The notes under the pieces: model-generated | What the model was told of the DNA's origin: nothing | The model's input: the letters and a program-made list of their open reading frames with translations, nothing else | Databases searched by the model: none | Assembly (NCBI GenBank): GCA_017504625.1 | Contig: JAFVQU010000011.1 | Span: forward strand, 10,035 to 74,034 | Length of the DNA stretch: 64,000 nucleotides | Reading direction: 5' to 3' | DNA from: Clostridia bacterium | Lineage (GTDB): Bacteria; Bacillota; Clostridia; Oscillospirales; CAG-272 | Part shown: piece by piece, positions 1 through 64,000 of the stretch | Position numbering within the stretch: the first letter of the stretch is position 1 | Layout: every line of letters starts with the position of its first letter | Program-made: the position numbers and the translations under genes

Positions 1-2778
1 CTCTTAATAACTGCCAGATGTTGCGGACAGGACGTAACGGATAATACCTATGAGGAAGTTTCGGTCATTTCGGGCAACGCGGTAATTGAGTGCATTAATG
101 GTATTTATACGATCAAGGCAACGTCAAGCGGTGAAGTGACTATCAGAGTTAAATCCTTCTATGTAAATCAAACCTATACCGCTGAAGGAACCTTTTACTT
201 TGAGAACCTTAGCTTGGCGATCACAGCTGATAAGACCGAGGGATATGTTGGTGCAGATGTAAATCTCAGTGCGAGCTCCGAGTTGTATAATATCGACCCA
301 TCTCGTCTGGTCTATACCGTAGTTTCGGGTAACGCTACTATATCCGGTTCAATATTGCGTGCGAACTCTCCCGGCAAGGTAGTGGTTTCGGCTACGTATG
401 AGGATAACGGAGAGATATATAAAAGCAACGAGCTTAACTTGAATTTTGTGTATGACGGAAACGTGATTACAAACGCAGACGGATTGCTTGCCCTGAATAA
501 CAGCTCAGCGATCTACTTCCTTGAATCTGACATCGATCTTTCAAGCATTGAAGAGTGGACTCCCATTGAAAACTTCACGGGAACTCTTTACGGCGGAGGA
601 TATACGATCAAGGGCCTCAATATCGTTGCAAGATCTATGGAAGAGAACAAGGGCCTGTTTGCAACGCTTGGCGGTACGGTAGAAGATCTCAAGCTTGAGG
701 GTAAGCTTACCTGCCGCGGAGAAGCATCAAGGCTCGGACTTCTTTGCGGAACTAATAACGGCACGATCAAGAACGTAAGTGTAAGCGGAAGCATTGACAC
801 ACAGTATTGCGATTACGTCGGCGGTATCGCGGGATATTCGGATAACTCTTATATAACGGGTTGCACGACAAACGTCAGTATTACGGCGAGAAATTACGTT
901 GGCGGTCACGTGGGATATATGGTGGCTGTCCGCTCGGCTGACGTGGTTATCGAAAAGAACACAAACAACGGAGATATTATCGGATCTTCCTACGTCGGCG
1001 GTATTTACGGAGATCTCCACATCAGCGGATCGGGAAGAAACAACGATATAATAACAGTTATCAATAACGTAAATAACGGTAGCATAACAGGATCTGAGCA
1101 GTACATCGGCGGTCTTATCGGATTTGCCGAGGGTGAGCGCCACTCGGAGCGCCCCGATATATTCGGAGATTGGTATGATTATACGGGATGGATACATATA
1201 ACCGAGAGTGAGAATACTGAGGATATAATCGGATCTGACTATGTCGGCGGTATCCTCGGAAACGGAAACAATTACGTAAAAGAGATATCCTTTACGACTA
1301 ATAGCGGAAGCGTAAGCGGAAACAATTACGTCGGCGGATATGCGGGCAGGGCAAACGGCACTCATTTGCGCAATCTCACCAACAACGTTACCGTAACGGG
1401 TAAATCCTACGTCGGCGGTGTTGCGGGATACGCGGGTAAGATCGACGGATGTGTAAATAACGGCGAGATCAACGTCGTTGGCTACTCGCTTGAGGGTAAC
1501 AATCACGCAGTATCCTACGTTGGCGGCGTTGCAGGCTACGCGAGCGGTGCGGTCAGCTGCGTGAACAATTCTAACATTGACGCTACGGGCGGCGGTGACT
1601 ATATCGGCGGTATCGCGGGCTATGTTTTTGCAATTCGATCTGCGGATAACGTAATACAGAAGAATAAGAATCACGGCGCGATCATGGGTCAGGGATACGT
1701 CGGTGGCGTATTCGGTTACCTCGGTGTAGAGGGATCGCCCAACAACGAAGATGACATAACCGTAGTCGCTAACGAAAACGACGGCGAGATCGCGGGATAT
1801 CAGAACTATGTCGGCGGTATCATTGGATACGCTGTCGGTGAAATTCATAGCGTAGCAGGTACGTACGGCGGATCAACCGCTTACCTTTCCGAGATAAAGA
1901 TAATGGAATGTGTAAACGAGGCAAACGTTACGGGCGTTGACTACGTCGGCGGAATTCTTGGAAACGGTGAGAATTACGTCGCGGAGATCTCCTTTGCGAC
2001 CAATGAAGGTAACGTATCGGGTAATTGCTATGTCGGCGGCTACGCGGGCAGAGCAAACGGCACTGAGATGAGAACTCTTATCAATAACAGCACGATATCG
2101 GGTAAATCCTACGTCGGCGGTATCGCGGGCTATGCGGGCAAGTGTATTTCCTGCCAGAACAACGGAGATATATCAAATCAGGGATACAGTATAACAAGCG
2201 ATAATCAGGCGATCTCCTATATCGGAGGCATCGCGGGTTATCTGACCGGTGCAGAGAACTGTACCAATAACTCCAATATCAATGCGTCTACGGGCGGCGA
2301 CTATGTCGGCGGTATCGCGGGATACCTTCTTGCTGACAGAAGCGTTGACAACGAGATAAAGGGAAATAAGAACCACGGTACGATAAACGGCACCGCATAC
2401 GTTGGCGGTATATTTGGCTATGTCGGTATCGCGGGCTCTCCCAACAATAGCGACACAATAACCGTAAAGAGCAATATAAACGACGGTGACGTTACGGGCT
2501 CCAAGGATTACGTAGGCGGTATTATCGGCTACGCGGTCGGTGAAAGCCACAACGTAAGGCAGACACTCGGCGGATATTACACGTATACCTCGTACTTAAA
2601 GGTAATGGAGTGTAAGAACGAAGCAAACGTCAATGGCGTTGACTACGTCGGCGGTATCGTGGGAAGCTGTCATCAGTACGTAATGCCCGACGAGGTGATC
2701 TGGAATACAAATATGATCGACGGAAACGTTACTGCCGAGGGCGATAACGCAGGTGTGACGTTCGGATACATGGGTTAA
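1..2778 (+). CDS. GLUG-repeat (beta-helix type) surface protein, 5' end outside the window; Big_2-like Ig domain(s) followed by YVGG(I/V)xG(Y/F) repeats
   Basis: Frame 1 is open from nt 1, with no stop before the GTG at 136 used by the ORF track. The upstream residues (VISGNAVIECINGIYTIKATSSGEVTIRV) already look like an Ig/Big_2 strand pattern. Dozens of YVGGIAGY-type units follow. Paralog of the next two genes. Confidence 0.85.
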   Translation, partial: LLITARCCGQDVTDNTYEEVSVISGNAVIECINGIYTIKATSSGEVTIRVKSFYVNQTYTAEGTFYFENLSLAITADKTEGYVGADVNLSASSELYNIDPSRLVYTVVSGNATISGSILRANSPGKVVVSATYEDNGEIYKSNELNLNFVYDGNVITNADGLLALNNSSAIYFLESDIDLSSIEEWTPIENFTGTLYGGGYTIKGLNIVARSMEENKGLFATLGGTVEDLKLEGKLTCRGEASRLGLLCGTNNGTIKNVSVSGSIDTQYCDYVGGIAGYSDNSYITGCTTNVSITARNYVGGHVGYMVAVRSADVVIEKNTNNGDIIGSSYVGGIYGDLHISGSGRNNDIITVINNVNNGSITGSEQYIGGLIGFAEGERHSERPDIFGDWYDYTGWIHITESENTEDIIGSDYVGGILGNGNNYVKEISFTTNSGSVSGNNYVGGYAGRANGTHLRNLTNNVTVTGKSYVGGVAGYAGKIDGCVNNGEINVVGYSLEGNNHAVSYVGGVAGYASGAVSCVNNSNIDATGGGDYIGGIAGYVFAIRSADNVIQKNKNHGAIMGQGYVGGVFGYLGVEGSPNNEDDITVVANENDGEIAGYQNYVGGIIGYAVGEIHSVAGTYGGSTAYLSEIKIMECVNEANVTGVDYVGGILGNGENYVAEISFATNEGNVSGNCYVGGYAGRANGTEMRTLINNSTISGKSYVGGIAGYAGKCISCQNNGDISNQGYSITSDNQAISYIGGIAGYLTGAENCTNNSNINASTGGDYVGGIAGYLLADRSVDNEIKGNKNHGTINGTAYVGGIFGYVGIAGSPNNSDTITVKSNINDGDVTGSKDYVGGIIGYAVGESHNVRQTLGGYYTYTSYLKVMECKNEANVNGVDYVGGIVGSCHQYVMPDEVIWNTNMIDGNVTAEGDNAGVTFGYMG

Positions 2779-2793
2779 CATTTGGAGGATATG

Positions 2794-5700
2794 ATGAAGA
2801 TCAAAAGACTAATTTATTTATTGCTTATTCTGTCGTTGATAGTCGTAGGACTTGTTGCATGTGAAGAATCTAAGTACAACTTTATTGTTCTTACGCCGAA
2901 ATTTCAAATTTATACCGATGATAGCGTGACGATCCCCAACGTTTCTTACGAATTATCATTGGAGGATGTAAATACGGGCGTATACGTAGATCAGTCAAGG
3001 GTTACGTATTCGCTCTACGGCGACAACGACGTTAACGCGACGCTGAACGGAAACCGCATCAGCGCGACGGGCATCGGTGAGGTAGTGGTCAAAGCAACCT
3101 ATACCCACGAGGGAACCGAGTACACGACGTACACGGACGTCAAGTTTGTAGAGCTTGTTCCCAAGTTTTCTGTCGTCGGAGAGCTGAGCGTAGGAACTCC
3201 CGTTGAGTTTTACGTGATGTCTGAATGCGGACAGTATACCGTGCCGCTTGACTTTTCGAATATATCTATAGTATCGGGAAATGCCACGGTAGAGCAGGCG
3301 CAGGATAGCTACGGTAACGTATATTACGTTATTACGGCGCGTAGCGCGGGGGAAGTAACCGTGAGCGCCGATATTACGTATAAGGGACTTGATTTTACCT
3401 GCGAAGAAACCTTCAGCTTCACTAAAAAGCCATTCACTCTTTCAACTGAATCAAATGAGTTTTTCGTAGGATACGATCTGAAGCTTGTACCGACGCTTGA
3501 CCTTGAGGGCTTTGATCCTTCGCGCGTGGTTTACACGGTAAAATCGGGTAACGCAACTATAAACGGTGCAAATCTTCGCTCCACGATGGCGGGAGACGTT
3601 GTCGTTTACGCAACCTATGAGGATAACGGCGAGGTATATCAGAGTGACGATTGCGTCATAAGCTTCGACTACAGAGAAGGAACGATAATGGACGCCGAGA
3701 GCCTGCTTGCGATAGCAAATAACTCAGGCGAGTTCTACATCGGCTCTGATATAGACCTTTCGGGCATTGAGAGCTGGACTCCTATCGAAAACTTCACGGG
3801 AACTCTTTACGGTAACGGATTTACTATCAAAGGCTTGAATATCAAGGCAAGATCCTTAGAAGAGAACAAGGGACTTTTTGCAACTCTCGGCGGAACGGTA
3901 GAAAATCTTAAAATTGAGGGAACGCTCACCTGCCGCGGAGAAGCGCAGAAGCTCGGACTTCTTTGCGGAACGAATAACGGTACGATAAGAAACGTCACGG
4001 TAAGCGGAAGTGTTGAAGCTCCATATTCTGATTACGTCGGTGGTATCGCGGGATATTCAAACAACTCGAACATAACGGGATGCACGACGAACGTGACCGT
4101 AAACGCGAGAGAATACGTCGGCGGTAACTCGGGCTTTGTGATGGCGACGCGAAACGGAAGCATCGTAATTGCCGATAACGTAAACCACGGCGCTATCATA
4201 GGTAAATCGCGAGTAGGCGGCTTGTATGGTATGTTAGACATACTGGATGGCGAAAATACCGAAACGATTATAGTAATCTCAAATAAAAACTACGGTGAAG
4301 TCACAGGCTCGAAGAATTACGTAGGTGGTATAGTCGGTTTTGCTGAAGGCACGAAGTATACGTGGAATGCAGGCTATAGGTCAGCCACCGCATATCTGAA
4401 GATCACGGATTGCACCAATGAAGCTAACGTCGCAGGCGTTGATTACATTGGTGGAATTGTAGGAAATGCAGAAGCGTACGTGTCCGAAATATCCTTCTGT
4501 ACAAATACGGGCGACGTCAGCGGTAACAGCTACGTAGGAGGATACGCCGGCAGAGCTGTCGGAACTACTATGCAGGTATTGACAAACAATATCACGGTTA
4601 CCGGTAAATCTTACGTTGGCGGAATTGCAGGATTTGCAGGTTTGATCGACACGTGTACTAACAACGGAGACGTTAAAATCAGCGGATTTATCGTACAAGG
4701 CGGAGAAGAAAAAATATCTTACGCGGGCGGTATTGCAGGATATGTAACGGGTGCTACGAATTGTATAAACAATTCTGATATTGACGCATCGGCAGGCGGT
4801 GATTATATAGGCGGTATCGCGGGCTTCATTATGGCGACAAGATCGTCGTCAAACATAATAGAGAACAACCAGAACCACGGCAATATCATCGGTACGGGAT
4901 ACGTTGGAGGATTGATAGGAAAGTTTGATATAGATAGTGGGGAAAATAACGAAACTCTTATACTGACGTTAAACGTTAACGATGGACAAATTACAGGCTC
5001 TAAAAACTACGTCGGTGGTCTGATCGGTTACGTTGATGGCACAAGGTATACGTGGAACGCAGGATATAGCTCTGCCACCGCATACGTCAAAATTCTCGAC
5101 TGTACCAACGAAGCAGACGTTATCGGAGCAGATTACGTCGGCGGAATTCTCGGAGGCTCAGGATTATATTTGAGTGAAATCTCATATTGCTCAAGCATAG
5201 GAGATATCAGCGGCAATAATTACGTTGGCGGATACGCAGGAGAGGCAGACGGAACGACTATAAATGAGTTGATCAATAATAACACGATCACGGGTAGATC
5301 TTACGTCGGAGGTATAGCAGGATATGCGGGAAAATGCTATTCCTGTGAAAATAACGGAACTATCGTTAACAAGTCTTATGCGATCGTAAACAACACGCAG
5401 GCTATATCTTATATAGGCGGTATAGCGGGTTATGCAACCGCTGCGGAGGAATGTGTAAATAACGTTAATATTGACGTAAGCACAGGCGGTGACTACGTCG
5501 GCGGTATAGTAGGATTTTTGATGGCAGAAAGATCTTCTGCAAACGTGGTACGGAATAACAAAAATCACGGTAATATCATCGGTGCGGGATACGTTGGCGG
5601 ACTGATTGGAATGTTTGATATAAAAGAGGGACAGAATAACGAGACTCTTGAGATAGCGTCAAACACTAATGACGGAGACGTTACCGGTTCGAAGAATTAC

Positions 5701-5958
5701 GTCGGCGGTCTTATCGGCTTTGCTGAAGGTACAAAGTGTACGTGGAATGCAGGATATAGCTCTGCCGTCGCATCAATTAAAATCATCGAATGTACAAACG
5801 AGGCAAACGTGACGGGCGCTGACTTTGTTGGCGGTTTGGTCGGTAGCTGTGGCTTGTATGTTATGAGTGAAGAGGTCATCTGGGGCACCAACACGAACTA
5901 CGGCAATGTAACAGGCACGGGCGAGCATTGCGGTGAACGCTACGGCTCAATGGGCTGA
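2794..5958 (+). CDS. GLUG-repeat surface lipoprotein (several Big_2-like domains + three ~230-aa super-repeats)
   Basis: GGAGG at 2784-2788 and ATG at 2791/2794. Signal peptide with lipobox (LSLIVVGLVAC). Big_2-like segments. Conserved entry module PIENFTGTLYGNGFTIKGLNI. YVGGIAGY repeats. Tail YGSMG-stop. Confidence 0.9.
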   Translation: MKIKRLIYLLLILSLIVVGLVACEESKYNFIVLTPKFQIYTDDSVTIPNVSYELSLEDVNTGVYVDQSRVTYSLYGDNDVNATLNGNRISATGIGEVVVKATYTHEGTEYTTYTDVKFVELVPKFSVVGELSVGTPVEFYVMSECGQYTVPLDFSNISIVSGNATVEQAQDSYGNVYYVITARSAGEVTVSADITYKGLDFTCEETFSFTKKPFTLSTESNEFFVGYDLKLVPTLDLEGFDPSRVVYTVKSGNATINGANLRSTMAGDVVVYATYEDNGEVYQSDDCVISFDYREGTIMDAESLLAIANNSGEFYIGSDIDLSGIESWTPIENFTGTLYGNGFTIKGLNIKARSLEENKGLFATLGGTVENLKIEGTLTCRGEAQKLGLLCGTNNGTIRNVTVSGSVEAPYSDYVGGIAGYSNNSNITGCTTNVTVNAREYVGGNSGFVMATRNGSIVIADNVNHGAIIGKSRVGGLYGMLDILDGENTETIIVISNKNYGEVTGSKNYVGGIVGFAEGTKYTWNAGYRSATAYLKITDCTNEANVAGVDYIGGIVGNAEAYVSEISFCTNTGDVSGNSYVGGYAGRAVGTTMQVLTNNITVTGKSYVGGIAGFAGLIDTCTNNGDVKISGFIVQGGEEKISYAGGIAGYVTGATNCINNSDIDASAGGDYIGGIAGFIMATRSSSNIIENNQNHGNIIGTGYVGGLIGKFDIDSGENNETLILTLNVNDGQITGSKNYVGGLIGYVDGTRYTWNAGYSSATAYVKILDCTNEADVIGADYVGGILGGSGLYLSEISYCSSIGDISGNNYVGGYAGEADGTTINELINNNTITGRSYVGGIAGYAGKCYSCENNGTIVNKSYAIVNNTQAISYIGGIAGYATAAEECVNNVNIDVSTGGDYVGGIVGFLMAERSSANVVRNNKNHGNIIGAGYVGGLIGMFDIKEGQNNETLEIASNTNDGDVTGSKNYVGGLIGFAEGTKCTWNAGYSSAVASIKIIECTNEANVTGADFVGGLVGSCGLYVMSEEVIWGTNTNYGNVTGTGEHCGERYGSMG

Positions 5959-5972
5959 TCTCGGAGGACGTT

Positions 5973-8639
5973 ATGTATTATAACAATCAAAAAAAGGCGA
6001 CGAGAGTCAAGGAGCTGCTTTGTGTTTTGCTCGCGTTGGCGGTTCTTGCCGCGGCGTTGATTCTCGTCACGGGATGCGGCGGCGCATCTCCCGATAATTA
6101 CGGCGGGGAAATGCGGCTTCACCTTTCAACCGAGCCTTTACGCGACGAATCCTTGGGTGATTATGCGGACGTCGGTTATTACGTCAATTCCGAGGTAATG
6201 CTTACTCCAAGACTTGAAATTGAGGGATTTGATCCCTCAAGGGTAGCTTATACCGTCAAGTCGGGGAACGCCACTATTGAAAATTCAAAGCTTAAAGCAA
6301 GCGCGCTCGGTGAGGTCGTGATATATGCGACCTACGAGCAGGACGGCAAGATCTATCAGAGTGATGATGTGACCTTGTATTTCAGCGAGAGAAGGGGAAT
6401 TATCATTGATGCCGAGGGACTTCTCCAAATGGCAAACAGCAGTGATACCTTCTTCCTCGCGGCAGATATTGACCTTTCATCGTATGAAAGCTGGATTCCG
6501 ATTGAAAACTTCACGGGAACTCTTTACGGTAACGGATTTACGATAAAGGGAATCAATATTGTTGCAAGGTCAATGGATGAAAACAAAGGACTTTTCGCAA
6601 TTCTTGGCGGAACAGTCGATAATCTCAAGATTGAGGGAAAGATCTCCTGCAGCGGTGAGGCTTCAGGTCTTGGACTTCTTTGCGGAAGGAGCAAGGGCAA
6701 GATAACCAACGTGTCCGCAAGCGGCACGGTTGACGCGCCTTATTCCAATTACGTCGGGGGTATCGTGGGATATGCGGACGGCTCGCACACCTCGGGCTGC
6801 ACCTCGGACGTGAGCGTCACCGGAAGAGAATACGTCGGTGGTCAGGTCGGATATATGGCGTCCACGCGCAAGGGCGACGTTGCTTTCGCCGACAATATCA
6901 ACTACGGTAGAGTGGTAGGTGAATCCTACGTCGGCGGCGTGTACGGATGCTTCACCTTTGCACAGACCAGCGAGGAAAACAACGCGACTATCGTTGCAAA
7001 CAAAAATTTCGGCGAGGTATTTGGCACGAAGAGCTACGTCGGCGGAATAGTCGGATCGTTGTCAGGCGGTTCGTACGAGGTAAGATTATCCTCAAGATAT
7101 CAGTATTATTACTCGAGAGTAAGCCTTATCGAGTGTAGCAACGAGGCAAACGTAACAGGCGACGGCTACGTCGGCGGCGTTATCGGTAAGATAGGTAATT
7201 ACGTTACCGAGGTGTTGATATCGACAAACTCCGGTGAGATATCGGGAAACGATAATATAGGCGGAGTTGTCGGACACGCAAGCGTTTCAACGATAAAAGA
7301 CCTTACGAATAACGGTAAGGTTCTTGGCAAGGCTTACGTCGGCGGCATCGCGGGCAATTCCGGCTCGAAGCTTGACAAGTGTACTAACAACGGTGAGATA
7401 AACGTTATCGGCTTCAAGCTCACCGAGGATAACATGAAGGTGTCCTACGCGGGCGGTATCGTCGGTTACGCTATCGAGATAGAGAACTGCGTAAATAACG
7501 CGAATATCGAAGCGGGTGCGGCAGGCGACTTTGTAGGCGGCATCGCGGGATACGTAATGGCTCCTTTATCGAATAACGCTTCGATAAAGGATAACAAGAA
7601 TCACGGTGCGGTTATCGGAACGAGATACGTTGGAGGAGCATTTGGTTTTGTTGATATCACGTCAAATCTTGATAATGCGACGGTTTTGGTCGTATCCAAT
7701 GTAAACGACGGTGAGGTTACGGGCTCAGATAACTACGTCGGCGGAGTCATAGGATATGCAAAGGGCACAGACGCCTATGACCGGAAAGCAGGAAGCTTTA
7801 CGTCATATCTGAAGATAATGGAGTGTGAAAATGAAGCGGACGTTATCGGAACCGATTACGTCGGCGGTATTGTCGGATATGCGGATCAATACGTGGCAGA
7901 GATTTCATTCTGCAAGAATTCAAGCGACGTTATGGGTAACGAATACGTCGGCGGTTACGCAGGATATACCTCGAATGCGACAAGCATTAAAAATCTCACC
8001 AACAGCAATACCGTAACGGGTAAGGCATACGTCGGTGGAATAGCGGGCAGGGGCGGCTTGGCGCAGTCCTGTACGAATAACGGAAGCGTCAATCTCGTCG
8101 GATATATTCTGAGTGCCGATAATCAGCTTCTCTCCTACGCGGGAGGAATTGCGGGTTATCTTTACGGTGCAGTAGATTGTATCAATAACTCCAATATTGA
8201 TGCAAGCGAGGCAGGGGATTTCGTTGGCGGTATTGCGGGATATATCAGTATCTCAAGCGATGTGTCGGGCAACAAGAACCACGGCGAGATCAAGGGCTGC
8301 TCCTTTGTTGGCGGTCTGTTTGGATATTGCACTGCTACGGGAAATAATACCGTGCAGTTCAGTAAAAATATCAACGACGGCGCAGTCATAGGCGCGAACG
8401 ATTACGTCGGCGGTGTCGTTGGATGCTTTGGTAGTGCGTCAAGCAAATTAGGAATTATCAGAGTTACCGAATGTAAGACCGAGGCGAACGTTACAGGTGC
8501 TGACTTTGTCGGCGGAATCGCTGGAAAATGCGATAGCATTGTTGATGAAACTAAGGTCGTATGGTCTACGAATATTTGTGACGGCACGGTAAAGGCTACG
8601 GGTGAGCATTACGGCAAGCTTTACGGATCAATGAATTGA
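5973..8639 (+). CDS. GLUG-repeat surface lipoprotein, third paralog
   Basis: GGAGG at 5963-5967 lies 5 nt before the ATG. Lipobox LILVTGCGG. Same entry module and repeats as the two upstream genes. Tail YGSMN-stop. Confidence 0.9.
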   Translation: MYYNNQKKATRVKELLCVLLALAVLAAALILVTGCGGASPDNYGGEMRLHLSTEPLRDESLGDYADVGYYVNSEVMLTPRLEIEGFDPSRVAYTVKSGNATIENSKLKASALGEVVIYATYEQDGKIYQSDDVTLYFSERRGIIIDAEGLLQMANSSDTFFLAADIDLSSYESWIPIENFTGTLYGNGFTIKGINIVARSMDENKGLFAILGGTVDNLKIEGKISCSGEASGLGLLCGRSKGKITNVSASGTVDAPYSNYVGGIVGYADGSHTSGCTSDVSVTGREYVGGQVGYMASTRKGDVAFADNINYGRVVGESYVGGVYGCFTFAQTSEENNATIVANKNFGEVFGTKSYVGGIVGSLSGGSYEVRLSSRYQYYYSRVSLIECSNEANVTGDGYVGGVIGKIGNYVTEVLISTNSGEISGNDNIGGVVGHASVSTIKDLTNNGKVLGKAYVGGIAGNSGSKLDKCTNNGEINVIGFKLTEDNMKVSYAGGIVGYAIEIENCVNNANIEAGAAGDFVGGIAGYVMAPLSNNASIKDNKNHGAVIGTRYVGGAFGFVDITSNLDNATVLVVSNVNDGEVTGSDNYVGGVIGYAKGTDAYDRKAGSFTSYLKIMECENEADVIGTDYVGGIVGYADQYVAEISFCKNSSDVMGNEYVGGYAGYTSNATSIKNLTNSNTVTGKAYVGGIAGRGGLAQSCTNNGSVNLVGYILSADNQLLSYAGGIAGYLYGAVDCINNSNIDASEAGDFVGGIAGYISISSDVSGNKNHGEIKGCSFVGGLFGYCTATGNNTVQFSKNINDGAVIGANDYVGGVVGCFGSASSKLGIIRVTECKTEANVTGADFVGGIAGKCDSIVDETKVVWSTNICDGTVKATGEHYGKLYGSMN

Positions 8640-8768
8640 TAAAATAAGACTTCAACGGGATTTTTCCGTTGAAGTCCAAGAAAAAAGAAGAAATAAGGCC
8701 CAAAAGGGCTTTAATTCTATAAATCTACAAAAAATTTAATGCCTTAAACGGCAGAAAGGAAAAATATT

Positions 8769-9491
8769 ATGTTTTTCAAGAAGAAAAAGAGCGGCGCAGT
8801 AGAGATCAGACTTGATGAAAATCAGTTCTGCTCGGTTGTTGAGGAAATGTCAAGCGAGGTAACCAACAAGTACTGCATCATTGCAAACAGCGACAACTAC
8901 AACCTCCTTTACCGTGACGGACGCTTCATGGGTATGCCTTGCCCCTTCGGCGGTCCTATCTACCCCTTCTCGATCGATCCCAGAGAGCAGGGAACGAACG
9001 GTCAGAAAAAGCAGTTCCGTTCCGCAAAGGTCGTTTGCTTGTCCAAGGACTTCAACCTCAAGGTGTTCTGGGGAACCGAAACTCCCTTTATGCTTGAGGA
9101 CATTCACACCCACAAGCCCTACGAGGTAGGCGCGCGCGGCGTATTCTACGTAAACATCGATCCTACCGACGCGGCACGTAAGGCTGACCAGTTCTATAGC
9201 AAGTGCCTCTCTCAGAGAAACGCGGCTCTCTTTGACACCGAAGCGCTCAGAGACTTCCTCAGAGAAGCCTTCATCATGCAGATCGGCGCAAAGATCCAGC
9301 AGTATATTGAGGAAAAGAACGCGTCACTTGCAAACTACGTTGGACTCCAGCCCTCCGAGATCCTAAAGATCAGCGAAGAGCTTTGCCCCAAGCTTAAGGA
9401 CGTTTTCGGCGCATACGGCTTGACCATCGTTCCCGAGGCAAGCGCAAATTCGATCCTTCAGGGCCTTCAGGTCAAGGAAATCGTACGCTAA
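8769..9491 (+). CDS. SPFH/band-7-like soluble protein (YdjI / COG4260-like), tentative
   Basis: 240 aa with no TM segment. The layout (N-terminal beta region ...NLLYRDGRFMG..., FWGTETPFMLED..., C-terminal helical LRDFLREAFIMQIGAKIQQYIEE) resembles the SPFH family as I remember it. Not verified by search. Confidence 0.45.
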   Translation: MFFKKKKSGAVEIRLDENQFCSVVEEMSSEVTNKYCIIANSDNYNLLYRDGRFMGMPCPFGGPIYPFSIDPREQGTNGQKKQFRSAKVVCLSKDFNLKVFWGTETPFMLEDIHTHKPYEVGARGVFYVNIDPTDAARKADQFYSKCLSQRNAALFDTEALRDFLREAFIMQIGAKIQQYIEEKNASLANYVGLQPSEILKISEELCPKLKDVFGAYGLTIVPEASANSILQGLQVKEIVR

Positions 9492-9517
9492 TTAATTATT
9501 AAGATAGGAGAATTAAT

Positions 9518-9841
9518 ATGGGACTTTTCAAGAAGAGATACTCAAAGAACATAGCTCGTGATAACGAGTTTCTTAAGGAATACGCTATCAAGTGTAACGG
9601 ACTTCTTTTCTACGTTGAAGGAAAAGAGCAGGTAAAGAAGGAGCTTATTCAGCTCAAGGACGATTTCCAGTACACCGTTGGCTCTACCGATGCAGCGGCA
9701 AAGCCTCTTGAGAGAAAGATCGAAAAGGATTACAACACTCTTACCAAGCTCCTTCAGCAGCTTGAATGGGATGAGGGTGAGGCGCTTTTGCTCATCCGCG
9801 GAATCCGCAGATACATAGTTGAGATCTCCTCTCTCAGATAA
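9518..9841 (+). CDS. hypothetical small helical protein (107 aa)
   Basis: ORF with AGGAG-type RBS (taggagaattaatATG), tightly spaced between its two neighbours. Charged, helical-looking sequence. Confidence 0.6.
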   Translation: MGLFKKRYSKNIARDNEFLKEYAIKCNGLLFYVEGKEQVKKELIQLKDDFQYTVGSTDAAAKPLERKIEKDYNTLTKLLQQLEWDEGEALLLIRGIRRYIVEISSLR

Positions 9842-9863
9842 TTACCGGAGAAAGAGGTAATAT

Positions 9864-10436
9864 ATGAACAACAATGATCGCCGTTGCTCGCGTTGCGGCT
9901 CCGTTATGGTGCAGACGGGATCGGAGCATCAGAAGGTGGCTTATAGCTGCAAATGTTGCGGATATAAGGAATACGTTACGATGGCGAGCGACGATAATTC
10001 TGCGTATTGGGAGAAGAGAAGCGAGCTTTTGGGCAGAGTAAGAAAGGGAGTAATTGACTGGAAGGTAACGCAGTGGCAGTATCTTCGCGACGATATTCTC
10101 AAGTTTACGGCAAGCTATGAGGCGGCGCGTAAGGATATCTACTTCATGATGGGAATTATCGCTTGTCTGACTAAGGGATTTCACGATATGAACTCCGATG
10201 AGTACAAGGAGTGTAAGCGTATTTTCAAGATCACCGAGAAGGTGTATAAGAAATATCGCAAGGATCCCTTGGCATCCGAGCATTTCGCAAGTGAGACCGG
10301 CTCTTCGGGAATCGTGGAATACGAGGATTACCGCAAGCTTTATAAGGCCTGTCGCAACGAGTACAGAAATACCAAGCTTGCATGGAAGGCAGTATTCTTT
10401 GTTGCAAAGAAGCTCGTTCCTATGCCCAAGCTTTGA
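9864..10436 (+). CDS. zinc-ribbon protein with helical C-terminal domain (190 aa), function unknown
   Basis: N-terminal CxxC-N18-CxxC (CSRCGS...CKCCG). RBS gagaaagaggtaatatATG. 22-nt gap from the upstream gene. Confidence 0.65.
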   Translation: MNNNDRRCSRCGSVMVQTGSEHQKVAYSCKCCGYKEYVTMASDDNSAYWEKRSELLGRVRKGVIDWKVTQWQYLRDDILKFTASYEAARKDIYFMMGIIACLTKGFHDMNSDEYKECKRIFKITEKVYKKYRKDPLASEHFASETGSSGIVEYEDYRKLYKACRNEYRNTKLAWKAVFFVAKKLVPMPKL

Positions 10437-10505
10437 TTTTGCTTGAAATTCGGGCTTCGAAGACGAATTTCCAAAATCAATAAGCATTAACGAATAATAC
10501 AAATG

Positions 10506-10547
10506 CTGAGCCAAATTACAGCTTAATGTGATTTGGCTCAGTTTTTT
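10506..10547 (+). terminator. intrinsic terminator after the zinc-ribbon gene
   Basis: 11-bp stem ctgagccaaat / atttggctcag followed by tttttt. Confidence 0.8.
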
Positions 10548-10617
10548 ATATATAATGTAGATAAATATCAATTATCAACGAATTTTGTGAATAATTTATT
10601 AATTTCGCAAAAAAGTA

Positions 10618-10646
10618 TTGACATTGCCTTGGAATTGTGATATAAT
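10618..10646 (+). promoter_or_regulatory. SigA-type promoter for tRNA-Lys
   Basis: TTGACA (10618-10623), 17-nt spacer, TATAAT (10641-10646). Confidence 0.75.
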
Positions 10647-10670
10647 CTATCCGTTGTCGTTAAGACACAT

Positions 10671-10746
10671 GCACCTTTAGCTCAGTTGGTAGAGCAACTG
10701 ACTCTTAATCAGTGGGTCCCGGGTTCGAGTCCCTGAAGGTGCACCA
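10671..10746 (+). tRNA. tRNA-Lys (anticodon CUU), CCA encoded
   Basis: 76 nt. Acceptor gcacctt/aaggtgc, D arm gctc/gagc, anticodon stem actga/tcagt with loop cTCTTAa (anticodon CTT). T arm ccggg-ttcgagt-ccctg has one C50:U64 mismatch. Confidence 0.9.
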
Positions 10747-10750
10747 AAAA

Positions 10751-10789
10751 TAAATAAAGGGTAGCATAGGCTACCCTTTATTTATTTTT
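10751..10789 (+). terminator. intrinsic terminator after tRNA-Lys
   Basis: Long stem taaataaagggtagc / gctaccctttattta with loop atag, then ttttt. Confidence 0.85.
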
Positions 10790-10799
10790 AGTCCATGTT

Positions 10800-11220
10800 T
10801 TATGACCGAACCCGCGCCAATCGCTTGCGATTGGTTTCCACGTGCGCTAAATGTTTTTCGATTTTAATTTGATGTTGGCGCACGTGAGGGTTCTGAGTCC
10901 CCGAAGTCCCACTGAATTATGCCTAGACCGCTAGGCAAGGCAACGCCTTGCCTATTCGATGCGCGCATAAAACCCTGTGCTTCACATATACTTCAGCGCG
11001 CATAAGGGTTCAGAGCTCCCTGAAGAACCTATTTAATGCTCCAAACCCGCCACCCTGCGAAGCAGCGGTGTCCGACGTGCGCTAAATGTTTTTCGATTTT
11101 AATTTGATGTTGGCGCACGTGAGGGTTCTGAGTCCCTGAAGCTACCACTAATTATTTCTAACCCGAGCCAACCGCAAGGGATTAACTTCGACGTGCGTTA
11201 AAAACAACTTGCTTTTTTGA
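10800..11220. repeat. tandem array of ~117-bp structured units (3 full + 1 truncated), each ending in a tRNA T-arm-like module
   Basis: 10839-10906 and 11075-11141 are near-identical (period 235). The intervening unit 10958-11025 keeps the same architecture with a different 8-9 bp stem (atgcgcgc/gcgcgcat versus cacgtgcgc/gcgcacgtg). All full units end with AGGGTTC(T/A)GAG(T/CT)CCC(C/T)GAAG. Confidence 0.8.
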
Positions 11221-11242
11221 TATTTATTTTAAATATTATACA

Positions 11243-11271
11243 TTGACACCAAAAAAATCCTATGCTATAAT
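11243..11271 (+). promoter_or_regulatory. SigA-type promoter
   Basis: TTGACA, 17-nt spacer, TATAAT; 30 nt upstream of the glycoside hydrolase start. Confidence 0.7.
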
Positions 11272-11300
11272 TAGAAAAACTAATTTTATTGGAGGTTATT

Positions 11301-12590
11301 ATGAAAATAAATCTTCCAAGAATAAGCCAAGAAGATTTTGATTACGCGATAGAATGTCTTGAGGTCTGCAAAAAGCTCGATGCAAAAAATTACGGCTTTA
11401 ACTACCCTTACTTTGCGCCGGGCGGAATGTACGGCTCGCAGTGGTGGCAGCTCGATTCCTCGCTTGCACTTTGCGGATATAAATGGGTCGACAAGGACAT
11501 GGTTGAAGCCTCGCTCCTTAATTTTGTCGAGGTTCAAAAGGAGGACGGGCGCATCTGCCTTTACGGAGCAGACGTTTTACCAAATCAGGTCGCGGGCGGT
11601 AATTTCCCCCTGCAAAACGAGGGCGTTTCGTCGCTTCCAAAGCTTTTTGATTCAGCGTATCAGGTGATAAAGGGAAGTTCTGACCAAGAGCTTAAGGAAA
11701 AGGTCTATATTCTACTCAAAAGATACCTTGATTGGTGGTTTTCGGCGCGTCAGGATGAGAAAACAGGACTTATAACCGCAGTTTTTGAGGAAGCCTTTAT
11801 TCCTTATCTTCGCTATGCGGGCGAGTATGCTGCTGTCGACACCAACGTTGAGGTTGCGGTCGGATGTCACGTAGTCGAGCTTTTGGCAAGAGAGCTTGGA
11901 TATGAGGACGACGCAAAGCTTGCGGCAGAGAGATTTGAAGGTTTGAAGGAAGCGATAAATAACTACCTTTGGAACGACGAGGTCTGCGCATATTTTGCGT
12001 ATTTCGTCAAGGAGGGAAGACAGGACGACAGGCTTATGGCATCAACCTTTTACCCGTTGCGCCTGAAAATCGCGCCTTTTGAGCGACAGAGGAGGCTTAT
12101 TTCGCTTATGACAGACGACGAGCACTTTAACTGGGATACGATACCGCTTACCTCGCTCTCAAAGCTTGACGAGAGATTTATCACGACACGCGGCGGATAT
12201 AAGGGCAACGCGAGCTGGAGTGGAAACGTCTGGACGCTTTGTAACGAGATGGTCATACGCGGACTTATTGATTGCGGTGAGGACGCGCTTGCAGCATCTC
12301 TTGCGCTCAAAACGGTGCGCGCCTTCAACCATAACTGCGCCGAGTTTATAAATCCCTTTGACGGTAGTGGTCACGGCGTAATACAGTACGCGTGGACAGC
12401 GTCGCAGTATCTTGAGCTTTTGATCGACGTGATTTTCGGCGTGAAATATACACTTGACGGCGAGCTGACAGTCACGCCTCACCTTGCAGACGAGCTTTTG
12501 TGTGAAAAGCTTTCGCTTGAGGATATAAAGTTGCCCGATGGCTCGAAAAGAAGCATATATATTGATCACGGAGAGGTCAGCTTCCAATAA
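11301..12590 (+). CDS. (alpha/alpha)6-barrel glycoside hydrolase, GH63/GH37 (MGH1/trehalase)-like
   Basis: GGAGG at 11291-11295, then ATG at 11301 (the track TTG at 11289 is unlikely). Motifs QWWQLDSS, YLDWWF, NASWSGNVWTLCNEMVIRGL are typical of that fold as I remember it. Confidence 0.6.
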   Translation: MKINLPRISQEDFDYAIECLEVCKKLDAKNYGFNYPYFAPGGMYGSQWWQLDSSLALCGYKWVDKDMVEASLLNFVEVQKEDGRICLYGADVLPNQVAGGNFPLQNEGVSSLPKLFDSAYQVIKGSSDQELKEKVYILLKRYLDWWFSARQDEKTGLITAVFEEAFIPYLRYAGEYAAVDTNVEVAVGCHVVELLARELGYEDDAKLAAERFEGLKEAINNYLWNDEVCAYFAYFVKEGRQDDRLMASTFYPLRLKIAPFERQRRLISLMTDDEHFNWDTIPLTSLSKLDERFITTRGGYKGNASWSGNVWTLCNEMVIRGLIDCGEDALAASLALKTVRAFNHNCAEFINPFDGSGHGVIQYAWTASQYLELLIDVIFGVKYTLDGELTVTPHLADELLCEKLSLEDIKLPDGSKRSIYIDHGEVSFQ

Positions 12591-12597
12591 TTGTGCT

Positions 12598-12626
12598 TTG
12601 ACTGCCTCTTCCAAATATGTTATACT
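12598..12626 (+). promoter_or_regulatory. SigA-type promoter
   Basis: TTGACT, 17-nt spacer, TATACT. Confidence 0.6.
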
Positions 12627-12684
12627 GTATATGATAATGATAGGCTTTGTCATTATTAGCAGTTAAATATAAGGAGGAGAAAAA

Positions 12685-13293
12685 ATGAAAAAACTGTTAT
12701 TGTTTGCATCATTCTTAGTGTTGACTGCTTCGTTATTTATGGTAGGAGCGTCTGCCGCTACTACGCACACCGTAGTGCGCGGTGACAGTATGTGGAGGAT
12801 CGCAGTAAAATACGAGGTCGGACTTTCCGAGATCAAGAGCGCAAATCCGCATATAAAAAACCCCGACCTTATATATCCCGGTCAGATACTTAATATTCCA
12901 ACGGTCGATAGCTCGGTCACAAACTTTGAAAAGGAAGTTGTGCGCCTCGTCAACGTAGAGAGAAGTAAAAGAGGACTTAGCGCGCTTACACACGATTGGG
13001 AGCTATCTCGCGTGGCAAGAATAAAGTCGCAGGATATGCACGATAGCCGCTATTTTTCACATACAAGTCCCACCTACGGCTCGCCCTTTGATATGATGAA
13101 GAGCTTTGGTATAAAATACAGAAGCGCAGGTGAGAATATCGCACGAGGTCAGGCAACGCCCGCGGCGGTCGTCAGCGCGTGGATGAATTCTTCGGGACAC
13201 CGAGCGAATATATTAAATTCTTCCTTTACGCATATCGGCGTGGGCTACGTTGCCGACGGAAAATACTGGACGCAGATGTTTATAGGTAGATAA
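12685..13293 (+). CDS. secreted LysM + CAP/SCP (YkwD-like) domain protein
   Basis: Signal peptide. LysM (HTVVRGDSMWRIAVKYEVGLSEIKSANP...GQILNIP). CAP domain (LVNVERSKRGL..., FSHTSPTYGSPFDM, AGENIARG, WMNSSGHRANIL). Confidence 0.9.
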   Translation: MKKLLLFASFLVLTASLFMVGASAATTHTVVRGDSMWRIAVKYEVGLSEIKSANPHIKNPDLIYPGQILNIPTVDSSVTNFEKEVVRLVNVERSKRGLSALTHDWELSRVARIKSQDMHDSRYFSHTSPTYGSPFDMMKSFGIKYRSAGENIARGQATPAAVVSAWMNSSGHRANILNSSFTHIGVGYVADGKYWTQMFIGR

Positions 13294-13300
13294 ATAAAAA

Positions 13301-13355
13301 AATCCAATGTAAATTTAGAAAATTTGTTCTATTTCTATTTACATTGGATTTTTTA
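13301..13355 (+). terminator. long-loop hairpin / terminator after the LysM-CAP gene
   Basis: 14-bp stem aatccaatgtaaat / atttacattggatt with a 22-nt loop and a T-run. The 3' arm overlaps the -35 of the next promoter. Confidence 0.55.
13317..13330. promoter_or_regulatory. weak LexA/DinR-like box (AGAAAATTTGTTCT)
   Basis: 10 of 14 matches to CGAACATATGTTCG. The right half GTTC is intact; the left half is GAAA. It sits 8 nt upstream of the -35 of the Y-family polymerase promoter. Confidence 0.25.
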
Positions 13356-13366
13356 TGTGGTATAAT
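13338..13366 (+). promoter_or_regulatory. SigA-type promoter of the polymerase/YolD pair
   Basis: TTTACA, 17-nt spacer, TGgTATAAT (extended -10). Confidence 0.65.
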
Positions 13367-13398
13367 AGTAGTAATAAAGGCTGAAAGGGGGAGAAGAT

Positions 13399-14910
13399 AT
13401 GGAAAAGACCTATATTGCGATAGATTTAAAGTCGTTTTACGCGTCGGTCGAGTGTATCGAGCGCGGACTTGATCCGATGACGACCAATCTCGTCGTTGCG
13501 GATATCGGCAGAACAGAGAAAACTATCGGTCTTGCGGTTTCTCCCTCGCTCAAATCCTTTGGTATTCCCGGACGTCCGCGACTTTTTGAGGTTGTTGAGA
13601 AAATAAAGAACGTCAATGCCGAAAGAAAGTACAGATCGCCGCAAAGGAGGCTTATTGGCTCGTCTTACAATATAAACGAGATAAACGCCAACCCAAACCT
13701 TGCCGTCGATTACATCGTCGCGCCGCCGCGGATGGCGTACTATATGGATTACAGCACGCGCATATACGACGTTTATCTCAAATACATCGCGCACGAGGAT
13801 ATCCATCCGTATTCTATAGACGAGGTCTTTATCGACGCGACGCAGTACTTGAAGCTTTATAATATGACGGCGCGAGAGCTTACCATGAAGATAATTCTTG
13901 ACGTGCTTAAGACCACGGGCATAACCGCGACGGCGGGCATCGGAACAAATCTTTACCTTTGCAAGATCGCTATGGATATCGTGGCAAAGCACATTCCCGC
14001 CGACGAAAACGGCGTGCGCATCGCAGAGCTCGACGAGATGAGCTACCGCGAAAGGCTATGGGATCACCGCCCGTTGACAGATTTCTGGCGCGTGGGACAG
14101 GGGTATGCCAAAAAGCTTGAGGCGATCGGCATACACACGATGGGAGATATCGCGCGATGCTCGATAGGCGGCGAGCGCGAGTTTTATAACGAGGAAAGGC
14201 TTTATAAAATGTTCGGTGTCAACGCCGAGCTGCTTATAGATCACGCGTGGGGATACGAGCCTTGCACGATGGCGGACATCAAGGCGTATAAGCCTGAAAC
14301 CAACAGTATTTCGTCAGGTCAGGTGCTTCACGTTCCGTATACGGCGGAAAAGGCAAAGCTCATCGTCCGTGAAATGACCGACGCGCTTGTGCTTGACCTC
14401 GTGGAAAAGCATCTTGTGACAGATCAGATCGTCCTGACGGTCGGCTACGACATAGACAACCTCAAGGGAGAGCGCAGAGCCGATTACAAGGGCGAGATAA
14501 AGGTAGACCGCTATGGGCGAGAGATCCCCAAGCACGCGCACGGCACGGGAAATATCGGAAAATACACCTCGTCAACAAAAGAGATAATGAATACGGTCTG
14601 CGAGCTTTACGACCGCATTGTAGACAAAAAACTGCTTGTCCGTCGCATAAACGTGACCGCGTGCCGAGTGCTTACCGAAAAGGATGCAAAAGAGGCTCAA
14701 GGCGCAGAGCAGCTTGATATTTTCTCGATCCTCGATGCGAAAAAGGAGCAGGAGAGCGAGCAAGAGCTGAAAAAGGAAAAGAAAATTCAGGAAACTCTCA
14801 TTGATATAAAGAGAAAATTTGGCAAGAACGCTATCCTCAAGGGAATGAACCTTGAGGAAGGCGCGACGGCAAAGGATAGGAATTCACAAATAGGAGGGCA
14901 TAAGGCGTGA
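13399..14910 (+). CDS. Y-family DNA polymerase (UmuC/ImpB/UvrX-like)
   Basis: IAIDLKSFYASVECIERGLDP..., SIDEVFIDAT, GIGTNLYLCKIAMD: the canonical Y-family palm/finger motifs. Confidence 0.9.
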   Translation: MEKTYIAIDLKSFYASVECIERGLDPMTTNLVVADIGRTEKTIGLAVSPSLKSFGIPGRPRLFEVVEKIKNVNAERKYRSPQRRLIGSSYNINEINANPNLAVDYIVAPPRMAYYMDYSTRIYDVYLKYIAHEDIHPYSIDEVFIDATQYLKLYNMTARELTMKIILDVLKTTGITATAGIGTNLYLCKIAMDIVAKHIPADENGVRIAELDEMSYRERLWDHRPLTDFWRVGQGYAKKLEAIGIHTMGDIARCSIGGEREFYNEERLYKMFGVNAELLIDHAWGYEPCTMADIKAYKPETNSISSGQVLHVPYTAEKAKLIVREMTDALVLDLVEKHLVTDQIVLTVGYDIDNLKGERRADYKGEIKVDRYGREIPKHAHGTGNIGKYTSSTKEIMNTVCELYDRIVDKKLLVRRINVTACRVLTEKDAKEAQGAEQLDIFSILDAKKEQESEQELKKEKKIQETLIDIKRKFGKNAILKGMNLEEGATAKDRNSQIGGHKA

Positions 14911-15323
14911 GTGATGTTGGAAAATACGACGATATAATAAATCTCAGCCACCCGACCTCGAAAAAGCATCCAAGAATGCCGATCCGCGACCGTGCGGCTC
15001 AGTTTGCGCCCTTTGCCGCGCTTGTTGGCTACGACGATGCGGTTGAGGAAACCGCGAGAGTGACCGACGAGATGGTGGAGCAGAGCGAGGAGATGAAGGC
15101 GGTCATAGACGAAAAATTGAGATATTTGTCAGAGCGCATTGGCGAGATGCCAACGATTCTTGTGACCTATTTTTTGCCCGACGAAAAGAAAAGCGGCGGA
15201 GAATACAAGATTTTTGAAGGGCGCATCAAAAGGCTCGACGATTACGACGCTATGATGATATTCGAGTGCGGAAAGAAAATTCTGTACGACAAGATTTACT
15301 CGGTCGAGATCAAGGAAAAATGA
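14907..15323 (+). CDS. YolD-like protein (Y-family polymerase accessory)
   Basis: GTG start overlaps the polymerase stop by 4 nt. RMPIRDRAAQFAPFAALVGYDDAV and a C-terminal beta region are typical of the YolD family. The position downstream of the polymerase matches the B. subtilis uvrX-yolD and yqjW-yqzH arrangement. Confidence 0.8.
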   Translation: MSDVGKYDDIINLSHPTSKKHPRMPIRDRAAQFAPFAALVGYDDAVEETARVTDEMVEQSEEMKAVIDEKLRYLSERIGEMPTILVTYFLPDEKKSGGEYKIFEGRIKRLDDYDAMMIFECGKKILYDKIYSVEIKEK

Positions 15324-15356
15324 GATGAATTTACGATATAATGTTTTAAAAATACA

Positions 15357-15385
15357 TTGACATGGATATTCAAGTATGATAAAAT
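15357..15385 (+). promoter_or_regulatory. SigA-type promoter
   Basis: TTGACA, 17-nt spacer, TAAAAT. Confidence 0.6.
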
Positions 15386-15422
15386 AACAGCGTAAAATTC
15401 TATCTTTATGGAGGGTATGAAT

Positions 15423-16472
15423 ATGAGCACCGATAAAAACACCGTGAAGATTGCTTTTTTTTCAGATCTGCACTATAAAAAGGGAATGTACGCCTCGACT
15501 GTTGAGGACCTTGATAAAATAATCGAGCGTGCGCACGATAATGACGTAGATTTTATTATGCACGGCGGAGATTTTTGTAACGATTACAGCGATGCGCCCG
15601 AAATGGTTAATAGGCTTGTCAACAACAAGTACGGATATAAATTCTACGGCGTTTACGGTAACCACGAGCTCGAGGGTCCGAACTCTATGCAGGACGTCAC
15701 GCCTCTTATCACTAACGACAAAGGCGTTATCTGGGGCACTGACGACGGCAGATTTGATCCCTACACGGCGTATTATTATTTTGAATGCAAGGGTATAAGA
15801 TTTGTCTGCCTTGACACGAACTATTCCTTCAACCCCACTCTTAACGAATATGAGCACAACCGTGCGTGTAGCTACGGCCCTCCCGCAGGCAACAGCGGCA
15901 CGAACAGCCTCGGTCCCCGTCAGCTTGAATGGCTTGAAAAGGTACTTGTCGATGCGGCAGAGAAGGGTATCAAGTGCGTAGTGCTCAGCCACGCGGGATT
16001 TTCGTATAAGTTCGAGGCGCTTTGCTGTGAGCTTGAAAAGGTAAGAGCGCTTTTCGACAAGGTCAATTCGATAAGAAAAGGCACCGTTGTCGCATCGCTC
16101 AACGGCCATTGGCACGCAAACTGTCACGAATTTTCAAACGATATTCTTTTCTTTAACTTCAACACGGTGAGAAACATATGTTGGCTTCCCGCACAAAATC
16201 CACACTACGTTGAGGGACATAATTTCAAATACACCGAGTACGATAAAGATGGTAATGCGACCGAAAGCTATATCCGTCCGCTATCTGACCTTTGGATGTC
16301 GCCGAATACCTGGTATTCTGAGGATCCGCTTAATGCGATCGTCACTATCGATACCGACGGAGGTATTGAGATAGAAGGCTGTGAGAGTAAATGGCTATAC
16401 GGCATTACTCCACCCGATAACGTAAATTCCTGCCGTGAGCCTAAGATTACAAGCGGTAAATGGAAGGTATAA
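15423..16472 (+). CDS. calcineurin-like metallophosphoesterase
   Basis: GGAGGG at 15410-15415, then ATG at 15423. Motifs FFSDLHY, HGGDFCND, GNHE, LSHAG, GHWH. Confidence 0.85.
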   Translation: MSTDKNTVKIAFFSDLHYKKGMYASTVEDLDKIIERAHDNDVDFIMHGGDFCNDYSDAPEMVNRLVNNKYGYKFYGVYGNHELEGPNSMQDVTPLITNDKGVIWGTDDGRFDPYTAYYYFECKGIRFVCLDTNYSFNPTLNEYEHNRACSYGPPAGNSGTNSLGPRQLEWLEKVLVDAAEKGIKCVVLSHAGFSYKFEALCCELEKVRALFDKVNSIRKGTVVASLNGHWHANCHEFSNDILFFNFNTVRNICWLPAQNPHYVEGHNFKYTEYDKDGNATESYIRPLSDLWMSPNTWYSEDPLNAIVTIDTDGGIEIEGCESKWLYGITPPDNVNSCREPKITSGKWKV

Positions 16473-16499
16473 AATAAATCATTACATAAGGAGAAAAAT

Positions 16500-16754
16500 A
16501 TGAAAAAATTAATTGCGCTAATAATGATCGCTTGTCTTTTGTCGGCGCTTGTCGGATGCGGAAACAAGGACATATTTGATACGGTCTATACCTTCGATTA
16601 CGCGATAATGTCGCTTCCTAACGGCGAGGTCAAGACAGTTGAAATCGAAAAATGGACAGATTACGACGAGGGCGATCAGATACAGATAATCGCTAAGGAC
16701 GGAACCGTCTACCTTGTGCACGCCACCGATTGCGTGCTTGTAAAGAAGCCTTAA
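16500..16754 (+). CDS. small lipoprotein, unknown function
   Basis: Lipobox LSALVGCGN. RBS aaggagaaaaatATG. Confidence 0.7.
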   Translation: MKKLIALIMIACLLSALVGCGNKDIFDTVYTFDYAIMSLPNGEVKTVEIEKWTDYDEGDQIQIIAKDGTVYLVHATDCVLVKKP

Positions 16755-16756
16755 AC

Positions 16757-16792
16757 AAAAAAATGCTTGTGCGAAAGCACAAGCATTTTTTT
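16757..16792. terminator. bidirectional intrinsic terminator between convergent genes
   Basis: aaaaaaatgcttgtgc-gaaa-gcacaagcattttttt. Confidence 0.85.
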
Positions 16793-16793
16793 A

Positions 16794-18233
16794 TCAACAC
16801 TGCTTCATAAGTCTGATATAGAACTCAACGGCGCGGTTGGCGCAGTCGATTCTGATACGCTCGTTGTTGCCGTGGATTGTTGCGCGCTCCTCGCTCGTCA
16901 GATCCATAGCAGAGAAGCGGTAAACGCGGTCGGAAATTCTCCCCCAGTGGCACGAATCCGAGCATTGAACCATGAGGTAGGGAGATACGAGCGCGCCCTT
17001 CCAGGTCGATGCCACCGACTTGCTGATCTTATCCCAACCCTCGCTCTCGGTGGTCGAGATGCGGCTCGGATTAGCTCCGTAAATGAGCGAAAGCTCAACC
17101 TTGTCGTCACCGATCGTCTTTTTGAGATACTCAAGAGCCGAGTCAATATCGTCATCGGGATTGAGTCGCATATTCGATACCATGCTTGCCTCGGGGGGAA
17201 TTACGTTTGGCGCCGACGAGCCCTGCATCTGAGTAAAGGCAACGGTCGTGCGCAAAAGCGCGTTCATATCGCCGCCACTCTTTCTGCTAAGCATATCAAG
17301 CACGGGAAGAAATATCTTTATGTTTGCAAAAATTACTCTGTAAAGGAAGCTTGAGTGACGACCGAGCGTGTCGAACATCTCGGCAACGGGAGGCGTGATA
17401 TGTACCTTAAAGGGATGCTCGATAAGCTTGATGCAGGCTCTTGAAAGACGGTCAACAGGCGCACCCGGCTTGGGAGCAGATGCGTGACCTCCGCCTGACC
17501 TGACGGTGTATTGCACGTCCATCATGCCCTTTTCAGCGATACCGATAAGACCGCAGGGAGCTTTGACACCGGGGAACACGTTTTCAACCACCGCGCCGCC
17601 CTCGTCGATAACAAAGGAGGGAGTGATATTGTTTTCCTCAAAATAGTCAACGATATTCGACGCGCCCTGTCCGTGTATCTCCTCACCGCCCGAGAAGGCA
17701 AAATAAATGTCATGCTCAGGGGTAAAGCCTTCACCGATAAGGTGATCCGCCGCCGAAAGAACGCCGTTGAAGGTGACCTTCGTATCAAGCGTTCCGCGTC
17801 CCCAGACGCAACCGTCCTTGACGATCGCCTCAAACGCGGGCACGTCCCACGCGTCCTCATTTACGGGAACGACGTCGTAGTGAGCCATCATAACGGCGAC
17901 CTCACCCTCGCTCTTGCCTTTCCAACGGAAGAGAAGCGCGCGGTCGGGAAGCTGAGTAAACTCGCATTTGGCGAACACGTTGGGATAAAGCGACGGAAGT
18001 GACGCGATGAGTCCCTCAAACTCGTCGTTATCCTCAAGAGAGCTATCTCTGTGCGAGATAGTCTTGAATTTTATAAGCGCACGGAGATTTTCAATAGATT
18101 TTTCCTTGTCAAAGACTTCCTCACCCGGAAGAACCTCGGGCTGAGCCTTTGGCTTGAACGCGGCACCGCGAATGAGAATAACCGCGATAAAAACAACTAA
18201 AGCTGCGGGAAAAATAAGCCAGCACATACTCAA
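16794..18233 (-). CDS. M20/M25/M40 family metallopeptidase with N-terminal membrane anchor
   Basis: N-terminal TM helix. Motifs MAHYDVVPV, RGTLDTK, GGEEI, VIDEGG, GGHAS. Start is TTG at 18233 or ATG at 18227. Confidence 0.85.
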   Translation of the reverse strand: MSMCWLIFPAALVVFIAVILIRGAAFKPKAQPEVLPGEEVFDKEKSIENLRALIKFKTISHRDSSLEDNDEFEGLIASLPSLYPNVFAKCEFTQLPDRALLFRWKGKSEGEVAVMMAHYDVVPVNEDAWDVPAFEAIVKDGCVWGRGTLDTKVTFNGVLSAADHLIGEGFTPEHDIYFAFSGGEEIHGQGASNIVDYFEENNITPSFVIDEGGAVVENVFPGVKAPCGLIGIAEKGMMDVQYTVRSGGGHASAPKPGAPVDRLSRACIKLIEHPFKVHITPPVAEMFDTLGRHSSFLYRVIFANIKIFLPVLDMLSRKSGGDMNALLRTTVAFTQMQGSSAPNVIPPEASMVSNMRLNPDDDIDSALEYLKKTIGDDKVELSLIYGANPSRISTTESEGWDKISKSVASTWKGALVSPYLMVQCSDSCHWGRISDRVYRFSAMDLTSEERATIHGNNERIRIDCANRAVEFYIRLMKQC

Positions 18234-18901
18234 ATTACTCCTTTTTTATAAAGAATTCTTGCGACCGCAATAGTAAAGAGTACGCCGACGGGCACCATAA
18301 TGCCGACGGTGGACTGATCAAGCGCGGGAACGAAGATAAAGAGCACGAGCATAAGAAGAATGGGAGCAATCGAAAGCTTTGCGTTCTTTGAAATAAATAC
18401 TACTCCAAGACCGCCGAAGAGCGCGGGAAGTATCTGATCGAATGCGGGCTTAAGCACGGGAGAATCAAGCACGGGCGTGAGCGGCACGATAAGTATTACG
18501 CCCACGATAACAATAAATATTGTCACGATACTCGAAACGGCGATAGAGATCGTCGAGATGACCTCACCCTCCTCGCTTGAAGCCTTTACGTTTGCTCTTT
18601 CCATCGCGTCAAGAGCGCAGGGAAGCTTAAGGTTTGAAATGTTACCTGTGATAAACGCGAGATAAGTTCCGCCCGCGCCAAGCATAGGCGTGAATGTAAA
18701 TATCTCAACGATACCGACCGCCCAGTACATAGGCGCAGTTGCGATAAGTCCCTTGATAAGAACCTCACCGTTAGGCATAGCATTAAAGATTATAGAAAGC
18801 ACTGCGGGGAAAAGCAGAAAGGCAAGACCGACAACGATGCCCCAGTTACGTCCGTCGCGGTATACGCTTTCCATATACGTAAGATTTTTCTTGTTCTTCA
18901 T
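18230..18901 (-). CDS. multi-pass membrane protein, unknown function
   Basis: I prefer the ATG at 18901 (MKNKKNLTYMES...) over the longer track ORF, which would overlap the upstream gene. About 6 hydrophobic segments. Its stop overlaps the M20 start. Confidence 0.7.
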   Translation of the reverse strand: MKNKKNLTYMESVYRDGRNWGIVVGLAFLLFPAVLSIIFNAMPNGEVLIKGLIATAPMYWAVGIVEIFTFTPMLGAGGTYLAFITGNISNLKLPCALDAMERANVKASSEEGEVISTISIAVSSIVTIFIVIVGVILIVPLTPVLDSPVLKPAFDQILPALFGGLGVVFISKNAKLSIAPILLMLVLFIFVPALDQSTVGIMVPVGVLFTIAVARILYKKGVI

Positions 18902-18902
18902 A

Positions 18903-19643
18903 TCAGTTACCTCCAAGCCAAGCGGTAAAGGGAATTGCAGAAGCCATACCGATGATAAGGCTGACGGGGAGCGCGTAATCGGTAAGCCAACGGATCTTCG
19001 ACTTTGTCGCAATAGTTCCGCAGACCGCCATAACTATAGCGGATGTCGCCATAACGCAGACGGGAATAAAGCCCGATGCATCACCCTTAACGATATTTCC
19101 AACGTCACAGAAAACGTAGCCGAGGAATGCCGAGATCATACCAAGGAACATTGCATTGTTGAGGATCTCGCCCCATTTTTTGTCCTTCATACCGATCTTT
19201 GCCACGCCGCTATGTACCTTTTTTGTAAGGAAAGGAACGAGCACAACACCCGCCGCAATACCGATCGTCATAACCCACGCGACCGAAATAAATATGGAAG
19301 GATCGGCGATAGTGTTTCCAAGCTCTTGACCGACTGCCTCAAGCGCGTTACCCGCGGCAACGGTTTCGTAGGAGAGCGATCCAATGATCGAAAGACGAAG
19401 CCATGGGAGAGCAAGACCAAGGCTCTTGGAGAGCGCGATAACGCCTATAAGTATTGCAACCGCGGGCGCTATAGTGAAAATTGCCGCAGATGCGATGGTT
19501 TTTTTGATAGTCGAGCCTGCAATGCCGAGCTGCTTGGCTCTTTTTACTGCTTTTACGAGAAAGAAAACCGACTGCGCAAGCACGAGCGCGATTATCGCGC
19601 CCACGATTACGAACAAAATCGGACTGTTTACACTAAATTCCAT
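18903..19643 (-). CDS. multi-pass membrane protein (resembles the DUF5058 family from memory)
   Basis: ATG at 19643 (MEFSVNSPILFVIVG...) overlaps the PAP2 stop as ATGA. Hydrophobic throughout. Confidence 0.7.
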   Translation of the reverse strand: MEFSVNSPILFVIVGAIIALVLAQSVFFLVKAVKRAKQLGIAGSTIKKTIASAAIFTIAPAVAILIGVIALSKSLGLALPWLRLSIIGSLSYETVAAGNALEAVGQELGNTIADPSIFISVAWVMTIGIAAGVVLVPFLTKKVHSGVAKIGMKDKKWGEILNNAMFLGMISAFLGYVFCDVGNIVKGDASGFIPVCVMATSAIVMAVCGTIATKSKIRWLTDYALPVSLIIGMASAIPFTAWLGGN

Positions 19644-20572
19644 CAGATATTTCCTTTGTCCTGTCCTAATTTTGCAAACCACTTAAAAGTCATAGGCCAG
19701 AGCGCGCCGCCAGCAACTACCATAAGGAAGTAGCGAATGCATCTTGCCACGGTATTTTCGTCAAATATCGCGCCCAGCGGAGCCTTAAGACCCTCCTTAA
19801 CGAGAAGAACGATAAGCAGTCCGCCGCCAGCCTTGATAAGCTGTGCCCACCATACCGCCTTGGTGTCAAATTTTGTCCACTTGAGGTCAACGGTATATAC
19901 CACAAGAAAGCCGAACGCGCAACCGAGCAAGGTGTATCCGTTCTTTATTGCGGATTCAAGATTGTGAGGATCAGCGTCAGCAGGGAACTGCCAGAGATTG
20001 ATAAAGATGGTATACGCGATCATGATCGCCGTCATTGAAAATAGGAAGGCGTACATAACCTTAGGCGACTTTTCCGCGCGCTTGAATACGGGGTGGAGCG
20101 CAAAAATGAGTATTGCGGCAACTACGATTGAAACACCGACGTCAGCGGGTGTGTGAACGCCGAGATACATTCTCGACAGGGGTACAAGCACGCAAAGAAC
20201 GATTCCGATGATGCGCATGATATTATTTTTATTCCATCTTGCGATACCGCCGAAAAGACCTACGGAGGTCTGAGTGTGACCGCTTGGGAAGGAATATCCC
20301 GTAGCAGCCTCACGCGCCGACTCGACGATAGTGAAGTTAGGATCTTTTACCCACGGACGAGGTATTCTGAAGCACATTTTAAGGAATTGGTTTATCATAG
20401 TACCGACAAAACCGGTTGAGAGAAGATAATATCCCTCGTATTTGTTGACGCACCAGAAGAAGACCATTCCGATCACCATAAAGAGCGTTTCCTCGCCGAA
20501 AAGCGTAATAAACGAGAAAACCGCGTCAAGCACGGGGTTTCTTAGTCCCTCAAGAAAATAAAGAAATGACAT
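19643..20572 (-). CDS. PAP2-family lipid phosphatase with extra C-terminal TM segments
   Basis: Three PAP2 signature motifs: KMCFRIPRP, SFPSGHT, SRMYLGVHTPADV. About 110 additional hydrophobic residues follow the catalytic core. Confidence 0.88.
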   Translation of the reverse strand: MSFLYFLEGLRNPVLDAVFSFITLFGEETLFMVIGMVFFWCVNKYEGYYLLSTGFVGTMINQFLKMCFRIPRPWVKDPNFTIVESAREAATGYSFPSGHTQTSVGLFGGIARWNKNNIMRIIGIVLCVLVPLSRMYLGVHTPADVGVSIVVAAILIFALHPVFKRAEKSPKVMYAFLFSMTAIMIAYTIFINLWQFPADADPHNLESAIKNGYTLLGCAFGFLVVYTVDLKWTKFDTKAVWWAQLIKAGGGLLIVLLVKEGLKAPLGAIFDENTVARCIRYFLMVVAGGALWPMTFKWFAKLGQDKGNI

Positions 20573-20603
20573 TTTTTACCTCCATATAAATATAGATAAA
20601 CCA

Positions 20604-20632
20604 ATTATATCATAGATTTCAGCGATTTTCAA
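20604..20632 (-). promoter_or_regulatory. SigA-type promoter of the PAP2...M20 operon
   Basis: On the minus strand: TTGAAA, 17-nt spacer, TATAAT. Confidence 0.65.
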
Positions 20633-20702
20633 TGAAAATTATGCCAATAGTAAAAATTCTGTCGCTTATTTTTTTAAAAATGCTATCTTTTTTAGCGATT
20701 TA

Positions 20703-20731
20703 TTGACATAAAACGACAAATGTGATAAAAT
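20703..20731 (+). promoter_or_regulatory. SigA-type promoter (extended -10)
   Basis: TTGACA, 17-nt spacer, TGaTAAAAT. Confidence 0.6.
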
Positions 20732-20764
20732 AAAATCAACTTATGATTATATTTCGAGGTTCTT

Positions 20765-21586
20765 ATGGGATTTGTTGATATGATAAGTAATTTTATGCAA
20801 ATGACGTCATGGGGAATGGAAAAGCCGAAGGCGTATGGCCTTTTCCACCTTAGCTTTATGCTTATCGGCTTTGCGCTCTGCGGATTTTTGGCATGGAGAT
20901 TGCGCCGTGTGAACGAGAAGGCAAACCGTGCGATATTGCTTACCTCGGGTATTTTTTTGCTTATATGCGAGCTTTACAAGCAGCTTTTCTATACCTTTGT
21001 CGTAAACCCCGGTGAGGGATATACCTGGTGGATATTCCCGTTCCAGCTTTGCAGTATTCCTATGTATTTCTGTATAATAATCCCTTTGCTCAGAAAGGGA
21101 AAGCTTCGCCGCTCGCTCGCCAATTTCGTCGTGGCGTATAATCTGCTTGGCGGCGCGATAGCTTTTCTTGAGCCGTCGGGACTTTTCCACGAATATTGGA
21201 CGCTTACGCTTCACGCGCTTGTCTGGCATATGATGCTTGTTTTCGTTGGACTTTACGTAGGCTTTTCGGGACAGGGATGCTCGGAAAAGCGCGACTATAA
21301 GTCTGCGACTCTTACCTTCCTATCACTCTGCTGCGTTGCCTTTGCGATAAACTGCATTTTTATGAAGGCATCGGAAAACACTATTAATATGTTTTTTATC
21401 GGCCCCCGCGTATCCTCGCTTATCATCGTCAAGCAGATAGGAGAGGCTTTCGGTTGGTACGTCGGCACTCTGTGCTATATTCCCGCGGTCTGCCTTGGCG
21501 CGTTTGTCGTATATAAGATATTCTACCGCATCAATAATAAAAAGAAGGCACAAGCACCCGTGATCCGCGAAAAACAGCTTGTATAA
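20765..21586 (+). CDS. YwaF/TIGR02206 (TMEM164-like) membrane protein
   Basis: Multi-pass protein with GLFHLSFML..., FPFQLCSIPMY. A paralog-like gene lies at 55067-55774. Start codon uncertain. Confidence 0.6.
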   Translation: MGFVDMISNFMQMTSWGMEKPKAYGLFHLSFMLIGFALCGFLAWRLRRVNEKANRAILLTSGIFLLICELYKQLFYTFVVNPGEGYTWWIFPFQLCSIPMYFCIIIPLLRKGKLRRSLANFVVAYNLLGGAIAFLEPSGLFHEYWTLTLHALVWHMMLVFVGLYVGFSGQGCSEKRDYKSATLTFLSLCCVAFAINCIFMKASENTINMFFIGPRVSSLIIVKQIGEAFGWYVGTLCYIPAVCLGAFVVYKIFYRINNKKKAQAPVIREKQLV

Positions 21587-21600
21587 ATACAGATAATCTA

Positions 21601-21629
21601 TTGACTTTGCGCGTGTAAAGTGCTATACT
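21601..21629 (+). promoter_or_regulatory. SigA-type promoter upstream of the phosphonate operon leader
   Basis: TTGACT, 17-nt spacer, TATACT. Confidence 0.65.
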
Positions 21630-21635
21630 TAAACT

Positions 21636-21788
21636 GTTCAAAGAGCTTTTTGCAAAAGCACAATCTACGTGCTATGACGAGCCGTTAGGTTGACAGAGCG
21701 CCAAAAAGCGACACTGTAGAGCGGATGTATGTCCACTCTATCAAGGAATAAATTTCAAAAGCCGAGAGCAACCCCTCGGCTTTATTTT
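21636..21788 (+). promoter_or_regulatory. ~150-nt structured leader or small RNA ending in an intrinsic terminator (candidate riboswitch/attenuator)
   Basis: Hairpins gctttt-tgc-aaaagc and tagagcgga-tgtatg-tccactcta. Terminator aaagccgag-agcaaccc-ctcggcttt + atttt at 21758-21788, 20 nt before the operon start codon. Confidence 0.5.
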
Positions 21789-21808
21789 AAACGTAAGAGG
21801 AAAAACAA

Positions 21809-23818
21809 ATGAAGGCACTTATACTCAATTCGGGACTTGGACACAGAATGGGAGTTCTCACAAGCGAGCATCCCAAGTGTATGACCGAAATAACGAATAA
21901 AGATACGATACTTTCGCGTCAGCTCCGTTTAATTGCGGAGGCAGGCATTAGTGAGGTCGTAATGACCACGGGATATTATAACGAGATTCTCGTAAATTAT
22001 TGCCGCTCGCTCGGTCTTCCGTTGCATTTCACGTTTGTAAATAATCCCTTGTACGACAAGACGAACTATATTTATTCGATCTACTGCGCAAGGGAATATC
22101 TTTACGGCGACGATATCGTGCTTATGCACGGTGACCTCGTTTTCGAGGAGCAGGTATTTGAGCGCGTTATCAAGAGCGGGGAAAGCTGTATGACGGTAAG
22201 CTCCACTCTGTCGTTGCCCGAAAAGGATTTCAAGGCGGTGATACACGGCGGCAGAATAGAGAAGGTTGGAATTGAATTCTTTACCGACGCTATGGCGGCA
22301 CAGCCTCTCTATAAAATAAATGCCGATGATTTCAAGGTATGGCTTGACGAGATCGTGGCTTTTTGCGAGAGCGACAACAGAAAATGTTATGCCGAGAACG
22401 CCTTTAATAAGGTTTCGGATAAATGCAAGATATTTCCTCTTGATTTTGCCGACTCGCTTTGCGCCGAGATAGACACGCCTGAGGATCTTGCTGTTGTATC
22501 CGAAAAAGTGCGTGAGCTTGAGTCAAGAACCGTATATATGTGTTTCTCGACCGATATGCTTCATAGCGGACATATCGCTATCATCAAAAAGGCGGCAAAG
22601 CTTGGTAAGCTTACCATAGGCGTACTGTCCGACGAGGCGATCGCAAGCTATAAGCGTTTCCCACTTATGCCTTACGAGGAAAGAAGATCGCTTTTTGAGA
22701 ATATAAACGGCGTCGCAGGGGTAGTTGAGCAAAAGGAGCTTAGCTACGCGGCGAATATCCGCAAGCTTCGTCCTACCTTTGTTGTTCACGGCGACGATTG
22801 GCGCGAGGGCTTCCAGAAGCCTATTCGCGACGAGGTGGTTGAGGTTCTTGCCGAATACGGCGGAAAGCTTGTTGAATATCCTTATTCCAACGATGAAAAA
22901 TACAAGGAGCTTGAAAAAGCCTCGCGTGCGCAGATGTCGACACCCGATTTCCGCCGTTCAAGACTTTCAAAGCTTATCGCGATGAAGGGCTGCGTTTCGG
23001 CACTTGAGGCGCACAGCGGCATTACCGGACTTATAGCAGAGAACACAAAGGTGCTTCGTGACGGCAAGACCTACCAGTTTGACGCTATGTGGATATCCAG
23101 CCTTTGCGACTCTACCGCAAAGGGTAAGCCTGATATAGAGCTTGTTGATATGACCTCGCGCTTCCGTACTATCGACGATATTATGGAGGTCACGACCAAG
23201 CCGATAATTTTTGACGGCGACACGGGCGGACTTACCGAGCATTTCGTTTACACCGTCAGAAGCCTTGAAAGAATGGGCGTTTCGATGGTTATAATTGAAG
23301 ATAAGACGGGACTTAAGAAAAATTCGCTCTTCGGTACCGAGGTCGCTCAGACTCAGGATAGCATTGAAAACTTCTGCGCGAAGATCGCGGCAGGTAAAGC
23401 GGCGCAGAAAACGCGAGAGTTTATGATCTGCGCGCGTATTGAGAGCCTTATACTTGAGGCGGGAATGACCGATGCGCTCACACGCGCCTTTGCGTACGTA
23501 AAAGCGGGCGCGGATGCGATAATGATACACAGCAGAAAGAAGGATCCCGCGGAGATATTTGAGTTCGTAGAGAAATTCAGAACAGAGGACAAGACTACAC
23601 CTATCGTAGTAGTTCCCACGTCCTTCAACTCTGTAACCGAGGACGAATTCAAGGAGAGAGGCGTAAACGTAGTAATATACGCAAATCAACTCACGCGCAG
23701 CGGATTTCCCGCAATGCAGAAGGTAGCGACGACGATCCTTGAAAACCGTCGCGCCAAGGAAGCAGACGATATGTGTATGTCAATTAAGGAGATAATCACA
23801 CTCATTCCGGAGGAATAA
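21809..23818 (+). CDS. pepM: tri-domain fusion: LicC/PntC-like NTP-transferase + TagD/Fom1-type cytidylyltransferase (HxGH) + phosphoenolpyruvate mutase
   Basis: aa 1-235: MKALILNSGLGHRMG (G-rich NTP-transferase loop). aa ~243-375: CFSTDMLHSGHIAIIKKA...VVHGDDW. aa ~385-669: EAHSGITGLIAE, FDGDTGG, IIEDKTGLKKNS (PepM EDKxxxxxNS motif). Confidence 0.85.
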   Translation: MKALILNSGLGHRMGVLTSEHPKCMTEITNKDTILSRQLRLIAEAGISEVVMTTGYYNEILVNYCRSLGLPLHFTFVNNPLYDKTNYIYSIYCAREYLYGDDIVLMHGDLVFEEQVFERVIKSGESCMTVSSTLSLPEKDFKAVIHGGRIEKVGIEFFTDAMAAQPLYKINADDFKVWLDEIVAFCESDNRKCYAENAFNKVSDKCKIFPLDFADSLCAEIDTPEDLAVVSEKVRELESRTVYMCFSTDMLHSGHIAIIKKAAKLGKLTIGVLSDEAIASYKRFPLMPYEERRSLFENINGVAGVVEQKELSYAANIRKLRPTFVVHGDDWREGFQKPIRDEVVEVLAEYGGKLVEYPYSNDEKYKELEKASRAQMSTPDFRRSRLSKLIAMKGCVSALEAHSGITGLIAENTKVLRDGKTYQFDAMWISSLCDSTAKGKPDIELVDMTSRFRTIDDIMEVTTKPIIFDGDTGGLTEHFVYTVRSLERMGVSMVIIEDKTGLKKNSLFGTEVAQTQDSIENFCAKIAAGKAAQKTREFMICARIESLILEAGMTDALTRAFAYVKAGADAIMIHSRKKDPAEIFEFVEKFRTEDKTTPIVVVPTSFNSVTEDEFKERGVNVVIYANQLTRSGFPAMQKVATTILENRRAKEADDMCMSIKEIITLIPEE

Positions 23819-23820
23819 CA

Positions 23821-24936
23821 GTGAGTCAGAGAATAGTAAACGGCGTTAAGTCGTACGATGAAATAGGCAAGATAATAAGGGAATACGGAGCGGAGAAATT
23901 TATGCTCGTATGCGGCGGCTCGCTTTCGCGCCTTGAGATTGGTAAATACCTTATGGGGCTTGATATCGAGCATATCGTGTTCAGCGATTTTTCGCCCAAC
24001 CCGAATTATGAGGATATCGTTCCTGCGGTTGAGCTTTTTAAACGCGAGGGCTGTGACCTTATAGTCGCGGCAGGCGGCGGAAGCGCGATTGACGTAGCCA
24101 AGTGCATAAAGCTTTACGCGCCGCTTGATCCTACGAAGAACTATCTTGAGCAAGAGGCAAATGCAAGCGACATCCCGCTTGTAGCAATTCCTACGACTGC
24201 CGGAACGGGAAGTGAATCGACGAGATATTCGGTCATCTATTACAAGGGCGAAAAGCAGTCGGTGCATCACGCATCAATAGTTCCCGACGTGGCAATACTT
24301 TTGCCCGAGGTACTCGCGACTCTGCCGATATATCAGAAAAAATGCACTGTGCTTGACGCGCTTTGCCAGGCGATCGAGTCTTATTGGTCGGTATTCTCGA
24401 CCGATGAGTCGAAAAAGCTTGCCGATGAGGCAATAAGACTTATCTGGGCGAATATAGAGGATTATATTTTCGATCCCGCGCCCTCGCACGAAACACTTGA
24501 GAAAATAATGCTCGGCTCGTGCCTTGCGGGTCAGGCGATAAATATTACCGCAACTACTGCGCCCCACGCGATGAGCTACAAGCTCACGACAACCTACGGC
24601 TTGCCGCACGGTCACTCGGTCGGCATTTCCTTACTGAGAGTTTGGAGATATATGCTCTCGCACGGTGAAAAATGCACCGATAAGCGCGGATACGACTATC
24701 TTTTGTCTGTTTTCGGCAATATTGCCGCCGCTATGTCTTGCGAAAGCGTGGAAACCGCCCTCGCGGCATACGAAAATCTCCTTTGCAAAATGGAGATTTC
24801 CGGCCCGATACCCGAAAACAAGGAAGCTGAGGTCGCGCTTTTGGCGGGAGCGGTCAACGTCGAGCGACTCGGAAACAATCCCGTCGCGCTTGACACCGCC
24901 GCGCTCGAACAACTTTACGGAGAAATATTAAGATAA
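23821..24936 (+). CDS. iron-containing (group III) alcohol dehydrogenase; by context a phosphonoacetaldehyde reductase (PhpC/FomC-like)
   Basis: GGAGG 7 nt before the GTG. GGGSAIDVAKCI, PTTAGTGSE and His-rich metal site (HAMSY..., HGHSV). It sits between pepM and ppd. Confidence 0.75.
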   Translation: MSQRIVNGVKSYDEIGKIIREYGAEKFMLVCGGSLSRLEIGKYLMGLDIEHIVFSDFSPNPNYEDIVPAVELFKREGCDLIVAAGGGSAIDVAKCIKLYAPLDPTKNYLEQEANASDIPLVAIPTTAGTGSESTRYSVIYYKGEKQSVHHASIVPDVAILLPEVLATLPIYQKKCTVLDALCQAIESYWSVFSTDESKKLADEAIRLIWANIEDYIFDPAPSHETLEKIMLGSCLAGQAINITATTAPHAMSYKLTTTYGLPHGHSVGISLLRVWRYMLSHGEKCTDKRGYDYLLSVFGNIAAAMSCESVETALAAYENLLCKMEISGPIPENKEAEVALLAGAVNVERLGNNPVALDTAALEQLYGEILR

Positions 24937-26042
24937 TGAAGCTTGATTTTTTAGATAAATACGAATATTTTACGGGCGTGCCCGACTCGCTCCTCTCACC
25001 GCTTTGCAATTATCTTTTTGATAAGTACGGCATAGGTGACAGACATATCATTGCGGCAAACGAGGGCAACGCGGTCGGACTTGCGGCAGGATATCACCTT
25101 GCAACCGGCAAAACTCCCGTCGTTTACCTGCAGAATAGCGGACTTGGAAACATAATCAATCCCGTGGCGTCGCTTCTTAACGATAAGGTCTACGGCATAC
25201 CCTGTCTATTTATAGTTGGTTGGCGCGGCGAGCCGGGCATACACGACGAGCCCCAGCATATCTATCAGGGCGAGGTCACACTCAAGCTCCTTGAGGATAT
25301 GGATATAGAGGTGTTCGTTCTTTCAAAAGACACTACCGAGGACGAGCTTTCTGTTGCGCTCACGCGCTTTGAGGATCGCTTCAAGATCGGCAAGCAGGCG
25401 GCGATAGTCGTCAAGAAGGGCGCGCTTGAGTTTGATGAAAAGATAAAGTTCACAAATGATCATGTAATGACACGCGAAAGCATAATCGAGCGCGTTACTC
25501 GCGTCACGGGCGACGATATCATCGTTTCAACCACGGGTAAGGCGTCGCGTGAGCTTTTTGAGATACGCGAGGGAGTTGACGGCGACCACAGCCGTGATTT
25601 TCTTACGGTAGGCTCGATGGGACACAGCTCGTCTATCGCGCTTGGAATTGCGCAGAGAAAGCCTGAGCGCAAAATATGGGTGCTTGACGGCGACGGCGCG
25701 GCTCTTATGCACCTCGGCGCAATGGCCACTCTTGGAGCAAATTCGCCTCGAAACGTGGTACATGTCGTGATAAATAATGCCTCGCACGAAACAGTGGGCG
25801 GACTTCCCACGGTCGCAGGTAAGATCGACCTTGTCAAAATAGCCGAGGGCTGCGGATATAGCCGTGCGGTTAGTGTTGACACTCCCGACGCGCTTGATAA
25901 AGCTCTCGCGGAGGCTAAAGTAGCAGATGAGCTTTGCTTTATCGAGGTCAAGTCCTCAATTGGCGCACGCGCCGACCTCGGCAGACCGACAACTACCGCA
26001 AAAGAGAACAAAGAGAAATTTATGGAATTTCTCGCAAAATAA
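24936..26042 (+). CDS. ppd: phosphonopyruvate decarboxylase (ThDP-dependent)
   Basis: TAATG overlap with the ADH gene. YFTGVPDSLLSPLCNY, NEGNAVGLAAGY, GDGAALMHLGAMATLG (ThDP motif), NNASHETVGG. Confidence 0.88.
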   Translation: MKLDFLDKYEYFTGVPDSLLSPLCNYLFDKYGIGDRHIIAANEGNAVGLAAGYHLATGKTPVVYLQNSGLGNIINPVASLLNDKVYGIPCLFIVGWRGEPGIHDEPQHIYQGEVTLKLLEDMDIEVFVLSKDTTEDELSVALTRFEDRFKIGKQAAIVVKKGALEFDEKIKFTNDHVMTRESIIERVTRVTGDDIIVSTTGKASRELFEIREGVDGDHSRDFLTVGSMGHSSSIALGIAQRKPERKIWVLDGDGAALMHLGAMATLGANSPRNVVHVVINNASHETVGGLPTVAGKIDLVKIAEGCGYSRAVSVDTPDALDKALAEAKVADELCFIEVKSSIGARADLGRPTTTAKENKEKFMEFLAK

Positions 26043-26080
26043 AGAAATCGGTTGGCATAATGCCAACCGATTTCTTTTTT
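26043..26080. terminator. bidirectional terminator
   Basis: agaaatcggttggca-taa-tgccaaccgatttct flanked by A/T runs. Confidence 0.85.
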
Positions 26081-26975
26081 AAAGATTAAGAAGCACCACC
26101 GAAGCCGTACCTATTGCATATCCTACGTACTGAAGTCTTGAAAGCCGTTCCTTGTAGACAAAGATAGCCAACAGGAAGCCAAGCACTATGCCTCCGCCTG
26201 AAATAGATGGGAAAAGGATAGAGGCATCGATCTTGCCCGGTGAGGAAAGCACCATAACGAGAAGATTGACTATACCGTTTGAAATACCCGCCAGCGCGGC
26301 GAGTCCTATGCAGGGAACCGTACCCACGCGGATATCCTCTTTGTTGATAAGGGCGCAAATTACAAGCACAATAAACGCGCCCGCAAGCGCAATTATCATA
26401 AATTCGTTTTTGTAAAGTGAGGTATTGCTCGCTTCGTCATAAAAAGCAACTGCCTGTATCTTTTGCACGACTGAGCACATACCGTTTCCGATAAATCCAA
26501 GAATAAGCGCAACCATCCATTTGACCGAAAACTTCTTTTCGTTGCTCCTGTCCCCTTTTTTTCTTTCAAGCACCGTTGAAATCAGGAGGAGAGATGCCGC
26601 AAGAAGTGCAAGACCTATTATTTTTGTAGTATTTAAAGGATCTCCAAGCACTATCATGCCGTAAAATGCGGGAATAATGAGCGAATATGAGGTTACAAGG
26701 AGAGTCAGTGCGAGGGGTCCCCACTTTATCGCAAGAAATACAGATATAAGAGCCGTTCCGTATGTGGCGGCGAAGGAAAGCGAGTAGGGAATGATCTCAG
26801 GCGTAAAATTGAGCTTAAATCCTGAGCTTGCAATGAAGAAAAGCATCGCGAAAAGAGCCACGATCGCTGAGAAAATAAAACCGTTGGACTTTTCAATTTT
26901 AAGATTATACTGCTTCTTTGCAATATCCTGTACGATAATGAAAATAACGATCAAAACAAGAAACAAATAATTCAT
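26079..26975 (-). CDS. DMT-superfamily (EamA-like) 10-TM transporter
   Basis: Two similar 5-TM halves; hydrophobic throughout. Confidence 0.55.
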   Translation of the reverse strand: MNYLFLVLIVIFIIVQDIAKKQYNLKIEKSNGFIFSAIVALFAMLFFIASSGFKLNFTPEIIPYSLSFAATYGTALISVFLAIKWGPLALTLLVTSYSLIIPAFYGMIVLGDPLNTTKIIGLALLAASLLLISTVLERKKGDRSNEKKFSVKWMVALILGFIGNGMCSVVQKIQAVAFYDEASNTSLYKNEFMIIALAGAFIVLVICALINKEDIRVGTVPCIGLAALAGISNGIVNLLVMVLSSPGKIDASILFPSISGGGIVLGFLLAIFVYKERLSRLQYVGYAIGTASVVLLNL

Positions 26976-27072
26976 TTTTGCCTCCGTCAGTAAAATAAAT
27001 ACAAGGGAGATTATACCACATAAGACGGAATAAGTTAACGAATATATTGATTTTTATAAGTATAATCTTAAT

Positions 27073-27936
27073 TTAACTTTTTCCTTTTATAATATGAGTT
27101 ATAACGTATATCAGAATATCCACCGCGGCGACGGTTGCGCCTACGGGAGTTTCAAGAATAATGGACAAAAGGACACCGAGAAGCGCGCCGATTGCCGCAA
27201 TTATCGGGGAGAGGAGAAGTGAGAGCTTAAAGCTCTTGCACAAGCGCATAGCCGACATAGCGGGGAATATGATGAGTGAGGAAATAAGCAGTGCGCCCGC
27301 AAGCTTCATTCCGATAACGATAACAGTGGCGGTTACGACTGCGATTGCTAAATTGTAAAGCCCCGTTTTCGTGCCCGTCGCCCTTGCGACTCTCTCATCA
27401 AGTGTCAGTGAGAAAAGCTTGTGTCTGAATATGACGGTGAGAACGATAAGTAGCGCCGTTATCGTGGCGATTATCACGATGTCGGTCGTATCAGACGCGA
27501 GAATTTCCTGTGAGCCGAAAAGCGCGGTGCATACGTCGCCGCCAAGGTTGGCTTCACCGCCGCCAACCTTCATTATAGTGTAGCCTACCGCAAGCGCACC
27601 CGCAGAAATGATAGCCACAGCCGCGTCGCCCATTATCTTCTTTCCCGAAAGTGTGAGAAGTATGACGGCCGCCAAAATCGTGACGGGGAGGGTGATCATT
27701 TCAAGATCAAGTATGCCAAGCGTTGCCGCGATCGCCGCCGCGCCAAACGCAACGTGAGAAAGTCCGTCACCAAGCAAGGAATAACGCTTCAGGACCAATA
27801 CGACACCCAGTAAAGCGGCTGAAACAGAAACCAGAACCGTTACTATAAGCGCGTTTCTGATAAATCCGTAGGATAAATACTCGCCAAGTCGCGATATAGC
27901 TTGCGCAAAATTCAAGGTTAAAATATTCAACGTCAT
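27073..27936 (-). CDS. metal (Zn/Mn) ABC transporter permease, ABC-3 family
   Basis: ZnuB/MntB-like sequence: ALLGVVLVLKRYSLLGDGLSHVAFGAAA and about 8 TM segments. Confidence 0.8.
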   Translation of the reverse strand: MTLNILTLNFAQAISRLGEYLSYGFIRNALIVTVLVSVSAALLGVVLVLKRYSLLGDGLSHVAFGAAAIAATLGILDLEMITLPVTILAAVILLTLSGKKIMGDAAVAIISAGALAVGYTIMKVGGGEANLGGDVCTALFGSQEILASDTTDIVIIATITALLIVLTVIFRHKLFSLTLDERVARATGTKTGLYNLAIAVVTATVIVIGMKLAGALLISSLIIFPAMSAMRLCKSFKLSLLLSPIIAAIGALLGVLLSIILETPVGATVAAVDILIYVITHIIKGKS

Positions 27937-28703
27937 TTTGCACCGCCCATATATCTGAATCCGCCCTCACCGAAGGGGATGTCGTCGCCGTTTTGCTTGT
28001 GGTCTGCATCAACGTATGCCTTTGCTTCGTCGAGCCTCAGATATTCGTCTACCGTACCGAAAAAGACTGAATCCTTGTTTATTCTAAGGATTTTAGTTCC
28101 GTTCTTGAGTGCGGCATCAATATCGTGAGTTACCGTCACAACCGTCATTTTGTGTCGGCGGTTGAGGTCGTGTATAAGTGAATATATATCGTACGTTGTT
28201 TTGGCGTCAAGGCTCGTTACGGGCTCGTCAAGGATAAGCATTTTTTCCGCGGCAGAGAGCGCTCTTGCAAGCGCGACTCTTTGACGCTGACCGCCCGAAA
28301 GATCGCGGTAGGGGTGACGAGCTATCGAGGTCACGCCAAGTCTTTCCATATTCTCAAAAGCTGTTTTTTTAGCGCTTTTATTAATAAAGAGACCGTTTTT
28401 AGCGCGGTTCAGACATCCCGACTCAACTACCTCGCACACAAGTGCGGGAAAATCCTTTGATACGGGATTTTGTTGCGTAAGAACACCTATCTCGCGCCTT
28501 TTGATGCCGCAAAGCTCGATCTTGCCAAGAGTCGGTCGCTTAAGGCCTAAAATGGCGTTGAGAAGAGTTGATTTTCCCGAGCCGTTTTCACCGATAATGC
28601 ACAGATAGTCGCCCTCGCATATATCAAACGAAAGGTTTTCGATTACATTTACACCGTCGTATGAAAGAGTGATACTATTTACCCTGATAAGTGTCTTTGA
28701 CAA
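27933..28703 (-). CDS. metal ABC transporter ATP-binding protein
   Basis: Walker A GENGSGKST, signature LSGGQRQR, Walker B MLILDEP. The TTG start is uncertain (see findings). Confidence 0.85.
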   Translation of the reverse strand: MSKTLIRVNSITLSYDGVNVIENLSFDICEGDYLCIIGENGSGKSTLLNAILGLKRPTLGKIELCGIKRREIGVLTQQNPVSKDFPALVCEVVESGCLNRAKNGLFINKSAKKTAFENMERLGVTSIARHPYRDLSGGQRQRVALARALSAAEKMLILDEPVTSLDAKTTYDIYSLIHDLNRRHKMTVVTVTHDIDAALKNGTKILRINKDSVFFGTVDEYLRLDEAKAYVDADHKQNGDDIPFGEGGFRYMGGAK

Positions 28704-28868
28704 AGAGTTATTATTGACGCGAGGCTCCTTCGTACCTTGCTTTTTGTCGTAATGCCTCCATGCCGATGCGGGAGGTATCTTCTTCTCGGTTATTCTTTTG
28801 TGTTTTGGCTTGTGAATTATGAATGACAGAAAGATCCCTCCTTTTTATAATAGTAGAGCATTAAAAGC

Positions 28869-28883
28869 CGTAATTATTATAAC
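28869..28883. promoter_or_regulatory. Zur-box-like operator (CGTAATTATTATAAC)
   Basis: 11 of 13 defined positions of CGTAATnATTACGA. Overlaps the -10 region of the minus-strand promoter of the metal ABC genes. Confidence 0.35.
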
Positions 28884-28904
28884 ACTTTGCCGGCAGTTTG
28901 TCAA
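28876..28904 (-). promoter_or_regulatory. SigA-type promoter of the metal ABC operon
   Basis: On the minus strand: TTGACA, 17-nt spacer, TATAAT. Confidence 0.65.
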
Positions 28905-28906
28905 TT

Positions 28907-28946
28907 GAAAAAGAAAACTCCGTTGCACTCATGCAGCGGAGTTTTT
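28907..28946 (-). terminator. intrinsic terminator ending the rnf-containing operon
   Basis: Minus strand: aaaactccgctgca-tgag-tgcaacggagtttt, then cttttt. Confidence 0.75.
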
Positions 28947-28948
28947 TA

Positions 28949-29449
28949 TTAAAATTTTAGTTTGTCGAGTTTTTTTACAAGAATGCCTGATACATAACCG
29001 ATAATCGCGCCCGCAATCGTTCCGCTGATGAGCAGCAAGGGCAGCTCTAAAGCAAGTCCGGCGGTCTGATACCAAATGCACACCGCAATTATCTGTCCGA
29101 TGTTATGCAGAACTCCGCCGACGACACTGACGGCAATACAGGAGAACAAGTTTGTCCTTTTCAACAAAATTATTCCCAGAAGGCTCAGCACCGCTCCTGC
29201 GAGGCTTAAAACCAAACCCGTTATATCGCGTGTAAATCCACAAAAAAACATCAGGAAAATGCGAAGTATACTTACAAGAACTGTTTCCTTCCAACCGATC
29301 TTGTAAAGCACGACCATCATTACGAGATTAGGAAATCCAACCTTAAAGCCGTTATTAGCGGCGAATATGGGGATTTGACTTTCCAAGTAGGAGAGAACCA
29401 TTGCAAGAGCAATACTGACACCTATAAAAGCAACCTTTTTTGTCTTCAT
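28949..29449 (-). CDS. Gx transporter family protein (Hpre_diP_synt_I / ECF-S-like membrane protein)
   Basis: 166 aa with 5-6 TM segments. LSYLESQIPIF..., GFPNLVMMVVLY, GGVLHNIGQI are typical of this family. Confidence 0.75.
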   Translation of the reverse strand: MKTKKVAFIGVSIALAMVLSYLESQIPIFAANNGFKVGFPNLVMMVVLYKIGWKETVLVSILRIFLMFFCGFTRDITGLVLSLAGAVLSLLGIILLKRTNLFSCIAVSVVGGVLHNIGQIIAVCIWYQTAGLALELPLLLISGTIAGAIIGYVSGILVKKLDKLKF

Positions 29450-29489
29450 TTGATTCTCTCCTTCCTTGAAATTTCATCGTTTATAATGA

Positions 29490-29873
29490 CTAACCAAGAA
29501 CTATATCAGGATTGTTTTCACCCATGTCATCACCATATACAGTAACGACAAGATTATTAGGTAAGCAAGCAATAGATTCATTGACTCTGCTTATTTTTGA
29601 GTGCTTGGTACAGCTTTGCGGATCGTTTTGAGGACAATTGGCTTCTATCATCCATGCCTTCCCGCCTTCGATCTTCAAGACGTTAGTTCCGCCATTCAGC
29701 GAATATTCTCCGTCTTTAGAAAGACTATATCGGGCAATTTCGTGTCGATTTTCGCCCTCACCGAGGGTTACGATAACGTAGGAGCCGTCCTGTTTGAAAA
29801 GCTCGACGAGAACAAATGACGAAACCGCTATCGCTAAAACAACGCCTATGAGAATAATATCTCTTATCTTCAT
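29490..29873 (-). CDS. NusG domain II-containing (DUF1312) membrane-anchored protein
   Basis: N-terminal TM helix, then ...NVLKIEGGKAWMIEANCPQNDPQSCTKHSKISRVNESIACLPNNLVVTV, the characteristic Cys-containing C-terminus. Confidence 0.75.
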   Translation of the reverse strand: MKIRDIILIGVVLAIAVSSFVLVELFKQDGSYVIVTLGEGENRHEIARYSLSKDGEYSLNGGTNVLKIEGGKAWMIEANCPQNDPQSCTKHSKISRVNESIACLPNNLVVTVYGDDMGENNPDIVLG

Positions 29874-30445
29874 TAAATGTTGAAGTTAAGCGCGAGAAGT
29901 GCAAGAACGATCATTCCCGCGGTGAGAAGTGAGATGGGAAGTCCGCGGAAGGAAGCGGGAACAGCGTCCTCATCAACCGAAACGTACTTGATCTTGGAGT
30001 AGAGAGTCATAGTAAGTGTAAAGCCGAGACCAACTGCGAACGCGGTCACGAGAGCCTTGCCAAGAGTGTCGATATGGGTGTTGTGGATACAAAGACCGAG
30101 AACGGCACCGTTTATTGCAAACTTAACGAAATGTGCGTGGCAGTAATTATCAAGAAGCTTCCTGCCGATAAGGTGCATAGCTTCAACAATTACGAGTATT
30201 ACCAATACGAATACTATGGTCTGGAGATACTCAAGCTCGTACTTTGCGAGAACGAACTTGTTGATGGGCCAGGTGATAAGCGTGGTAAGAAGCATTACAA
30301 CGGTAGTGCCCGCGCCAAGAGCAAGAGATCTCTTTACAGAACGCTCGTTTTCAAGAACAGCACCGGTACCGAGACACTCGATAAGTGCGTAGTTGTTAGA
30401 GAGAATACCTGCGAGAATTATTCCGAGAATTATCTTAAAATCCAT
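29873..30445 (-). CDS. rnfA: Rnf complex subunit A
   Basis: ILSNNYALIECLGTGAVLEN..., 6 TM segments, 190 aa. Confidence 0.9.
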   Translation of the reverse strand: MDFKIILGIILAGILSNNYALIECLGTGAVLENERSVKRSLALGAGTTVVMLLTTLITWPINKFVLAKYELEYLQTIVFVLVILVIVEAMHLIGRKLLDNYCHAHFVKFAINGAVLGLCIHNTHIDTLGKALVTAFAVGLGFTLTMTLYSKIKYVSVDEDAVPASFRGLPISLLTAGMIVLALLALNFNI

Positions 30446-30447
30446 TA

Positions 30448-31056
30448 TCAGTTATCCTCCTTTTCGTCATGATGATGAAGACCGGTTACCTTGTTGATAA
30501 CTGCAAGCACGATAGCAAGCACAAGGTATCCGCCGAATGCGCTTACAAGCCCCGAGATCTTGTAATCCTGAAGGAATGCGATTTCCTTGCCCCAGATAGT
30601 AGCGTTGCCGAGAACTTCTCTGATAAGCGAGCAAACTACCATAATTACGGTGAAGAACACGCCGGTAACGAGTGCAACCTCAATAGATTTGACTTCGCCA
30701 TTGTGATCTGCAACCTCTTCAGCGTCACGGTAAACTACCGCGCTTACCGCAAGAGCGGCAAGGTGAACGCCGAGCATGTCAACAACCTCGGGAACGAATG
30801 CCTGCATAAGCATTGAGATAAGAGTTACGAATCCCGTAATGATAAGAACGTATACGGGAAGCTTTGCATAGTTAGGAATGATCTTGTGGATAGCGGAAAC
30901 CACGATAGAGGAGAGGAGCATCGAAAGAAGCACCGCAACACCCATACCGATAGCCGCACGGATATCCTTACTCGACGCCATAACGAATCCTGCGCCGAGA
31001 ACGAGAAGAATTGAGGGCGTACCTCTGAGGAGATACGATGTTTTAGTCTTTTTCAT
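30448..31056 (-). CDS. rnfE: Rnf complex subunit E
   Basis: RnfE/NqrD-like 6-TM protein of 202 aa, adjacent to rnfA and rnfG. Confidence 0.88.
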   Translation of the reverse strand: MKKTKTSYLLRGTPSILLVLGAGFVMASSKDIRAAIGMGVAVLLSMLLSSIVVSAIHKIIPNYAKLPVYVLIITGFVTLISMLMQAFVPEVVDMLGVHLAALAVSAVVYRDAEEVADHNGEVKSIEVALVTGVFFTVIMVVCSLIREVLGNATIWGKEIAFLQDYKISGLVSAFGGYLVLAIVLAVINKVTGLHHHDEKEDN

Positions 31057-32297
31057 TACTGTTCTCCTCCCATGATAGAATTAAATGAGGCAAATGCATC
31101 TTCGACAGACTGCTTCATAGCATTAGAAGTCATAGTAGCGGTTGCGATAACTGCCTCTTCACCCGTAAAGGTATCAGAGGTGATTCCAACGAAGCCCGCC
31201 TTGTATTCAGCATCGTTCATACCGCCGAATGCCATGAAATATTCCTTTTCAAAGATGAATGCCTTAGCATCGACCTTTGCGATCGCGCCGGTTTCATCAA
31301 TGATGATATAAACGTCCATCTGATGGAAGCCGATGCTTCTTGAATAGAATGCATAGTAGGTTGCATCGCCAACCTTAAGGCTAACCGCGTCAACAACTGT
31401 GTTGAAGGTGTCAAGCTCAATAGAAGTGATCTCGGTCGCACCCTCCATCATTCTCTCAACCTTGGTGATGAATGCGTCGGTGTAGGACTTCTGATTAGCG
31501 GTTGCGTGAGCCTTTGCCTCGGTAACGAGTGCCTCGTGAGCATCAGTTACGTCATTTGCCTCTACGTCGTAGATCTTGCATACGCCGGTAGCGTTTACAA
31601 GTGCGAGGTAGGATGCGTCACCCTCGGTCATAATATAAGCAAAGCCTGTGTCGTTTTCAGCCTTAAGAGCCTTCTGGATGTTGCCGGAAGCGGTAGCGTC
31701 GGAAAGCTTGGTGTAACCGGGAGCAACGGTAGGAATAAGCTCCTCAAGTATCTGCGCGTCAGACTTAACGCCTGCGGCGATAAGATTATTAGAGATAAGC
31801 ACGCCCATAGCCTCGGTAACCGCATTCTTGAACGCGGTAGAGGAGAAGGTGCTTCCCGCATAAAGTCCAACGTCTGCAAGAGCGGAGTCCTTACCGATAT
31901 AGGTGGAGGGGTAATCCGCGCCGAAAATAAGAGATTCGGAGTGACCTGCAAGCTCAATGCCGCAGATTTTACCGGTTGCATCAACACCAATAACGATATC
32001 CATAGGAGTTGATCCGGTATACTGAGAGGTAGCCTGAGCCTCGATAACGTAACCAAGACCGTTTGTTTCCTTGTTGACCTTGACTACGCTTGCGGGAACG
32101 TCGCTGAGAGTTGCGGTGATATCCTCGTAAGCAGATCCGCCGGGCATTACTGCGTTAAGACGGTCGTTTGCCGCGCCTGCATTTTTAGCCGCGATAATAG
32201 GACCTGTGTAGAGGTTGAGAGCGAATGCCGCCGCACCGAATACTGCTGAAACGGCGAGGAGAATCGCAATAGTGATAACAAAATACTTAATTTTCAT
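31056..32297 (-). CDS. rnfG: Rnf complex subunit G, double-length with two FMN_bind-like domains
   Basis: N-terminal TM. First FMN-binding module ends LYAGSTFSSTAFKNAVTEA; the second ends VIATATMTSNAMKQSVEDA. 413 aa, against about 180-210 aa for typical RnfG. Confidence 0.8.
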   Translation of the reverse strand: MKIKYFVITIAILLAVSAVFGAAAFALNLYTGPIIAAKNAGAANDRLNAVMPGGSAYEDITATLSDVPASVVKVNKETNGLGYVIEAQATSQYTGSTPMDIVIGVDATGKICGIELAGHSESLIFGADYPSTYIGKDSALADVGLYAGSTFSSTAFKNAVTEAMGVLISNNLIAAGVKSDAQILEELIPTVAPGYTKLSDATASGNIQKALKAENDTGFAYIMTEGDASYLALVNATGVCKIYDVEANDVTDAHEALVTEAKAHATANQKSYTDAFITKVERMMEGATEITSIELDTFNTVVDAVSLKVGDATYYAFYSRSIGFHQMDVYIIIDETGAIAKVDAKAFIFEKEYFMAFGGMNDAEYKAGFVGITSDTFTGEEAVIATATMTSNAMKQSVEDAFASFNSIMGGEQ

Positions 32298-33238
32298 TAT
32301 TTAACACCTCCCAAGGTTTTCTTTTTCGTCCAATCGGAGATGAAGGGAGTGAGAAGGTTCATAGTAAGTATAGCTATCGAAACACCCTCGGGGTAGCCGC
32401 CAAACTGTCTGATCGCGAAGGTAAGAAGACCTGCGCCGATGCAGAACACAACGCGTCCCTTGCCCGTGATGGGAGTGGTAACGTAGTCGGTTGCCATGAA
32501 GATAGCGCCGAGAAGGAGACCGCCCGCAAGAACGTGCTGGAGAGCGAAGGTAGCGTTAAATCCGCCGAAGAGGAAGTAGCATACGAATACGGTAGCGGCA
32601 AAGGAAGTGGGAACGTACCACTTGATAACCTTGCGAGCTACGAGATAAGCAAAGCCGATGAGAAGCGCGATAGCGCAGGTCTCACCGATTGCGCCGGAGT
32701 GGTTACCGATAAAGAGGTCGAGAACCTTGATAGAAGCTGCAGCCTCTGCGCCCTGATTAAGAGTTACAAGGGGAGTTGCGGAAGCCTCGATCTCGGGCTT
32801 TATGGGGTTTGCGCCGCCCGCAACAGTGCTTGCGAAGGTAAGTAGCATGAACACACGAGCCGCAATAGCGGGATTTACGATGTTCTTACCGATACCGCCG
32901 AAGAAGCACTTTACGACAACGATTGCGAAAACGCTTCCGATAACACACTGCCAAAGGGGTATGTCAGCTCTCAGATTGAGAGCGAGAAGAAGACCGGTAA
33001 CAACTGCGGAGAAGTCACCAACAGTCTGCTTTTTATGAATGCAAAGATTAAAGAGGAACTCTGCAAGTACGGCACTTGCAACGCAGGTGAGGATCACCCA
33101 AAGAGCCTGAATACCGAAGATGATGATACCTGCAACTGCCGCAGGAAGCATTGCGATAACAACGTCAAGCATAACTTTGCTTGTCGATGCACCCTTCTGA
33201 TGAATATGAGGGGTAGAGGAGATGTGGAGCTTAGCCAT
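32297..33238 (-). CDS. rnfD: Rnf complex subunit D
   Basis: SSTPHIH....ASTSKVMLDVVIAMLPA and a polytopic NqrB/RnfD-like sequence. Confidence 0.9.
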   Translation of the reverse strand: MAKLHISSTPHIHQKGASTSKVMLDVVIAMLPAAVAGIIIFGIQALWVILTCVASAVLAEFLFNLCIHKKQTVGDFSAVVTGLLLALNLRADIPLWQCVIGSVFAIVVVKCFFGGIGKNIVNPAIAARVFMLLTFASTVAGGANPIKPEIEASATPLVTLNQGAEAAASIKVLDLFIGNHSGAIGETCAIALLIGFAYLVARKVIKWYVPTSFAATVFVCYFLFGGFNATFALQHVLAGGLLLGAIFMATDYVTTPITGKGRVVFCIGAGLLTFAIRQFGGYPEGVSIAILTMNLLTPFISDWTKKKTLGGVK

Positions 33239-34598
33239 TATTTGTTACCTCCTGTCTTTCTTTCTGTGCTGCCGCGTACTTCTTGAGGAATGCCTTTGCA
33301 TCCCAGTTCTTCTGGAGAAGAGGACGGTTAGCAGGACAAACGTAAGAGCAGCAAGCGCAGTCAACACACTGGCGAACGCCGGTATCGATAAGAGCCTTTG
33401 CTCTCTTATCCTCGTCCTTGATCTTCATGACACGGTCAACCTCAGCAACGCTAATGCCGACGGGGCACCTTTCTATACAGCGACCGCAGTTGATACAAGC
33501 GGAAGCCTCGGGAAGAACTGCGCTCTTCTCATCAAAGATAAGAACCGCGTTGGAAACCTTAACGATAGGATCGTCGATAGAGCAGATAGCAGTACCGTTC
33601 ATAGGACCGCCGACAACAACCTTGCCGGGCTCGCACTTAAGACCGGTTACCTTAACAAGCTCGCTGATGCGGGTACCGATAGGAGCGATAAGGTTCATGG
33701 GCTTGTCCACAGCGGGACCGTCAACGGTAACGATACGTTCAACAAGGGGCATACCGGTGTTGAGGTATTCTGCCATCTTTGCGATGGAAGAAACGTTGAT
33801 GATAAGCGCGCCGAAGGAGGGAAAACGTCTGCCTGCAACGGCAACTCTGCCGGTCGCGTTGTAGAGCATTACCTGCTTTGCACCCTGGGGATAGATAGCG
33901 TTAAGCTCGTGGATAACAACGTAATCCTTGCCCTCGAAGGTCTTTTTGAGAACCTCGATTGCATCGGGCTTGTTCTTCTCTATACAGATCATGAACTTAG
34001 CATCGCCAAGATACTCGTTCATGTACTTGCGGAGATACTCGATACCGTCTGCGATGAGATCGGGATGAAGGAGCATCATCTGGTGGTCGCTGGTGATATA
34101 GGGCTCACACTCTGCCGCGTTGATAAGCACGGTGTCGACCTTGTATTCGGGGTTCTTAGCCTCGTTGAACTTTGCCCAGGTGGGGAAAGCCGCGCCGCCA
34201 AGACCTACGATACCGCCGTCGCGAACTGCCTGAAGAAAGCTGTCGCAGTCGGTGAATTCGGGAGCCTTCATGTTGGGGTCTGCCTGCATAAGTCCGTCGC
34301 TCTCGATCTTGATTGCGAGCGTGCCCTTGCCGTCAGCGGTTTCCATGGGAGCGATCTCTGTGACCGTACCCGAAACGGTTGCGTGAACGGGGGAAGAGAA
34401 TCTGCCCTCCTCGCGAGCGATGAGCTGACCTACGTATACATGGTCGCCAACGGAAACGATAGGCTCCGCGTCGTGACCGGAATGCATATTCATAGGCAGA
34501 ATTACTTCTTTGGGTGTTTCAATTTTCACGGGAACACATCCGGCCGTGTGCTTATTGTGCGGCACGTGCAAGGACGAAATGTCTTTTTTGAAAATCAT
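33231..34598 (-). CDS. rnfC: Rnf complex subunit C
   Basis: GGAGG 7 nt before the ATG at 34598. GLGGAAFPT, two 4Fe-4S motifs CINCGRCIERCP and CVDCACCSYVCP. Confidence 0.92.
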   Translation of the reverse strand: MIFKKDISSLHVPHNKHTAGCVPVKIETPKEVILPMNMHSGHDAEPIVSVGDHVYVGQLIAREEGRFSSPVHATVSGTVTEIAPMETADGKGTLAIKIESDGLMQADPNMKAPEFTDCDSFLQAVRDGGIVGLGGAAFPTWAKFNEAKNPEYKVDTVLINAAECEPYITSDHQMMLLHPDLIADGIEYLRKYMNEYLGDAKFMICIEKNKPDAIEVLKKTFEGKDYVVIHELNAIYPQGAKQVMLYNATGRVAVAGRRFPSFGALIINVSSIAKMAEYLNTGMPLVERIVTVDGPAVDKPMNLIAPIGTRISELVKVTGLKCEPGKVVVGGPMNGTAICSIDDPIVKVSNAVLIFDEKSAVLPEASACINCGRCIERCPVGISVAEVDRVMKIKDEDKRAKALIDTGVRQCVDCACCSYVCPANRPLLQKNWDAKAFLKKYAAAQKERQEVTNNG

Positions 34599-34629
34599 TA
34601 GCACTCCTCCTAAATTTATTTATAATATT

Positions 34630-35706
34630 TTATTTTTTGTCATTTACAAGAGCGTGTAATCCATCGCTCATTTTCATTTCTCCGTCAGAGTATATCCAAA
34701 GGACTTCAACTCCGTCAAGAGAGTTCACGATTTCAGATCCGTCCTCGTAGCTCATACAGAAAAGAGCAGTTGAGAGCGCATCTGCAAGACCGCTGTCCTC
34801 GCAAATTACCGTAAGAGAGGTAAAATACTCGGAGGGCATAAGCGTATCCTTGTCGATTATATGGTGATATCTTACGCCGTCCACGGTGAAAAATCTTTCG
34901 TAGACGCCCGAGGTGACGCAAGAGGTATTTGCAAGATTAAGGTAGGTTGCATATTTGCTGGTATCCTGAGGGTCTTTTATGCCCGTAAGCCAGGTCGATC
35001 CGTCAACCTTTGTGCCTATAATGCGGATATTTCCGCCTATATTGAGAACGTACGAGGTCACACCAAGCTCTTTGAGGCGCTTTGCCGCCATTTCGGCAGC
35101 ATAGCCCTTACCAAGCGCTCCAACGTCGATAGACGCCTTGGGATCGCTGATTCGTACCGTATTATTTTCATCGTCAATTTCAAGAAGGGATATATCTGTG
35201 TGCGCGCTTGCCGAGAGAAGCTCCTCTTCGGTTGGGATTCGCGCGTTTACGGGATCGTTACTCGCCGCGCTTCTTGAGTCGTGCCAAGGGCGGAGAACTG
35301 CTCCCATCATAATATTCATCTCACCGCCGGTGAGAGTATAAAGCTCCTTTGCATAAAGGAGAAAATCGATAAGCCTCTGATCCACGCTTACGGCGTCGCC
35401 GCCTGCGTTAAGGTTTATCGTCTTAAGGTTATTTATTCCCGAATATTCGTAGTATATATCAAAAAGGTGATGGTAATCCTCAAGGATCTGCGCTACCTCA
35501 CCGCAGTTTTTTTCGAAGTCTGCCTGGGTATCTCCCGCGTAGCTGTAAACGTAGGAAACGGTATCAAAGTAGGTAAAATATACCATACCTTGAGGCTCGA
35601 TCTTCGCGTTCTGATCTGCCTTATGCGCAGTTTCAGGGCAGCCCGTCAAAAAAACGAGCAGCCCCAAAACCAAACATAGACAGGGAAGGGTTTTGAGTAA
35701 TTTCAA
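34630..35706 (-). CDS. apbE: FAD:protein FMN transferase (ApbE family) lipoprotein
   Basis: Lipobox LVFLTGCPE. MGAVLRPW, IDVGALGKGYAAE, NIGGNIRIIG, TSGVYERFF...YHHIIDKDT. Confidence 0.9.
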   Translation of the reverse strand: MKLLKTLPCLCLVLGLLVFLTGCPETAHKADQNAKIEPQGMVYFTYFDTVSYVYSYAGDTQADFEKNCGEVAQILEDYHHLFDIYYEYSGINNLKTINLNAGGDAVSVDQRLIDFLLYAKELYTLTGGEMNIMMGAVLRPWHDSRSAASNDPVNARIPTEEELLSASAHTDISLLEIDDENNTVRISDPKASIDVGALGKGYAAEMAAKRLKELGVTSYVLNIGGNIRIIGTKVDGSTWLTGIKDPQDTSKYATYLNLANTSCVTSGVYERFFTVDGVRYHHIIDKDTLMPSEYFTSLTVICEDSGLADALSTALFCMSYEDGSEIVNSLDGVEVLWIYSDGEMKMSDGLHALVNDKK

Positions 35707-35731
35707 AATTCCTAACTCCTGAAATATTTAA

Positions 35732-36802
35732 TTATCTTGCGTTGTTAGCAGACTTAGCAACAACGTCGCAGATACCGGTGATCTGCATAGTGCATCCTGC
35801 GGAGAGAAGTCCCTCTTCAACAGAGATGTAGTGGTTGTTAACAAGCTTGGTCTCCATGTTGTCGATCTCGGTAGCAGTCTTGCCAAGAACGTAGTTGGAG
35901 AATGCAGCGGACTGAACGTACCACTCAAGAACGGTACCACCCTCTACGTTGGGAGCGCCGAACTTAGCCATGTTGTAGCCTTCCTTGAGCTCTCTCTTGG
36001 TGCCCTTGAAGGAGGTCTCAACGATCTCACCAGCTGCGCTGATAGTGATCTTGGGCTGAATAGCATCGTTAAGAGTAGCGATAACCTTGCCGTCAGCAAC
36101 AACTGCGCAAGCCATATCGGAGTACATAGCAACGGTACCGTCAGCCTCTGCGGTAGCAGCAACGGTAGCAGCGTCAACGGTAGTGTTAGCAGCAACGCCG
36201 AGAGTGAAGGTTGCATTGGTCTTGAAGCTCATACCCTGCTCGTCCTTGCAAGCCTTAGCAACTGCAGTGATGAAGTCGGTGATTTGGATGGTGCATCCTG
36301 CGGTGAGAAGAGCCTCATCAGCAGCGATAACGTAGCCTGCACCCTCAACAACCTGGGTCTGGATAGCCTCAACCTCAGCTACGGTCTTACCAACAACGTA
36401 AGCCTCGAAAGCCTTAGCCTGATCGTACCACTCCTTAACAACACCGTCGCCGTTCCAGTCCATGCTCTGACCGTACTTAGCCATGTTGTAGTTGTCGCCG
36501 AGCTCCATCTTGGTCTGGAAGGTCTTAGCGGTGTCAACTGCACCACCGGTAACGTCCATCTTGTTCTGAGCAACGTCGATGCGGCAAGCAACGATCTTAC
36601 CGTCAGCGTCGGTAACAACAGCAGCAACAGTAGCGTCAACCTGTGCGTTACCGGTAGCGGAGCTGTTCATGTCAACAACTACGCCCATACCGAGCTTGTA
36701 CTCAGCCTCGGTTGCAGGAGTTTCGGTGTTGTTTGCGTTTCCGCAAGCAACGATTGCAAGTGCCATAACGAGGCACAATGCGATTGCGAGAATTCTTTTC
36801 AT
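35732..36802 (-). CDS. tandem-duplicated secreted lipoprotein, first gene of the apbE-rnf operon; possible flavinylation substrate
   Basis: Lipobox LAIVACGN. Two homologous halves: KMELGDNYNMAKYG...EWYDQAKAFEAYVVGKT...LLTAGCTIQIT and KRELKEGYNMAKFG...EWYVQSAAFSNYVLGKT...LLSAGCTMQIT. The function is inferred from context only. Confidence 0.8.
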   Translation of the reverse strand: MKRILAIALCLVMALAIVACGNANNTETPATEAEYKLGMGVVVDMNSSATGNAQVDATVAAVVTDADGKIVACRIDVAQNKMDVTGGAVDTAKTFQTKMELGDNYNMAKYGQSMDWNGDGVVKEWYDQAKAFEAYVVGKTVAEVEAIQTQVVEGAGYVIAADEALLTAGCTIQITDFITAVAKACKDEQGMSFKTNATFTLGVAANTTVDAATVAATAEADGTVAMYSDMACAVVADGKVIATLNDAIQPKITISAAGEIVETSFKGTKRELKEGYNMAKFGAPNVEGGTVLEWYVQSAAFSNYVLGKTATEIDNMETKLVNNHYISVEEGLLSAGCTMQITGICDVVAKSANNAR

Positions 36803-37201
36803 AGTCTTTCCCCTTTATGAAAAAATATTTTATATTTACGGAGAACGTCTCGCGCTTAACGACGGGTTTATATAATAATGAAGGATTTGCCAAAAACATA
36901 AACCAATCGTCAAACGCGAGAAGCTACCCGCATTCTCAATTATTATATCACATACAAGTAGAAAAAGTCAACGATTTTTTATCTTATTTTATTGAAAATT
37001 GTAGATTTTTTAACAATGCCTAAATTTAACAAAAAAATATTAGTTTCTTTGTTAAAAATAACCAAAAAATTGTAAGACTTCTTACAAAAAAGTACGGTAT
37101 AAATGCGTATATTTGAATATTTATTCAAGTATAAATTGTGTAAAAATCCCCTTGAAAAATATGAATTTTGTTCATATCATCCAAGGGGGGATTTCTATAT
37201 T

Positions 37202-38047
37202 TTATTTTGACTTTTCTTTAAGCGCCAGATACCAATCGTAAGGTATCCTTAAATTTCCTTTTCCAACGCCAAGCTCTATGTCAGGCTTGCGTGTTCCGTG
37301 AAAATCGCTTCCTCCGCTGTATAAAAGACCGAATTCATCGGCTATGCGAAGTGAATCAGCCGTCTGCTTTTCGTCGTTGCTGGAATAATAGCATTCCATG
37401 CCGACAAGTCCGTGCTCCTTTGCCTTAGGCAAGAATTTTACAAGTCCTTCTTCATCAAGCTGGAGAAAGGGATGTGCCAGAACCGAAACTGCACCGATAG
37501 ATTGGATATAATCAATCGTTTCCCAAACGGCAAGTCGCTTTGGCTCTTTGTAAAATCCCGCAGAGGGCTTCAGATAGCGCGAGAATGCCTCCTTGACCGA
37601 GCCGACGTAGCCGTTTTCAAGCATGGCAGATGCGATGTGGGCACGGTTGACCTTGCCGCTCGGAGTTGCGCCCTTTATCTTATCGTAATCGAGAATTATG
37701 CCTGCCTTTGTAAGCGACTCTACAAGGTCAATATTGCTTTTTTCCTTGCGCGCCATAACGTCGTTCATCATATCCGTAATTTGCGGAAAATACTTGGGAT
37801 CAATAAAAAGTCCAAGCATATGAAGCTCTTTTTCCTCGTAATCTACCGAGAATTCGCAACCGAGAACGGCTTCAATATCCTTGCCCGCCGCGGCGTCAAT
37901 AAAGTGAGGTAAGCCCTCGACCGTGTTGTGATCGGTCAGGGCAAGCGCGGAAATTCCCGCGTTGATCGCGCCGTCTATCAGCTCAGACGGAGTCCACGTA
38001 CCGTCCGAAAATATAGAATGCGTGTGCAGATCGCATATTTTTTCCAT
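37202..38047 (-). CDS. PHP-domain phosphoesterase (TrpH/YciV-like)
   Basis: GGAGG 9 nt before the ATG at 38047. CDLHTHSIFSDG, LALTDHNTVEG, GGSDFHG. Confidence 0.85.
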   Translation of the reverse strand: MEKICDLHTHSIFSDGTWTPSELIDGAINAGISALALTDHNTVEGLPHFIDAAAGKDIEAVLGCEFSVDYEEKELHMLGLFIDPKYFPQITDMMNDVMARKEKSNIDLVESLTKAGIILDYDKIKGATPSGKVNRAHIASAMLENGYVGSVKEAFSRYLKPSAGFYKEPKRLAVWETIDYIQSIGAVSVLAHPFLQLDEEGLVKFLPKAKEHGLVGMECYYSSNDEKQTADSLRIADEFGLLYSGGSDFHGTRKPDIELGVGKGNLRIPYDWYLALKEKSK

Positions 38048-38162
38048 AAGCCTTGCCTCCGGGGTGATTTCTGGATTGTACCGCAATTATTATAACACAT
38101 AAAAGTGAAAAACGCAACTTTTTTAGTGGATATAAAAGCCACTCGGTGAAGTCGGGCTTTTT

Positions 38163-38232
38163 GACGAGAGAGGGATTCTGAACCTTTACCTGACCTATGG
38201 TCAGGCGTGAGCTTTCTCTTTACCGTCACTTT
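38163..38232 (-). repeat. tRNA-Ser 3'-end-like fragment plus hairpin, downstream of tRNA-Ser
   Basis: In the minus sense, ggttcAgaatccctctctc matches the tRNA T-loop/acceptor (ggttcgaatccctctctc) with a 1-nt insertion. It is preceded by the hairpin cctgacc-atag-ggtcagg. Confidence 0.7.
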
Positions 38233-38238
38233 TCGAGA

Positions 38239-38276
38239 TAAAAACAACGAGTGGTAAAAACCGCTCGTTGTTTTTA
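38239..38276 (-). terminator. intrinsic terminator after tRNA-Ser
   Basis: Minus strand: aaaaacaacgag-cggtttttacca-ctcgttgttttt. Confidence 0.8.
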
Positions 38277-38365
38277 TGGCGGAGAGAGAGGGATTCGAAC
38301 CCTCGTGTGCTTGCGCACAAACTGATTTCGAGTCAGCCCCGTTATGACCACTTCGATATCTCTCC
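38277..38365 (-). tRNA. tRNA-Ser (anticodon CGA), class II with long variable arm, CCA encoded
   Basis: Reverse complement: GGAGAGA acceptor, anticodon stem GCTGA/TCAGT with loop CTCGAAA, variable arm TGTGC-GCAA-GCACA, T arm GAGGG-TTCGAAT-CCCTC, then TCTCTCC-G-CCA. Confidence 0.9.
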
Positions 38366-38607
38366 GTAAATATGATGCAACAGCGTACATCGAAGGCGAC
38401 TTTTCTCTCCCTTATGCAGACTGTACATATTTGATTTTGCTCGCCGTACTGCGCTATCGCAGCTCGACCCGAATATTATATCATACTTTTTGTCAAAAAG
38501 CAATAGCTATTTTCAAAAAATTAAAAATATTTTTAGAGAGGAAAAGAGAAGTAACGGCGGCGACCGTGTAATTTGCGAGGCCGCCGTCAATTTGACTTTT
38601 GTTTATT

Positions 38608-41355
38608 TTACTTTTCAAGCAAAATATCTCTGATTGCTTGAATTTCCTCCGCGGTTATGCCGATTTCAAGCAGGAATGCCTCGGTATGCTCGGCAAGCGT
38701 AGCATCTGAATCGCCGTATGCTTTAAGGCCGTTTATAAAGCTCTTGATGTTGTTGACCATCGTTGATCCCGGAACTCCGTCGGAGTTACCCGATACAGAG
38801 TTAAAGGAAAGCAAATATTCTCGGATCAACATCTCCTCTTCAACGCCGAGGAGCGCGAGTATCGTTGTCGTAACAGTACCCGTTCTGTCGCGTCCGATCG
38901 CGCAGTGGTAAAGCATAGGATAATTGTCCCTGATCGCAAACTGCGATATAGCATTGCGGAAGGATCCGTGATTTTCGTTTTCAAAAACTCCCGTGTACCA
39001 CTGAATGCTGATCGGAATTACTCTGATGTCACTGCCAAGAGGAGAAACGGTGCTTTGACCGCGCAGGTCAAGATCTGTTTTAATTCCGAGAAGCATTTTT
39101 ATGGTTTGCTTATCGTTTTCGCTGGCTGCCTCAAGCTGCGCGGAACGGTAGGCGATCCCTTGCTTTACGCGGTAGCCGTCAAGCGTGACGTAGCCCCCGA
39201 TATCACGGAAATTCGATATCTTTTCCGTGAAAATAAATCTTGGGTAATCCGCGGTGGTGAAGCAAGCCATATTAGATATCTGATCGCCCGCTTTGACCTG
39301 CCAGTAGTACGTCGTACTTGCCTTGAGATTATTGACCTTAATGCGCATGTAAAAGCTGTCTTCAGATCTCTTTGCAGTATAGGTGATCGGATTTGACATA
39401 TCTATTGACTCGGATATTATAAGGGTGTAGTCCTCAGCCTCTCCTCTGATCCACTCGAATGTGATTGCTTCAGGCAGACAAGCCTCAGTTTTGGTGAACG
39501 GATAAGCTGCTGAGGTAAGGTAGCTGAGATCGGCGTTCATATGATCGACGGTAGCCTTAGATGCAATGACCACGTCACGCGCTCCGTCCTCGGGTGCGGT
39601 GAGAGCAATCGACGAATCAGTGAGGTTGAAGCGTGCTACGCTGCCAATTGTTAAATGCTCACCGTTGTAGTCATAGAGCTTGTCGGAGGGACGCTGGGGA
39701 AATCTGTCAGTAGGAATATCACCGACATACCTCAGCTTGATATCAAACGTAGCTTGTGAAATTCCCATCGTGCGCTCTTCGATAGTCACGATTACGCCGC
39801 TCTCGGCTATCTCGGACGTGACCTTTTCCTTTAGCTTATCTGCAAGATTTTCACTGTCGTCAAAGGTGTATATAAGGCCTTGGAAAGTCCATGACAGGTT
39901 ACTCAGTCTTTCCTCAAGCTCGTAGTCGAGTGACTCGTAGGTGAAGGGAATATCGAGGTGGAGTACGTAGTTATCACTGTTTGTTATCGCGCGTACAACG
40001 AAGCAGTAATCCTTGCCCGTCATAAATCCACCGTAGTCAAGGAACGCGTTTGCGTAAAGCGAGAACGTGTTTCCGTCAATATTGAGAATTTGAGGCGCAA
40101 ACCATCTGACATTGTTACCCGTAACGTCGTCGTCAGCCGAAATTACGGCGTATTCAACCGTTTTGAGATTTTCAATGCCGTCAAAGCTGTTGTTTTCAAG
40201 GTAAATAAGACCGCCGCGGTCAAATCTCGTTTTCCACTGTTCCTTTGAGTCGGTCAAAGCGCCGTAGGGCGAGTCTGCTCGCTCAAGCCAGGTGTTTCTT
40301 ATGGGAGATATCGTCGCGCTGATATTTTTGACGACTACCTCGCTTCTGTCCGGCAGAGAAAGCATTGCATTGTAGGTGAGCTTGCCCGATTTTGCGGTCG
40401 TATTCTGCGTATATCCCGTTGCTTTGACCGTTATCTCGGCACTGATACCGAGGGTGGAAAGTCTGCTTGCGATCTCGGATGATACAAAATCTATTGCGCC
40501 GCCTCGGTAGAAGCAATTTTCGTTTATCGCCGTGACCTTGCAAAGCTCGTCGTATGAGATAACGAATTCAATACTTTTGATGTAAATATCGGTGTTGTCC
40601 TTGTTTCTGAAATAGAGCTTAAAGGAGCTTATCATTCCGTCAGCATCGGTAAGCTTGGCAATGTCCTTTGCTTCAAGTCCCGCATCACAAGTCATGAAGT
40701 CGCCAACCGCTCCCGAAAGAGAAGGACATTCGTTTATAAAGCTATCGTTTCTGTTGCCGTTAAAGGGAATTATGCGTATCTGACTTCCGTTTTTTACGTC
40801 ATAACCCGTAATAAACGTCACTGTCATACCCGAAATAGCGTTTGCGGGGATCGGAGTGTCAAGCGTAAGCGTGAATCCGCCTTGGTTATTTGTATTTTTG
40901 CAAATGTAATAAGCAGGCGAGCCGTTTATCTCTCTGTATCCGCACTCGGTACATTCTGCCGTGTTATGTATGCCTGATATATTGAGATTTGAGATCGTGA
41001 AGCTTCCAAAGCCGTCAAAATTGAGTGACGTGGTAACCTTTTCATTACCATTGGAGCTTACAGTGACGTAGCTCTTCTTGTCAGGTTCGATAACCGGAGA
41101 GGTAAGTGAGGAAATATCGGTGTATTCCTCGATTTCGGAAGCTGATTCCTCGGTAAGATCTTCAGTAAAATCTTCGGTTGTCGCCTCAGTTACTTTTTCG
41201 GTGGGGGCAGCCATGGTTTCCTCTGTTATCTCGGTGGACTCTTTAATTCTTTCGGAATTTGGAGCAGTACTTTCATCTGTATTCGCACCGCCGCAGGCGG
41301 TAAGTATTACGGTGAGTGCCGCGGCACATATATAAAGAAGAAGTGATTTTTTCAT
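38608..41355 (-). CDS. 915-aa lipoprotein with C-terminal Cys-based (tyrosine/dual-specificity type, Y_phosphatase3-like) phosphatase domain
   Basis: Lipobox LTVILTACGG. Acidic linker. About 600 aa that I cannot assign. FN3-like segment (TTYYWQVKA). FRDIGGY and the CX5R P-loop YHCAIGRDRTG. Confidence 0.8.
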   Translation of the reverse strand: MKKSLLLYICAAALTVILTACGGANTDESTAPNSERIKESTEITEETMAAPTEKVTEATTEDFTEDLTEESASEIEEYTDISSLTSPVIEPDKKSYVTVSSNGNEKVTTSLNFDGFGSFTISNLNISGIHNTAECTECGYREINGSPAYYICKNTNNQGGFTLTLDTPIPANAISGMTVTFITGYDVKNGSQIRIIPFNGNRNDSFINECPSLSGAVGDFMTCDAGLEAKDIAKLTDADGMISSFKLYFRNKDNTDIYIKSIEFVISYDELCKVTAINENCFYRGGAIDFVSSEIASRLSTLGISAEITVKATGYTQNTTAKSGKLTYNAMLSLPDRSEVVVKNISATISPIRNTWLERADSPYGALTDSKEQWKTRFDRGGLIYLENNSFDGIENLKTVEYAVISADDDVTGNNVRWFAPQILNIDGNTFSLYANAFLDYGGFMTGKDYCFVVRAITNSDNYVLHLDIPFTYESLDYELEERLSNLSWTFQGLIYTFDDSENLADKLKEKVTSEIAESGVIVTIEERTMGISQATFDIKLRYVGDIPTDRFPQRPSDKLYDYNGEHLTIGSVARFNLTDSSIALTAPEDGARDVVIASKATVDHMNADLSYLTSAAYPFTKTEACLPEAITFEWIRGEAEDYTLIISESIDMSNPITYTAKRSEDSFYMRIKVNNLKASTTYYWQVKAGDQISNMACFTTADYPRFIFTEKISNFRDIGGYVTLDGYRVKQGIAYRSAQLEAASENDKQTIKMLLGIKTDLDLRGQSTVSPLGSDIRVIPISIQWYTGVFENENHGSFRNAISQFAIRDNYPMLYHCAIGRDRTGTVTTTILALLGVEEEMLIREYLLSFNSVSGNSDGVPGSTMVNNIKSFINGLKAYGDSDATLAEHTEAFLLEIGITAEEIQAIRDILLEK

Positions 41356-41449
41356 AAAATTCCTCCTTGAATCAGTTTAATTCTAAAAAGATTATACCAT
41401 ACGTGTGTTCGGGTGTCAAACAAAAATCTGTGAAAACTGAAATTTTATG

Positions 41450-41478
41450 TTGAAATGTAATGGAAAATATGTTATAAT
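41450..41478 (+). promoter_or_regulatory. SigA-type promoter of ddh
   Basis: TTGAAA, 17-nt spacer, TATAAT. Confidence 0.65.
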
Positions 41479-41519
41479 CGTTTCATTGAATACAGATACA
41501 CAAAAAGAGGTAGTTGGGT

Positions 41520-42503
41520 ATGATCAGAATAGGTATATACGGTTACGGAAATCTCGGCCGCGGAATTGAAAGCGCGATAAGACAAAATCCCGATATGGAG
41601 CTTGTTGCGGTCTTTACAAGACGCGATCCCGCAAGTCTTAAGATAAATACAGATGGAGCAGAGGTAGTATCTGTTGCCGATGTTGACAAATACGCCGATA
41701 AAATAGACGTTATGATGATATGCGGCGGAAGCGCGACCGATCTTCCCGTGCAGACTCCCACTCTTGCCGAGAAATTCTCGGTAGTTGACAGCTTCGATAC
41801 GCACGCCAAGATTCCCGAGCATTTTGCAAGGGTTGACAGCGCGGCAAGGAAGGGCAATAACATCGCTATGATCTCGGTCGGCTGGGATCCCGGCATGTTC
41901 TCGCTTAACCGACTCTATGCGAGCGCGATCTTGCCCGACGGCAAGGACTATACCTTCTGGGGCAAGGGAGTAAGCCAGGGACACTCCGACGCGATCCGCA
42001 GAATTGAGGGAGTACTTGACGCAAAGCAGTACACTATCCCCGTTGACGCGGCGCTTGAATCGGTACGACGCGGTGATGCTCCGACACTTACAACGAGAGA
42101 AAAGCACACGCGCGAGTGCTTCGTAGTTGCCGCAGAGGGCGCGGATAAGGCAAGAATTGAGAAAGAGATCAAGGAAATGCCGAACTATTTTGCCGATTAC
42201 GACACGACCGTGCATTTTATAAGCAAAGAGGAGCTTGTTCGTGACCACGGCGGAATCCCTCACGGCGGCTTCGTTATCAGAAGCGGCAAGACGGGATTTG
42301 ACGGCGAGCATAACCACATAATCGAATACAGCCTCAAGCTTGATTCCAATCCCGAGTTTACCGCATCGGTGCTTGTGGCATATGCCCGCGCCGCATACAG
42401 ACTTAAGAGCGAGGGAGTAAGCGGATGCAAGACGGTTTTTGACGTTCCGCCCGCGTACCTTTCGCCCAAATCTCACGACGAGATAATTGCGACGATGCTT
42501 TAA
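41520..42503 (+). CDS. ddh: meso-diaminopimelate D-dehydrogenase
   Basis: MIRIGIYGYGNLGRG (Rossmann), GWDPGMFS, FWGKGVSQGHSDA. Confidence 0.9.
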   Translation: MIRIGIYGYGNLGRGIESAIRQNPDMELVAVFTRRDPASLKINTDGAEVVSVADVDKYADKIDVMMICGGSATDLPVQTPTLAEKFSVVDSFDTHAKIPEHFARVDSAARKGNNIAMISVGWDPGMFSLNRLYASAILPDGKDYTFWGKGVSQGHSDAIRRIEGVLDAKQYTIPVDAALESVRRGDAPTLTTREKHTRECFVVAAEGADKARIEKEIKEMPNYFADYDTTVHFISKEELVRDHGGIPHGGFVIRSGKTGFDGEHNHIIEYSLKLDSNPEFTASVLVAYARAAYRLKSEGVSGCKTVFDVPPAYLSPKSHDEIIATML

Positions 42504-42505
42504 AA

Positions 42506-42543
42506 AATAACGCCCTGACGGAAGAATCGGGGCGTTATTTTAT
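42506..42543 (+). terminator. intrinsic terminator after ddh
   Basis: aataacgccc-loop-gggcgttatt, then tt. Confidence 0.75.
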
Positions 42544-42563
42544 TGAAAAAAGTTTATTTGGTG

Positions 42564-42592
42564 TTGCAATCCTGACTTGCCTATGATATAAT
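42564..42592 (+). promoter_or_regulatory. SigA-type promoter
   Basis: TTGCAA, 17-nt spacer, TATAAT. Confidence 0.6.
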
Positions 42593-42648
42593 TATATCAC
42601 AAATATTAAAAAAAGATGTAAAATTATATCAAAAAACGGAGATTGTTT

Positions 42649-43494
42649 ATGGAAAGCAGATTCCAAAGTAAGTCGAGCGTTCATTTCAGAGAGCCGTATA
42701 TGAGGATAAGCGCATTCAGCTACAAAAATTACTCTATCGAGCCTCACACTCATGACTTTTACGAAATGAATATAGTACTTGGCGGCTCGGGCACCCATAT
42801 AATTGAAAATTCGTCCTTCAAGGTTCAGACGGGTGATGTTTTCGTCATTCCACCACTTACCGTTCATGCATACGTTGATACCGACGAGCTTGAGGTCTAT
42901 CACATCCTCATACACAAGAAATTTATTGAGGAAAATCGCGACGAGGCGTATGCCGTGCGCGGATTTACACAGTTTTTTGAGATAGAGCCGTTTTTGAGAA
43001 GTCAGGGCGCGGAGGCAATGTTTTTGCACCTTTCCTCAAGCGATCTGGTAAGATTTCACTGGGAGCTTCGTTTTATTGAGGACAACGGCTTTTGCGATGG
43101 GGAAACAATGGCACCGCTTAAGCATCACACGGTCTGGAAGCTCATTTATTGGTTTTCAAGTCTGCTTTGCGAGCAGACAAACGGCAAGGATACGCGCGTT
43201 AGATCAAGGCACGACAAGATAGTCGTTAACACACTTGAATATATACACGCGCACTACGGAGAAAAGATTTATACCGACCTGCTTTGCGAAAGAGTGTTTT
43301 TGTCGCGCTCGACCTTTTTGCGAGGCTTCAATGCGATATGTGGCTGCTCACCGATGCAGTATCTGAACGCTTATAGATGTAGAAAGGCTCTTGAGCTTAT
43401 TGAGGCTGGCGAGATGTCAAAAACCGATATAGCGCACTCCTGCGGCTTTTACGACCTTTCGCATATGGAAAAGGCGATACGGGGTGCGAAATAA
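42649..43494 (+). CDS. AraC-family transcriptional regulator (cupin + HTH)
   Basis: N-terminal cupin (HTHDFYEMNIVLGG...GDVFVIPP). C-terminal double HTH (LSRSTFLRGF..., GFYDLSHM). Confidence 0.85.
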   Translation: MESRFQSKSSVHFREPYMRISAFSYKNYSIEPHTHDFYEMNIVLGGSGTHIIENSSFKVQTGDVFVIPPLTVHAYVDTDELEVYHILIHKKFIEENRDEAYAVRGFTQFFEIEPFLRSQGAEAMFLHLSSSDLVRFHWELRFIEDNGFCDGETMAPLKHHTVWKLIYWFSSLLCEQTNGKDTRVRSRHDKIVVNTLEYIHAHYGEKIYTDLLCERVFLSRSTFLRGFNAICGCSPMQYLNAYRCRKALELIEAGEMSKTDIAHSCGFYDLSHMEKAIRGAK

Positions 43495-43520
43495 AAAAAC
43501 GGCTTGTAAAGCCGTTTTTT
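43493..43520. terminator. bidirectional terminator
   Basis: aaaaaacggctt-gta-aagccgtttttt. Confidence 0.85.
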
Positions 43521-43521
43521 A

Positions 43522-44697
43522 TCAGAATATCATTACCACAGCGGTAAGTATAGCGAGGAACGCAAAGTTGAACGCCGAGAAAAGTCCAATGTAATAAAGA
43601 GTTTTACCCTTTACGTGACTTGTGTATTCGCGGAAGGTAATAAGACTTGCAAGTGATGAGATAAGCGTGCCCGCACCGCCGATATTGACGCCAAGAAGAA
43701 GCTCGCGGTAATTTTCTGTGAACTCCGAGAGGAGAATCGCGCTCGGCACGTTACTTATAAACTGGCAGGAGAATATCGCCGTCAAAAGAGTGTTCTTTTC
43801 AAGCAACGAGGAGAAGAAGGAGCTTACTGCGCCGATCCTCGATACGTTACCTGCGAGCAGGAAGAACGCCACGAAGGTGAGGAGCAAGGAATAATCAACC
43901 TTTTTAAGAGCATCTCTATCCTCCAAGAATACTGCAAGGAAAATAACAGGCAGACAAACGTAATAAGGGATAAGTCTGAACACCATTACGATAGTAAACG
44001 CAAAAAGCACGAGGTTGAACGCGGTTCTTTTCTTTGGTAGAATTGATACCTCCTTGCTCTCAAGCTGCATCTCTTCCTTGGGGAAGAAGATCAGACAGCA
44101 GAGGGTGAAAAGCACGATAGAAAGCGCGAAGGAAAGGAGCATAATGCTCATAAACTCGCCCGTAGGGATGCCGAACTTGGTGTAAAGATAAAGGTTCTGA
44201 GGATTTCCGAAGGGTGTAAGCATGCCTCCGAGATTTGCCGCAATGTTCTGTAGAATGAAGATAGGCGCCATGTATTTCTCCTTGCCCGTCGACGAGAGCG
44301 CGACGTAGCCAAGAGGAAGAAACGTAAGTAAAGCCATATCGTTCGCAATGAACATTGAGCCGATAAAGGTTATGTAAACGAGGGTAAGCGAGAGCGTTCT
44401 GATATTGCCTGCAGTGCATACGATCTTTCTTGCAACGATGGTGAAGAATTTGATGTTCTTGAGCGCGCAGATCACCGCAAGAGTGCAGAAAAGGCAGGAA
44501 AGTGTTTTAAAATCAAAATATCCAAGATATTGCGCGTCGGGCTTTACGATAAAGCAGGATGCGATAGCAAGAGTCCACGCGATAACGAGAACGATATTCG
44601 CCGATGCGAATTCCTTCGTTGCGTTGACAATAGCGAACGCGTGCGAGCGGAGGTCTATCCGCTTTCTTGGATTTCTCGGTGCTGTTAAAATGTTCAT
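43522..44697 (-). CDS. ArsB/NhaD-superfamily (citrate-transporter-like / SLC13-like) permease
   Basis: 391-aa polytopic protein. The family assignment is from overall resemblance only. Confidence 0.5.
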   Translation of the reverse strand: MNILTAPRNPRKRIDLRSHAFAIVNATKEFASANIVLVIAWTLAIASCFIVKPDAQYLGYFDFKTLSCLFCTLAVICALKNIKFFTIVARKIVCTAGNIRTLSLTLVYITFIGSMFIANDMALLTFLPLGYVALSSTGKEKYMAPIFILQNIAANLGGMLTPFGNPQNLYLYTKFGIPTGEFMSIMLLSFALSIVLFTLCCLIFFPKEEMQLESKEVSILPKKRTAFNLVLFAFTIVMVFRLIPYYVCLPVIFLAVFLEDRDALKKVDYSLLLTFVAFFLLAGNVSRIGAVSSFFSSLLEKNTLLTAIFSCQFISNVPSAILLSEFTENYRELLLGVNIGGAGTLISSLASLITFREYTSHVKGKTLYYIGLFSAFNFAFLAILTAVVMIF

Positions 44698-44835
44698 AAA
44701 AGAATATACCCTTCGTTAAATTCGTCTAAATTACCAAACAGAGAGTATATCATTAAATACAAGACTTGTCAATCAACAAAAATACGAATATATATGTCTT
44801 ATACATATATTTTTTGTCTATTTTAATATACCGAA

Positions 44836-44863
44836 GAAAAAACGCCTCCGAGGAGGCGTTTTT
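44836..44863. terminator. intrinsic terminator (bidirectional shape)
   Basis: aaaaaacgcctcc-gag-ggaggcgttttt. Confidence 0.8.
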
Positions 44864-44867
44864 GTCA

Positions 44868-45533
44868 TCATTTTTTACCGTATTTTCTGCGTCTTTTAAC
44901 GACCGAATATATCATTGCGGCAGAGCCGAGAGCAATAATACCAACTCCAATAAGTATTGCGCAGTTGCGGAAGAATTCCTCGGGAAGCACCATTATTATC
45001 TCGTCTGTCCAAGGGTCAAACGTCCAGTTGTCTTTGCCGGGAAAGAAGATCTTGTGGAAGATCACAAACGCGCGGCTGAAATCGGTCGCTATGAGCAGAC
45101 CGAGGCAGGACGGAATAAGTATCGCACCAAGCCCCGAATAAAAAAGCGGATGGTAGGTGCCAAGCTCACAAAGCTCAACCTTTTTGTGCCTTTTGAGAAT
45201 AAATATAGCTATTACGATTACTGCCGAGATAAGAAGAACCGTTGCGTTGAGGTCAAAAAGTGCTTTACAATCAACGAAATGATCCTTGCCCGATTCGGAA
45301 TAAAGCATCGCGCCCGCACCGAATTCACGTCCCGGCAATGTGAGATAGTCAAGCACCTCGTTGTATGCCTCAATTATCTCGGCTTTGGTGTATCCGCTCA
45401 TAAGATCAAGATCCATCGCGGGAATGTGAGCGTAATAAAAGGGACGGAAATATATCGGCAGTCCTATTGATATCGTGATGATGAGCAGTAGAGCCGCGAC
45501 CGAAAAGAGAATTGAAATAAGCTTTTGTTTCAT
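44868..45533 (-). CDS. TIGR01906/DUF1461 membrane protein (Lit, lipoprotein intramolecular transacylase-like)
   Basis: N-terminal TM, then IYFRPFYYAHI...YTKAEIIEAYNEVLDYL...GKDHFVDCKALF, and 3 C-terminal TM segments. Confidence 0.7.
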   Translation of the reverse strand: MKQKLISILFSVAALLLIITISIGLPIYFRPFYYAHIPAMDLDLMSGYTKAEIIEAYNEVLDYLTLPGREFGAGAMLYSESGKDHFVDCKALFDLNATVLLISAVIVIAIFILKRHKKVELCELGTYHPLFYSGLGAILIPSCLGLLIATDFSRAFVIFHKIFFPGKDNWTFDPWTDEIIMVLPEEFFRNCAILIGVGIIALGSAAMIYSVVKRRRKYGKK

Positions 45534-45544
45534 TCCATCTCACC

Positions 45545-46369
45545 TCAGTCAAGATTCTCAAATATCGGATGCTCCGAAAGAGCGTGAGCCCTGTCGTATT
45601 CCTCGCGCGACCTTGCCGTCCAGATGAATTTCTCGGCATTGTAAAGCTTTGTAGTAAGCCATACGGGGAAAGAGCTTCTGTCCTCAATGTTGTAAGCGAT
45701 GAAATCGGGACGGGCAAGGAAATTGAAGCCCATCAACGTGAGAATAATATTGAGCGCGCTCTTTTTCTTTTTGTCACGAACAACGTTGGTGTAAAGCTGA
45801 CCGTAAAATACGTCGGGCATAAGCTTTCTCATGTTTTTGATAAGCAATGGGTTGAAGGATTCAATACAATAATCACCCTCATAGCTCTTGAGTATCTCCG
45901 CAACCTTCGGACAAAGCGATGAGTCAAAGCTTTCACCCTTAAGCTCTATAAGGAGCGGCACTCTGCCGTTAACAAGAGAAAGAACCTCGGCAAAGGAGGG
46001 TATTTTTTGCTCGGTATTTGCAAGTGAGAGCTTTTGAAGCTCTGCCGCGTCGTATTCGGCTACCTTGCCGTCCTTACCCGTCATACGAATAAGCGTGTAG
46101 TCGTGGAAAACCATTACAACACCGTCGCGAGAGAGCTGAACGTCAAGCTCGATTCCGTAGCCCGCTTGACAAGCCTTCTCAAACGCCGAGAGGGAGTTTT
46201 CGGGTGTGTCGCCCGTGTTGCCGTCGTGCAGACCGCGGTGTGCATAACCGCAAAGCAGAGAAGTGCTCTGCGGCTTTCCCGCTCTCGGTCTTACGAAAAT
46301 AAGAGCGTAGAGCAGGAAAATCAAAGCCACGAGGGAAATAACTGATGCCAAAATATAAACGAATATCAT
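45545..46369 (-). CDS. membrane-anchored glycerophosphodiester phosphodiesterase
   Basis: YAHRGLH, ENSLSAFEKA, GIELDVQLSRDGVVMVFHD. Confidence 0.88.
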   Translation of the reverse strand: MIFVYILASVISLVALIFLLYALIFVRPRAGKPQSTSLLCGYAHRGLHDGNTGDTPENSLSAFEKACQAGYGIELDVQLSRDGVVMVFHDYTLIRMTGKDGKVAEYDAAELQKLSLANTEQKIPSFAEVLSLVNGRVPLLIELKGESFDSSLCPKVAEILKSYEGDYCIESFNPLLIKNMRKLMPDVFYGQLYTNVVRDKKKKSALNIILTLMGFNFLARPDFIAYNIEDRSSFPVWLTTKLYNAEKFIWTARSREEYDRAHALSEHPIFENLD

Positions 46370-46370
46370 A

Positions 46371-47870
46371 TCAATCGTCTACGTCAAGGCTCTCAAGAGC
46401 GCTTTTTTTCTGCAAGGGCTTGGAATCTCCGTGCTTAACGAAGAACATTGTTACGAACGAAAGAGCAACGAAGAGTGTACCGAATGCGAAGAACATGATT
46501 CTCATGCCGAAAATGTCGTAGAGGAATCCCGAGAGAATAGGAGCAACTATCTGCGCCGCCATTGACGCGGTGTAGTAATAGCCTGTATACTTACCGACGT
46601 CGCCGCCGCGTGCAAGCTCAACTACCATCGGGAATGAGTTTACGTTGATGGTAGCCCAGCCCATTCCCGCAAGAATGAACACGGGGTACATTATAAGCTC
46701 GGGAGAGCTTGAGGTTATAAAATTACCGATAAAGAACGCCGACGTAAGCATGATTATACCCGCAAGAATAGTCTTTCTTCTGCCGACCTTCGACGCGATT
46801 ATACCTACGGGAATGTAGGAAACGATAGCAGCCGCCTGAGCGACGATGAGCGTTATATTGAAGTCAAATCCGAGAATGTTTGTTGCGTATACCGAATATT
46901 TGCTCGTTATCGAGTTGTAGCCGATATACCAAAGCGCAACCGATGCGAGAATGAGGATGAGCGAGGAGAATTCACCCCTTGAAAGCTTACGGTCGTCTGC
47001 CCCTTCTCCCGTAACGGAAGATCCTTCAAGACCTAGCCTTACCGAATCCTCTTCCATTTCTGCCGCCCACTTCTTTTCCTTGACCGTGATCATAAATATG
47101 ATAAGACCCGTGAGCATAATGGCAACTACTGCGAATACGTATCCGATGTATTGCATACTAAGCTTGCTTGTCTGGAAAGCCTTACCAAGCACCAGAACGA
47201 GAATACCGCCTGCGGTTCCCATAAGGTTGATGATGGCGTTACCCTTTGAACGCAAGGGCTTTACCGTAACGTCAGGCATAAGTGCAACCGCGGGAGAGCG
47301 GAAGGTCGCCATAGAAACAAGAACGAGAAGAAGAACGCCGATAAATGAAACGAGAGGCCAGATGTTCTGGAGTGTCATTTCAATAACGTCGGCTCTTATT
47401 GCATCGACCTGAGCGTTAACAGCCTCAATAGTCTTGTTGGCAATCTCCATAGCAACGTTATCTCCGGCTGCCTTTGCAGCCTTAAGAGCGTCCTTTGCAT
47501 TGTCAAGCAGAGCTTGCGCGGCTGAGTATCTGTCGTGAATTCCCGCATCAATCAGAGCGTTGAACTGAATTGTATCAACGAATGCAAGGAAAATGAATGA
47601 TGCAACTGCAGCAATCGTACCAATGAGGATGAAGGGAGTTCTGCGTCCGAGCCTCTTGGCACATAATTTGTCGGAAATTGCGCCGAAAATCGGTAGCATA
47701 AATACGGCAAGTACGTTATCAATAGACATTACCGCGCCCGACGCGGTCTGGGGAAGACCAAAATGGTTTGTGAGGATAAGCGGAACTATCGCGTCATACG
47801 CCTGCCAGAAGGCAGAGATGAGAAAGAACGCAAATCCCACGAGAATCGTGCGTTTGTAGTTGAGTTTCAT
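46371..47870 (-). CDS. MFS transporter with a long central helical loop
   Basis: 12-TM-type sequence. The ATG at 47870 is preferred over the TTG at 47885. About 90-aa hydrophilic insert (DAGIHDRYSAAQALLDNAKDALKAAKAAGD...). Confidence 0.75.
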   Translation of the reverse strand: MKLNYKRTILVGFAFFLISAFWQAYDAIVPLILTNHFGLPQTASGAVMSIDNVLAVFMLPIFGAISDKLCAKRLGRRTPFILIGTIAAVASFIFLAFVDTIQFNALIDAGIHDRYSAAQALLDNAKDALKAAKAAGDNVAMEIANKTIEAVNAQVDAIRADVIEMTLQNIWPLVSFIGVLLLVLVSMATFRSPAVALMPDVTVKPLRSKGNAIINLMGTAGGILVLVLGKAFQTSKLSMQYIGYVFAVVAIMLTGLIIFMITVKEKKWAAEMEEDSVRLGLEGSSVTGEGADDRKLSRGEFSSLILILASVALWYIGYNSITSKYSVYATNILGFDFNITLIVAQAAAIVSYIPVGIIASKVGRRKTILAGIIMLTSAFFIGNFITSSSPELIMYPVFILAGMGWATINVNSFPMVVELARGGDVGKYTGYYYTASMAAQIVAPILSGFLYDIFGMRIMFFAFGTLFVALSFVTMFFVKHGDSKPLQKKSALESLDVDD

Positions 47871-48137
47871 AGTTTTACCTTTCAATCACATTTATAGACG
47901 TATCGTTGACGCGTTACCGTCAATTAATACTGTCAAATATTAGTATAACACATATTGTAAGGAAAATCAAGCGAAAAAAGTCTTAAAAAATATTATTATG
48001 GAAGCAGTTAACAATTAAACGCCTATAATCTTATTGGGCTTAAATCAAAAAAACGTTAATTTTAATGCCGGTAAAAATATAGGCGTCAACTAAAGACCTC
48101 GAAAAATATTAAAAATCTAAAAAAAACCAAAAAAGTA

Positions 48138-48166
48138 TTGACTGGAACGGTTTTTAGGTGTATAAT
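48138..48166 (+). promoter_or_regulatory. SigA-type promoter
   Basis: TTGACT, 17-nt spacer, TATAAT. Confidence 0.7.
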
Positions 48167-48201
48167 ATATCCAACAAAATATTCCGAAAAGGAGAAGAAC
48201 A

Positions 48202-48915
48202 ATGAAAAAGATTGTTATTTTAGTTTTGGCGGCAGTTCTCATGCTCGGTTTGGTTGCTTGCACACAGCCCGCAAATACAAATGATCCCGATGCAGAGCTC
48301 AACAAGAAGTCTGAGGGTGTTATGACCTATGCTGAGTACATGGCAGCGGCAGTTGATGCTGAGGTAGTTATCGAGGCGTACGTTCAGGGCAATCAGTCCT
48401 GGTGGGATAATAAGATCACTCTCTATCTTCAGGACCTTGACGGTGGCTACTTCGCATACGAGGTTGCTTGCTCCGAGACAGATGCAGCAAAGCTTACCAA
48501 GGGAACCAAGGTAAAGATCAGCGGCGTTAAGGGCGACTGGAAGGGCGAGATTGAGGTAATGAACGGTACGATCGAGATCCTTGAGGGTACTTGGGTAGCA
48601 GAGGCGACCGATGTGACCGCATATCTCGGCACCGACGAGCTTATCAAGCACCAGAACAAGTTTGTTACAATAAAGGACTTGACCATCGCAGCTATCACCT
48701 ACAAGAACGGTGAGCCCGGCGATGATATTTACGTTGATTTCACTAAGGACGGCAAGACCTACAGCTTCTGCGTAGAGAGATACCTTACCGGGCCCGAGAC
48801 CGACGTTTACAAGGCGTTCGCAACCCTTCAGGTTGGTGACGTTGTTGATATCGAAGGCTTCCTTTACTGGTATGATGCTGCGAACACTCACATCACCGCA
48901 GTTGTAAAGAAGTAA
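48202..48915 (+). CDS. lipoprotein, unknown function
   Basis: RBS aaaggagaagaacaATG. Lipobox MLGLVACTQ. Confidence 0.8.
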   Translation: MKKIVILVLAAVLMLGLVACTQPANTNDPDAELNKKSEGVMTYAEYMAAAVDAEVVIEAYVQGNQSWWDNKITLYLQDLDGGYFAYEVACSETDAAKLTKGTKVKISGVKGDWKGEIEVMNGTIEILEGTWVAEATDVTAYLGTDELIKHQNKFVTIKDLTIAAITYKNGEPGDDIYVDFTKDGKTYSFCVERYLTGPETDVYKAFATLQVGDVVDIEGFLYWYDAANTHITAVVKK

Positions 48916-48931
48916 TCAATCGCTTTATTAT

Positions 48932-48960
48932 AAAACCCCGACGGCAAGTCGGGGTTTTTT
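48932..48960 (+). terminator. intrinsic terminator
   Basis: aaaaccccgac-ggcaa-gtcggggtttttt. Confidence 0.85.
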
Positions 48961-48985
48961 GATGCTTAAAATTTGGCAAATTCTA

Positions 48986-49014
48986 TTGAATATAGGAATA
49001 ATTTGTGATATAAT
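48986..49014 (+). promoter_or_regulatory. SigA-type promoter of the ABC operon
   Basis: TTGAAT, 17-nt spacer, TGaTATAAT. Confidence 0.65.
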
Positions 49015-49050
49015 TAATTCGATACAAGAATTTTTCTGTGTGAGGATGCT

Positions 49051-49944
49051 ATGAAGAAAAATAACTTAAAGGCGTGGCTGTATCTTTTGCCGGCGATACT
49101 CTTTATCGGGGCGTTTATGATATACCCTTTGGTAGACGTTTTTATATATTCGGTTGAGGAGGGATATAATTCGGTTTCTCAGACCCATTTGGGCGTGGGC
49201 GGATATAATTATGCCTACGTTATGCGAGATCCCAATTTCTTGCAGGCGGTCAAAAACACGCTTATACTCGTGTTTATAACTGTTCCGATCTCAACTGCGA
49301 TATCGCTTGTTATTTCGGTCGCTTTAAGCTCAATAAAAAAGCTGCGTAAGCTCTTCCAAACCGTGTATTTTCTTCCGTATGTCACGAATACGCTTGCCGT
49401 AGGTATGGTGTTTATGATACTCTTCAAACAGACCCCGTACAGTCCCGGATTTGCGAACCTTATTCTTTCGTGGTTAGGACAAGCTCCGGTCGACTTCATT
49501 TCGGGTCCGTATTGGGCAAAGATGCTTGTGCTTTGCGTATATACCATTTGGGTAGTTATGCCTTTTAAGATACTTGTTCTTACAAGCGCGCTTGCATCGG
49601 TAAACGAAGAATATTACAACGCCGCGCGCATCGACGGCGCCACGAAAACAAGAGTTTTCTTCAAGATAACGCTTCCTATGATATCCCCGATGCTTTTCTA
49701 TCTCGTGATTACGGGATTTATAGGCGCGTTTAAGGCGTATAGCGACGCGGTTGCAATTTTTGGAACAAATCTAAACGCCGCCGAAATGAATACGATAGTA
49801 GGCTACGTTTACGATATGCTTTACGGAGAGGGCGGAGGATATCCATCATTCGCGTCCGCGGCGGCAATAATTCTTTTCTGCATCGTGCTTACTATCACAT
49901 GCATCAACCTTATGGTGCGTAAAAAGCACGTCTATAACGGGTAA
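49051..49944 (+). CDS. carbohydrate-type ABC transporter permease (MalF/UgpA-like)
   Basis: 6 TM segments and an EAA-type loop (EEYYNAARIDGATKTRVFFKITLP). Confidence 0.85.
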   Translation: MKKNNLKAWLYLLPAILFIGAFMIYPLVDVFIYSVEEGYNSVSQTHLGVGGYNYAYVMRDPNFLQAVKNTLILVFITVPISTAISLVISVALSSIKKLRKLFQTVYFLPYVTNTLAVGMVFMILFKQTPYSPGFANLILSWLGQAPVDFISGPYWAKMLVLCVYTIWVVMPFKILVLTSALASVNEEYYNAARIDGATKTRVFFKITLPMISPMLFYLVITGFIGAFKAYSDAVAIFGTNLNAAEMNTIVGYVYDMLYGEGGGYPSFASAAAIILFCIVLTITCINLMVRKKHVYNG

Positions 49945-49956
49945 AGGAGGGTAGAT

Positions 49957-50835
49957 ATGAACAACAACGCTACTGATTTCGACCGTATCGAAAAAAGCGC
50001 AAGAGCGCGCAAAGCGGTCACGAAAACGCTCGTTTTTATCTTCCTCGGAATCTGGGCACTCGTCGTGCTTTTCCCGTTCTATTGGATGATATTGACCTCC
50101 TTCAAGGGCTACGGAGAGTATAACTCCGAGTTTATTCCCAAGCTCTTCACCCTGACACCTACCTTTGAAAACTATATCAAGGCGTTTACCGCCGTTCCTC
50201 TTGCAAAGTATTTTCTCAATACGCTTATTTTTACCGTGGCAACCACCGCGATAATGCTTATCGTTATCATTCCTGCGGCGTTTGCCTTTGCAAGACTTGA
50301 ATTCAAGGGAAAGAATTTTCTCTTTACGCTCTTTCTTTCGCTTATGATGATACCCAACGAGCTTGTTATCATCACCAATTTCGTAACCGTAACCAATCTC
50401 GACCTTCGCAATACCTTTACAGGACTTATTTTGCCGTCGGTCACCTCTATATTCTATATCTATCTTCTTCGCGAGAATTTCGCGCAGATACCCGACGAGC
50501 TTTACCATGCCGCAAAGGTTGACGGTACGTCGGACATGAAATATCTTTTCAAGGTAATGATGCCTATCTGCCGCCCGACTATCGTTACAATTGCGATACT
50601 CAAGGCTATCGAGTGCTGGAACTCTTACGTCTGGCCTCGTCTTATCACCGACGAGCAGGCGTATTACCTCGTTTCAAACGGTATACAAGAAATACGAGAA
50701 AACGGCTTTGGCCGTGATAATATTCCCGCGATGATGGCGGCGGTTGTTGTAATCTCCTTGCCGCTTATAGTACTTTTCCTCTGCTTCAGAAACAAGATAA
50801 TGGAGGGTATTGCGAGAGGAGGCACGAAGGGATGA
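49957..50835 (+). CDS. carbohydrate-type ABC transporter permease (MalG/UgpE-like)
   Basis: EAA loop DELYHAAKVDGTSDMKYLFKVMMP. Confidence 0.85.
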   Translation: MNNNATDFDRIEKSARARKAVTKTLVFIFLGIWALVVLFPFYWMILTSFKGYGEYNSEFIPKLFTLTPTFENYIKAFTAVPLAKYFLNTLIFTVATTAIMLIVIIPAAFAFARLEFKGKNFLFTLFLSLMMIPNELVIITNFVTVTNLDLRNTFTGLILPSVTSIFYIYLLRENFAQIPDELYHAAKVDGTSDMKYLFKVMMPICRPTIVTIAILKAIECWNSYVWPRLITDEQAYYLVSNGIQEIRENGFGRDNIPAMMAAVVVISLPLIVLFLCFRNKIMEGIARGGTKG

Positions 50836-52427
50836 GAATCTTCAAACGTCTAATAACCATGTTGCTCGCAATTACGCTTTTATCCTTGACCTTCGTAGCT
50901 TGTCACGCCAAGCGCAAGATGGAGCCGTTCGTTATGCCCGAGGAGTTTGATACCTCGCGTGAATACGAGATATCGTTCTGGGCGAAGAACGATACCAATA
51001 TGACGCAAGTCGGCATCTATCAAAAGGCAATAAAAGATTTTGAGGCTATTTATCCAAACGTCAAGGTCAAGCTTGAGCTGTATACCAATTACGCGGATAT
51101 ATATAAGGACGTTATAAATAACGTGATGACAGGGACAACCCCCAATGTTTGCATCACGTATCCTGACCATATTGCAACATATATGATGGGCGATAACGTT
51201 GTTGTTCCGCTTGATGAGCTGCTTGTTGATCAAAAATACGGATTGGGCGGAGATCGAATAGAATTCGATTCGCCTGCCTTGTCTGAAATGGTGCCCGAAT
51301 TTATGGAGGAGTGTAAAATAGGGGAAACCTATTACGCAATTCCTTATATGCGCTCAACAGAGGCGTGCTATATCAATAAGACCTTCGTCGAAAAGCTTGG
51401 ATATACCGTTCCCGACGTGCTGACCTGGGACTTTATCTTTGAGGTTTCCGCGGCGGCAATGGAAAAGAATGAGGACGGAACCTTCAAGGTCAACGGACAG
51501 GACGTGCTTATTCCGTTCATCTATAAGTCTACCGACAATATGATGATACAAATGCTCAAGCAAAAGGGAATCGATTACTCGACCCAAAACGGCGATATAC
51601 TGATGTTTAACGACGATACAAAGAACGTGCTTTATACTATTGCGGAAAGCGCTTCTATTAAGGCATTCAACACGTTTGCAAGAATCAGTTACCCCGCGAA
51701 TTATCTGAACGCGGGACAGTGTATCTTTGCCATTGATTCAACGGCAGGCGCAACATGGATGGGAAGTAACGCGCCTTTGCTTGACATTAGTGAGGATCAA
51801 CTCGTTCAGTTTGAAACCGCGGTGAGAATCGCTCCTCAATATGATGTGGAAAGTCCTCAGATGATCTCTCAGGGCCCCTCGATATGCGTATTTAATAAGG
51901 AAGACGATCAAGAGGTGCTCGCGTCTTGGATATTCGCGCAGTTTATGCTAACTAACAGTGTTCAGATTTCCTATGCGCAGACCGAGGGATATGTCCCTGT
52001 AACACTAAAGGCACAAAATAGCGCGGAGTATCAGGATTATCTCTCGCGTGAGGGTGAGAACAACGATTTCTATTACGACATAAAGCTTAAAGCAACCAAG
52101 CTTTTGCTTGATAATACCGAAAACACATTCGTAACGCCCGTATTCAACGGTTCAATGTCGCTTCGTAACGCGGCGGGAGAGCTTGTTGAAAAGGTCAATC
52201 TTTATGCCCGTCAGGGTAAGAAGGTGGACGACGCTTATTTTGACAGCTTGTTTGAAAGTGTTATTATAAATAATAAGCTCGACCAAAGACTTGGAATGTC
52301 AAGTAAGCGAGATCTCGGTGCGCTTCCGACTACCTCGGTAGTTCTTATCGCGGTCGTCGGTGCGGCGTGGCTCGTGATAGGAAGCTGCTACGTAGTGGGA
52401 CTTATAAAAGAGAAAAAGAAGAAATAG
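50832..52427 (+). CDS. extracellular solute-binding protein with N-terminal signal/lipobox-like Cys and an additional C-terminal TM anchor
   Basis: LSLTFVACHA at the N-terminus. SBP_bac_1-like body. C-terminal LPTTSVVLIAVVGAAWLVIGSCYVVGLIKEKKKK. Confidence 0.8.
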   Translation: MRIFKRLITMLLAITLLSLTFVACHAKRKMEPFVMPEEFDTSREYEISFWAKNDTNMTQVGIYQKAIKDFEAIYPNVKVKLELYTNYADIYKDVINNVMTGTTPNVCITYPDHIATYMMGDNVVVPLDELLVDQKYGLGGDRIEFDSPALSEMVPEFMEECKIGETYYAIPYMRSTEACYINKTFVEKLGYTVPDVLTWDFIFEVSAAAMEKNEDGTFKVNGQDVLIPFIYKSTDNMMIQMLKQKGIDYSTQNGDILMFNDDTKNVLYTIAESASIKAFNTFARISYPANYLNAGQCIFAIDSTAGATWMGSNAPLLDISEDQLVQFETAVRIAPQYDVESPQMISQGPSICVFNKEDDQEVLASWIFAQFMLTNSVQISYAQTEGYVPVTLKAQNSAEYQDYLSREGENNDFYYDIKLKATKLLLDNTENTFVTPVFNGSMSLRNAAGELVEKVNLYARQGKKVDDAYFDSLFESVIINNKLDQRLGMSSKRDLGALPTTSVVLIAVVGAAWLVIGSCYVVGLIKEKKKK

Positions 52428-52460
52428 TCATTAATTTATTTGTTAAAGGAGGATATTATT

Positions 52461-53225
52461 ATGAATCGTTTGGAAGGTAAGGTTGCCATCATTACGGGTG
52501 GAAATTCGGGCGTCGGCGCGGCTACGGCACTCAAATTCTCATCTGAGGGCGCAAAGGTAGTAATTACAGCTCGCCGTGAGGCTCAACTTGAGGAGGTCGC
52601 TGCGATGATCCGAGAGGCGGGAGGCGAGGTTCTTCCCGTAGTCAGCGATATCTCGAAGCCCGAGGACGCAAAGAGAGTAGTTGCTGAAACACTCGCTAAA
52701 TTCGGCAAGGTCGACGTTCTTATCAACAACGCAGGCGTGCTTGATAAAGGACTTAAGGCGATTGATAGCGTGACCGACGAGGATATGGATAAGGTTATCG
52801 ATATCAACACAAAGGGAACTATGTGTATGACTCGCGAGGTTACCGTGGAAATGGCAAAGACGGGCTACGGCTCTATCGTCAACGTTGCATCGGTTGCAGG
52901 TGTAATGGGCTGCGGCGGTGCGGCTTACGTCGCATCCAAGGCGGCAATAATCGGTCTTACAAGACACACCGCGCTTCGTTTTGCGGGTACTAACGTACGT
53001 TGCAACTCGATCTGTCCCGGCACGATAGTAACCCCTATGGTTGCAGGTATGAATCCTGCTAATATGGATATGAACATTTTCGGTCAAATGATGAAGCATA
53101 ACGACCTCAAGGTTCAGCCTTGTATGCCCGACGACGTTGCGAATATGCTTTTGTTTTTCGCGTCGGACGAATCCCGAGCTATCACAGGTCAGTCGATAGT
53201 AACCGACTTTGGTTCAACGCTCTGA
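52461..53225 (+). CDS. SDR-family oxidoreductase
   Basis: AGGAGG, then ATG at 52461. TGGNSGVG, NNAG, YVASKAA. Confidence 0.88.
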   Translation: MNRLEGKVAIITGGNSGVGAATALKFSSEGAKVVITARREAQLEEVAAMIREAGGEVLPVVSDISKPEDAKRVVAETLAKFGKVDVLINNAGVLDKGLKAIDSVTDEDMDKVIDINTKGTMCMTREVTVEMAKTGYGSIVNVASVAGVMGCGGAAYVASKAAIIGLTRHTALRFAGTNVRCNSICPGTIVTPMVAGMNPANMDMNIFGQMMKHNDLKVQPCMPDDVANMLLFFASDESRAITGQSIVTDFGSTL

Positions 53226-53233
53226 AGCGTATA

Positions 53234-53272
53234 AAAAATCCCCCGATTCAATTTGGATCGGGGGATGCTTTT
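53234..53272 (+). terminator. intrinsic terminator
   Basis: atcccccgat-tcaatttgg-atcgggggat, then gctttt. Confidence 0.75.
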
Positions 53273-53337
53273 ACGTTTGTCAGATTATGAGAAAAAACGT
53301 ATTGAGAAAAAATATTTTGAAAAGTTTATAAAAGGGG

Positions 53338-53366
53338 TTGACAAAGGATAATAATTGTGGTATAAT
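53338..53366 (+). promoter_or_regulatory. SigA-type promoter of the tRNA-Leu/tRNA-fMet pair
   Basis: TTGACA, 17-nt spacer, TGgTATAAT. Confidence 0.75.
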
Positions 53367-53412
53367 AACTTTTGCGAGCCGATACGGGAGTCCATAACGG
53401 TCGTCCAAGAAT

Positions 53413-53501
53413 GCCGGTGTGGCGGAATTGGCAGACGCCCGGGACTTAAAATCCCGTGATACGAGAGTATCGTACCGGTTCGAGACCGGTCACCGGCACC
53501 A
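53413..53501 (+). tRNA. tRNA-Leu (anticodon UAA), class II, CCA encoded
   Basis: Acceptor gccggtg/caccggc, anticodon stem cggga/tcccg with loop CTTAAAA, variable arm gatac-gaga-gtatc, T arm accgg-ttcgaga-ccggt. Confidence 0.9.
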
Positions 53502-53523
53502 CAATTGTGGTAAAATTAAATAT

Positions 53524-53601
<78 letters not shown>

Positions 53602-53603
53602 AA

Positions 53604-53644
53604 AAAGAAGTAACTTTTGTCTACCAAAAGTTACTTCTTTTTTT
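53604..53644 (+). terminator. strong intrinsic terminator after the tRNA pair
   Basis: 16-bp stem aaagaagtaacttttg / caaaagttacttcttt, then tttt. Confidence 0.88.
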
Positions 53645-53646
53645 AT

Positions 53647-53834
53647 CCAAGCCGCAGGCTTGGTATATCATTGACGCACGAAGTGCGGCGTATATCATCA
53701 GCCCCTTTGGGGCTGTATCTCATCACGCACCAGCGTGCATCTCCCTGCGGCTTGATGATATACAACACTTCGTGTTGATGATATACCGCAACAAGTTGCG
53801 GATGATATACACGCCTTTGGCGTGATTGAGATGC
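53647..53834. repeat. tiled array of 7 different GC-rich mini-hairpins, each followed by a conserved AT-rich 10-mer, in two opposed blocks
   Basis: Left block: TATATCATTGA (53664), TATATCATCA (53691), TATCTCATCA (53716). Right block, reverse complement: TGATGATATAC (53753, 53776), GATGATATAC (53801), degenerate GATTGAGATG (53824). Hairpins at 53647-63, 53675-87, 53701-13, 53724-37, 53763-77, 53787-800, 53811-23. Confidence 0.85.
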
Positions 53835-53851
53835 GAGAACATGAAAATCTC

Positions 53852-53880
53852 TTGAATATGCCATTGAAATATGGTATAAT
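53852..53880 (+). promoter_or_regulatory. SigA-type promoter of the AT-rich two-gene islet
   Basis: TTGAAT, 17-nt spacer, TGgTATAAT. Confidence 0.65.
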
Positions 53881-53900
53881 ACACTCAAAGAGGTGATGTT

Positions 53901-54248
53901 ATGGCTAAAAATTATTTGCTGATATATTCAGAACAACTTGCAACGGAAATAGAATTACTTTGTCAAAATATAAAAGTACCGTCTAACACTCTTTTTCAAA
54001 TTCGTAAAAGCTCGAGTAGTGTTTATGCTAATATTCGTGAAGCCAATTACGGACAGAGTAAAGCGGATATGCTATCCAAATTCGAAATTGCTTTGAAGGA
54101 ATGTAGCGAAACCGAAGGTTGGTTGCAGTTGTTATTTAACACGAACGGCATTGATGAAGATACGTATAAAAATCACAGAAATCTTTGCGGACGTATTCGA
54201 AGAATATTAATCGCAAGTTGTAAAACGTTAAAGGAGATGCGAAAATGA
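53901..54248 (+). CDS. four-helix-bundle protein (23S rRNA IVS protein / Avd-like family, TIGR02436-type)
   Basis: 115 aa. IREANYGQSKADMLSKFEIALKECSETEGWLQLL is the family signature as I remember it. RBS agaggtgatgttATG. Confidence 0.7.
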   Translation: MAKNYLLIYSEQLATEIELLCQNIKVPSNTLFQIRKSSSSVYANIREANYGQSKADMLSKFEIALKECSETEGWLQLLFNTNGIDEDTYKNHRNLCGRIRRILIASCKTLKEMRK

Positions 54249-54919
54249 CCTGGGAAGACCATTTTATAATAGAAGATGATAATAAATATATCCGTTTTAA
54301 CCCCAGCGAACGAGATTTATGGGGAAATAATCATCGTGATAATATCGAGAATAATATTAATGTTTTGGAACTATCTTATAGACAAGAAGACAATGAAGGC
54401 TGGGGCGCCGGTGGTGGAGAATATATTACTACACAAGATATAGCGGAAATTTCCCATGGCATACAACGAGTTTTAAAAAAAGAAAGTAATCAATTCACAT
54501 ATAATTGTTTAGATGAAGTAATAAAAATAAGCATCAATGTAAAAACGAATGATTTGCTTGACTTTACATTCTCAATGATTGAAACTTTATGTCGAGAATA
54601 TTATATTACCATCACTATGAACAATTTAACCTTTGAGGAATTTACAGAGAAGACTAAAATTTTCATCGAGTGGGAAAAGCAGTTCCCTATATTAGAAAAG
54701 TCATGGTTATCACTGTATCATGCAACATATGACAAAATCTTTCAACACGATTGCGACCACGGCACACGATGCGAAGCTAATTTCAATATAAAGGTTGATG
54801 ATTTGTTAGAAAACAACCCTCATGGTTTGGGTGATTTTTTAATTCGACTATTGACCTATTTTGAAGAAAACTCAAACATCAACTCAAACACTCTAGCCAA
54901 TTATATAAGCAACCTCTGA
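54245..54919 (+). CDS. hypothetical protein (224 aa), no recognisable domain
   Basis: ATGA overlap with the upstream gene (GGAG in ...aaggagatgcgaaaATGA). AT-rich codons. No signal peptide or TM segment. Confidence 0.65.
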   Translation: MTWEDHFIIEDDNKYIRFNPSERDLWGNNHRDNIENNINVLELSYRQEDNEGWGAGGGEYITTQDIAEISHGIQRVLKKESNQFTYNCLDEVIKISINVKTNDLLDFTFSMIETLCREYYITITMNNLTFEEFTEKTKIFIEWEKQFPILEKSWLSLYHATYDKIFQHDCDHGTRCEANFNIKVDDLLENNPHGLGDFLIRLLTYFEENSNINSNTLANYISNL

Positions 54920-54970
54920 TAGATAAATATTACAAAAAGAATATTGAAAAACACGGATAATATTGGTGTA

Positions 54971-55017
54971 CTTTTAGTCGTTCTTACCCCACTTCGCGCA
55001 CCTTTTAGTCGCTCTTA
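54971..55017 (+). repeat. 16-nt imperfect direct repeat at the right edge of the AT-rich islet
   Basis: cttttagtcgttctta (54971-54986) and cttttagtcgctctta (55002-55017); 15/16 identical, period 31. Confidence 0.6.
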
Positions 55018-55020
55018 GGC

Positions 55021-55051
55021 AAAAAGAAAAGGCAGCACACCGTGCTGCCTT
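55021..55051 (-). terminator. intrinsic terminator of the YwaF-like gene
   Basis: Minus strand: aaggcagcac-ggt-gtgctgcctt, then ttctttttgcc. Confidence 0.8.
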
Positions 55052-55066
55052 GTCGTTTATCTATGT

Positions 55067-55774
55067 TTATTTATTTTTCAGCTTTCTCTCTCTGATAATA
55101 AACGGCAAATGGAAAAGCGTGATTATCACCGCGCCGAGCGTAACGATATGTAAAAAGTAAACGTACCAGCCGTAGTCGAGTGTCAGAAAGGGCAAATTTT
55201 TCATCGGAGGGCGCACGAGATACATAAAGTTCGTGTTGTACTGCGAAAGCGCGCTGTTGACGTATATCATTGCCCAGACGAGTGAGAGCAGGCATATCAT
55301 ATTTCTGCCGAGAGCCTTGATGCCGAGCTTTGCATGACCGCAAATGATGAGATAGAGCGAAAACCACAAAAGTCCGGCATGGTAAACGAAGCACTGATAC
55401 GCAAGTATTTTGGTAAAATCAGTTCCGTTTGTGGGTATGAGAAGCGCGCATATGCTTCCAAGCGTTCCCATAACTGCCATAAAGTCAATTACAGTCTGCT
55501 TAGCCTTGCCTTCTTTGCCAAATGTAATAAAGAGTACGGCAAATATCATCAAACTGCAAAGGTGAAAAGGCAGTGACGTAGGCTCAAGAAACATGCCGCC
55601 CTTTTCCGATTCAGTCATGTCGCTCATTATTTTGCTTATCTCACTTACCGCACAGATGCCGCACATAATATATCCCGCAAATTTGAGCGAAAAGCTCTTC
55701 TTGCTGATAAACGTCATAAGTGCCACAAATAACGCGCACAGACCTAACCATATAAAATGCTCCGTTGTGAACAT
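55067..55774 (-). CDS. YwaF/TIGR02206 (TMEM164-like) membrane protein, second copy in the window
   Basis: GGAGG before the ATG at 55774 (MFTTEHFIWLGL...). LPFHLCSLMIF matches FPFQLCSIPMY of the 20765 gene. Confidence 0.65.
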   Translation of the reverse strand: MFTTEHFIWLGLCALFVALMTFISKKSFSLKFAGYIMCGICAVSEISKIMSDMTESEKGGMFLEPTSLPFHLCSLMIFAVLFITFGKEGKAKQTVIDFMAVMGTLGSICALLIPTNGTDFTKILAYQCFVYHAGLLWFSLYLIICGHAKLGIKALGRNMICLLSLVWAMIYVNSALSQYNTNFMYLVRPPMKNLPFLTLDYGWYVYFLHIVTLGAVIITLFHLPFIIRERKLKNK

Positions 55775-55905
55775 AATAAATATTCCTCCGTAGTCTATAC
55801 AAATATAATACGCCAAATTATAACATTATTCGACACGTCGGTCAACATAAAAAAACTTAAAAATTCTTAAAAAAGGGGTTTTTTCAGATTTTATAGTGAT
55901 AGCTA

Positions 55906-55934
55906 TTGATTTTGCTCTGAAATGATGGTATAAT
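55906..55934 (+). promoter_or_regulatory. SigA-type promoter of mntP
   Basis: TTGATT, 17-nt spacer, TGgTATAAT. It leaves only a ~30-nt leader. Confidence 0.65.
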
Positions 55935-55967
55935 AGTGCGGTTGAAAATAAAATAAATGAGGAAAAT

Positions 55968-56552
55968 ATGACTTTTAATTTGATTATTACCGCGGTAGGC
56001 TTGGCGCTGAGTCTTGCTATGGACGCATTCTCTATTGCAATTGCCAACGGACTTAACGAGCCCAAAATGAAGCTGACACGCGCTTGTGGTATTGCCGCCA
56101 TATTCGGAGTTTTTCAGGGAATAATGCCCATGATAGGCTGGATACTCGTCACAACCGTGCTTCAGTATTTTAATATGCTTACCCCTTATATTCCTTACGT
56201 CGCGATGATCGTGTTATCATATCTCGGTATAAAAATGATAATTGACGGAATAAATCATAAGTGCGGCGACGAGGAGGTGTCCGGAAAGCTCACCTTCGGT
56301 ATGCTCTTGGTGCAGGGAGTGGCAACTTCAATAGACGCTCTGTCGTCAGGCTTGGCGATGGCGGATTATAATACGCTCGAGGCGATAATTACGGCGGTTA
56401 TAATTGCCGCACTCACTTTCATTATCTGCCTTATAGGTATCAAGATCGGAAATATCGTCGGTTGTCGATTTGCGGGCAAGGCGTCGATCTTTGGTGGCGC
56501 AATTCTGATAATTATCGGGCTTGAGATACTTATCACGTCGTTTTTTAAATAA
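55968..56552 (+). CDS. mntP: manganese efflux pump MntP
   Basis: LSLAMDAFSIAIANG and the second-half repeat SIDALSSGLAM (DUF204 x2), 6 TM segments. Confidence 0.85.
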   Translation: MTFNLIITAVGLALSLAMDAFSIAIANGLNEPKMKLTRACGIAAIFGVFQGIMPMIGWILVTTVLQYFNMLTPYIPYVAMIVLSYLGIKMIIDGINHKCGDEEVSGKLTFGMLLVQGVATSIDALSSGLAMADYNTLEAIITAVIIAALTFIICLIGIKIGNIVGCRFAGKASIFGGAILIIIGLEILITSFFK

Positions 56553-56556
56553 TATT

Positions 56557-56586
56557 AAAGCCGTTGCGACCGCAACGGCTTTTTTT
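56557..56586 (+). terminator. intrinsic terminator
   Basis: aaagccgttgcg-ac-cgcaacggcttt, then ttttt. Confidence 0.85.
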
Positions 56587-56597
56587 AATTAAAACTG

Positions 56598-56626
56598 TTG
56601 ATTTCAAACAAAAAATGTGGTATAAT
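56598..56626 (+). promoter_or_regulatory. SigA-type promoter of the deo operon
   Basis: TTGATT, 17-nt spacer, TGgTATAAT. Confidence 0.7.
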
Positions 56627-56668
56627 CATAATATAAATATGAAAAATACATAACTTAGGAGAAAAAAT

Positions 56669-57349
56669 ATGAACATTGATGCAAAAACTAAGAATATACT
56701 TGCAGCTTGCGACCATACCTTGCTTGGCGTGGCTTCAACGTGGGATGAGATCAAGGCAATCTGCGATGACGGAATAAACTTCGGCACGGCATCTGTCTGC
56801 ATTCCTCCCTCATTTGTTAAGAGAGCGAAGGAATATGTTGGCGACAAGCTTGCTATCTGCACCGTTATCGGTTTCCCGAACGGATATAATACCACCGCCG
56901 TTAAGGTTTTTGAAACATCCAACGCTATTGAAAACGGCGCAGACGAGATCGATATGGTAATCAATATCGGCGAGCTTAAGGCGGGTAACGAGCAGTATCT
57001 GCTTGACGAGATAAAGGCGATAAAGTCGGCTTGCGGCAAGAAGATACTCAAGGTAATAATTGAGACTTGCTTGCTCACCGAGGATGAGAAAAAGACCATG
57101 TGCCGCATCGTCAGCGAGGCAGGCGCAGACTACATCAAGACCTCAACAGGATTTTCAACCGCAGGAGCTACAAGAGAAGACGTTGCACTCATGAGAGCAA
57201 ATTCCGCACCCTCCGTCAAGGTTAAAGCGGCGGGTGGAATTTCAAGCCTTGAGGACGCGCAGGACTTCCTTGATCTTGGCGCGGACAGACTTGGCACAAG
57301 CCGCGTCGTAAAGGCGGTCAAGGGCCTTGCAAACGACGGAAAATATTAA
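56669..57349 (+). CDS. deoC: deoxyribose-phosphate aldolase
   Basis: [48 protein letters not shown]. Confidence 0.92.
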
Positions 57350-57426
57350 AAAGTCCGTTCGAAATACGACAAAATTCCACAATCGATTTAAAAACAAACA
57401 ATCAATTTACAAAAAAGGAGAAAAAT

Positions 57427-58140
57427 ATGCCAGTTCCAACCGCACATATAACCGCTAAAAAAGAGGATTTTGCAAAGACGATTCTTATGCCCGGAGATCC
57501 TCTCCGTTCAAAATATATAGCCGAAAACTTCCTTGAGGACGCAGTTCTCGTAAACAATATCAGAGGCGTTCAGGGCTACACGGGCTACTATAAGGGCAAG
57601 AGAGTAAGCGTTATGGCGTCGGGTATGGGTATGCCCTCGATCGGTATCTACTCGTACGAGCTTTTCAATTTTTATGACGTTTCAAGTATCATCCGCGTGG
57701 GCTCCTGCGGCGCGTTTTTGCCCGACCTCAAGCCCTGCGACATCGTGCTTGCTCAGGCTGCTTGCACAAATTCTAATTTTGCGGATCAGTACAATCTTCC
57801 CGGCAGCTTTGCACCCATCGCCGATTTCGGACTTCTTCGCAAGGCGGCAGACGAGTGTGAAAAGCTTGGCGTAAACTATCGCGTTGGAAATATGCTCTCG
57901 ACCGACGTTTTCTATAACGATTCCTTCTCTGATCTTGATTGGGCGAAGATGGGCGTGCTTGGCGTTGAGATGGAGGCGACCGCGCTTTACTGTAACGCGG
58001 CAAGAGCAGGCAAGAAGGCGCTTTGCATCTGTTCCGTAAGTGATTCCTTCGTAAATCCCGAGCTTAATATGTCGGCAGAGGACAGACAAACTGCGTTTAC
58101 CAAGATGATCGAGATCGCGCTTGAGGTCGCAGAGGCATAA
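57427..58140 (+). CDS. deoD: purine nucleoside phosphorylase (DeoD type)
   Basis: PTAHI, ILMPGDPLR, GMGMPS, RVGSCG, GVEMEA. Confidence 0.92.
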   Translation: MPVPTAHITAKKEDFAKTILMPGDPLRSKYIAENFLEDAVLVNNIRGVQGYTGYYKGKRVSVMASGMGMPSIGIYSYELFNFYDVSSIIRVGSCGAFLPDLKPCDIVLAQAACTNSNFADQYNLPGSFAPIADFGLLRKAADECEKLGVNYRVGNMLSTDVFYNDSFSDLDWAKMGVLGVEMEATALYCNAARAGKKALCICSVSDSFVNPELNMSAEDRQTAFTKMIEIALEVAEA

Positions 58141-58143
58141 GCT

Positions 58144-59334
58144 ATGAAAAATAACGAAAGAGTTTTCATAATCGTTCTTGACAGCTTTGGCGTGGGAGAG
58201 CTTCCCGACGCCGCGGATTTTTGTGACGAGGGAAGTAACACTCTCGCCGCGGTTTCGTCGCGCCCCGAGTTTGATTGCCCCAATCTGACCGCTCTCGGTC
58301 TTTTCAATATCGACGGATGCGAAAAATACGGAAATGCTGCTACCTACCCCTACGCAAGCTATGCGAAAATGTGTGAGGAATCTAAGGGAAAGGATACCAC
58401 CACGGGACATTGGGAGATTGCTGGACTCGTTTCCGAGAAGCCGCTTCCCACGTATCCCGACGGATTTCCCGATGAGCTTATCTCGAAATTTGAGGAGCTG
58501 ACGGGCAGAGGAGTGCTTTGTAACAAGCCCTATTCGGGAACCGAGGTCATCAAGGACTTTGGAAAAGAGCATCTTGAAAGCGGAAAGCTTATCGTATATA
58601 CCTCGGCGGACTCTGTTTTCCAGATTGCCGCGCACGAGGACATCGTTCCGCTTGAAAAGCTTTATGAATACTGTGAGATTGCCCGTTCCTTGCTTGTCGG
58701 CGAGCATGGTGTGGGCAGAGTTATCGCGCGCCCCTTTGGCGGAGAATATCCCTTTGTCAGAATTGCGGGCAGACACGATTACTCTATAAAACCGCACGGC
58801 AAGACTATGCTTGACGTACTGAAGGAAAACGGCTTTGATACGATCTCCGTAGGAAAGATCAGCGATATTTTTGCGGGTGTCGGCGTGTCCGAGTCATATC
58901 CTACGAAGAACAATGACGAGGGAATGGATCGCGCAATAGCTTTGCAGGATAAGGACTTCTGCGGATTGTGCTTTGTTAATCTCGTTGATTTTGATATGGT
59001 ATACGGTCATAGAAATAACGCGGCGGGATATGCTCAGGCACTTACCGAATTTGACCGCAAGCTTGGCGAATTTTTGCCGAGAATGAAGGAAAACGACGTT
59101 CTTATCATCACTGCCGATCACGGCTGTGATCCCGCCACTCCTTCGACCGACCATTCTCGCGAATATACCCCTATGCTTATTTGCGGAGCACAGGGAAGAA
59201 ATCTCATAAAAGAGGGAGTAAATCTCGGCACTCGCGCATCATTTGCCGATATCGGCGCGACTGTTCTCGACTATTTCGGCATTCCCACCACAGACATCAG
59301 CGGAGAGAGTATGCTTGGAAGAATTCTTTGTTAA
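58144..59334 (+). CDS. deoB: phosphopentomutase
   Basis: IIVLDSFGVGE, KDTTTGHWE, YTSADSVFQIAAHE, NLVDFDMVYGHRN, ITADHGCDP. Confidence 0.92.
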   Translation: MKNNERVFIIVLDSFGVGELPDAADFCDEGSNTLAAVSSRPEFDCPNLTALGLFNIDGCEKYGNAATYPYASYAKMCEESKGKDTTTGHWEIAGLVSEKPLPTYPDGFPDELISKFEELTGRGVLCNKPYSGTEVIKDFGKEHLESGKLIVYTSADSVFQIAAHEDIVPLEKLYEYCEIARSLLVGEHGVGRVIARPFGGEYPFVRIAGRHDYSIKPHGKTMLDVLKENGFDTISVGKISDIFAGVGVSESYPTKNNDEGMDRAIALQDKDFCGLCFVNLVDFDMVYGHRNNAAGYAQALTEFDRKLGEFLPRMKENDVLIITADHGCDPATPSTDHSREYTPMLICGAQGRNLIKEGVNLGTRASFADIGATVLDYFGIPTTDISGESMLGRILC

Positions 59335-59386
59335 CAAAAAATTTACAACTTTGTGCATAACACATATTTTTAACTCTTATTCTTTT

Positions 59387-59415
59387 GCGAGGGCGGTATT
59401 CGCCCTCGTTTTTTT
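59387..59415 (+). terminator. intrinsic terminator after deoB
   Basis: gcgagggcg-gtatt-cgccctcg, then ttttttt. Confidence 0.85.
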
Positions 59416-59454
59416 GTGTATTTTGACGAAATGCTTATTATATATATTATAATA

Positions 59455-59483
59455 TTGACATAAAAGAGAATAAATGATATAAT
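59455..59483 (+). promoter_or_regulatory. SigA-type promoter of the glycan locus
   Basis: TTGACA, 17-nt spacer, TATAAT. Confidence 0.7.
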
Positions 59484-59517
59484 TATTGTATGTATGAAAT
59501 TATTGAAAGGCTGAGCT

Positions 59518-60648
59518 ATGGAAAAGAGAATTCAACTTTCGACACCGACAATGCACGGTGAGGAGATCACCTTTGTGCAGGAAGCATTTGATAAAAACTG
59601 GATAGCACCCTTGGGCTTTAACTGTGACAATTTTGAATTTGAGATGAGCGATTATCTTTGTCGTGGGATAGGTTCGAGATACCATTCGCTTGCGCTATCG
59701 TCGGGCACGGCGGCACTTCATCTTGCGGTCAAATTGGCGGGAGTTAAGCGCGGAGATAAGGTTTTTTGCTCGGATATGACCTTTGCGGCAACCGTAAATC
59801 CTATCTCGTACGAGGGCGCTGAACAGGTCTTTATTGACTCCGAGGAAGAAACGTGGAATATGGATCCAGCGGCTCTTGAGCGCGCGTTTGAAAAGTATCC
59901 CGATGTAAAGGTCGTTATGCTTGCACATCTCTACGGCACTCCCGCAAAGATGGACGAGATAATTGAGATCTGCGACCGCCACGGCGCAATTCTTATCGAG
60001 GATGCGGCAGAGGCACTTTCAGCTACGTATAAAGGCCGTCAGTGCGGTACGTTTGGAAAGCTAAACGCGATAAGCTTCAACGGAAATAAAATAATCACGA
60101 CCTCAGGCGGCGGTATGCTTATAACCGAGGACGAAAAGGATAGGGCGCACGCCTTCAAGCTGGCAACTCAGGCAAGAGAGCCTGCCCCCTGGTATCAGCA
60201 CGAGGAGATCGGATATAACTACCGTATGTCAAACGTTGTTGCAGGTATCGGCAGAGGACAGCTCTTGCACCTTGAGGAGCATCGTGAGCTTAAAACCAAG
60301 ATATACGAGGTATATAAAGAAGGACTTGCAGGACTTCCGATGACGATGAATCCTTATCTTGATTGCTCAAAGCCTAATTTCTGGCTCTCGTGTATGCTTA
60401 TCGACGACGATTGCGCGGTTGATCCTATGACGGTTATGGAGCATCTTGCAAAGAAGAACATTGAGGCAAGACCTATATGGAAGCCGATGCATATGCAGCC
60501 CGTATTTAAAAATTGCGACTTTATAAGCGCAAATGATCATCCTGTGAATGAAAAAATATTCACGAAGGGCCTATGCTTGCCCTCGGATATAAAAATGACC
60601 GCAGAGGAGCAGGAGTACGTAATTGAAGCGATAAAGGAATGCTTTTGA
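59518..60648 (+). CDS. DegT/DnrJ/EryC1/StrS-family PLP aminotransferase (PglE/EpsN-like sugar 4-aminotransferase)
   Basis: LSTPTMHG.E, SSGTAALHLA, SFNGNKIITTSGGGML (PLP lysine region), GYNYRMSN. Confidence 0.88.
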   Translation: MEKRIQLSTPTMHGEEITFVQEAFDKNWIAPLGFNCDNFEFEMSDYLCRGIGSRYHSLALSSGTAALHLAVKLAGVKRGDKVFCSDMTFAATVNPISYEGAEQVFIDSEEETWNMDPAALERAFEKYPDVKVVMLAHLYGTPAKMDEIIEICDRHGAILIEDAAEALSATYKGRQCGTFGKLNAISFNGNKIITTSGGGMLITEDEKDRAHAFKLATQAREPAPWYQHEEIGYNYRMSNVVAGIGRGQLLHLEEHRELKTKIYEVYKEGLAGLPMTMNPYLDCSKPNFWLSCMLIDDDCAVDPMTVMEHLAKKNIEARPIWKPMHMQPVFKNCDFISANDHPVNEKIFTKGLCLPSDIKMTAEEQEYVIEAIKECF

Positions 60649-61385
60649 GTATGGAAGAAATGGTACATAGCCTTACATCAACGTGGTGGGGAATAACTGT
60701 TCTGAGCGTAGCCGCGCTTTGCTTGATTGTTATGCTTTCGGCGGTGCTTTACAGACAGTTCTTCAAGAGATTTTACGATGTTTTACTTAGCGGAATGGCA
60801 ATAATCGTGCTCTCACCGATTTTGCTGATACTTATAGTGCTCGGTGCGATCAAAATGAGGGGTAATCCCTTTTTCACACAGCTTCGTCCGGGTAAGAACG
60901 AGAAAATATTCAAGCTTATAAAATTCCGCACCATGACATGTGAGACCGATGCCGACGGCAAGCTTTTGCCCGACGAATTGCGCCTCACACGCTACGGCAG
61001 GATACTGCGCTCGACCTCGCTTGACGAGCTTCCCGAGCTTTTTAATATCTTTGCAGGACAAATGTCGATAGTGGGGCCGCGTCCCTTGCTTGTGAGCTAT
61101 CTGCCACTTTACAATGATGAGCAGAAGCATCGCCATGACGTTCGTCCCGGTCTTACCGGACTTGCGCAGGTCAACGGACGAAACGCTATGAACTGGGAGG
61201 ATAAATTTTCCTATGACGTTGAATACGCAAGTAGCATTTCGCTTTTCGGCGATATAAGTATCGTTTTTCGCACGGTTGCTTGTGTCCTCAAGCGCGAGGG
61301 AATAAGCGGAGAGGGAAGCGCAACGATGGAGCCATTCAAGGGTAGCGCGGTTACCGAAGAAATTGACGTGAAAGAGTTGAAGTGA
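60639..61385 (+). CDS. small (PglC/WbaP-C-type) phosphoglycosyl transferase (bacterial sugar transferase family)
   Basis: One re-entrant TM. PFFTQLRPGKNEKIFKLIKFRTM, DELPELFNIF.G.MSIVGPRP, GLTGLAQVNGRN. Start is 60639 or 60651. Confidence 0.88.
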   Translation: MLLSMEEMVHSLTSTWWGITVLSVAALCLIVMLSAVLYRQFFKRFYDVLLSGMAIIVLSPILLILIVLGAIKMRGNPFFTQLRPGKNEKIFKLIKFRTMTCETDADGKLLPDELRLTRYGRILRSTSLDELPELFNIFAGQMSIVGPRPLLVSYLPLYNDEQKHRHDVRPGLTGLAQVNGRNAMNWEDKFSYDVEYASSISLFGDISIVFRTVACVLKREGISGEGSATMEPFKGSAVTEEIDVKELK

Positions 61386-61386
61386 T

Positions 61387-62004
61387 ATGAACGAGAAAGT
61401 AATTATAATCGGCGCGGGCGGACACGCGAAGGTCGTTGCCGATACAGTTAGAAAAAACGGTGACGAGGTTATTGGATTTCTTGATGATAAGTGCGATAAA
61501 CGTGGCGAGGGCTTTTGCCACTCGACTATTCTCGGAGCTGTTTCTGAATATGGTAGATTTGCCGATGAGGCGTCGTTTATAGTCGCAGTGGGTGACGGTC
61601 TTGCGAGAAAGAGGATTTCCGAGACGGTAAATGCTAAATGGTATACGGCGATTCACCCCTCTGCAATAATTGCCGACGGAGTTAAGATTGGCGAGGGCTC
61701 GTTTGTGTCTGCGGGTGCAATTGTAAATCCCGATACTGAGGTAGGTAAACATACCATAATCAATACAGGCTCTATCGTTGAGCACGATTGCAAGATCGGT
61801 GATTTTACGCATATAGCACCCTCCGCAACTGTTTGCGGCGGTACATCGGTAGGTGAACTTTGTTGGATTGGAGCGGGCGCCACTGTGATCAACGGTATAA
61901 CCGTGTGCAACGGAGTAACTGTAGGCGCGGGTGCTACGGTTGTAAAAAACGTTACAGAGCGCGGAATCTACGTTGGAGTTCCCGCAGGAAAGCTTGAAAA
62001 GTAA
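61387..62004 (+). CDS. NeuD/PglD-family hexapeptide-repeat sugar N-acetyltransferase
   Basis: N-terminal Rossmann-like IIIGAGGHAKVV, then left-handed beta-helix repeats (IGEGSFVSAGAIV..., IGDFTHIAPSATV...). Confidence 0.85.
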   Translation: MNEKVIIIGAGGHAKVVADTVRKNGDEVIGFLDDKCDKRGEGFCHSTILGAVSEYGRFADEASFIVAVGDGLARKRISETVNAKWYTAIHPSAIIADGVKIGEGSFVSAGAIVNPDTEVGKHTIINTGSIVEHDCKIGDFTHIAPSATVCGGTSVGELCWIGAGATVINGITVCNGVTVGAGATVVKNVTERGIYVGVPAGKLEK

Positions 62005-62026
62005 GTTTTAATTTAGGAGATAAGAT

Positions 62027-62866
62027 ATGCCGATAACCCTGATGTATATAACCAATGACGTTCGACTTGCAAAAATAGCGCAAGAAGCGGGAGTCGACCG
62101 AGTTTGGATAGATATGGAATATAAGGGCAAGGAAGAAAGACAGGCGGGTATGAATACCGTCAAAAGCAATCATACGGTTGAGGACGTAAAAAAGCTTCGT
62201 CCAGTGGTCACCTCGTCTTCACTTCAGGTTCGAGTAAATCCGCTCGATGAATGTTCTAAAAAGGAAATAGATGAGGTCATCGCGGCTGGAGCGGACTATG
62301 TAATGCTCCCTATGTTCAAAACGAGAGATGACGTGGAAAAATTCATCTCGCTTGTCGGCGGACGAGCTAAAACGATACTTTTGCTTGAGACTCGCGAGGC
62401 GGCAGAGAATATCGAGGAGTATATCGACATGCCCGGAATTGATGAGATACATATAGGACTGAACGACCTTCATCTTGCGTACGGCAAAACCTTTATGTTT
62501 GAGCTTATCGTTGACGGAACGGTAGAGCGACTTGCTAAAATTTTGCGTGAGCATAACGTTCGATTTGGCTTTGGTGGAATGGCACGTATAGGCTACGGTA
62601 TGCTGCCCGCTGAGAAAATACTGACACAGCACTATGCGTGGGGCTCGCAGATGGCTATCCTTTCAAGAGGCTTTTGCGATGCAAACCTCGTTTCCGACCC
62701 TGAAACCGTGCGCGATGATTTCATTGTTGGCGTACAAAAAATAAGAGCAAAAGAAAAAGAGATAGAGAGATATACTGATGCCGATTTTGCGGCAAATTAT
62801 GCCGAGATAGGTCCGATCGTATCAAGTATAGTCGAAAATATAAAGGCAAAGCGAGCAGGCAAATGA
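62027..62866 (+). CDS. HpcH/HpaI aldolase / citrate-lyase-beta family TIM-barrel protein
   Basis: Family-like layout (DRVWIDMEY..., ADYVMLPMF, LLLETREA, IHIGLNDL). Assigned by resemblance only. Confidence 0.55.
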   Translation: MPITLMYITNDVRLAKIAQEAGVDRVWIDMEYKGKEERQAGMNTVKSNHTVEDVKKLRPVVTSSSLQVRVNPLDECSKKEIDEVIAAGADYVMLPMFKTRDDVEKFISLVGGRAKTILLLETREAAENIEEYIDMPGIDEIHIGLNDLHLAYGKTFMFELIVDGTVERLAKILREHNVRFGFGGMARIGYGMLPAEKILTQHYAWGSQMAILSRGFCDANLVSDPETVRDDFIVGVQKIRAKEKEIERYTDADFAANYAEIGPIVSSIVENIKAKRAGK

Positions 62867-64000
62867 AAAAAATTTGTTTTGTAACAACAGTTTCAATTAC
62901 AATGAAAAGCTTTGTGGTTGAGACCGCAAAGCATTTACATGAACAATGCGGCTATGACGTAACACTTATATGCAGTCCAGACGAAGCTTTTGAGAAATCT
63001 CTGCCCGAATATCTGCACTTTATTCCCGTAGATATGCCACGAGGAGCAGATCTTTCGGGTTTCAAGTCTGTAAAGGTATTCCGCAAAATAATCCGCGAGC
63101 AGAGGTTTGATATGGTGCAATATTCGACACCGAATGCATCTTGCTACGCGTCGATTGCAGCAAAGCTTGAAAAGGTACCGATCCGTCTTTATTGCCAATG
63201 GGGAATAAGATACGTTGGTCTTTCGGGTGTGACGAGAACGATATTCAAGTTCCTTGAAAAGCTTGTATGCAAAAATTCAACTCATATAAGAGCGGTAAGT
63301 CGCCTTAATAAAGATTTTGCCGTTGCGGAGGGATTATATAAGGCGGATAAAGCAGTCGTTGTCGGTAACGGTGGAACTATCGGAGTAGATACGACTGTTT
63401 ACGACCTTTCAAGAAAAGATGAGTGGCGAAAGTCTGTAAGCGAGGAATACGGTCTGTCCGACGAGGACTTCGTTTTCGGATTTGCGGGCAGAATTTCAAG
63501 AGATAAGGGTTGTGCCGAGCTTCTTGAGGCTTTCTTTAAGGTAAGTGAGCGAAACAAGAGCGCAAGACTGCTTATAGTCGGTCCATACGAGGAGAATTGC
63601 GGAATAGACGCAGAGCTTATAGAACGGGCGAAGCAGAGCGACAGGGTCATTTTTACGGGTAGGATAGATAATTCCGAAATGAAAAAATATTATTCTGCTA
63701 TGGACATTCTCGTTCATCCGACATATCGCGAGGGCTTTGGAATGGTAATTCAGGAGGCGGGCGCACTTGCCGTGCCGACTATTACGACAAAAATCCCCGG
63801 AGCGAGCGAGGTTATGGAGGACGGCGTTTCTTGCCTTTTGGTCGAGCCTAAGAATACCGCATCGCTTGCAGATGCGATGCGACAGGCTATTCACTCGCAA
63901 GAGCGTGTCAAATCGCTCGGTGCTGCGGCATATGAGCGTACCAAAAAGCTTTACGACCGACCCGTGATGCTTGAATTCCAAAGAAAAGACTACGAAAAAC
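62863..64000 (+). CDS. GT4-family glycosyltransferase, 3' end outside the window
   Basis: Not in the ORF track because it runs off the window. ATGA overlap with the upstream gene. The frame is open to nt 64000. GRISRDKG, HPTYREGFGMVIQEAGALAVPTITTKIPGASEVMEDG (E-x7-E). Confidence 0.88.
   Translation, partial: MKKICFVTTVSITMKSFVVETAKHLHEQCGYDVTLICSPDEAFEKSLPEYLHFIPVDMPRGADLSGFKSVKVFRKIIREQRFDMVQYSTPNASCYASIAAKLEKVPIRLYCQWGIRYVGLSGVTRTIFKFLEKLVCKNSTHIRAVSRLNKDFAVAEGLYKADKAVVVGNGGTIGVDTTVYDLSRKDEWRKSVSEEYGLSDEDFVFGFAGRISRDKGCAELLEAFFKVSERNKSARLLIVGPYEENCGIDAELIERAKQSDRVIFTGRIDNSEMKKYYSAMDILVHPTYREGFGMVIQEAGALAVPTITTKIPGASEVMEDGVSCLLVEPKNTASLADAMRQAIHSQERVKSLGAAAYERTKKLYDRPVMLEFQRKDYEK

Follow-up and report, generated by a model that had tools for sequence, protein, structure and literature searches.

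How does a tRNA gene come to be trailed by a series of folded units, each ending in a copy of that gene's own 3′ part with one base too many? The question is raised by the region behind tRNA-Lys(CTT) in the window, the 64,000-nucleotide stretch of DNA analyzed here, which belongs to genome G000. The host genus is an uncultured Clostridia lineage of the gut or rumen. Three full units and one truncated unit lie behind the tRNA, as a first-pass annotation of the letters had described, and each full unit ends in the T-loop-to-acceptor sequence with one additional base. The features of this locus, together with a second instance elsewhere in the window, are as follows.

10671 to 10746, plus strand: intact tRNA-Lys(CTT) (ARAGORN; 68 bits with the Rfam tRNA model), whose T-loop-to-3′ sequence is the one copied in the units
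10747 to 10795, plus strand: intrinsic terminator of bidirectional appearance between the tRNA and unit 1, with 26-nt inverted arms at 10740–10765 and 10770–10795
10804 to 10906, plus strand: unit 1 (covariance-model match at 10798–10903, 96.7 bits)
10926 to 11025, plus strand: unit 2 (covariance-model match at 10912–11021, 66.9 bits)
11043 to 11141, plus strand: unit 3 (covariance-model match at 11031–11138, 94.4 bits)
11160 to 11198, plus strand: truncated terminal unit, which stops exactly after the 5′ arm of hairpin 2 (GACGTGCGT)
38166 to 38236, minus strand: second instance, a short one-hairpin unit behind tRNA-Ser(CGA), ending in TAAAGGTTC-A-GAATCCCTCTCTC

The tRNA-Lys(CTT) gene has a consensus promoter at 10618–10646, and the terminator palindrome behind it spans 10740–10795. 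No promoter was found within the array, and the following gene, which encodes an MGH1-like glycoside hydrolase, has its own consensus promoter at 11243–11271, after the truncated unit. A full unit consists, in order, of a short 5′ arm, a variable hairpin 1, a linker (TTCG or similar), hairpin 2 (an 8–9 bp stem with a loop of ~30 nt), and a 3′ module, AGGGTTC-W-GAG(T/CT)CCC(C/T)GAAG. This module occurs three times, versus 0.25 expected by chance, at spacings of 118 and 117 nt, and reads as GGGTTC-GAGTCCCTGAAG of the tRNA, or its own GGGTTCGAGTCCCTGAAG, with a single T or A inserted. Unit 1 comprises a decayed 5′ arm (10804–10813), hairpin 1 (10817–10834), hairpin 2 (10839–10886, loop of 30 nt), and a 3′ arm with tRNA tail (10887–10906, extra T at 10894), and its minimum-energy fold is a three-way junction. 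In unit 2, the 5′ arm has shrunk to GACCGC, hairpin 1 occupies 10932–10954, the arms of hairpin 2 lie at 10959–10966 and 10996–11003, and the 3′ arm and tail (11005–11025) contain an extra A at 11012 plus one more inserted C. Unit 3 has a third sequence type of hairpin 1, with a bulged C, and a 3′ arm and tail at 11122–11141 with an extra T at 11129; the near-identity to unit 1 noted earlier is complete identity over hairpin 2 and the 3′ arm. In all window units, the 5′ arm GA(CTCW)GAACCC has decayed and the closing helix has been lost. At the second instance, tRNA-Ser(CGA) lies at 38277–38365 on the minus strand, and the end of the short unit is that gene's own tail with one extra base. Tandem Repeats Finder did not call the array, whose units are too divergent, and a search of the whole window array against Rfam, even at E ≤ 10, returned only the real tRNAs and nothing for the units.

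What the units fold into became clear from better-preserved copies. A second array in G000, on contig C8 behind the other copy of tRNA-Lys(CTT), has a unit whose 5′ end reads GACTCTGAACCC, a perfect reverse complement of the 3′ GGGTTCAGAGTC. The minimum-energy structure of well-preserved copies, obtained with both RNA and DNA parameters, was a three-way junction consisting of a 12-bp closing helix, hairpin 1, and hairpin 2. A covariance model trained on 16 units served to align 59 distinct copies. In this alignment, which was fitted to the model and whose pairing figures therefore lean towards structure, 92% of cells were paired, versus 75.5% in shuffles and 20–45% when partners were slid by 1–3 columns; both-sided pair changes numbered 211 cells versus 77 in shuffles, and 16 of the 24 pairs had changes on both sides. 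RNAalifold, run on an independent MAFFT alignment, also found both hairpins to covary. Selection on structure had been proposed from the long stem of unit 2, which is indeed kept with a changed sequence (ATGCGCGC/GCGCGCAT versus CACGTGCGC/GCGCACGTG), and the covariation of the helices in alignments of copies bears this proposal out. The T-arm segment and the complementary 5′ arm close a three-way junction with the two hairpins, and covariation supports this pairing: at pair 9/184, the 5′ arm changes with the tail, being GACTC in Lys, GAATC in Glu, and GATTC in Gln units. The local AGGG/CCCT T-arm hairpin is less well supported as the functional fold than this pairing with the 5′ arm; the hairpin looked natural in the window because the 5′ arms of the window units are eroded.

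In the same alignment, the two arms carry A or T as the extra base without regard to one another (pair 12/180). The helices are nearly purely Watson-Crick and show no overall strand bias (28 G-T versus 34 A-C pairs); hairpin 2 is 97% Watson-Crick, and hairpin 1 has 12 G-T versus 1 A-C pairs on the plus strand. Helices of this kind, and an array without a promoter, are more readily expected of a DNA element than of an RNA gene. We rejected a CRISPR-like interpretation of the constant 30-nt loops, since related units have homologous loops that differ by point changes, and an inverted-triplication (ODIRA-type) origin was rejected because the center between the arms is not symmetric.

How widely do such units occur? 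By BLAST, 8 of 24 congeners contain Lys-type units, and 16 genomes from the order's other families contain none. Of 39 congeneric genomes, 26 have copies recognized by the covariance model, ~200 in all and up to 20 per genome, often in tandem; copy number varied from 0 to 20 among species of the genus, and sister genera had no units. The shorter one-hairpin relative, of which TAAAGGTTCWGA is a typical 12-mer, also occurs: the 12-mer is found 11 times in G000 (0 times for the reversed control) and shows enrichment in many congeners. Among 200 genomes representing the order's other genera, each has 0–5 copies. No viral contig matched in an exact-pattern scan, a search of ten other G000 loci against Rfam at permissive thresholds gave nothing except tRNAs, and a metagenome scan with the locus-specific promoter recovered one contig, which ended 20 nt past the terminator.

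Wherever the units occur, their ends are matched to the neighboring tRNA. At least 14 loci in G000 repeat their own T-loop-to-3′ sequence downstream, one base longer; these include two tRNA-Lys(CTT) genes, Trp, Glu(TTC), Glu(CTC), Ser(CGA), Ser(GGA), a Ser-like fragment, Leu(CAA), Leu(TAG), Arg(ACG), Thr(CGT), a Pro-like fragment, and tmRNA. Similarity to the T-arm recurs at homologous and non-homologous tRNA loci alike. Among distinct model matches in the fetched loci, 39 of 51 have an annotated same-strand tRNA upstream, in line with the tRNA linkage suggested initially, and the arms follow the upstream tRNA, which argues against a generic dispersed element without such a link. Units with an annotated tRNA lie on the tRNA strand at a fixed distance, with the first unit beginning 46–55 nt past the tRNA end, just beyond the terminator, and the sequence after GGTTC and the extra base is the upstream tRNA's own 3′ part in Lys, Glu, Gln, Leu, Pro, and Thr cases. 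Most model matches lacking an annotated tRNA follow a tRNA fragment or a recombinase gene or stand at the start of a contig; the genomes are fragmented assemblies, whose contigs frequently break off in the flanks of tRNA genes. A core of ~108 nt with conserved sequence blocks is found at more than 12 tRNA species, and at tRNA-Lys(TTT), tRNA-Ser(GCT), and tRNA-His there is only an inverted copy of the 3′ end behind the terminator, without a unit. In most copies examined, GA follows the extra base. The T-loops of tRNA-Thr and tRNA-Leu(CAG) have no GA, yet copies with the extra base are present there, and the crossover point is therefore not fixed.

These results also bear on where the 3′ module came from. 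The C50:U64 mismatch reported for the tRNA is real, as judged by alignment to the Rfam tRNA model, and another Lys isoacceptor had been offered as the source of the perfectly paired copies. Neither half of the module supports that source: the left part, RAGGGTTC, is the unit's own and recurs in Glu-linked units, and the right part always copies the adjacent tRNA. Nor is there support for tRNA-like RNAs, another of the initial suggestions. The T-loop of the units is 8 nt long, they have no acceptor stem (Lys-type units lack its 5′ strand), and the Rfam tRNA model and all other families miss the units at E ≤ 10.

Better-preserved arrays in relatives show what a complete repeat contains. In genomes G012, G023, G228, G009, and G017, the tail extends through CCA, after which come a terminator, a spacer, and then a further unit; at loci L016 (G012), L014 (G023), L050 (G228), and L055 (G009), units precede a complete tRNA-Lys 3′ end that includes CCA, a terminator, and one more unit, and in G017 each of three units has its own terminator. 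Single arrays may hold terminators of different types and therefore did not arise by simple tandem duplication. Cargo can lie between modules, as with a small ORF that has its own promoter in G019:C1 and an AraC regulator with a kinase/aldolase fusion in G004:C41. Truncation exactly after the 5′ arm of hairpin 2 ends three arrays (the window, G000:C8, and G012), and a search of G000 for the right halves of its truncated terminal units gave only chance matches in coding DNA, for example in rpmE. G000 also provides a control, on contig C16, in a classical island at tRNA-Pro(GGG) with an adjacent tyrosine integrase. There, an exact 50-nt repeat begins in the anticodon loop, and both the extra base and the unit are missing.

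The genes directly upstream of several tRNA-less model matches encode large serine recombinases, as judged by translation and Pfam, with a Resolvase, Recombinase, and Zn-ribbon architecture. We searched one of these proteins across the genus and read the DNA downstream of each stop codon. In G015:C45, an intact gene for a 494-residue recombinase is followed by a terminator and then by units; copies 93–94% identical to this recombinase occur in G016, G019, and G237, with a fragment in G004, and in G016 and G237 units again lie behind the end of the gene. In G006:C69, the recombinase stop codon is followed by a two-hairpin unit (model E=0.002) and then by GGTTC-A-GAATCCCCTATGCTCCACCA; in G229:C38, the junction GGTTC-A-GAATCCTGTCACTCCGACCA lies 22 nt past the stop codon; and in G227:C24, the recombinase match covers 7–810 and units lie at 923 and 1063, the first ~110 nt beyond. 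The clearest example is G228:C7, where an intact tRNA-Leu(TAG) is followed by 11 kb encoding TnpV, a McrBC restriction system, an S24 repressor, and, last, the recombinase, past which come a terminator, a hairpin-rich core, and a Leu-like tail whose extra base closes the element. This core shares GCGAGTGTAAGGGTTC with the gene-less Leu unit of G000. In G236:C96, a right end (recombinase plus ~150 nt of hairpins) is joined through a Leu-like 3′ end with the extra base to a left end corresponding to the terminator and TnpV of the G228 island, in what looks like an attP-type joint or a tandem copy. Between them, G228:C7 and G236:C96 show a tRNA on one side, a displaced 3′ copy on the other, and a joined form. 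In total, a recombinase adjoins the junction in G015, G016, G237, G004, G006, G227, G228, and G229. Within G000, no recombinase of the searched family adjoins the window array or any other unit, and at E<1e-30 this one family is missing from the unit-rich G233, G022, and G020, which are incomplete metagenome-assembled genomes.

Our preferred reading, a tentative one with a probability of roughly 0.45, interprets the units as attachment-site arms or as miniature relics of elements that integrate into T-loops by means of large serine recombinases and that have been stacked serially. Among the three origins first put forward, serial site-specific integration at the tRNA 3′ end fits best, with amendments: the junction lies in the T-loop, one base is added, and the enzymes associated in relatives are large serine recombinases. 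The parent elements would be mobile and would enter the T-loop of tRNA genes through recombinases of the TnpX/TndX kind. A complete module would comprise a tRNA 3′ part with CCA, a terminator, a short spacer, the 5′ arm, hairpins 1 and 2, and the 3′ arm, with the 5′ arm being the reverse complement of the T-arm and the 3′ arm ending in GGTTC plus one extra base. At integration, strand exchange would take place just 3′ of the extra base, the chromosomal tRNA would keep a normal T-loop and gain the module's spare 3′ end and terminator, and the displaced old 3′ end would stay behind the module as its tail. Arrays could then grow by repeated integration at one tRNA and by unequal crossing-over between repeated tails, and unused spare ends and terminators would decay afterwards. 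The window array would be an old, gene-less, and now immobile stack in which the 5′ arms and the terminators between units have eroded.

We infer that a recombinase acts at the unit junction, along with the position of its crossover, and that gene-less units were derived from, or moved in trans by, recombinase elements. TnpX and TndX exchange strands at a GA dinucleotide, the same two bases that come after the extra base in most copies examined. The hairpins may present the attachment-site arm or may terminate and insulate transcription. Integration of this kind accounts for the tRNA-specific tail, the intact upstream tRNA, and the presence of the extra base on the element side only, as well as for why arrays contain terminators, why cargo lies between modules, and why the units are restricted to one genus and vary in copy number. 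Known large serine recombinases, to our knowledge, need no hairpins in their sites, and so this reading gives no reason for hairpins 1 and 2 and the closing helix to covary. Several other points stand against it. Adjacency could be coincidence, with elements and units homing separately to tRNA 3′ ends; units of 105–200 bp are too small for excision as double-stranded circles; terminal units are cleanly cut, and matching right halves were not found in G000; and no recombinase of the searched family lies beside G000 units or in some unit-rich genomes. A further conjecture, rather doubtful in our estimation, would give the hairpins a purpose. Here, one lineage of large-serine-recombinase elements, rich in gene-less satellites, would have evolved an attachment arm whose fold imitates the target T-arm and which is re-templated at every tRNA colonized, producing cassette arrays at tRNA and tmRNA genes that resemble an integron in operation but use another chemistry, and in which the hairpin junction is needed for site choice or for mobilization in trans.

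What else could produce such loci? The covariation, the truncations, the loci with only an inverted copy, the independent extra bases, and the absence of the searched recombinase family beside G000 units and from several unit-rich genomes, all left over by the recombinase explanation, keep alive a replication-based alternative that we regard as somewhat improbable, in which the units are an autonomous REP- or MITE-like structured DNA repeat, hairpin-driven template switching or unequal exchange during replication copies the local T-arm in both orientations, the extra base is a junction artefact, and recombinase elements are merely neighbors. The zig-zag order of the parts (direct tail, palindromic center formed by the terminator, inverted copy, hairpins, direct copy) suits this mechanism, as do the inverted copies that stand alone at tRNA-Lys(TTT), tRNA-Ser(GCT), and tRNA-His, the choice of A or T separately in each arm, the duplications that take in the local terminator and spacer (Leu-TAG, Trp, G009), and a copy number tracked by no recombinase or reverse transcriptase. 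Local copying does not reach far enough, however, to place a ~108-nt core at more than 12 tRNA species, which needs transfer between loci, and it fits poorly with modules of one array that carry different terminators and with the identical extra-base junction at the right end of recombinase-bearing islands. Established repeat families were rejected individually. The inverted arms recall a MITE, but there is no short duplication at the ends, where flanking bases are equal or unequal at random (pair 12/180), and copies are confined to tRNA 3′ flanks. REP/RAYT or IS200/IS605-derived palindromes were set aside because G000, at 97% completeness, has no PF01797 or PF04986 match, although the PF04986 search was also empty in 14 of 14 control genomes and is uninformative alone. 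A reverse transcriptase was discarded as a partner because it occurs in 9 of 39 genomes and is missing from unit-rich ones, and GIY-YIG nucleases found no support in the genus, where the matches were of UvrC size apart from a few small ORFs. It is unlikely, we believe, that the units act as RNA, with read-through from the strong tRNA promoter yielding a three-way-junction RNA that shields the tRNA 3′ half from the complementary 5′ arm or is processed to a small regulatory RNA. The constant strand and distance relative to the tRNA, the strong covariation in all three helices, the plus-strand excess of G-T pairs in hairpin 1, the terminators that close many modules, and the precedent of rtT RNA, whose repeats carry the tRNA-Tyr 3′ end, would all agree with an RNA role. 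Yet a terminator precedes every first unit and the array has no promoter, the helices as a whole lack strand asymmetry and hairpin 2 is almost entirely Watson-Crick, copies number from 0 to 20 among species of one genus and are absent from sister genera, the window's units have lost the closing helix, and no Rfam family matches. RtT RNA and the tyrT repeats were rejected specifically on the missing Rfam RtT match, the extra base in the copy, and the intervening terminator at 10747–10795.

Folded single-strand recombination sites, resembling integron attC or the forked attP of CTX phage, seem decidedly improbable; arms paired within single-stranded DNA would imitate the double-stranded T-arm, and some recombinase would insert cassettes at the T-loop. 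The topology is that of an integron array, with a target-like tRNA site followed by inverted and direct sites around a variable structured tip, and there are cargo genes between units and conservation of structure with variable sequence. The enzymes and sites do not match this picture: the four tyrosine recombinases of G000 score 30–78 bits, far below IntI cut-offs of 265–435, no Y1 or Y2 HUH transposases were found in this genome, and neither strand bias nor conserved extrahelical bases were seen. An integron cassette array proper was rejected because IntI is missing and because the arms read TCWGAACC/GGTTCWGA and do not fit RYYYAAC/GTTRRRY boxes. Ordinary attL/attR scars of tyrosine-integrase islands, or a chance local tandem duplication, have very little to recommend them beyond the fact that tRNA 3′ ends are classical integration sites, one of which is used by the tRNA-Pro(GGG) island of G000. 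That island differs in having an exact 50-nt repeat, no extra base, no unit, and an integrase alongside; a classical scar was rejected for the units because they have the extra base and an inverted arm and lack an integrase, and a conserved, covarying family at many tRNAs in many genomes contradicts this reading.

If the link to serine recombinases holds, the units represent an undescribed use of tRNA genes as landing pads, characterized by entry at the T-loop, replacement of the gene's 3′ end, an extra base that marks the element side, and a folded arm matched to the tRNA. It would then help to annotate many "pseudo-tRNA" fragments in metagenome-assembled genomes, to find small islands and their cargo, which here includes defence and sugar-use genes, and possibly to assemble an orthogonal set of serine integrases with predictable tRNA targets. 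The modules may also illuminate the long-standing puzzle posed by tRNA-linked repeats. Should the units be no more than decaying scars, their value lies mainly in annotation. We found no published description of these tRNA-trailing folded modules in the full-text literature.

Several known systems share some of these features. E. coli tyrT repeats and rtT RNA likewise consist of tandem units behind a tRNA gene, each ending in the tRNA 3′ terminal sequence. The tyrT repeats, however, are 178 bp long and co-transcribed, with no terminator between, and copy an exact 19-nt 3′ end, whereas the units described here are genus-wide, occur at many tRNAs, and have the extra base and the inverted arm. 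The likeness to attC and to the forked-hairpin attP of CTX phage, in which inverted arms fold into a target-like duplex with a variable structured tip, structure is conserved over sequence, and organization is array-like, is one of analogy only, as the present units have no IntI, no evidence of Xer, different boxes, and no strand bias. Integrative elements accreted in tandem at tRNA or other att sites, their gene-less derivatives (CIMEs), and tycheposon-type tRNA islands resemble them in having stacked modules with partial tRNA 3′-end copies between, some without a recombination gene; classical scars, such as that of the control island, have exact direct repeats with no inverted partner or fold, in contrast to the T-loop start, extra base, and covarying half-helix seen here. 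A further comparison is with the Tn4451/Tn4453 and Tn5397-type elements, mobilizable or conjugative transposons of Clostridia moved by the large serine recombinases TnpX and TndX. Shared with Tn4451 and Tn5397 are the Resolvase, Recombinase, and Zn-ribbon architecture of the relatives' recombinases, the position of the recombinase gene at the element end beside the junction, and the GA after the junction base; the TnpV encoded in the G228 island belongs to a Tn4451 protein family. Unlike those transposons, the elements in this genus target the T-loop of tRNA and tmRNA genes and bring a spare tRNA 3′ end, have an element-side extra base and an end formed by a conserved three-way hairpin junction, and leave gene-less copies of 105–200 bp that pile up in arrays; we know of none of these features in Tn4451 or Tn5397.

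In the folded units, the hairpin 2 loop drifted in its AT-rich sequence but was nearly constant in length, at 29–31 nt in about a dozen measured copies. Homologues behaved like the loops in the window:

10848–10877, hairpin 2 loop
10967–10995, hairpin 2 loop
11083–11112, hairpin 2 loop

The last units of the arrays were cleanly truncated, several exactly past the 5' arm of hairpin 2; in other cases the break fell within hairpin 1. The following gene's consensus promoter lay directly 3' of these truncated units. One stump sits behind a protein-coding gene, 3.8 kb past the second array of the window's genome (contig G000:C8). Truncated terminal units were found at these sites:

11160–11198, window
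G000:C8:84882–84926
G000:C8:81054–81110
L016, L009, L014, L050 and L055, fetched loci

Another two-hairpin module, of ~52 nt (…ACGTAAATCGCAAGCGATTTACT…CGAGTTTTGC-N3-GCAAAACTTCG), occurred at Lys as well as Glu loci, with a fixed insertion point within pseudo T-arms, between GA(G/T)TC and the 3' strand of the T-stem:

L054 (G233:C29), congener
L022 (G004:C41), congener
G000:C14:13770–13830
G000:C23:33275–33340

Outside the window, at G000:C16:~780–960, the 3' end of an apparent tmRNA gene (…GGGGTTCGACTCCCCTCACCTCCACCA) was followed by a terminator and then by a short unit, the end of which reads TAAAGGTTC-T-GACTCCCC…, and thus the modules trail tmRNA too. Perfect inverted copies (12–18 nt) of the tRNA's own 3' end stood directly past the terminators of three tRNA genes, where they lengthened the terminator palindrome; at tRNA-Ser(GCT) and tRNA-Lys(TTT) the copy occurred without a unit:

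G000:C26:17662–17990, tRNA-His
G000:C28:11330–11424, tRNA-Ser(GCT)
G000:C28:16290–16360, tRNA-Lys(TTT)

At G000:C12:2523–4550, about 6 kb upstream of where the window begins, a gene for a 558-aa large serine recombinase was followed by a partial tRNA-Asn spanning the anticodon loop to CCA. Together they have the look of an element's end at tRNA-Asn, one of a different sublocation type. The same partial tRNA-Asn stands ahead of tRNA-Lys in the congener G015. At L050 (G228:C3), a match to the tRNA-Asn 3' end (…GGGGAGCCA) and a terminator lay downstream of the truncated unit, after the tRNA-Asn/tRNA-Lys/unit block, suggesting that the whole block once inserted into a tRNA-Asn gene.

Recombinases ~50% identical to the G015 enzyme were encoded on unannotated 4–13-kb contigs from human faeces labelled 'Bacteriophage sp.' (L129/L130; MT839758.1, MT838962.1). 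Their reading frames, like those of the genus, terminate in …GTTCGGA-N17-(A/G)CCA, a conserved C-terminal coding motif similar to a tRNA end, with a terminator directly 3' in most cases.

As a control for the units, we used a classical island that carries a tyrosine integrase and has an exact direct repeat of 50 nt beginning in the anticodon loop:

G000:C16:36906–41560, outside the window, 4.5-kb island at tRNA-Pro(GGG)

Follow-up and report, generated by a model that had tools for sequence, protein, structure and literature searches.

Why a single polypeptide should join a PEP mutase to two nucleotidyltransferases of different fold, and what each of the two would activate, is the question raised by a 669-aa protein encoded in the window (the whole stretch of 64,000 nucleotides of Clostridia DNA that was analysed). 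Its sequence is that of GenBank MBR2335280.1, annotated there only as 'phosphoenolpyruvate mutase [Clostridia bacterium]', and its gene has a ribosome-binding site, AAGAGGA, 7 nt 5' of the ATG. The initial annotation read three modules in the translation: a nucleotidyltransferase of the LicC/PntC type (NT), an HxGH cytidylyltransferase (CT) and a PEP mutase (PepM). That reading is right. The ORF (21809-23818, + strand) and all of the motifs quoted for it are present, namely GLGHR (aa 9-13), CFSTDMLHSGH (aa 245-255), VVHGDDW (aa 325-331) and EDKTGLKKNS (aa 497-506). Each module exceeds its Pfam gathering cut-off (NTP_transf_3, 39.0 bits versus 27; CTP_transf_like, 46.5 bits versus 21; PEP_mutase PF13714, 184.6 bits versus 31.5), and all three folds were recovered independently with an AlphaFold model and Foldseek. 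The features of the locus are collected in Table 1.

Table 1. Features of the tri-domain gene, its 5' leader and the cassette, in coordinates of the window
Feature	Coordinates	Strand	Basis or remark
Promoter-like site, TTGACT-17-TATACT with TG extension	21601..21629	+	Consensus scan, 10/12; consensus match alone
Terminator-like hairpin, AGCCGAG-N8-CTCGGCT then TTATTTTA	21760..21789	+	Read from sequence
Tri-domain NT-CT-PepM ORF	21809..23818	+	ATG start, 669 aa
NT domain (aa 1-238), LicC/PntC fold, distinct subfamily	21809..22522	+	PF12804, PF00483, profile, fold
CT domain (aa 239-365), Fom1-type HxGH, H252-S-G-H255 and H327GDDW331	22523..22903	+	PF01467, 5x3d match
Interdomain linker (aa 366-385)	22904..22963	+	Predicted structure, pLDDT <50 at aa 368-388
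PEP mutase domain (aa 386-669), EDKTGLKKNS aa 497-506	22964..23815	+	TIGR02320, PF13714
Fe-dependent alcohol dehydrogenase (Fe-ADH), putative phosphonoacetaldehyde reductase (PnAA -> 2-HEP)	23821..24936	+	PF00465, PF25137
Phosphonopyruvate decarboxylase (Ppd)	24936..26042	+	TIGR03297 equivalog, 460.5 bits versus cut-off 312.5

The C-terminal domain is predicted to be a true PEP mutase. It scores 407.4 bits with the TIGR02320 PEP mutase equivalog of NCBIfam (cut-off 319.55), carries the EDKxxxxxNS motif that discriminates Ppm from other members of the superfamily, and matches 5unc and 1s2w in Foldseek with a TM of about 0.7. Methylisocitrate lyase was rejected, its models giving 75-90 bits versus cut-offs near 354, and the other rival models (CPEP mutase, PnPy hydrolase) also fall far under their cut-offs. 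The partner that pulls the mutase equilibrium, Ppd, is encoded two genes downstream.

The tri-domain gene heads a cassette of three translationally coupled genes. The Fe-ADH gene starts 2 nt past its stop codon, and the start codon of the Ppd gene overlaps the stop codon of the ADH gene by 1 nt. With the TIGR03405 Phn_Fe-ADH model the dehydrogenase reaches 137 bits, which is under the cut-off of that model; from synteny we infer that it is a phosphonoacetaldehyde reductase. Because the two genes coupled to the tri-domain gene are an Fe-ADH and a phosphonopyruvate decarboxylase, the cassette very probably makes and activates 2-hydroxyethylphosphonate (HEP).

A promoter-like site precedes the cassette, in the interval that separates it from the TMEM164-like gene upstream. 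The terminator-like hairpin lies in the 5' leader, just 5' of the ribosome-binding site, and may act as an attenuator or may terminate the upstream gene. Folding of the leader gives z = -3.46 against shuffles. A riboswitch is nevertheless unsupported, as the leader, though structured, matches no Rfam family and is not conserved beyond the same organism's own contigs. The TMEM164-like, PAP2 and DUF5058 neighbours, which would suggest a lipid route, were rejected as conserved parts of the system since they stand beside the cassette in 0 of 160 other loci. The nearest glycan genes in the window are ~34 kb downstream, and no LicD/TagF-type transferase adjoins the cassette here.

The architecture itself is already known, and to call it unusual, as the initial annotation did, was an overstatement. 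Rice et al. (2019, Nat Commun; PMC6697681, Fig. 2b) counted 42 triple fusions of PF12804, PF01467 and PF13714, or 2.8% of Ppm, as a count without function or context, and the protein described here, with the same domain content, the EDKxxxxxNS motif and all gathering thresholds passed, is a member of that class. In the literature searched, no function or substrate is assigned to either activating domain of the triple fusions. The best 80 genome loci all carry the tri-domain architecture (80/80), and at least 108 loci were found over two scans, in gut and rumen genomes of Clostridia and Bacteroidales. A metagenome scan with a single-sequence query (P0200) gave no matches and was rerun with an alignment as the query. 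Beyond the survey of Rice et al., the present analysis links the class to the branch that leads to HEP through an Fe-ADH, to glycan clusters with LicD/TagF and to Clostridia and Bacteroidales of the gut and rumen. What is new is the pairing of NT with CT, the recurrence of five modules in two layouts, the existence of NT-CT without PepM and the invariance of both catalytic sites.

The clusters fall into three types: type A with the tri-domain NT-CT-PepM protein, type B with the layout [CT-PepM][Ppd][NT-FeADH(-LicD)], and type C with CT only. Among the 51 well-flanked type A loci, Fe-ADH is beside the tri-domain gene in 100% and Ppd in 98%. An AEP transaminase adjoins the tri-domain gene at none of the 108 tri-domain loci; that place is taken by the Fe-ADH. 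Of the well-flanked loci, 69% have transferases of the LicD, TagF or sulfatase type, alongside Wzx/Wzy and glycosyltransferases, and TagF-type (CDP-glycerol-type) transferases occur in 33% of type A loci. Where a type A locus has a transferase nearby, it has just one in 57% of cases. The excess of transferases in clusters with NT and CT over those with CT only is a trend that does not reach significance (p = 0.06-0.09; CT-only n = 6).

The initial annotation called the CT domain TagD-type, but it is of the Fom1 type. It aligns with the Fom1 CyTase (5x3d) at 151 bits (E = 3e-43) and with TagD and ECT at 28 and 36 bits, and a TagD-type glycerol-3-phosphate cytidylyltransferase was rejected on the score with TIGR01518 (36.2 bits versus a cut-off of 165.4). 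The AlphaFold model matches 5x3d, the HEP-CMP-bound structure of the Fom1 CyTase, with a TM of 0.90, an rmsd of 1.5 A and 56% identity in Foldseek. In a tree of CT sequences, Fom1 clusters with the CTs of CT-only HEP clusters, and the catalytic core, HxGH included, is invariant in every cluster type and clade. The likeness to 5x3d, the grouping of Fom1 and the invariant core all point to HEP as the substrate, and by homology CT would condense HEP with CTP to give CMP-HEP.

The comparison extends to the pathway. Residues 240-669 share the CT-PepM layout of Fom1, the bifunctional CyTase-PepM of fosfomycin biosynthesis in Streptomyces wedmorensis, and the partners are shared also, Ppd corresponding to Fom2 and Fe-ADH to FomC. 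Given these partners and the likeness of CT, the product is probably the same as that of Fom1, CMP-HEP. A fosfomycin-like antibiotic cluster was rejected for want of Fom3/Fom4/FomD-type genes: no radical SAM, cupin epoxidase or FomD-like genes were found within 10 kb on either side or among the other scanned ORFs of the window. The CMP-HEP would therefore serve surface decoration rather than act as an antibiotic intermediate. Unlike Fom1, the protein has the extra N-terminal domain of LicC fold, and its CT belongs to a separate clade formed by the NT-linked CTs, with which it shares 66-77% identity versus 40-51% with the CTs of CT-PepM proteins. This clade differs from that of Fom1 and the CT-only clusters at ~18 conserved positions, including G245C (beside HxGH), D312S and R342E, so that CT may be the domain with altered specificity.

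These substitutions, and the separate clade, would suit a reversal of roles, in which NT is a HEP-specific PntC and the NT-linked CT has some other substrate, for example through a TagD-like glycerol-3-phosphate activity. The NT-FeADH(-LicD) fusions of type B would suit it too, as would a well-flanked cluster, L118, which lacks CT although it has NT-FeADH, Ppd and an unfused PepM. A reversal is nonetheless unlikely. Enzymes that are 56% identical, as this CT is to one whose crystal structure contains CMP-HEP, usually share their substrate; type B CTs are nearer to Fom1 in the tree even though they co-occur with NT; and standalone NT genes lie in housekeeping contexts (see below). As proof that NT activates HEP, L118 was downgraded, since the CDP-alcohol transferase of this cluster could instead take HEP as its acceptor alcohol.

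The NT domain resembles both LicC and PntC. Its subfamily profile finds LicC (1jyk) with E = 1e-18 and PntC (6pd1) with E = 2e-11, with residue-level mapping in each case, and the model (pLDDT about 90) matches LicC 1jyk with a TM of 0.84. The polyol-phosphate enzyme IPCT is also among the closest folds in Foldseek. In the alignment of homologues the invariant residues are G9xG11xR13, K23, T85NYxYS90, H107GD109, Y194AE196, E220xD222 and D226. K23 corresponds to K25 of PntC, D109 to D107 of LicC and E220 to E216 of LicC, so the GxGxR loop, the lysine and the carboxylate metal ligands are all kept. In the characterized enzymes the ammonium of the substrate is contacted by E104 and E196 in PntC and by D105 and D192 in LicC (Rice 2019, PMC6697681). 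NT shares the fold, the catalytic lysine, the metal ligands and the E196 contact with PntC (Tde1415 and Ari1348; 6pd1/6pd2) and LicC, but the position of PntC E104 and LicC D105 is an invariant histidine, H107. Further differences are an identity of about 19-25%, a context of HEP rather than AEP or choline, and, with the exception of L118, the pairing with an HxGH CT in phosphonate clusters. As H107 replaces an acidic contact, NT is, on present sequence comparison, set apart from AEP-specific PntC and phosphocholine-specific LicC. A non-amine substrate is proposed from this replacement, E196 being kept.

That substrate may not even be a phosphonate. Standalone NT genes of 70-86% identity lie close to plsY and gpsA in a housekeeping setting, and no PepM is encoded within the accessible flanks (10 kb each side). 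NT-CT also exists without PepM, either as a di-domain protein of its own or joined to the dehydrogenase in NT-CT-FeADH, and the module adjoins an organophosphate transporter of the GlpT/PgtP family and an APH-family kinase. In the clusters without PepM the NT-CT proteins carry CT at 66-67% identity, and there is no evident source of HEP. It is the IPCT-like fold, the plsY and gpsA contexts, the transporter and kinase neighbours and the TagF-type transferases that make a non-phosphonate substrate possible.

The two doubts raised by the initial annotation about its own reading have fallen away: the C-terminal domain is a genuine PEP mutase, and both nucleotidyltransferase sites are invariant in homologues. 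The catalytic and metal-binding residues of NT and CT are kept across 37-100% identity, and a degenerate domain was rejected on these grounds. It is likewise highly improbable that one of the two domains is a non-catalytic nucleotide sensor or oligomerization scaffold for PepM. Feedback sensors are typically fused to a pathway's first committed enzyme, and type A proteins have a cysteine for the glycine preceding HxGH, but all known catalytic and metal residues are invariant in NT and CT and each of the two occurs without PepM. NT and CT are retained together in at least 108 type A and 17 type B loci. This pairing, its recurrence in other layouts, NT-CT without PepM and the invariant catalytic sites, with the kinship of this CT to the NT-linked CTs, argue for two non-redundant activation steps, as far as can be judged from sequence and gene context.

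Could both domains cytidylylate HEP, as non-homologous analogues that differ in kinetics or regulation or that channel to different transferases? In favour stand the 56% identity between CT and the CyTase of Fom1 and the existence of NT relatives joined to LicD and to the Fe-ADH that forms HEP. Either lineage is also the sole activator somewhere (CT in type C clusters and Fom1, NT in L118), and the NT pocket suits a neutral hydroxyl head group. Such a duplication, however, gives selection no reason to keep both sites invariant in at least 125 clusters, which span two phyla and two fusion topologies. It also does not account for standalone NT in housekeeping contexts or for an NT-CT fed by a transporter and kinase with no evident supply of HEP. 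This explanation is rather doubtful. Another is that the two domains share one carbon skeleton but act at different stages of its conversion or use different nucleotides, NT for instance making CMP-PnAA for the ADH or using an NTP other than CTP. CMP-conjugated intermediates are processed in other phosphonate pathways, as by Fom3 acting on CMP-HEP, and NT is physically fused to ADH in type B, but CTP is the preferred nucleotide of PntC, LicC and Fom1, all of which take the end-product phosph(on)ate as substrate (Rice 2019, PMC6697681), and this leaves the explanation very unlikely.

The reading preferred here, held with somewhat less than even confidence, is that CT takes HEP and NT a second substrate. 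The C-terminal PEP mutase would convert PEP to phosphonopyruvate, as homology and synteny indicate, and Ppd would convert this to phosphonoacetaldehyde, pulling the unfavourable mutase equilibrium. Fe-ADH would then yield HEP, and the Fom1-type CT would form CMP-HEP, the presumed donor from which LicD-/TagF-family phosphotransferases would place HEP onto a surface glycan; a glycan target is suggested by the transferases, Wzx/Wzy and glycosyltransferases near the cassettes. Less certainly, NT would be a second active cytidylyltransferase, non-redundant with CT, acting on a different hydroxyl-bearing organophosphate. The best guess is sn-glycerol-3-phosphate, which would give CDP-glycerol, and the polypeptide would supply both donors of a phosphonate/phosphate decoration with two components.

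Several observations count against this preferred reading. The relatives of NT in NT-FeADH(-LicD) proteins are, like the characterized PntC-AEPT, fused to a phosphonate-making enzyme, a parallel that would point to NT as the domain that activates HEP. L118 without CT, the CT clade substitutions, the PepM-less clusters with CT, the mostly single transferases and the non-significant excess of transferases also count against the preferred reading.

A precedent for two such enzymes in one pathway exists in wall teichoic acid synthesis, where TarI and TarD (TagD), of NT fold and HxGH type, supply two CDP-alcohol donors for TagF/TarL- and LicD-type transferases. The resemblance is one of analogy alone: unlike TarI/TarD, the cassette described here has no conserved ribitol or glycerol pathway genes, and its CT falls below the TagD equivalog cut-off. 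Tentatively, and with some doubt, NT-CT might be a conserved dual-donor module that supplies CMP-HEP and a CDP-alcohol such as CDP-glycerol and, with LicD/TagF, produces a hybrid, teichoic-acid-like phosphonate/phosphate decoration of glycans. A 2-HEP glycerol ester was reportedly found by Yu and co-workers in 2014 in hydrolysates of HEP phosphonoglycans.

Were the dual-donor module real, it would represent a widespread, uncharacterized cell-surface chemistry in the microbiome, carried by gut and rumen Clostridia and Bacteroidales. That two unrelated cytidylyltransferases are paired consistently across fusion topologies makes the question of the two nucleotidyltransferases experimentally simple, and several cultured carriers of the cassette exist, among them Xylanibacter ruminicola D31d, Ruminococcus sp. 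FC2018, Hominiventricola aquisgranensis CLA-AA-H78B and Clostridiaceae bacterium Marseille-Q4145. To our knowledge, HEP-decorated glycans have been isolated from two actinomycetes only. The cassette points to a HEP surface chemistry that is widespread among Clostridia and Bacteroidales of the gut and rumen and that has passed between these two phyla. C-P bonds are not readily cleaved by phosphatases, and HEP decorations could therefore affect recognition by phage and by the immune system, and the cycling of phosphorus in the gut.

The initial annotation read a LicC/PntC-fold nucleotidyltransferase (NT), a HxGH cytidylyltransferase (CT) and a PEP mutase (PepM) in one polypeptide, and that reading is real and correct. 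The ORF boundaries match exactly, with an AAGAGGA ribosome-binding site before the ATG, each of the three Pfam domains scores above its gathering threshold, and the quoted motifs are in place. An AlphaFold model (mean pLDDT 77.9; NT ~90, CT 80–88, disordered linker predicted at aa 368–388) recovers all three folds from the PDB, namely PEP mutases, LicC (TM 0.84), IPCT (TM 0.86) and PntC, and the HEP-CMP-bound Fom1 CyTase (TM 0.90, rmsd 1.5 Å, 56% identity). The C-terminus is a PEP mutase, as proposed, scoring 407 bits against the NCBIfam equivalog TIGR02320 (cut-off 319.6); the PnPy hydrolase, methylisocitrate lyase and CPEP mutase models all fall far below their own cut-offs. The architecture and the integrity of the three domains can be regarded as established. 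The sole annotation of the identical GenBank entry, MBR2335280.1, is ‘phosphoenolpyruvate mutase [Clostridia bacterium]’.

Features of the window and of related loci (L numbers, each with its own coordinates)
Feature	Location	Strand	Remarks
NT-CT-PepM (tri-domain) ORF	21809–23818	+	ATG start, 669 aa
NTP_transf_3/NTP_transferase	aa 2–126		Pfam
CTP_transf_like	aa 249–345		Pfam
PEP_mutase	aa 388–644		Pfam
GLGHR	aa 9–13		NT motif
CFSTDMLHSGH	aa 245–255		CT motif
VVHGDDW	aa 325–331		CT motif
EDKTGLKKNS	aa 497–506		PepM motif
Fe-dependent alcohol dehydrogenase (Fe-ADH)	23821–24936		begins 2 nt past tri-domain stop codon
Phosphonopyruvate decarboxylase (Ppd)	24936–26042		overlaps ADH stop by one base; TIGR03297 460 bits, above cut-off
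Cassette leader, intergenic	21587–21808		222 nt
Promoter-like site	21601–21629		in leader
Terminator-like hairpin	21760–21789		in leader, just 5' of ribosome-binding site
Three successive very large ORFs	136–8639	+	880, 1058, 888 aa
Y_phosphatase3 protein	38608–41355	-	915 aa; only recognizable domain C-terminal, aa 710–913
GDPD adjoining MFS transporter	45545–47885	-	GDPD, glycerophosphodiester phosphodiesterase
Second, distant TMEM164-like paralogue	55067–55816	-	24% identity to gene 20765–21586
Start of glycan-synthesis cluster	59518–62866	+	~34 kb from cassette
NT-FeADH-LicD fusion ORFs	L098 2492–4921; L128 9650–12853		fusion to LicD, 810 aa
NT-FeADH + LicD + TagF-like domain, one ORF	L102 925–6492		1856 aa
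NT-FeADH + two LicD domains, one ORF	L117 9992–14518		1509 aa
Lipid-type phosphonate cluster	L118 2911–11788
Cluster with three nucleotidyltransferases	L130 112–8531		also L141
Standalone NT genes	L010, L016/L017, L178, L180/L181
Transporter/NT-CT/epimerase/kinase apparent operon	L182–L184 8457–13451
Sulfatase/alkaline-phosphatase-superfamily gene, ~395 aa	L012 8750–9934; L185 8805–10004		also L062, L131, L148

As PepM, Ppd and Fe-ADH occur together with no 2-aminoethylphosphonate (AEP) transaminase (AEPT) in the cassette context, the three genes form an established cassette leading from PEP through phosphonopyruvate and phosphonoacetaldehyde to 2-hydroxyethylphosphonate (HEP). Its leader folds with z = -3.5 against shuffled sequences, matches nothing in Rfam and is conserved only in the same organism's own contigs; the hairpin may serve as an attenuator or may simply terminate the upstream gene. 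The neighbours, a TMEM164-like gene on the forward strand and, on the reverse strand, PAP2, DUF5058 and M20 peptidase genes upstream and an EamA-like gene and metal ABC transporter downstream, were excluded from the system because none adjoins the cassette in other loci. The 64-kb window encodes no LicD, TagF or sulfatase-type transferase. The distant glycan-synthesis cluster (DegT aminotransferase, Bac_transf initiating transferase, PglD-like acetyltransferase and HpcH-like aldolase) may continue beyond the window end and is a possible recipient pathway for activated HEP. Elsewhere in the window, the GDPD and MFS transporter are a possible glycerol-phosphate scavenging route, and the three large ORFs, whose only Pfam match is a GLUG motif in the last of them, possibly encode surface or secreted proteins.

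The architecture is widespread. When relatives are clustered at 90% identity, the top 120 clusters all hold tri-domain proteins of ~669 aa, with Oscillospiraceae, Ruminococcaceae or Clostridia MAGs as their source. Scanning species-representative genomes with an NT-CT alignment gave at least 515 related loci, and the best 80 (68–81% identity) are tri-domain without exception. Judged by record titles, Clostridia account for 58 of these 80 (among them the cultured Ruminococcus sp. FC2018, Hominiventricola aquisgranensis and Clostridiaceae bacterium Marseille-Q4145) and Bacteroidales for 22, including Xylanibacter ruminicola D31d and Prevotella; the order is ADH-Ppd in Clostridia but Ppd-ADH in Bacteroidales. 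Identity of ~70% across phyla implies that the cassette has moved horizontally. Two scans combined gave 108 tri-domain loci; among the well-flanked ones (n = 51), Fe-ADH accompanies 100%, Ppd 98%, a LicD-family gene 41%, a TagF-family gene 33% and any such transferase 69%, typically with Wzx, Wzy and glycosyltransferases nearby. Given this spread and these neighbours, the cassette is a mobile module usually inserted in surface-glycan clusters, and its abundance and glycan context are well established. The ~395-aa sulfatase-superfamily gene recurs directly upstream of NT-CT or tri-domain genes.

Both activating domains are intact. Across subfamily members spanning 37–100% identity, NT has invariant G9, G11, R13, K23, T85, N86, Y87, S90, H107, G108, D109, D140, Y168, Y194, A195, E196, N200, E220, D222 and D226. 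The CT core (H252, G254, D275, K282, R283, R292, Q308, Y313, H327, G328, W331, R340 and Y359) stays conserved whatever the cluster type, although ~18 positions, such as G245C, D312S and R342E, systematically set the NT-linked clade apart from the Fom1/CT-only one. Aligning profiles with solved structures equates NT K23 with PntC K25, and D109 and E220 with LicC D107 and E216. Substrate amines are contacted by E104/E196 in PntC and D105/D192 in LicC (Rice et al., PMC6697681). NT keeps one of these two acidic contacts, E196 (PntC E196/LicC D192), but has H107 where PntC has E104 and LicC D105. Its pocket is therefore one negative charge short, as would suit a head group with a neutral hydroxyl, for instance HEP or a polyol phosphate. 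CT would make CMP-HEP, being homologous to Fom1, and LicD/TagF-type enzymes would then transfer the group.

NT and CT behave as a unit. Relatives at 50% clustering include CT-PepM, NT-CT, NT-CT-FeADH, NT-FeADH, HD-CT-PepM, CT-PepM-Ppd and CT-PepM-Ppd-AEPT. The present CT is 66–77% identical to CTs of NT-linked proteins, which neighbour joining places in a single clade, against 40–51% for those of CT-PepM proteins. When NT-FeADH fusions were used to seed a metagenome scan, 17 loci had the form [CT-PepM][Ppd][NT-FeADH], the same five modules differently partitioned. CT-only HEP clusters number ~10, with Fom1 grouping among them, and a single well-flanked NT-only cluster, L118, was found. That NT is obligately paired with CT in most HEP clusters is established. 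Both are retained, their active sites invariant, in either fusion topology and even where PepM is absent, which argues against simple redundancy. Transferases are more numerous in NT+CT than in CT-only clusters, not significantly so.

Our tentative preference, held at rather less than even probability, is that CT would act on HEP, whereas NT would take a second organophosphate bearing a hydroxyl, for which glycerol-3-phosphate is the best guess. HEP phosphonoglycans reportedly contain a HEP-glycerol ester. Of the main rivals, that both domains act on HEP is unlikely, and that their roles are reversed somewhat more so. Two observations favour NT acting on HEP. In L098, L112 and L128 the NT-FeADH ORF runs on into LicD, and such very large ORFs, adjoining CT-PepM and Ppd, unite activation, reduction and transfer on one polypeptide. 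Secondly, L118 has NT and no HxGH CT: it encodes a PlsC-like acyltransferase, AMP-binding enzyme, B12-binding radical SAM protein, CDP-alcohol phosphatidyltransferase, 220-aa protein, plain PepM, Ppd and NT-FeADH, and may make a (methylated?) HEP phosphonolipid or phosphatidyl-HEP. L118 is ambiguous, however, as its phosphatidyltransferase could take HEP as acceptor alcohol. In L130 and L141, a distant NT (26% identity) adjoins an aminotransferase and LicD, a closer one (54%) adjoins Fe-ADH and a TagF-like gene, and CT-PepM is accompanied by Ppd; these clusters may produce AEP as well as HEP decorations.

NT and NT-CT also occur outside phosphonate clusters. Standalone NT genes, which share 70–86% identity with the NT domain, are monocistronic and occupy conserved housekeeping positions (behind hisS, close to plsY and gpsA or, in two lineages, next to the pyr operon), with no PepM within 10 kb. 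Free NT-CT proteins (CT 66–67% identical to that of the tri-domain protein) occur in glycan clusters with LicD, Wzy, Wzx and the sulfatase-superfamily gene directly upstream, in a Lentisphaerae glycan cluster, and in an apparent operon, lacking PepM, of a GlpT/PgtP-family organophosphate transporter, NT-CT, a UDP-GlcNAc 2-epimerase-like gene and an APH-family kinase. The last resembles a Lic-like import and activation route, here for an organophosphate. In such genomes either HEP is made or scavenged elsewhere, or at least one domain uses an ordinary phosphate ester.

Ppm (PepM) fusions in RefSeq were surveyed by Rice et al. 2019 (PMC6697681), who counted 42 triple fusions (2.8% of Ppm) and gave them no function. 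PntCs that stand alone or are fused to AEPT were characterized there as cytidylyltransferases for AEP, and Fom1 was cited as one for HEP. In Li and Horsman 2022 (PMC8942020), the HEP branch makes up 8.5% of ppm neighbourhoods, and clusters with two PntCs are remarked on. Our literature search past Rice et al. found no paper characterizing the triple fusion. The gene falls in a functionally uncharacterized class that had been counted before and that abounds in genomes from gut and rumen. Its interest lies in why two unrelated cytidylyltransferases are paired, a question that the comparative data sharpen into a direct experiment.

Follow-up and report, generated by a model that had tools for sequence, protein, structure and literature searches.

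Described phosphonate and CDP-alcohol systems

Several characterised pathways share enzymes with the locus described here. In the early fosfomycin pathway of Streptomyces wedmorensis, Fom1 (cytidylyltransferase-PEP mutase, PepM), Fom2 (phosphonopyruvate decarboxylase, Ppd) and FomC (an iron-dependent alcohol dehydrogenase, Fe-ADH) lead from PEP through phosphonopyruvate (PnPy), phosphonoacetaldehyde (PnAA) and 2-hydroxyethylphosphonate (HEP) to CMP-HEP, a transient intermediate. The order of reduction, cytidylylation and transfer is found in LicC/LicD (CDP-choline), TagD/TagF (CDP-glycerol), TarI/TarJ and Bcs1. Other CDP-alcohol modules are precedented by TarJ/TarI (CDP-ribitol) and Gtp1/Gtp2 (CDP-2-glycerol). 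The step to CMP-HEP is assigned to the cytidylyltransferase domain of Fom1 (Cho 2017, as cited in PMC6697681). In the Pnt pathways, a phosphonate is nucleotidyl-activated by PntC and then transferred by a LicD-like enzyme to a cell-surface glycan; those PntCs that have been characterised use 2-AEP as substrate, and their genes accompany one for an AEP transaminase. HEP-type phosphonoglycan clusters, the PhpC branch that accounts for 8.5% of surveyed neighbourhoods, combine PepM, Ppd and a PhpC-like Fe-ADH and place HEP on polysaccharide (Li and Horsman, 2022). Their products have been isolated from actinomycetes, for example the HEP exopolysaccharide of Stackebrandtia nassauensis and Glycomyces.

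Fusions of PF01467 with PepM are known from AEP pathways too (PMC8942020), and the ‘triple fusion’ of PF12804, PF01467 and Ppm comprises 42 proteins or 2.8% of Ppm (Rice et al., 2019, PMC6697681). Published inventories already cover the triple fusion as well as the HEP branch (PMC6697681, PMC8942020).

Organisation of the operon

The window, which is the whole 64-kb stretch analysed, carries at 21809-26042 of its forward strand three tightly coupled genes with a promoter-like site upstream and a strong terminator downstream (Table 1). The initial annotation had given the order as a pepM fusion, an Fe-ADH and Ppd, overlapping or abutting and then terminated, and each element was found at its coordinates. 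The start sites called are those of the NCBI proteins MBR2335280-82, which match exactly. The TAA stop of the fusion gene is followed after 2 nt by the start codon of the ADH gene, which has its own Shine-Dalgarno sequence, and the ADH and Ppd genes are joined through TAATG. The operon flanks lack genes for class-V aminotransferases, radical-SAM enzymes and HEPD/HppE-type oxygenases as well as LicD and TagF-like genes, in line with the earlier statement that aminotransferases and antibiotic-type tailoring enzymes are missing.

Table 1. Coordinates of the operon, its signals and the glycan locus, as positions in the window
Feature	Position	Strand	Basis or detail
Sigma-70-like promoter of operon	21601..21629	+	TTGACT, 17 nt, TATACT, with TG extension
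Structured 5' leader	21630..21808	+	~125-nt insert and terminator-like hairpin just 5' of RBS
Fusion gene	21809..23818	+	669 aa
Domain 1, LicC/PntC-like nucleotidyltransferase (PF12804/PF00483)	21809..22513, residues 1-235	+	Profile matches, invariant motifs
Domain 2, Fom1-type cytidylyltransferase (PF01467)	22526..22894, residues 240-362	+	HxGH motif (HSGH), 5X3D match
Domain 3, PEP mutase	22964..23818, residues 386-669	+	TIGR02320, EDKTGLKKNS
Group III Fe-ADH, predicted PnAA reductase (PnAA to 2-HEP)	23821..24936	+	GTG start, GGAGGA RBS
Ppd (TPP enzyme)	24936..26042	+	TIGR03297; start overlaps ADH stop by 1 nt
Bidirectional intrinsic terminator, operon versus convergent EamA-like gene	26044..26080	.	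Inverted repeat read directly
Glycan-assembly locus, start	59518..64000	+	DegT aminotransferase, Bac_transf initiating transferase, PglD-like acetyltransferase, HpcH_HpaI, GT4 and others

In alignments with relatives of 95% and 90% identity, both the -35 and the -10 blocks are kept. The ~125-nt leader insert is restricted to the window and its 95% relative, is missing from the 90% relatives, and has no second copy within the 64-kb window. The leader, which matched no Rfam family, folds with a z-score of -3.8, and its hairpin (stem 21758-21766/21775-21783, then a U-rich tract) is a possible attenuator. The terminator lies directly 3' of the Ppd stop and consists of a 14-bp perfect stem (26044-26057/26061-26074) with the loop TAA and a T6 run (26075-26080); it was read from the sequence itself and was not flagged by the consensus scan.

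The fusion protein and its partner enzymes

The first gene encodes a fusion of a LicC-like nucleotidyltransferase (NTase), a Fom1-like cytidylyltransferase and PEP mutase, exactly the architecture of the triple fusion class known from sequence (Rice et al., 2019). Pfam and NCBIfam models cover residues 1 to ~130 (NTP_transf_3), 249-345 (CTP_transf_like) and 388-644 (PEP_mutase), and the LicC-like fold extends beyond the first of these to ~235. The motifs GxGxR, PK, MHGD and EIDxxxDL of this domain are invariant among 80 homologues. It is about equally close to sugar-/inositol-phosphate NTases and to LicC, and the residue that aligns by motif with the amine-contacting Asp105 of LicC or Glu104 of PntC is an invariant His107. 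Its closest relatives elsewhere occur as LicC-like/ADH and LicC-like/ADH/LicD fusions, with the same ADH subfamily, which parallels the NTase-reductase fusion of Bcs1. This recurrent fusion to the ADH subfamily and to LicD is new here, as is the presence of both NTases together in most HEP clusters.

Residues 240-361 align to the solved HEP cytidylyltransferase domain of Fom1 (PDB 5X3D, E=3e-43), and, as in Fom1, this domain is N-terminal to PepM in one protein. Since AEP pathways likewise contain PF01467/PepM fusions, the family alone is insufficient to fix HEP specificity. PepM, in which the EDKxxxxxNS motif is kept, and Ppd both exceed the curated equivalog cut-offs (407 bits against 320 for TIGR02320 and 460 against 312 for TIGR03297, respectively).

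The second gene product has the Fe-ADH and ADH_Fe_C domains. This predicted reductase is a member of a coherent subfamily named phosphonoacetaldehyde reductase by NCBI, the name given to the exact protein MBR2335281.1 and to a Segatella copri enzyme with 44.8% identity. The subfamily signature is K145, DALCQ, T245/246, H249, Y253, H263 and R349, and all of these single residues are common to the cassette ADHs and the S. copri protein. Their spacing fits the HEP clamp modelled for PhpC (Lys157/Thr256/Tyr264/Arg349; PMC13576164). Against TIGR03405, the only phosphonate-linked NCBIfam model for an ADH, the protein scores 137 bits, below the cut-off of 424, and this score counts against a HEP reading.

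Distribution and genomic neighbourhood

Relatives are encoded in at least 588 stretches of species-representative genomes, and the best 80 of these, 74-84% identical, come from Clostridia, Bacteroidales and one spirochaete, and the carriers include Clostridium symbiosum ATCC 14940, S. copri DSM 18205 and R. flavefaciens ND2009. The view that a HEP-decorated polymer would be unusual in a Clostridia-type anaerobe does not hold for the genes, which are found widely among Clostridia and Bacteroidales of the gut and rumen. The fusion, ADH and Ppd genes occur together in ~70 of 80 loci (ADH first in 47, Ppd first in 22).

The genes that recur beside the cassette encode LicD, TagF-like enzymes, glycosyltransferases and flippases; the recurrent families scanned across 85 related loci did not include any AEP transaminase. 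Of the 44 relatives whose flanks are complete, 30 have a LicD gene, a TagF-like phosphotransferase gene or both at most 10 kb away, as part of glycan loci. Such a gene is present in 47 loci, and in 17 of these it is no more than 200 bp from the fusion gene or lies 3' of it. Loci L004, L007, L093 and L094 of S. copri exemplify the association with transferases. The 64-kb window has no LicD or TagF-like gene, so the transferase is indeed not adjacent, as had been noted, but a candidate is encoded on the same contig. The glycan-assembly locus extends beyond the end of the window and reaches a LicD gene that lies ~47 kb 3' of the Ppd stop (L175 in the comparison is the same 155-kb contig, its position 10001 being 62027 of the window). 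This LicD is a candidate acceptor-side partner of the cassette. It may instead serve another donor, and no transferase adjoins the cassette in the window.

Proposed function

Substrates, product and acceptor are predicted from domain identities, operon structure and conserved co-occurrence. With a probability of roughly 78%, the operon would be a supply cassette for an activated phosphonate, CMP-HEP, that decorates a surface glycan through a transferase encoded elsewhere. The PEP mutase domain would convert PEP to phosphonopyruvate, which Ppd would decarboxylate to PnAA, drawing the unfavourable equilibrium forward; the Fe-ADH would reduce PnAA to HEP, and the Fom1-like domain would form CMP-HEP from HEP and CTP, with the LicC-like domain probably joining or acting alongside it. 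The 5X3D match, the ADH subfamily, the lack of an AEP transaminase and the LicD/TagF-like neighbours all support the chemistry that was originally suggested, namely 2-HEP made by PepM, Ppd and Fe-ADH and then cytidylylated as a surface-polymer donor.

These four predicted reactions are those of the early fosfomycin pathway, but the cassette has an extra LicC-like domain and no Fom3, Fom4 or FomD. In relatives the cassette is accompanied by LicD/TagF-like transferases and glycan genes, so CMP-HEP is the predicted end donor here. Activation followed by LicD-like transfer resembles the Pnt pathways, with an ADH in the place of the transaminase. Unlike the HEP-type phosphonoglycan clusters, the cassette carries two NTases, and its family, from gut and rumen anaerobes, is known from genes alone. 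The two NTases have the folds of LicC and TagD, and LicD and TagF-like enzymes are the transferases that recur nearby. What is activated here, unlike in LicC/LicD and TagD/TagF, would be a phosphonate with a C-P bond, so the product linkage would be a phosphonate ester and not a phosphodiester.

Alternative readings

It is unlikely that CMP-HEP or HEP instead forms a phosphonolipid head group or membrane-associated conjugate, possibly via neighbouring membrane proteins. A YwaF/TMEM164-family membrane protein (20765-21586) and a PAP2 lipid-phosphate phosphatase (19643-20572) flank the operon and retain this synteny in the 95% relative, glycan genes are absent within 30 kb, the related locus L010 adjoins a 605-aa sulfatase/LtaS-like protein and Lgt, and such clusters are a known class (PMC8942020). 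However, the neighbours in the window are all singleton clusters without counterpart in the other 84 loci, the window yielded no CDP-alcohol phosphatidyltransferase, and the partners that do recur are those of glycan assembly.

Likewise, there is rather little likelihood that the Fe-ADH and LicC-like domain form a non-phosphonate CDP-alcohol module, with PnAA converted to 2-AEP by a transaminase elsewhere and 2-AEP activated by the PF01467 domain. Two substrates would account for two different NTases, the PF01467/PepM fusions of AEP clusters and the mixed affinities of the N-domain agree with it, and L098 and L156 have ADH, NTase and LicD without nearby PepM or Ppd. Of 24 long metagenomic loci, 4 have this module with no PepM or Ppd gene up to 8 kb away, so it could sometimes use another substrate. 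Against this, the ADH gene lies between those for PepM and Ppd in translational coupling and accompanies them in most loci, its subfamily is uniform with or without nearby PepM, its Lys/Arg/Tyr set fits a phosph(on)ate clamp, an AEPT-like family is not recurrent near the cassette, and L170 has stand-alone PepM, Ppd, N-domain and ADH with no other NTase.

A recently transferred orphan, silent or lacking an acceptor system in this organism, is very improbable. Cross-phylum identity of ~75% indicates horizontal spread, gene context differs among close relatives and the leader carries a terminator-like hairpin, but none of the three ORFs is disrupted, the promoter, RBS and terminator are in place, conservation is strong across all domains and the contig holds a LicD-containing glycan locus. 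Separation of the cassette from its transferase is common, because 14 of the 44 full-flank relatives have no adjacent LicD or TagF-like gene. Least probable of all is that the cassette supplies the first steps towards a diffusible phosphonate natural product, as in a fosfomycin-, phosphinothricin- or dehydrophos-like pathway, with late enzymes elsewhere, since despite the four steps shared with Fom1, FomC and Fom2 and a cytidylyltransferase domain very close to that of Fom1, no radical-SAM methyltransferase, HppE/HEPD-type oxygenase, FomD, NRPS or ATP-grasp is present in the window or recurrent in the 85 related loci, and the partners are glycan-assembly genes.

Possible implications for the cell surface

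The cassette is an ordinary one, already annotated and shared by hundreds of bacterial species from gut and rumen. On the preferred reading of a CMP-HEP supply cassette, the HEP group would be moved from CMP-HEP onto a polymer hydroxyl by a TagF-like phosphotransferase or one of the LicD family whose gene lies outside the operon, the distant LicD being the candidate in this genome, and the acceptor may be a capsule, a cell-wall polysaccharide or a teichoic-acid-like polymer.

Operon structure and predicted chemistry

The three-gene operon proposed by the initial annotation at 21809-26042 is confirmed in its ORFs, domains, translational coupling and terminator (see table). The first gene encodes a fusion protein with the Pfam domain order NTP_transf_3, CTP_transf_like and PEP_mutase, which corresponds to a LicC-like N-domain, a Fom1-like cytidylyltransferase (CyTase) and a PEP mutase (PepM, or Ppm). 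The fusion is followed by an iron-dependent alcohol dehydrogenase (Fe-ADH) and phosphonopyruvate decarboxylase (Ppd). A gap of 2 nt separates the fusion stop from the ADH start, the GTG of which is preceded by a GGAGGA Shine-Dalgarno sequence, and the ATG of the Ppd gene overlaps the ADH stop (TAATG). Each of the three products exactly matches its NCBI entry (MBR2335280-82, encoded on a 155-kb Clostridia MAG contig), and the names of the operon genes in GenBank, including 'phosphonoacetaldehyde reductase' for the ADH, are already correct.

Features of the cassette and its surroundings (window coordinates)
Feature	Position	Strand	Basis or remark
Three consecutive large ORFs	136-8639
YwaF/TMEM164-family gene, first paralogue	20765-21586	+	directly upstream of the operon
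Promoter, good sigma-70-type site	21601-21629		upstream of the operon
Structured insert (about 125 nt) and terminator-like hairpin	21630-21808 (hairpin 21758-21783, then U tract)		just 5' of the RBS
Fusion gene	21809-23818	+	ORF call; position as in the initial annotation
Fe-ADH gene, GTG start	23821-24936	+	ORF call
Ppd gene	24936-26042	+	ORF call
Terminator, 14-bp perfect hairpin and T6	26044-26080		3' of the Ppd stop
EamA-like transporter with Zn/Mn-type ABC permease and ATPase (AztB/AztA-like)	26079-28703	-	between the cassette and the Rnf operon
Gene for a 915-aa protein	38608-41355	-
YwaF/TMEM164-family gene, second paralogue	55067-55816	-
Glycan-assembly locus	59518-64000		continues past the window
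HpcH_HpaI-family gene	62027-62866		within the glycan locus

The PepM domain scores 407.4 bits against the PEP mutase equivalog TIGR02320 (cut-off 319.55) and carries EDKTGLKKNS, a form of the catalytic motif EDKxxxxxNS that distinguishes Ppm from other isocitrate-lyase-family proteins (PMC6697681). Likewise, the third gene product scores 460.5 bits against TIGR03297 (Ppd/AepY/Fom2; cut-off 312.5) and has both TPP domains (PF02776 and PF02775). Residues 240-361 of the fusion protein align to the solved Fom1 cytidylyltransferase domain (PDB 5X3D, E=3.1e-43), and the GCT-fold, an HxGH motif that reads HSGH invariantly in 80 homologues, and the location N-terminal to PepM place the domain among the Fom1-type CyTases (PF01467). 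In fosfomycin biosynthesis, the Fom1 domain is described as joining HEP and CTP to CMP-2-hydroxyethylphosphonate (CMP-HEP) (Cho, 2017, as cited in PMC6697681). AEP clusters also contain PF01467/PepM fusions (PMC8942020), and membership of the family does not by itself establish specificity for HEP over AEP or glycerol-3-phosphate.

With these identities, PepM would convert PEP to phosphonopyruvate, Ppd would convert this to phosphonoacetaldehyde (PnAA), the ADH would reduce the latter to 2-HEP, and the Fom1-like domain, probably along with the LicC-like domain, would activate 2-HEP to CMP-HEP. As the last step, a LicD or TagF-like enzyme whose gene lies elsewhere would attach HEP to a surface glycan. 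This whole route, in which each substrate and the product are predicted from sequence, is the best explanation of the cassette, with a probability of about 0.78. The chemistry from PepM, Ppd and the ADH to HEP and CMP-HEP, suggested earlier, is supported at the level of prediction, as the CyTase matches Fom1 and the ADH falls in the PnAA-reductase subfamily.

The 222-nt leader of the operon is structured (fold z=-3.8). Its insert is found in the window and a 95% relative only, and the 90% relatives share the same promoter without the insert. The leader has no Rfam match and no second copy in the window. A riboswitch was considered and rejected, as there is neither an Rfam match nor sequence conservation beyond the same species or the 95% relative, and the predicted first helix gains no support from the two available sequences. 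The insert is possibly a lineage-specific attenuator.

The iron-dependent dehydrogenase

The second gene product is a group III Fe-ADH (PF00465 and PF25137) encoded together with PepM and Ppd. Its gene is translationally coupled between the other two, and the trio is kept in about 70 of 80 loci, where the ADH and Ppd genes come after the fusion (ADH first in 47, Ppd first in 22). The protein scores under the cut-off of every NCBIfam equivalog; the best match is ErcA (160 bits against a cut-off of 550), and TIGR03405, which covers the PsrA clade of phosphonate-associated Fe-ADHs, gives 137.4 bits against 423.7. The degradative PhpC of P. fungorum is highly similar to this PsrA clade, and PhpC-type enzymes are reported as very divergent (PMC13576164). 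Despite the sub-cut-off scores, the window ADH can be placed by its conserved residues in a tight subfamily, with K145, DALCQ, T245/246, H249, Y253, H263 and R349 found subfamily-wide. It shares 44.8% identity with the annotated phosphonoacetaldehyde reductase of Segatella copri DSM 18205.

A model of P. fungorum PhpC assigns HEP binding to Lys157, Thr256, Tyr264 and Arg349, of which the strictly conserved Tyr contacts the phosphonate (PMC13576164). The K, T, Y and R of the window subfamily are spaced by 100, 8 and 96 residues versus 99, 8 and 85 in PhpC, a comparison by spacing rather than alignment, and the arrangement resembles the modelled HEP-binding set. Annotation, conserved residues and context together point to a predicted reductase of phosphonoacetaldehyde to 2-HEP.

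At residues 179-186 of the cassette ADH (nt ~24355-24378), the sequence DALCQxIE has Gln at the position where group III enzymes normally provide the first metal-binding His. This His is retained in the ADH of L156, a related locus with no PepM nearby.

Partner genes in related loci

ORFs were called in 85 non-redundant loci, their neighbours were clustered, and recurrent clusters were identified with Pfam. A conserved co-occurrence with glycan phosphotransferases was observed, LicD recurring in 34 loci (by HMM) and TagF-like proteins of the CDP-glycerol glycerophosphotransferase family in about 22. Other recurrent neighbours include GT2 (30 loci), GT4, Wzx-type flippases, epimerases and sugar aminotransferases. 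The recurrent clusters scanned in the 85 loci contain no class-V (AEP) transaminase family. Concrete examples with LicD and/or TagF-like genes are loci L004, L007 and L093; in S. copri the order is aepX (669 aa), aepY, phosphonoacetaldehyde reductase, a CDP-glycerol glycerophosphotransferase-family gene, O-antigen polymerase and flippase. The LicD gene of L093 is at 9130-9921 and the TagF-like gene of L007 at 8716-9849, and the TagF-like protein of S. copri is WP_006848639.1. In 17 of the 47 loci that carry a LicD or TagF-like gene, this gene is downstream of the fusion gene or no more than 200 bp from it.

Among the loci with full flanks, 30 of 44 have LicD and/or a TagF-like gene within 10 kb and 14 have neither. 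A phosphonolipid head group is a very improbable destination of HEP; a surface glycan is preferred.

The LicC-like domain and the paired nucleotidyltransferases

The N-domain has a complete fold of the LicC/PntC type, with matches to LicC (1JYK, 1e-8) and PntC (6PD1, 1e-3). Its motifs, invariant in 80 homologues, are LNSGLGHRMG (the GxGxR loop), PK23, MHGD109 and EID223, i.e., the NTP loop, catalytic Lys, Mg-binding Asp and EID of the PntC/LicC type (PF12804). The homologues have mean pairwise identities of 70% in the N-domain, 73% in the CyTase and 85% in PepM, and the N-domain is not decaying. The acid that contacts the substrate amine two residues before the Mg-binding Asp (Asp105 in LicC, Glu104 in Tde-PntC) is replaced in the window by an invariant His107, placed opposite these residues by motif register, not structure. 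A non-amine substrate would fit this invariant His.

The N-domain alone was searched against 1.84 billion representatives. Among the best 150 matches, 96 are stand-alone (many of about 240 aa, some of them fragments) and 47 are fused to an Fe-ADH, four of these as N-domain/ADH/LicD and one as N-domain/CyTase/ADH. The fused ADH domains show the same residue signature as the window ADH, to which they are 30-46% identical; their scores of about 200-310 bits compare with about 120 for the top-scoring generic PDB Fe-ADH. In 80 metagenomic loci fetched via the N-domain/ADH fusions, the modules are shuffled yet remain together, in orders such as N-CyT-PepM/ADH/Ppd, CyT-PepM/Ppd/N-ADH(-LicD) and N/CyT-PepM/Ppd/ADH. 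Of 46 loci that combine PepM, Ppd and the ADH, 32 have both nucleotidyltransferases (NTases); LicC-fold and TagD-fold enzymes are a conserved pair in HEP clusters. Nine loci have the CyTase only and two the N-domain only, one of the latter (L170) with a complete stand-alone PepM. The Rosetta-stone pattern implies that the LicC-like domain, the ADH and LicD serve one pathway, and the simplest reading is that this domain also activates the ADH product.

Several multi-domain proteins (P0195, P0188, P0259, P0243, P0126; loci L095, L097, L156) join a LicC-like NTase to a PnAA-reductase-type Fe-ADH. Some add one or two LicD domains or a Fom1-like CyTase, which places reductase, activator and transferase in a single polypeptide.

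A further explanation is that the ADH/N-domain module serves a non-phosphonate CDP-alcohol, AEP being made elsewhere. Four of 24 long loci encode an ADH of the window subfamily but neither PepM nor Ppd within 8 kb; in two of them, L098 and L156, the ADH is accompanied by NTase and/or LicD modules, and the neighbours in L156 are GT8, Glf and an ABC-2 exporter. Such modules are either merely separable, as in the window, or sometimes act on another substrate. Beside the loci that hold PepM, Ppd and ADH together, this explanation is very improbable, and the LicC-like domain is taken to belong to the HEP route.

It is rather unlikely that the two NTases of the HEP route are non-redundant, either supplying distinct donors to LicD and TagF-like enzymes or serving TagF-like enzymes that build a HEP teichoic-acid-like polymer. 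TagF occurs in 6 and LicD in 3 of the loci with only the CyTase, and loci with both NTases have LicD in 8, TagF in 4 and both in 2, counts too few for an association. As a possible variant, the free hydroxyl of CMP-HEP could be re-esterified by TagF-like enzymes to give an oligo- or poly-HEP chain.

Surroundings of the cassette in this genome

An HMM search of the 64-kb window found no LicD or TagF-like phosphotransferase, and the window belongs to the 'detached' minority with no adjacent gene of this kind. The right end of the window holds a glycan-assembly locus with DegT, Bac_transf, PglD-like and HpcH_HpaI genes, which continues on the same contig with glycosyltransferases, an acyltransferase and a LicD about 47 kb 3' of Ppd. 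This distant LicD is a candidate user of the cassette donor. With such a candidate on the contig, a silent orphan cassette is hardly credible even for a detached copy. Least credible is an antibiotic-type phosphonate pathway of the fosfomycin, phosphinothricin or dehydrophos kind: the late tailoring enzymes (radical-SAM methyltransferase Fom3, HppE, HEPD, FomD and peptide ligases) are absent from the Pfam-scanned window genes and from the recurrent neighbour families scanned.

The HpcH_HpaI-family gene of the glycan locus (which extends through 10001-20840 of L175, the window's own contig) encodes an aldolase or PEP/pyruvate-binding fold. Just beyond the window, a 2-hydroxyacid dehydrogenase gene lies between glycosyltransferases, and the acyltransferase and LicD come after. 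Together, the HpcH_HpaI and 2-hydroxyacid dehydrogenase genes suggest that the glycan bears an unusual acidic substituent.

A functional link of the flanking YwaF/TMEM164-family, PAP2 and EamA-like genes to the cassette was rejected, as none recurs beside it in 84 other loci. The upstream one of the two YwaF/TMEM164-family membrane protein genes has its own promoter and is not a conserved cassette partner. The 95% relative lacks both the EamA-like gene and the Zn-type ABC transporter, which makes these genes a recent insertion or deletion. Elsewhere in the window, Pfam finds nothing in the three consecutive ORFs near the left end (880, 1058 and 888 aa) except a GLUG motif in the third. They probably encode secreted or surface proteins, of which the 1058-aa one has no entry in the gene-position index. 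The only domain of the 915-aa protein is a C-terminal Y_phosphatase3 (tyrosine-phosphatase family), its N-terminal ~700 residues having no assigned domain.

Distribution and horizontal spread

More than 120 clusters, nearly all of 668-671 aa, matched the fusion at 79% identity or higher in the protein search, and at least 588 confirmed stretches in species-representative genomes carry relatives of the fusion. The best 80 of these (L011-L090) are 74-84% identical to the window fusion and come from Oscillospiraceae, Lachnospiraceae, Ruminococcus, Bacteroidales/Prevotellaceae and one Sphaerochaetaceae MAG. The cassette is also present in cultured strains, among them C. symbiosum ATCC 14940, R. 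flavefaciens ND2009, X. ruminicola D31d and H. aquisgranensis. Triple fusions of Ppm with PF12804 and PF01467 have been counted before (42 proteins, 2.8% of Ppm; Rice et al., 2019, PMC6697681), the PhpC/HEP branch makes up 8.5% of ppm neighbourhoods, and HEP-polysaccharides are noted from actinomycetes (Li and Horsman, 2022, PMC8942020). The earlier impression of rarity is therefore unsupported, with the cassette present in hundreds of species and its architecture and branch already inventoried. A literature search found no characterisation of the triple fusion and no HEP-glycan from gut anaerobes. The value of the window itself is mainly confirmatory, its annotation being correct and its class already inventoried.

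Bacteroidota and Firmicutes copies are 75% identical to each other, Firmicutes copies 76% among themselves, and one spirochaete copy reaches 92% identity to a copy from Firmicutes. As identity between phyla is about that within Firmicutes, these values indicate that the three-gene cassette has repeatedly been transferred horizontally among gut and rumen bacteria. Its spread across phyla as a unit suggests a portable surface-chemistry module.

Implications

If the proposed route is true, many gut and rumen anaerobes, e.g., Segatella copri and Clostridium symbiosum, bear phosphonate-ester (HEP) groups on their surface glycans, and such groups withstand phosphatases and phosphodiesterases. The carriers would also supply HEP for the dedicated bacterial catabolic pathways recently described (PMC13576164). 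If the poly-HEP variant holds, abundant gut and rumen bacteria would display on their surface an analogue of teichoic acid whose backbone contains C-P bonds. On the proposed route, HEP groups could influence how phages adsorb, how the immune system recognises the bacteria and how phosphorus cycles in the gut.
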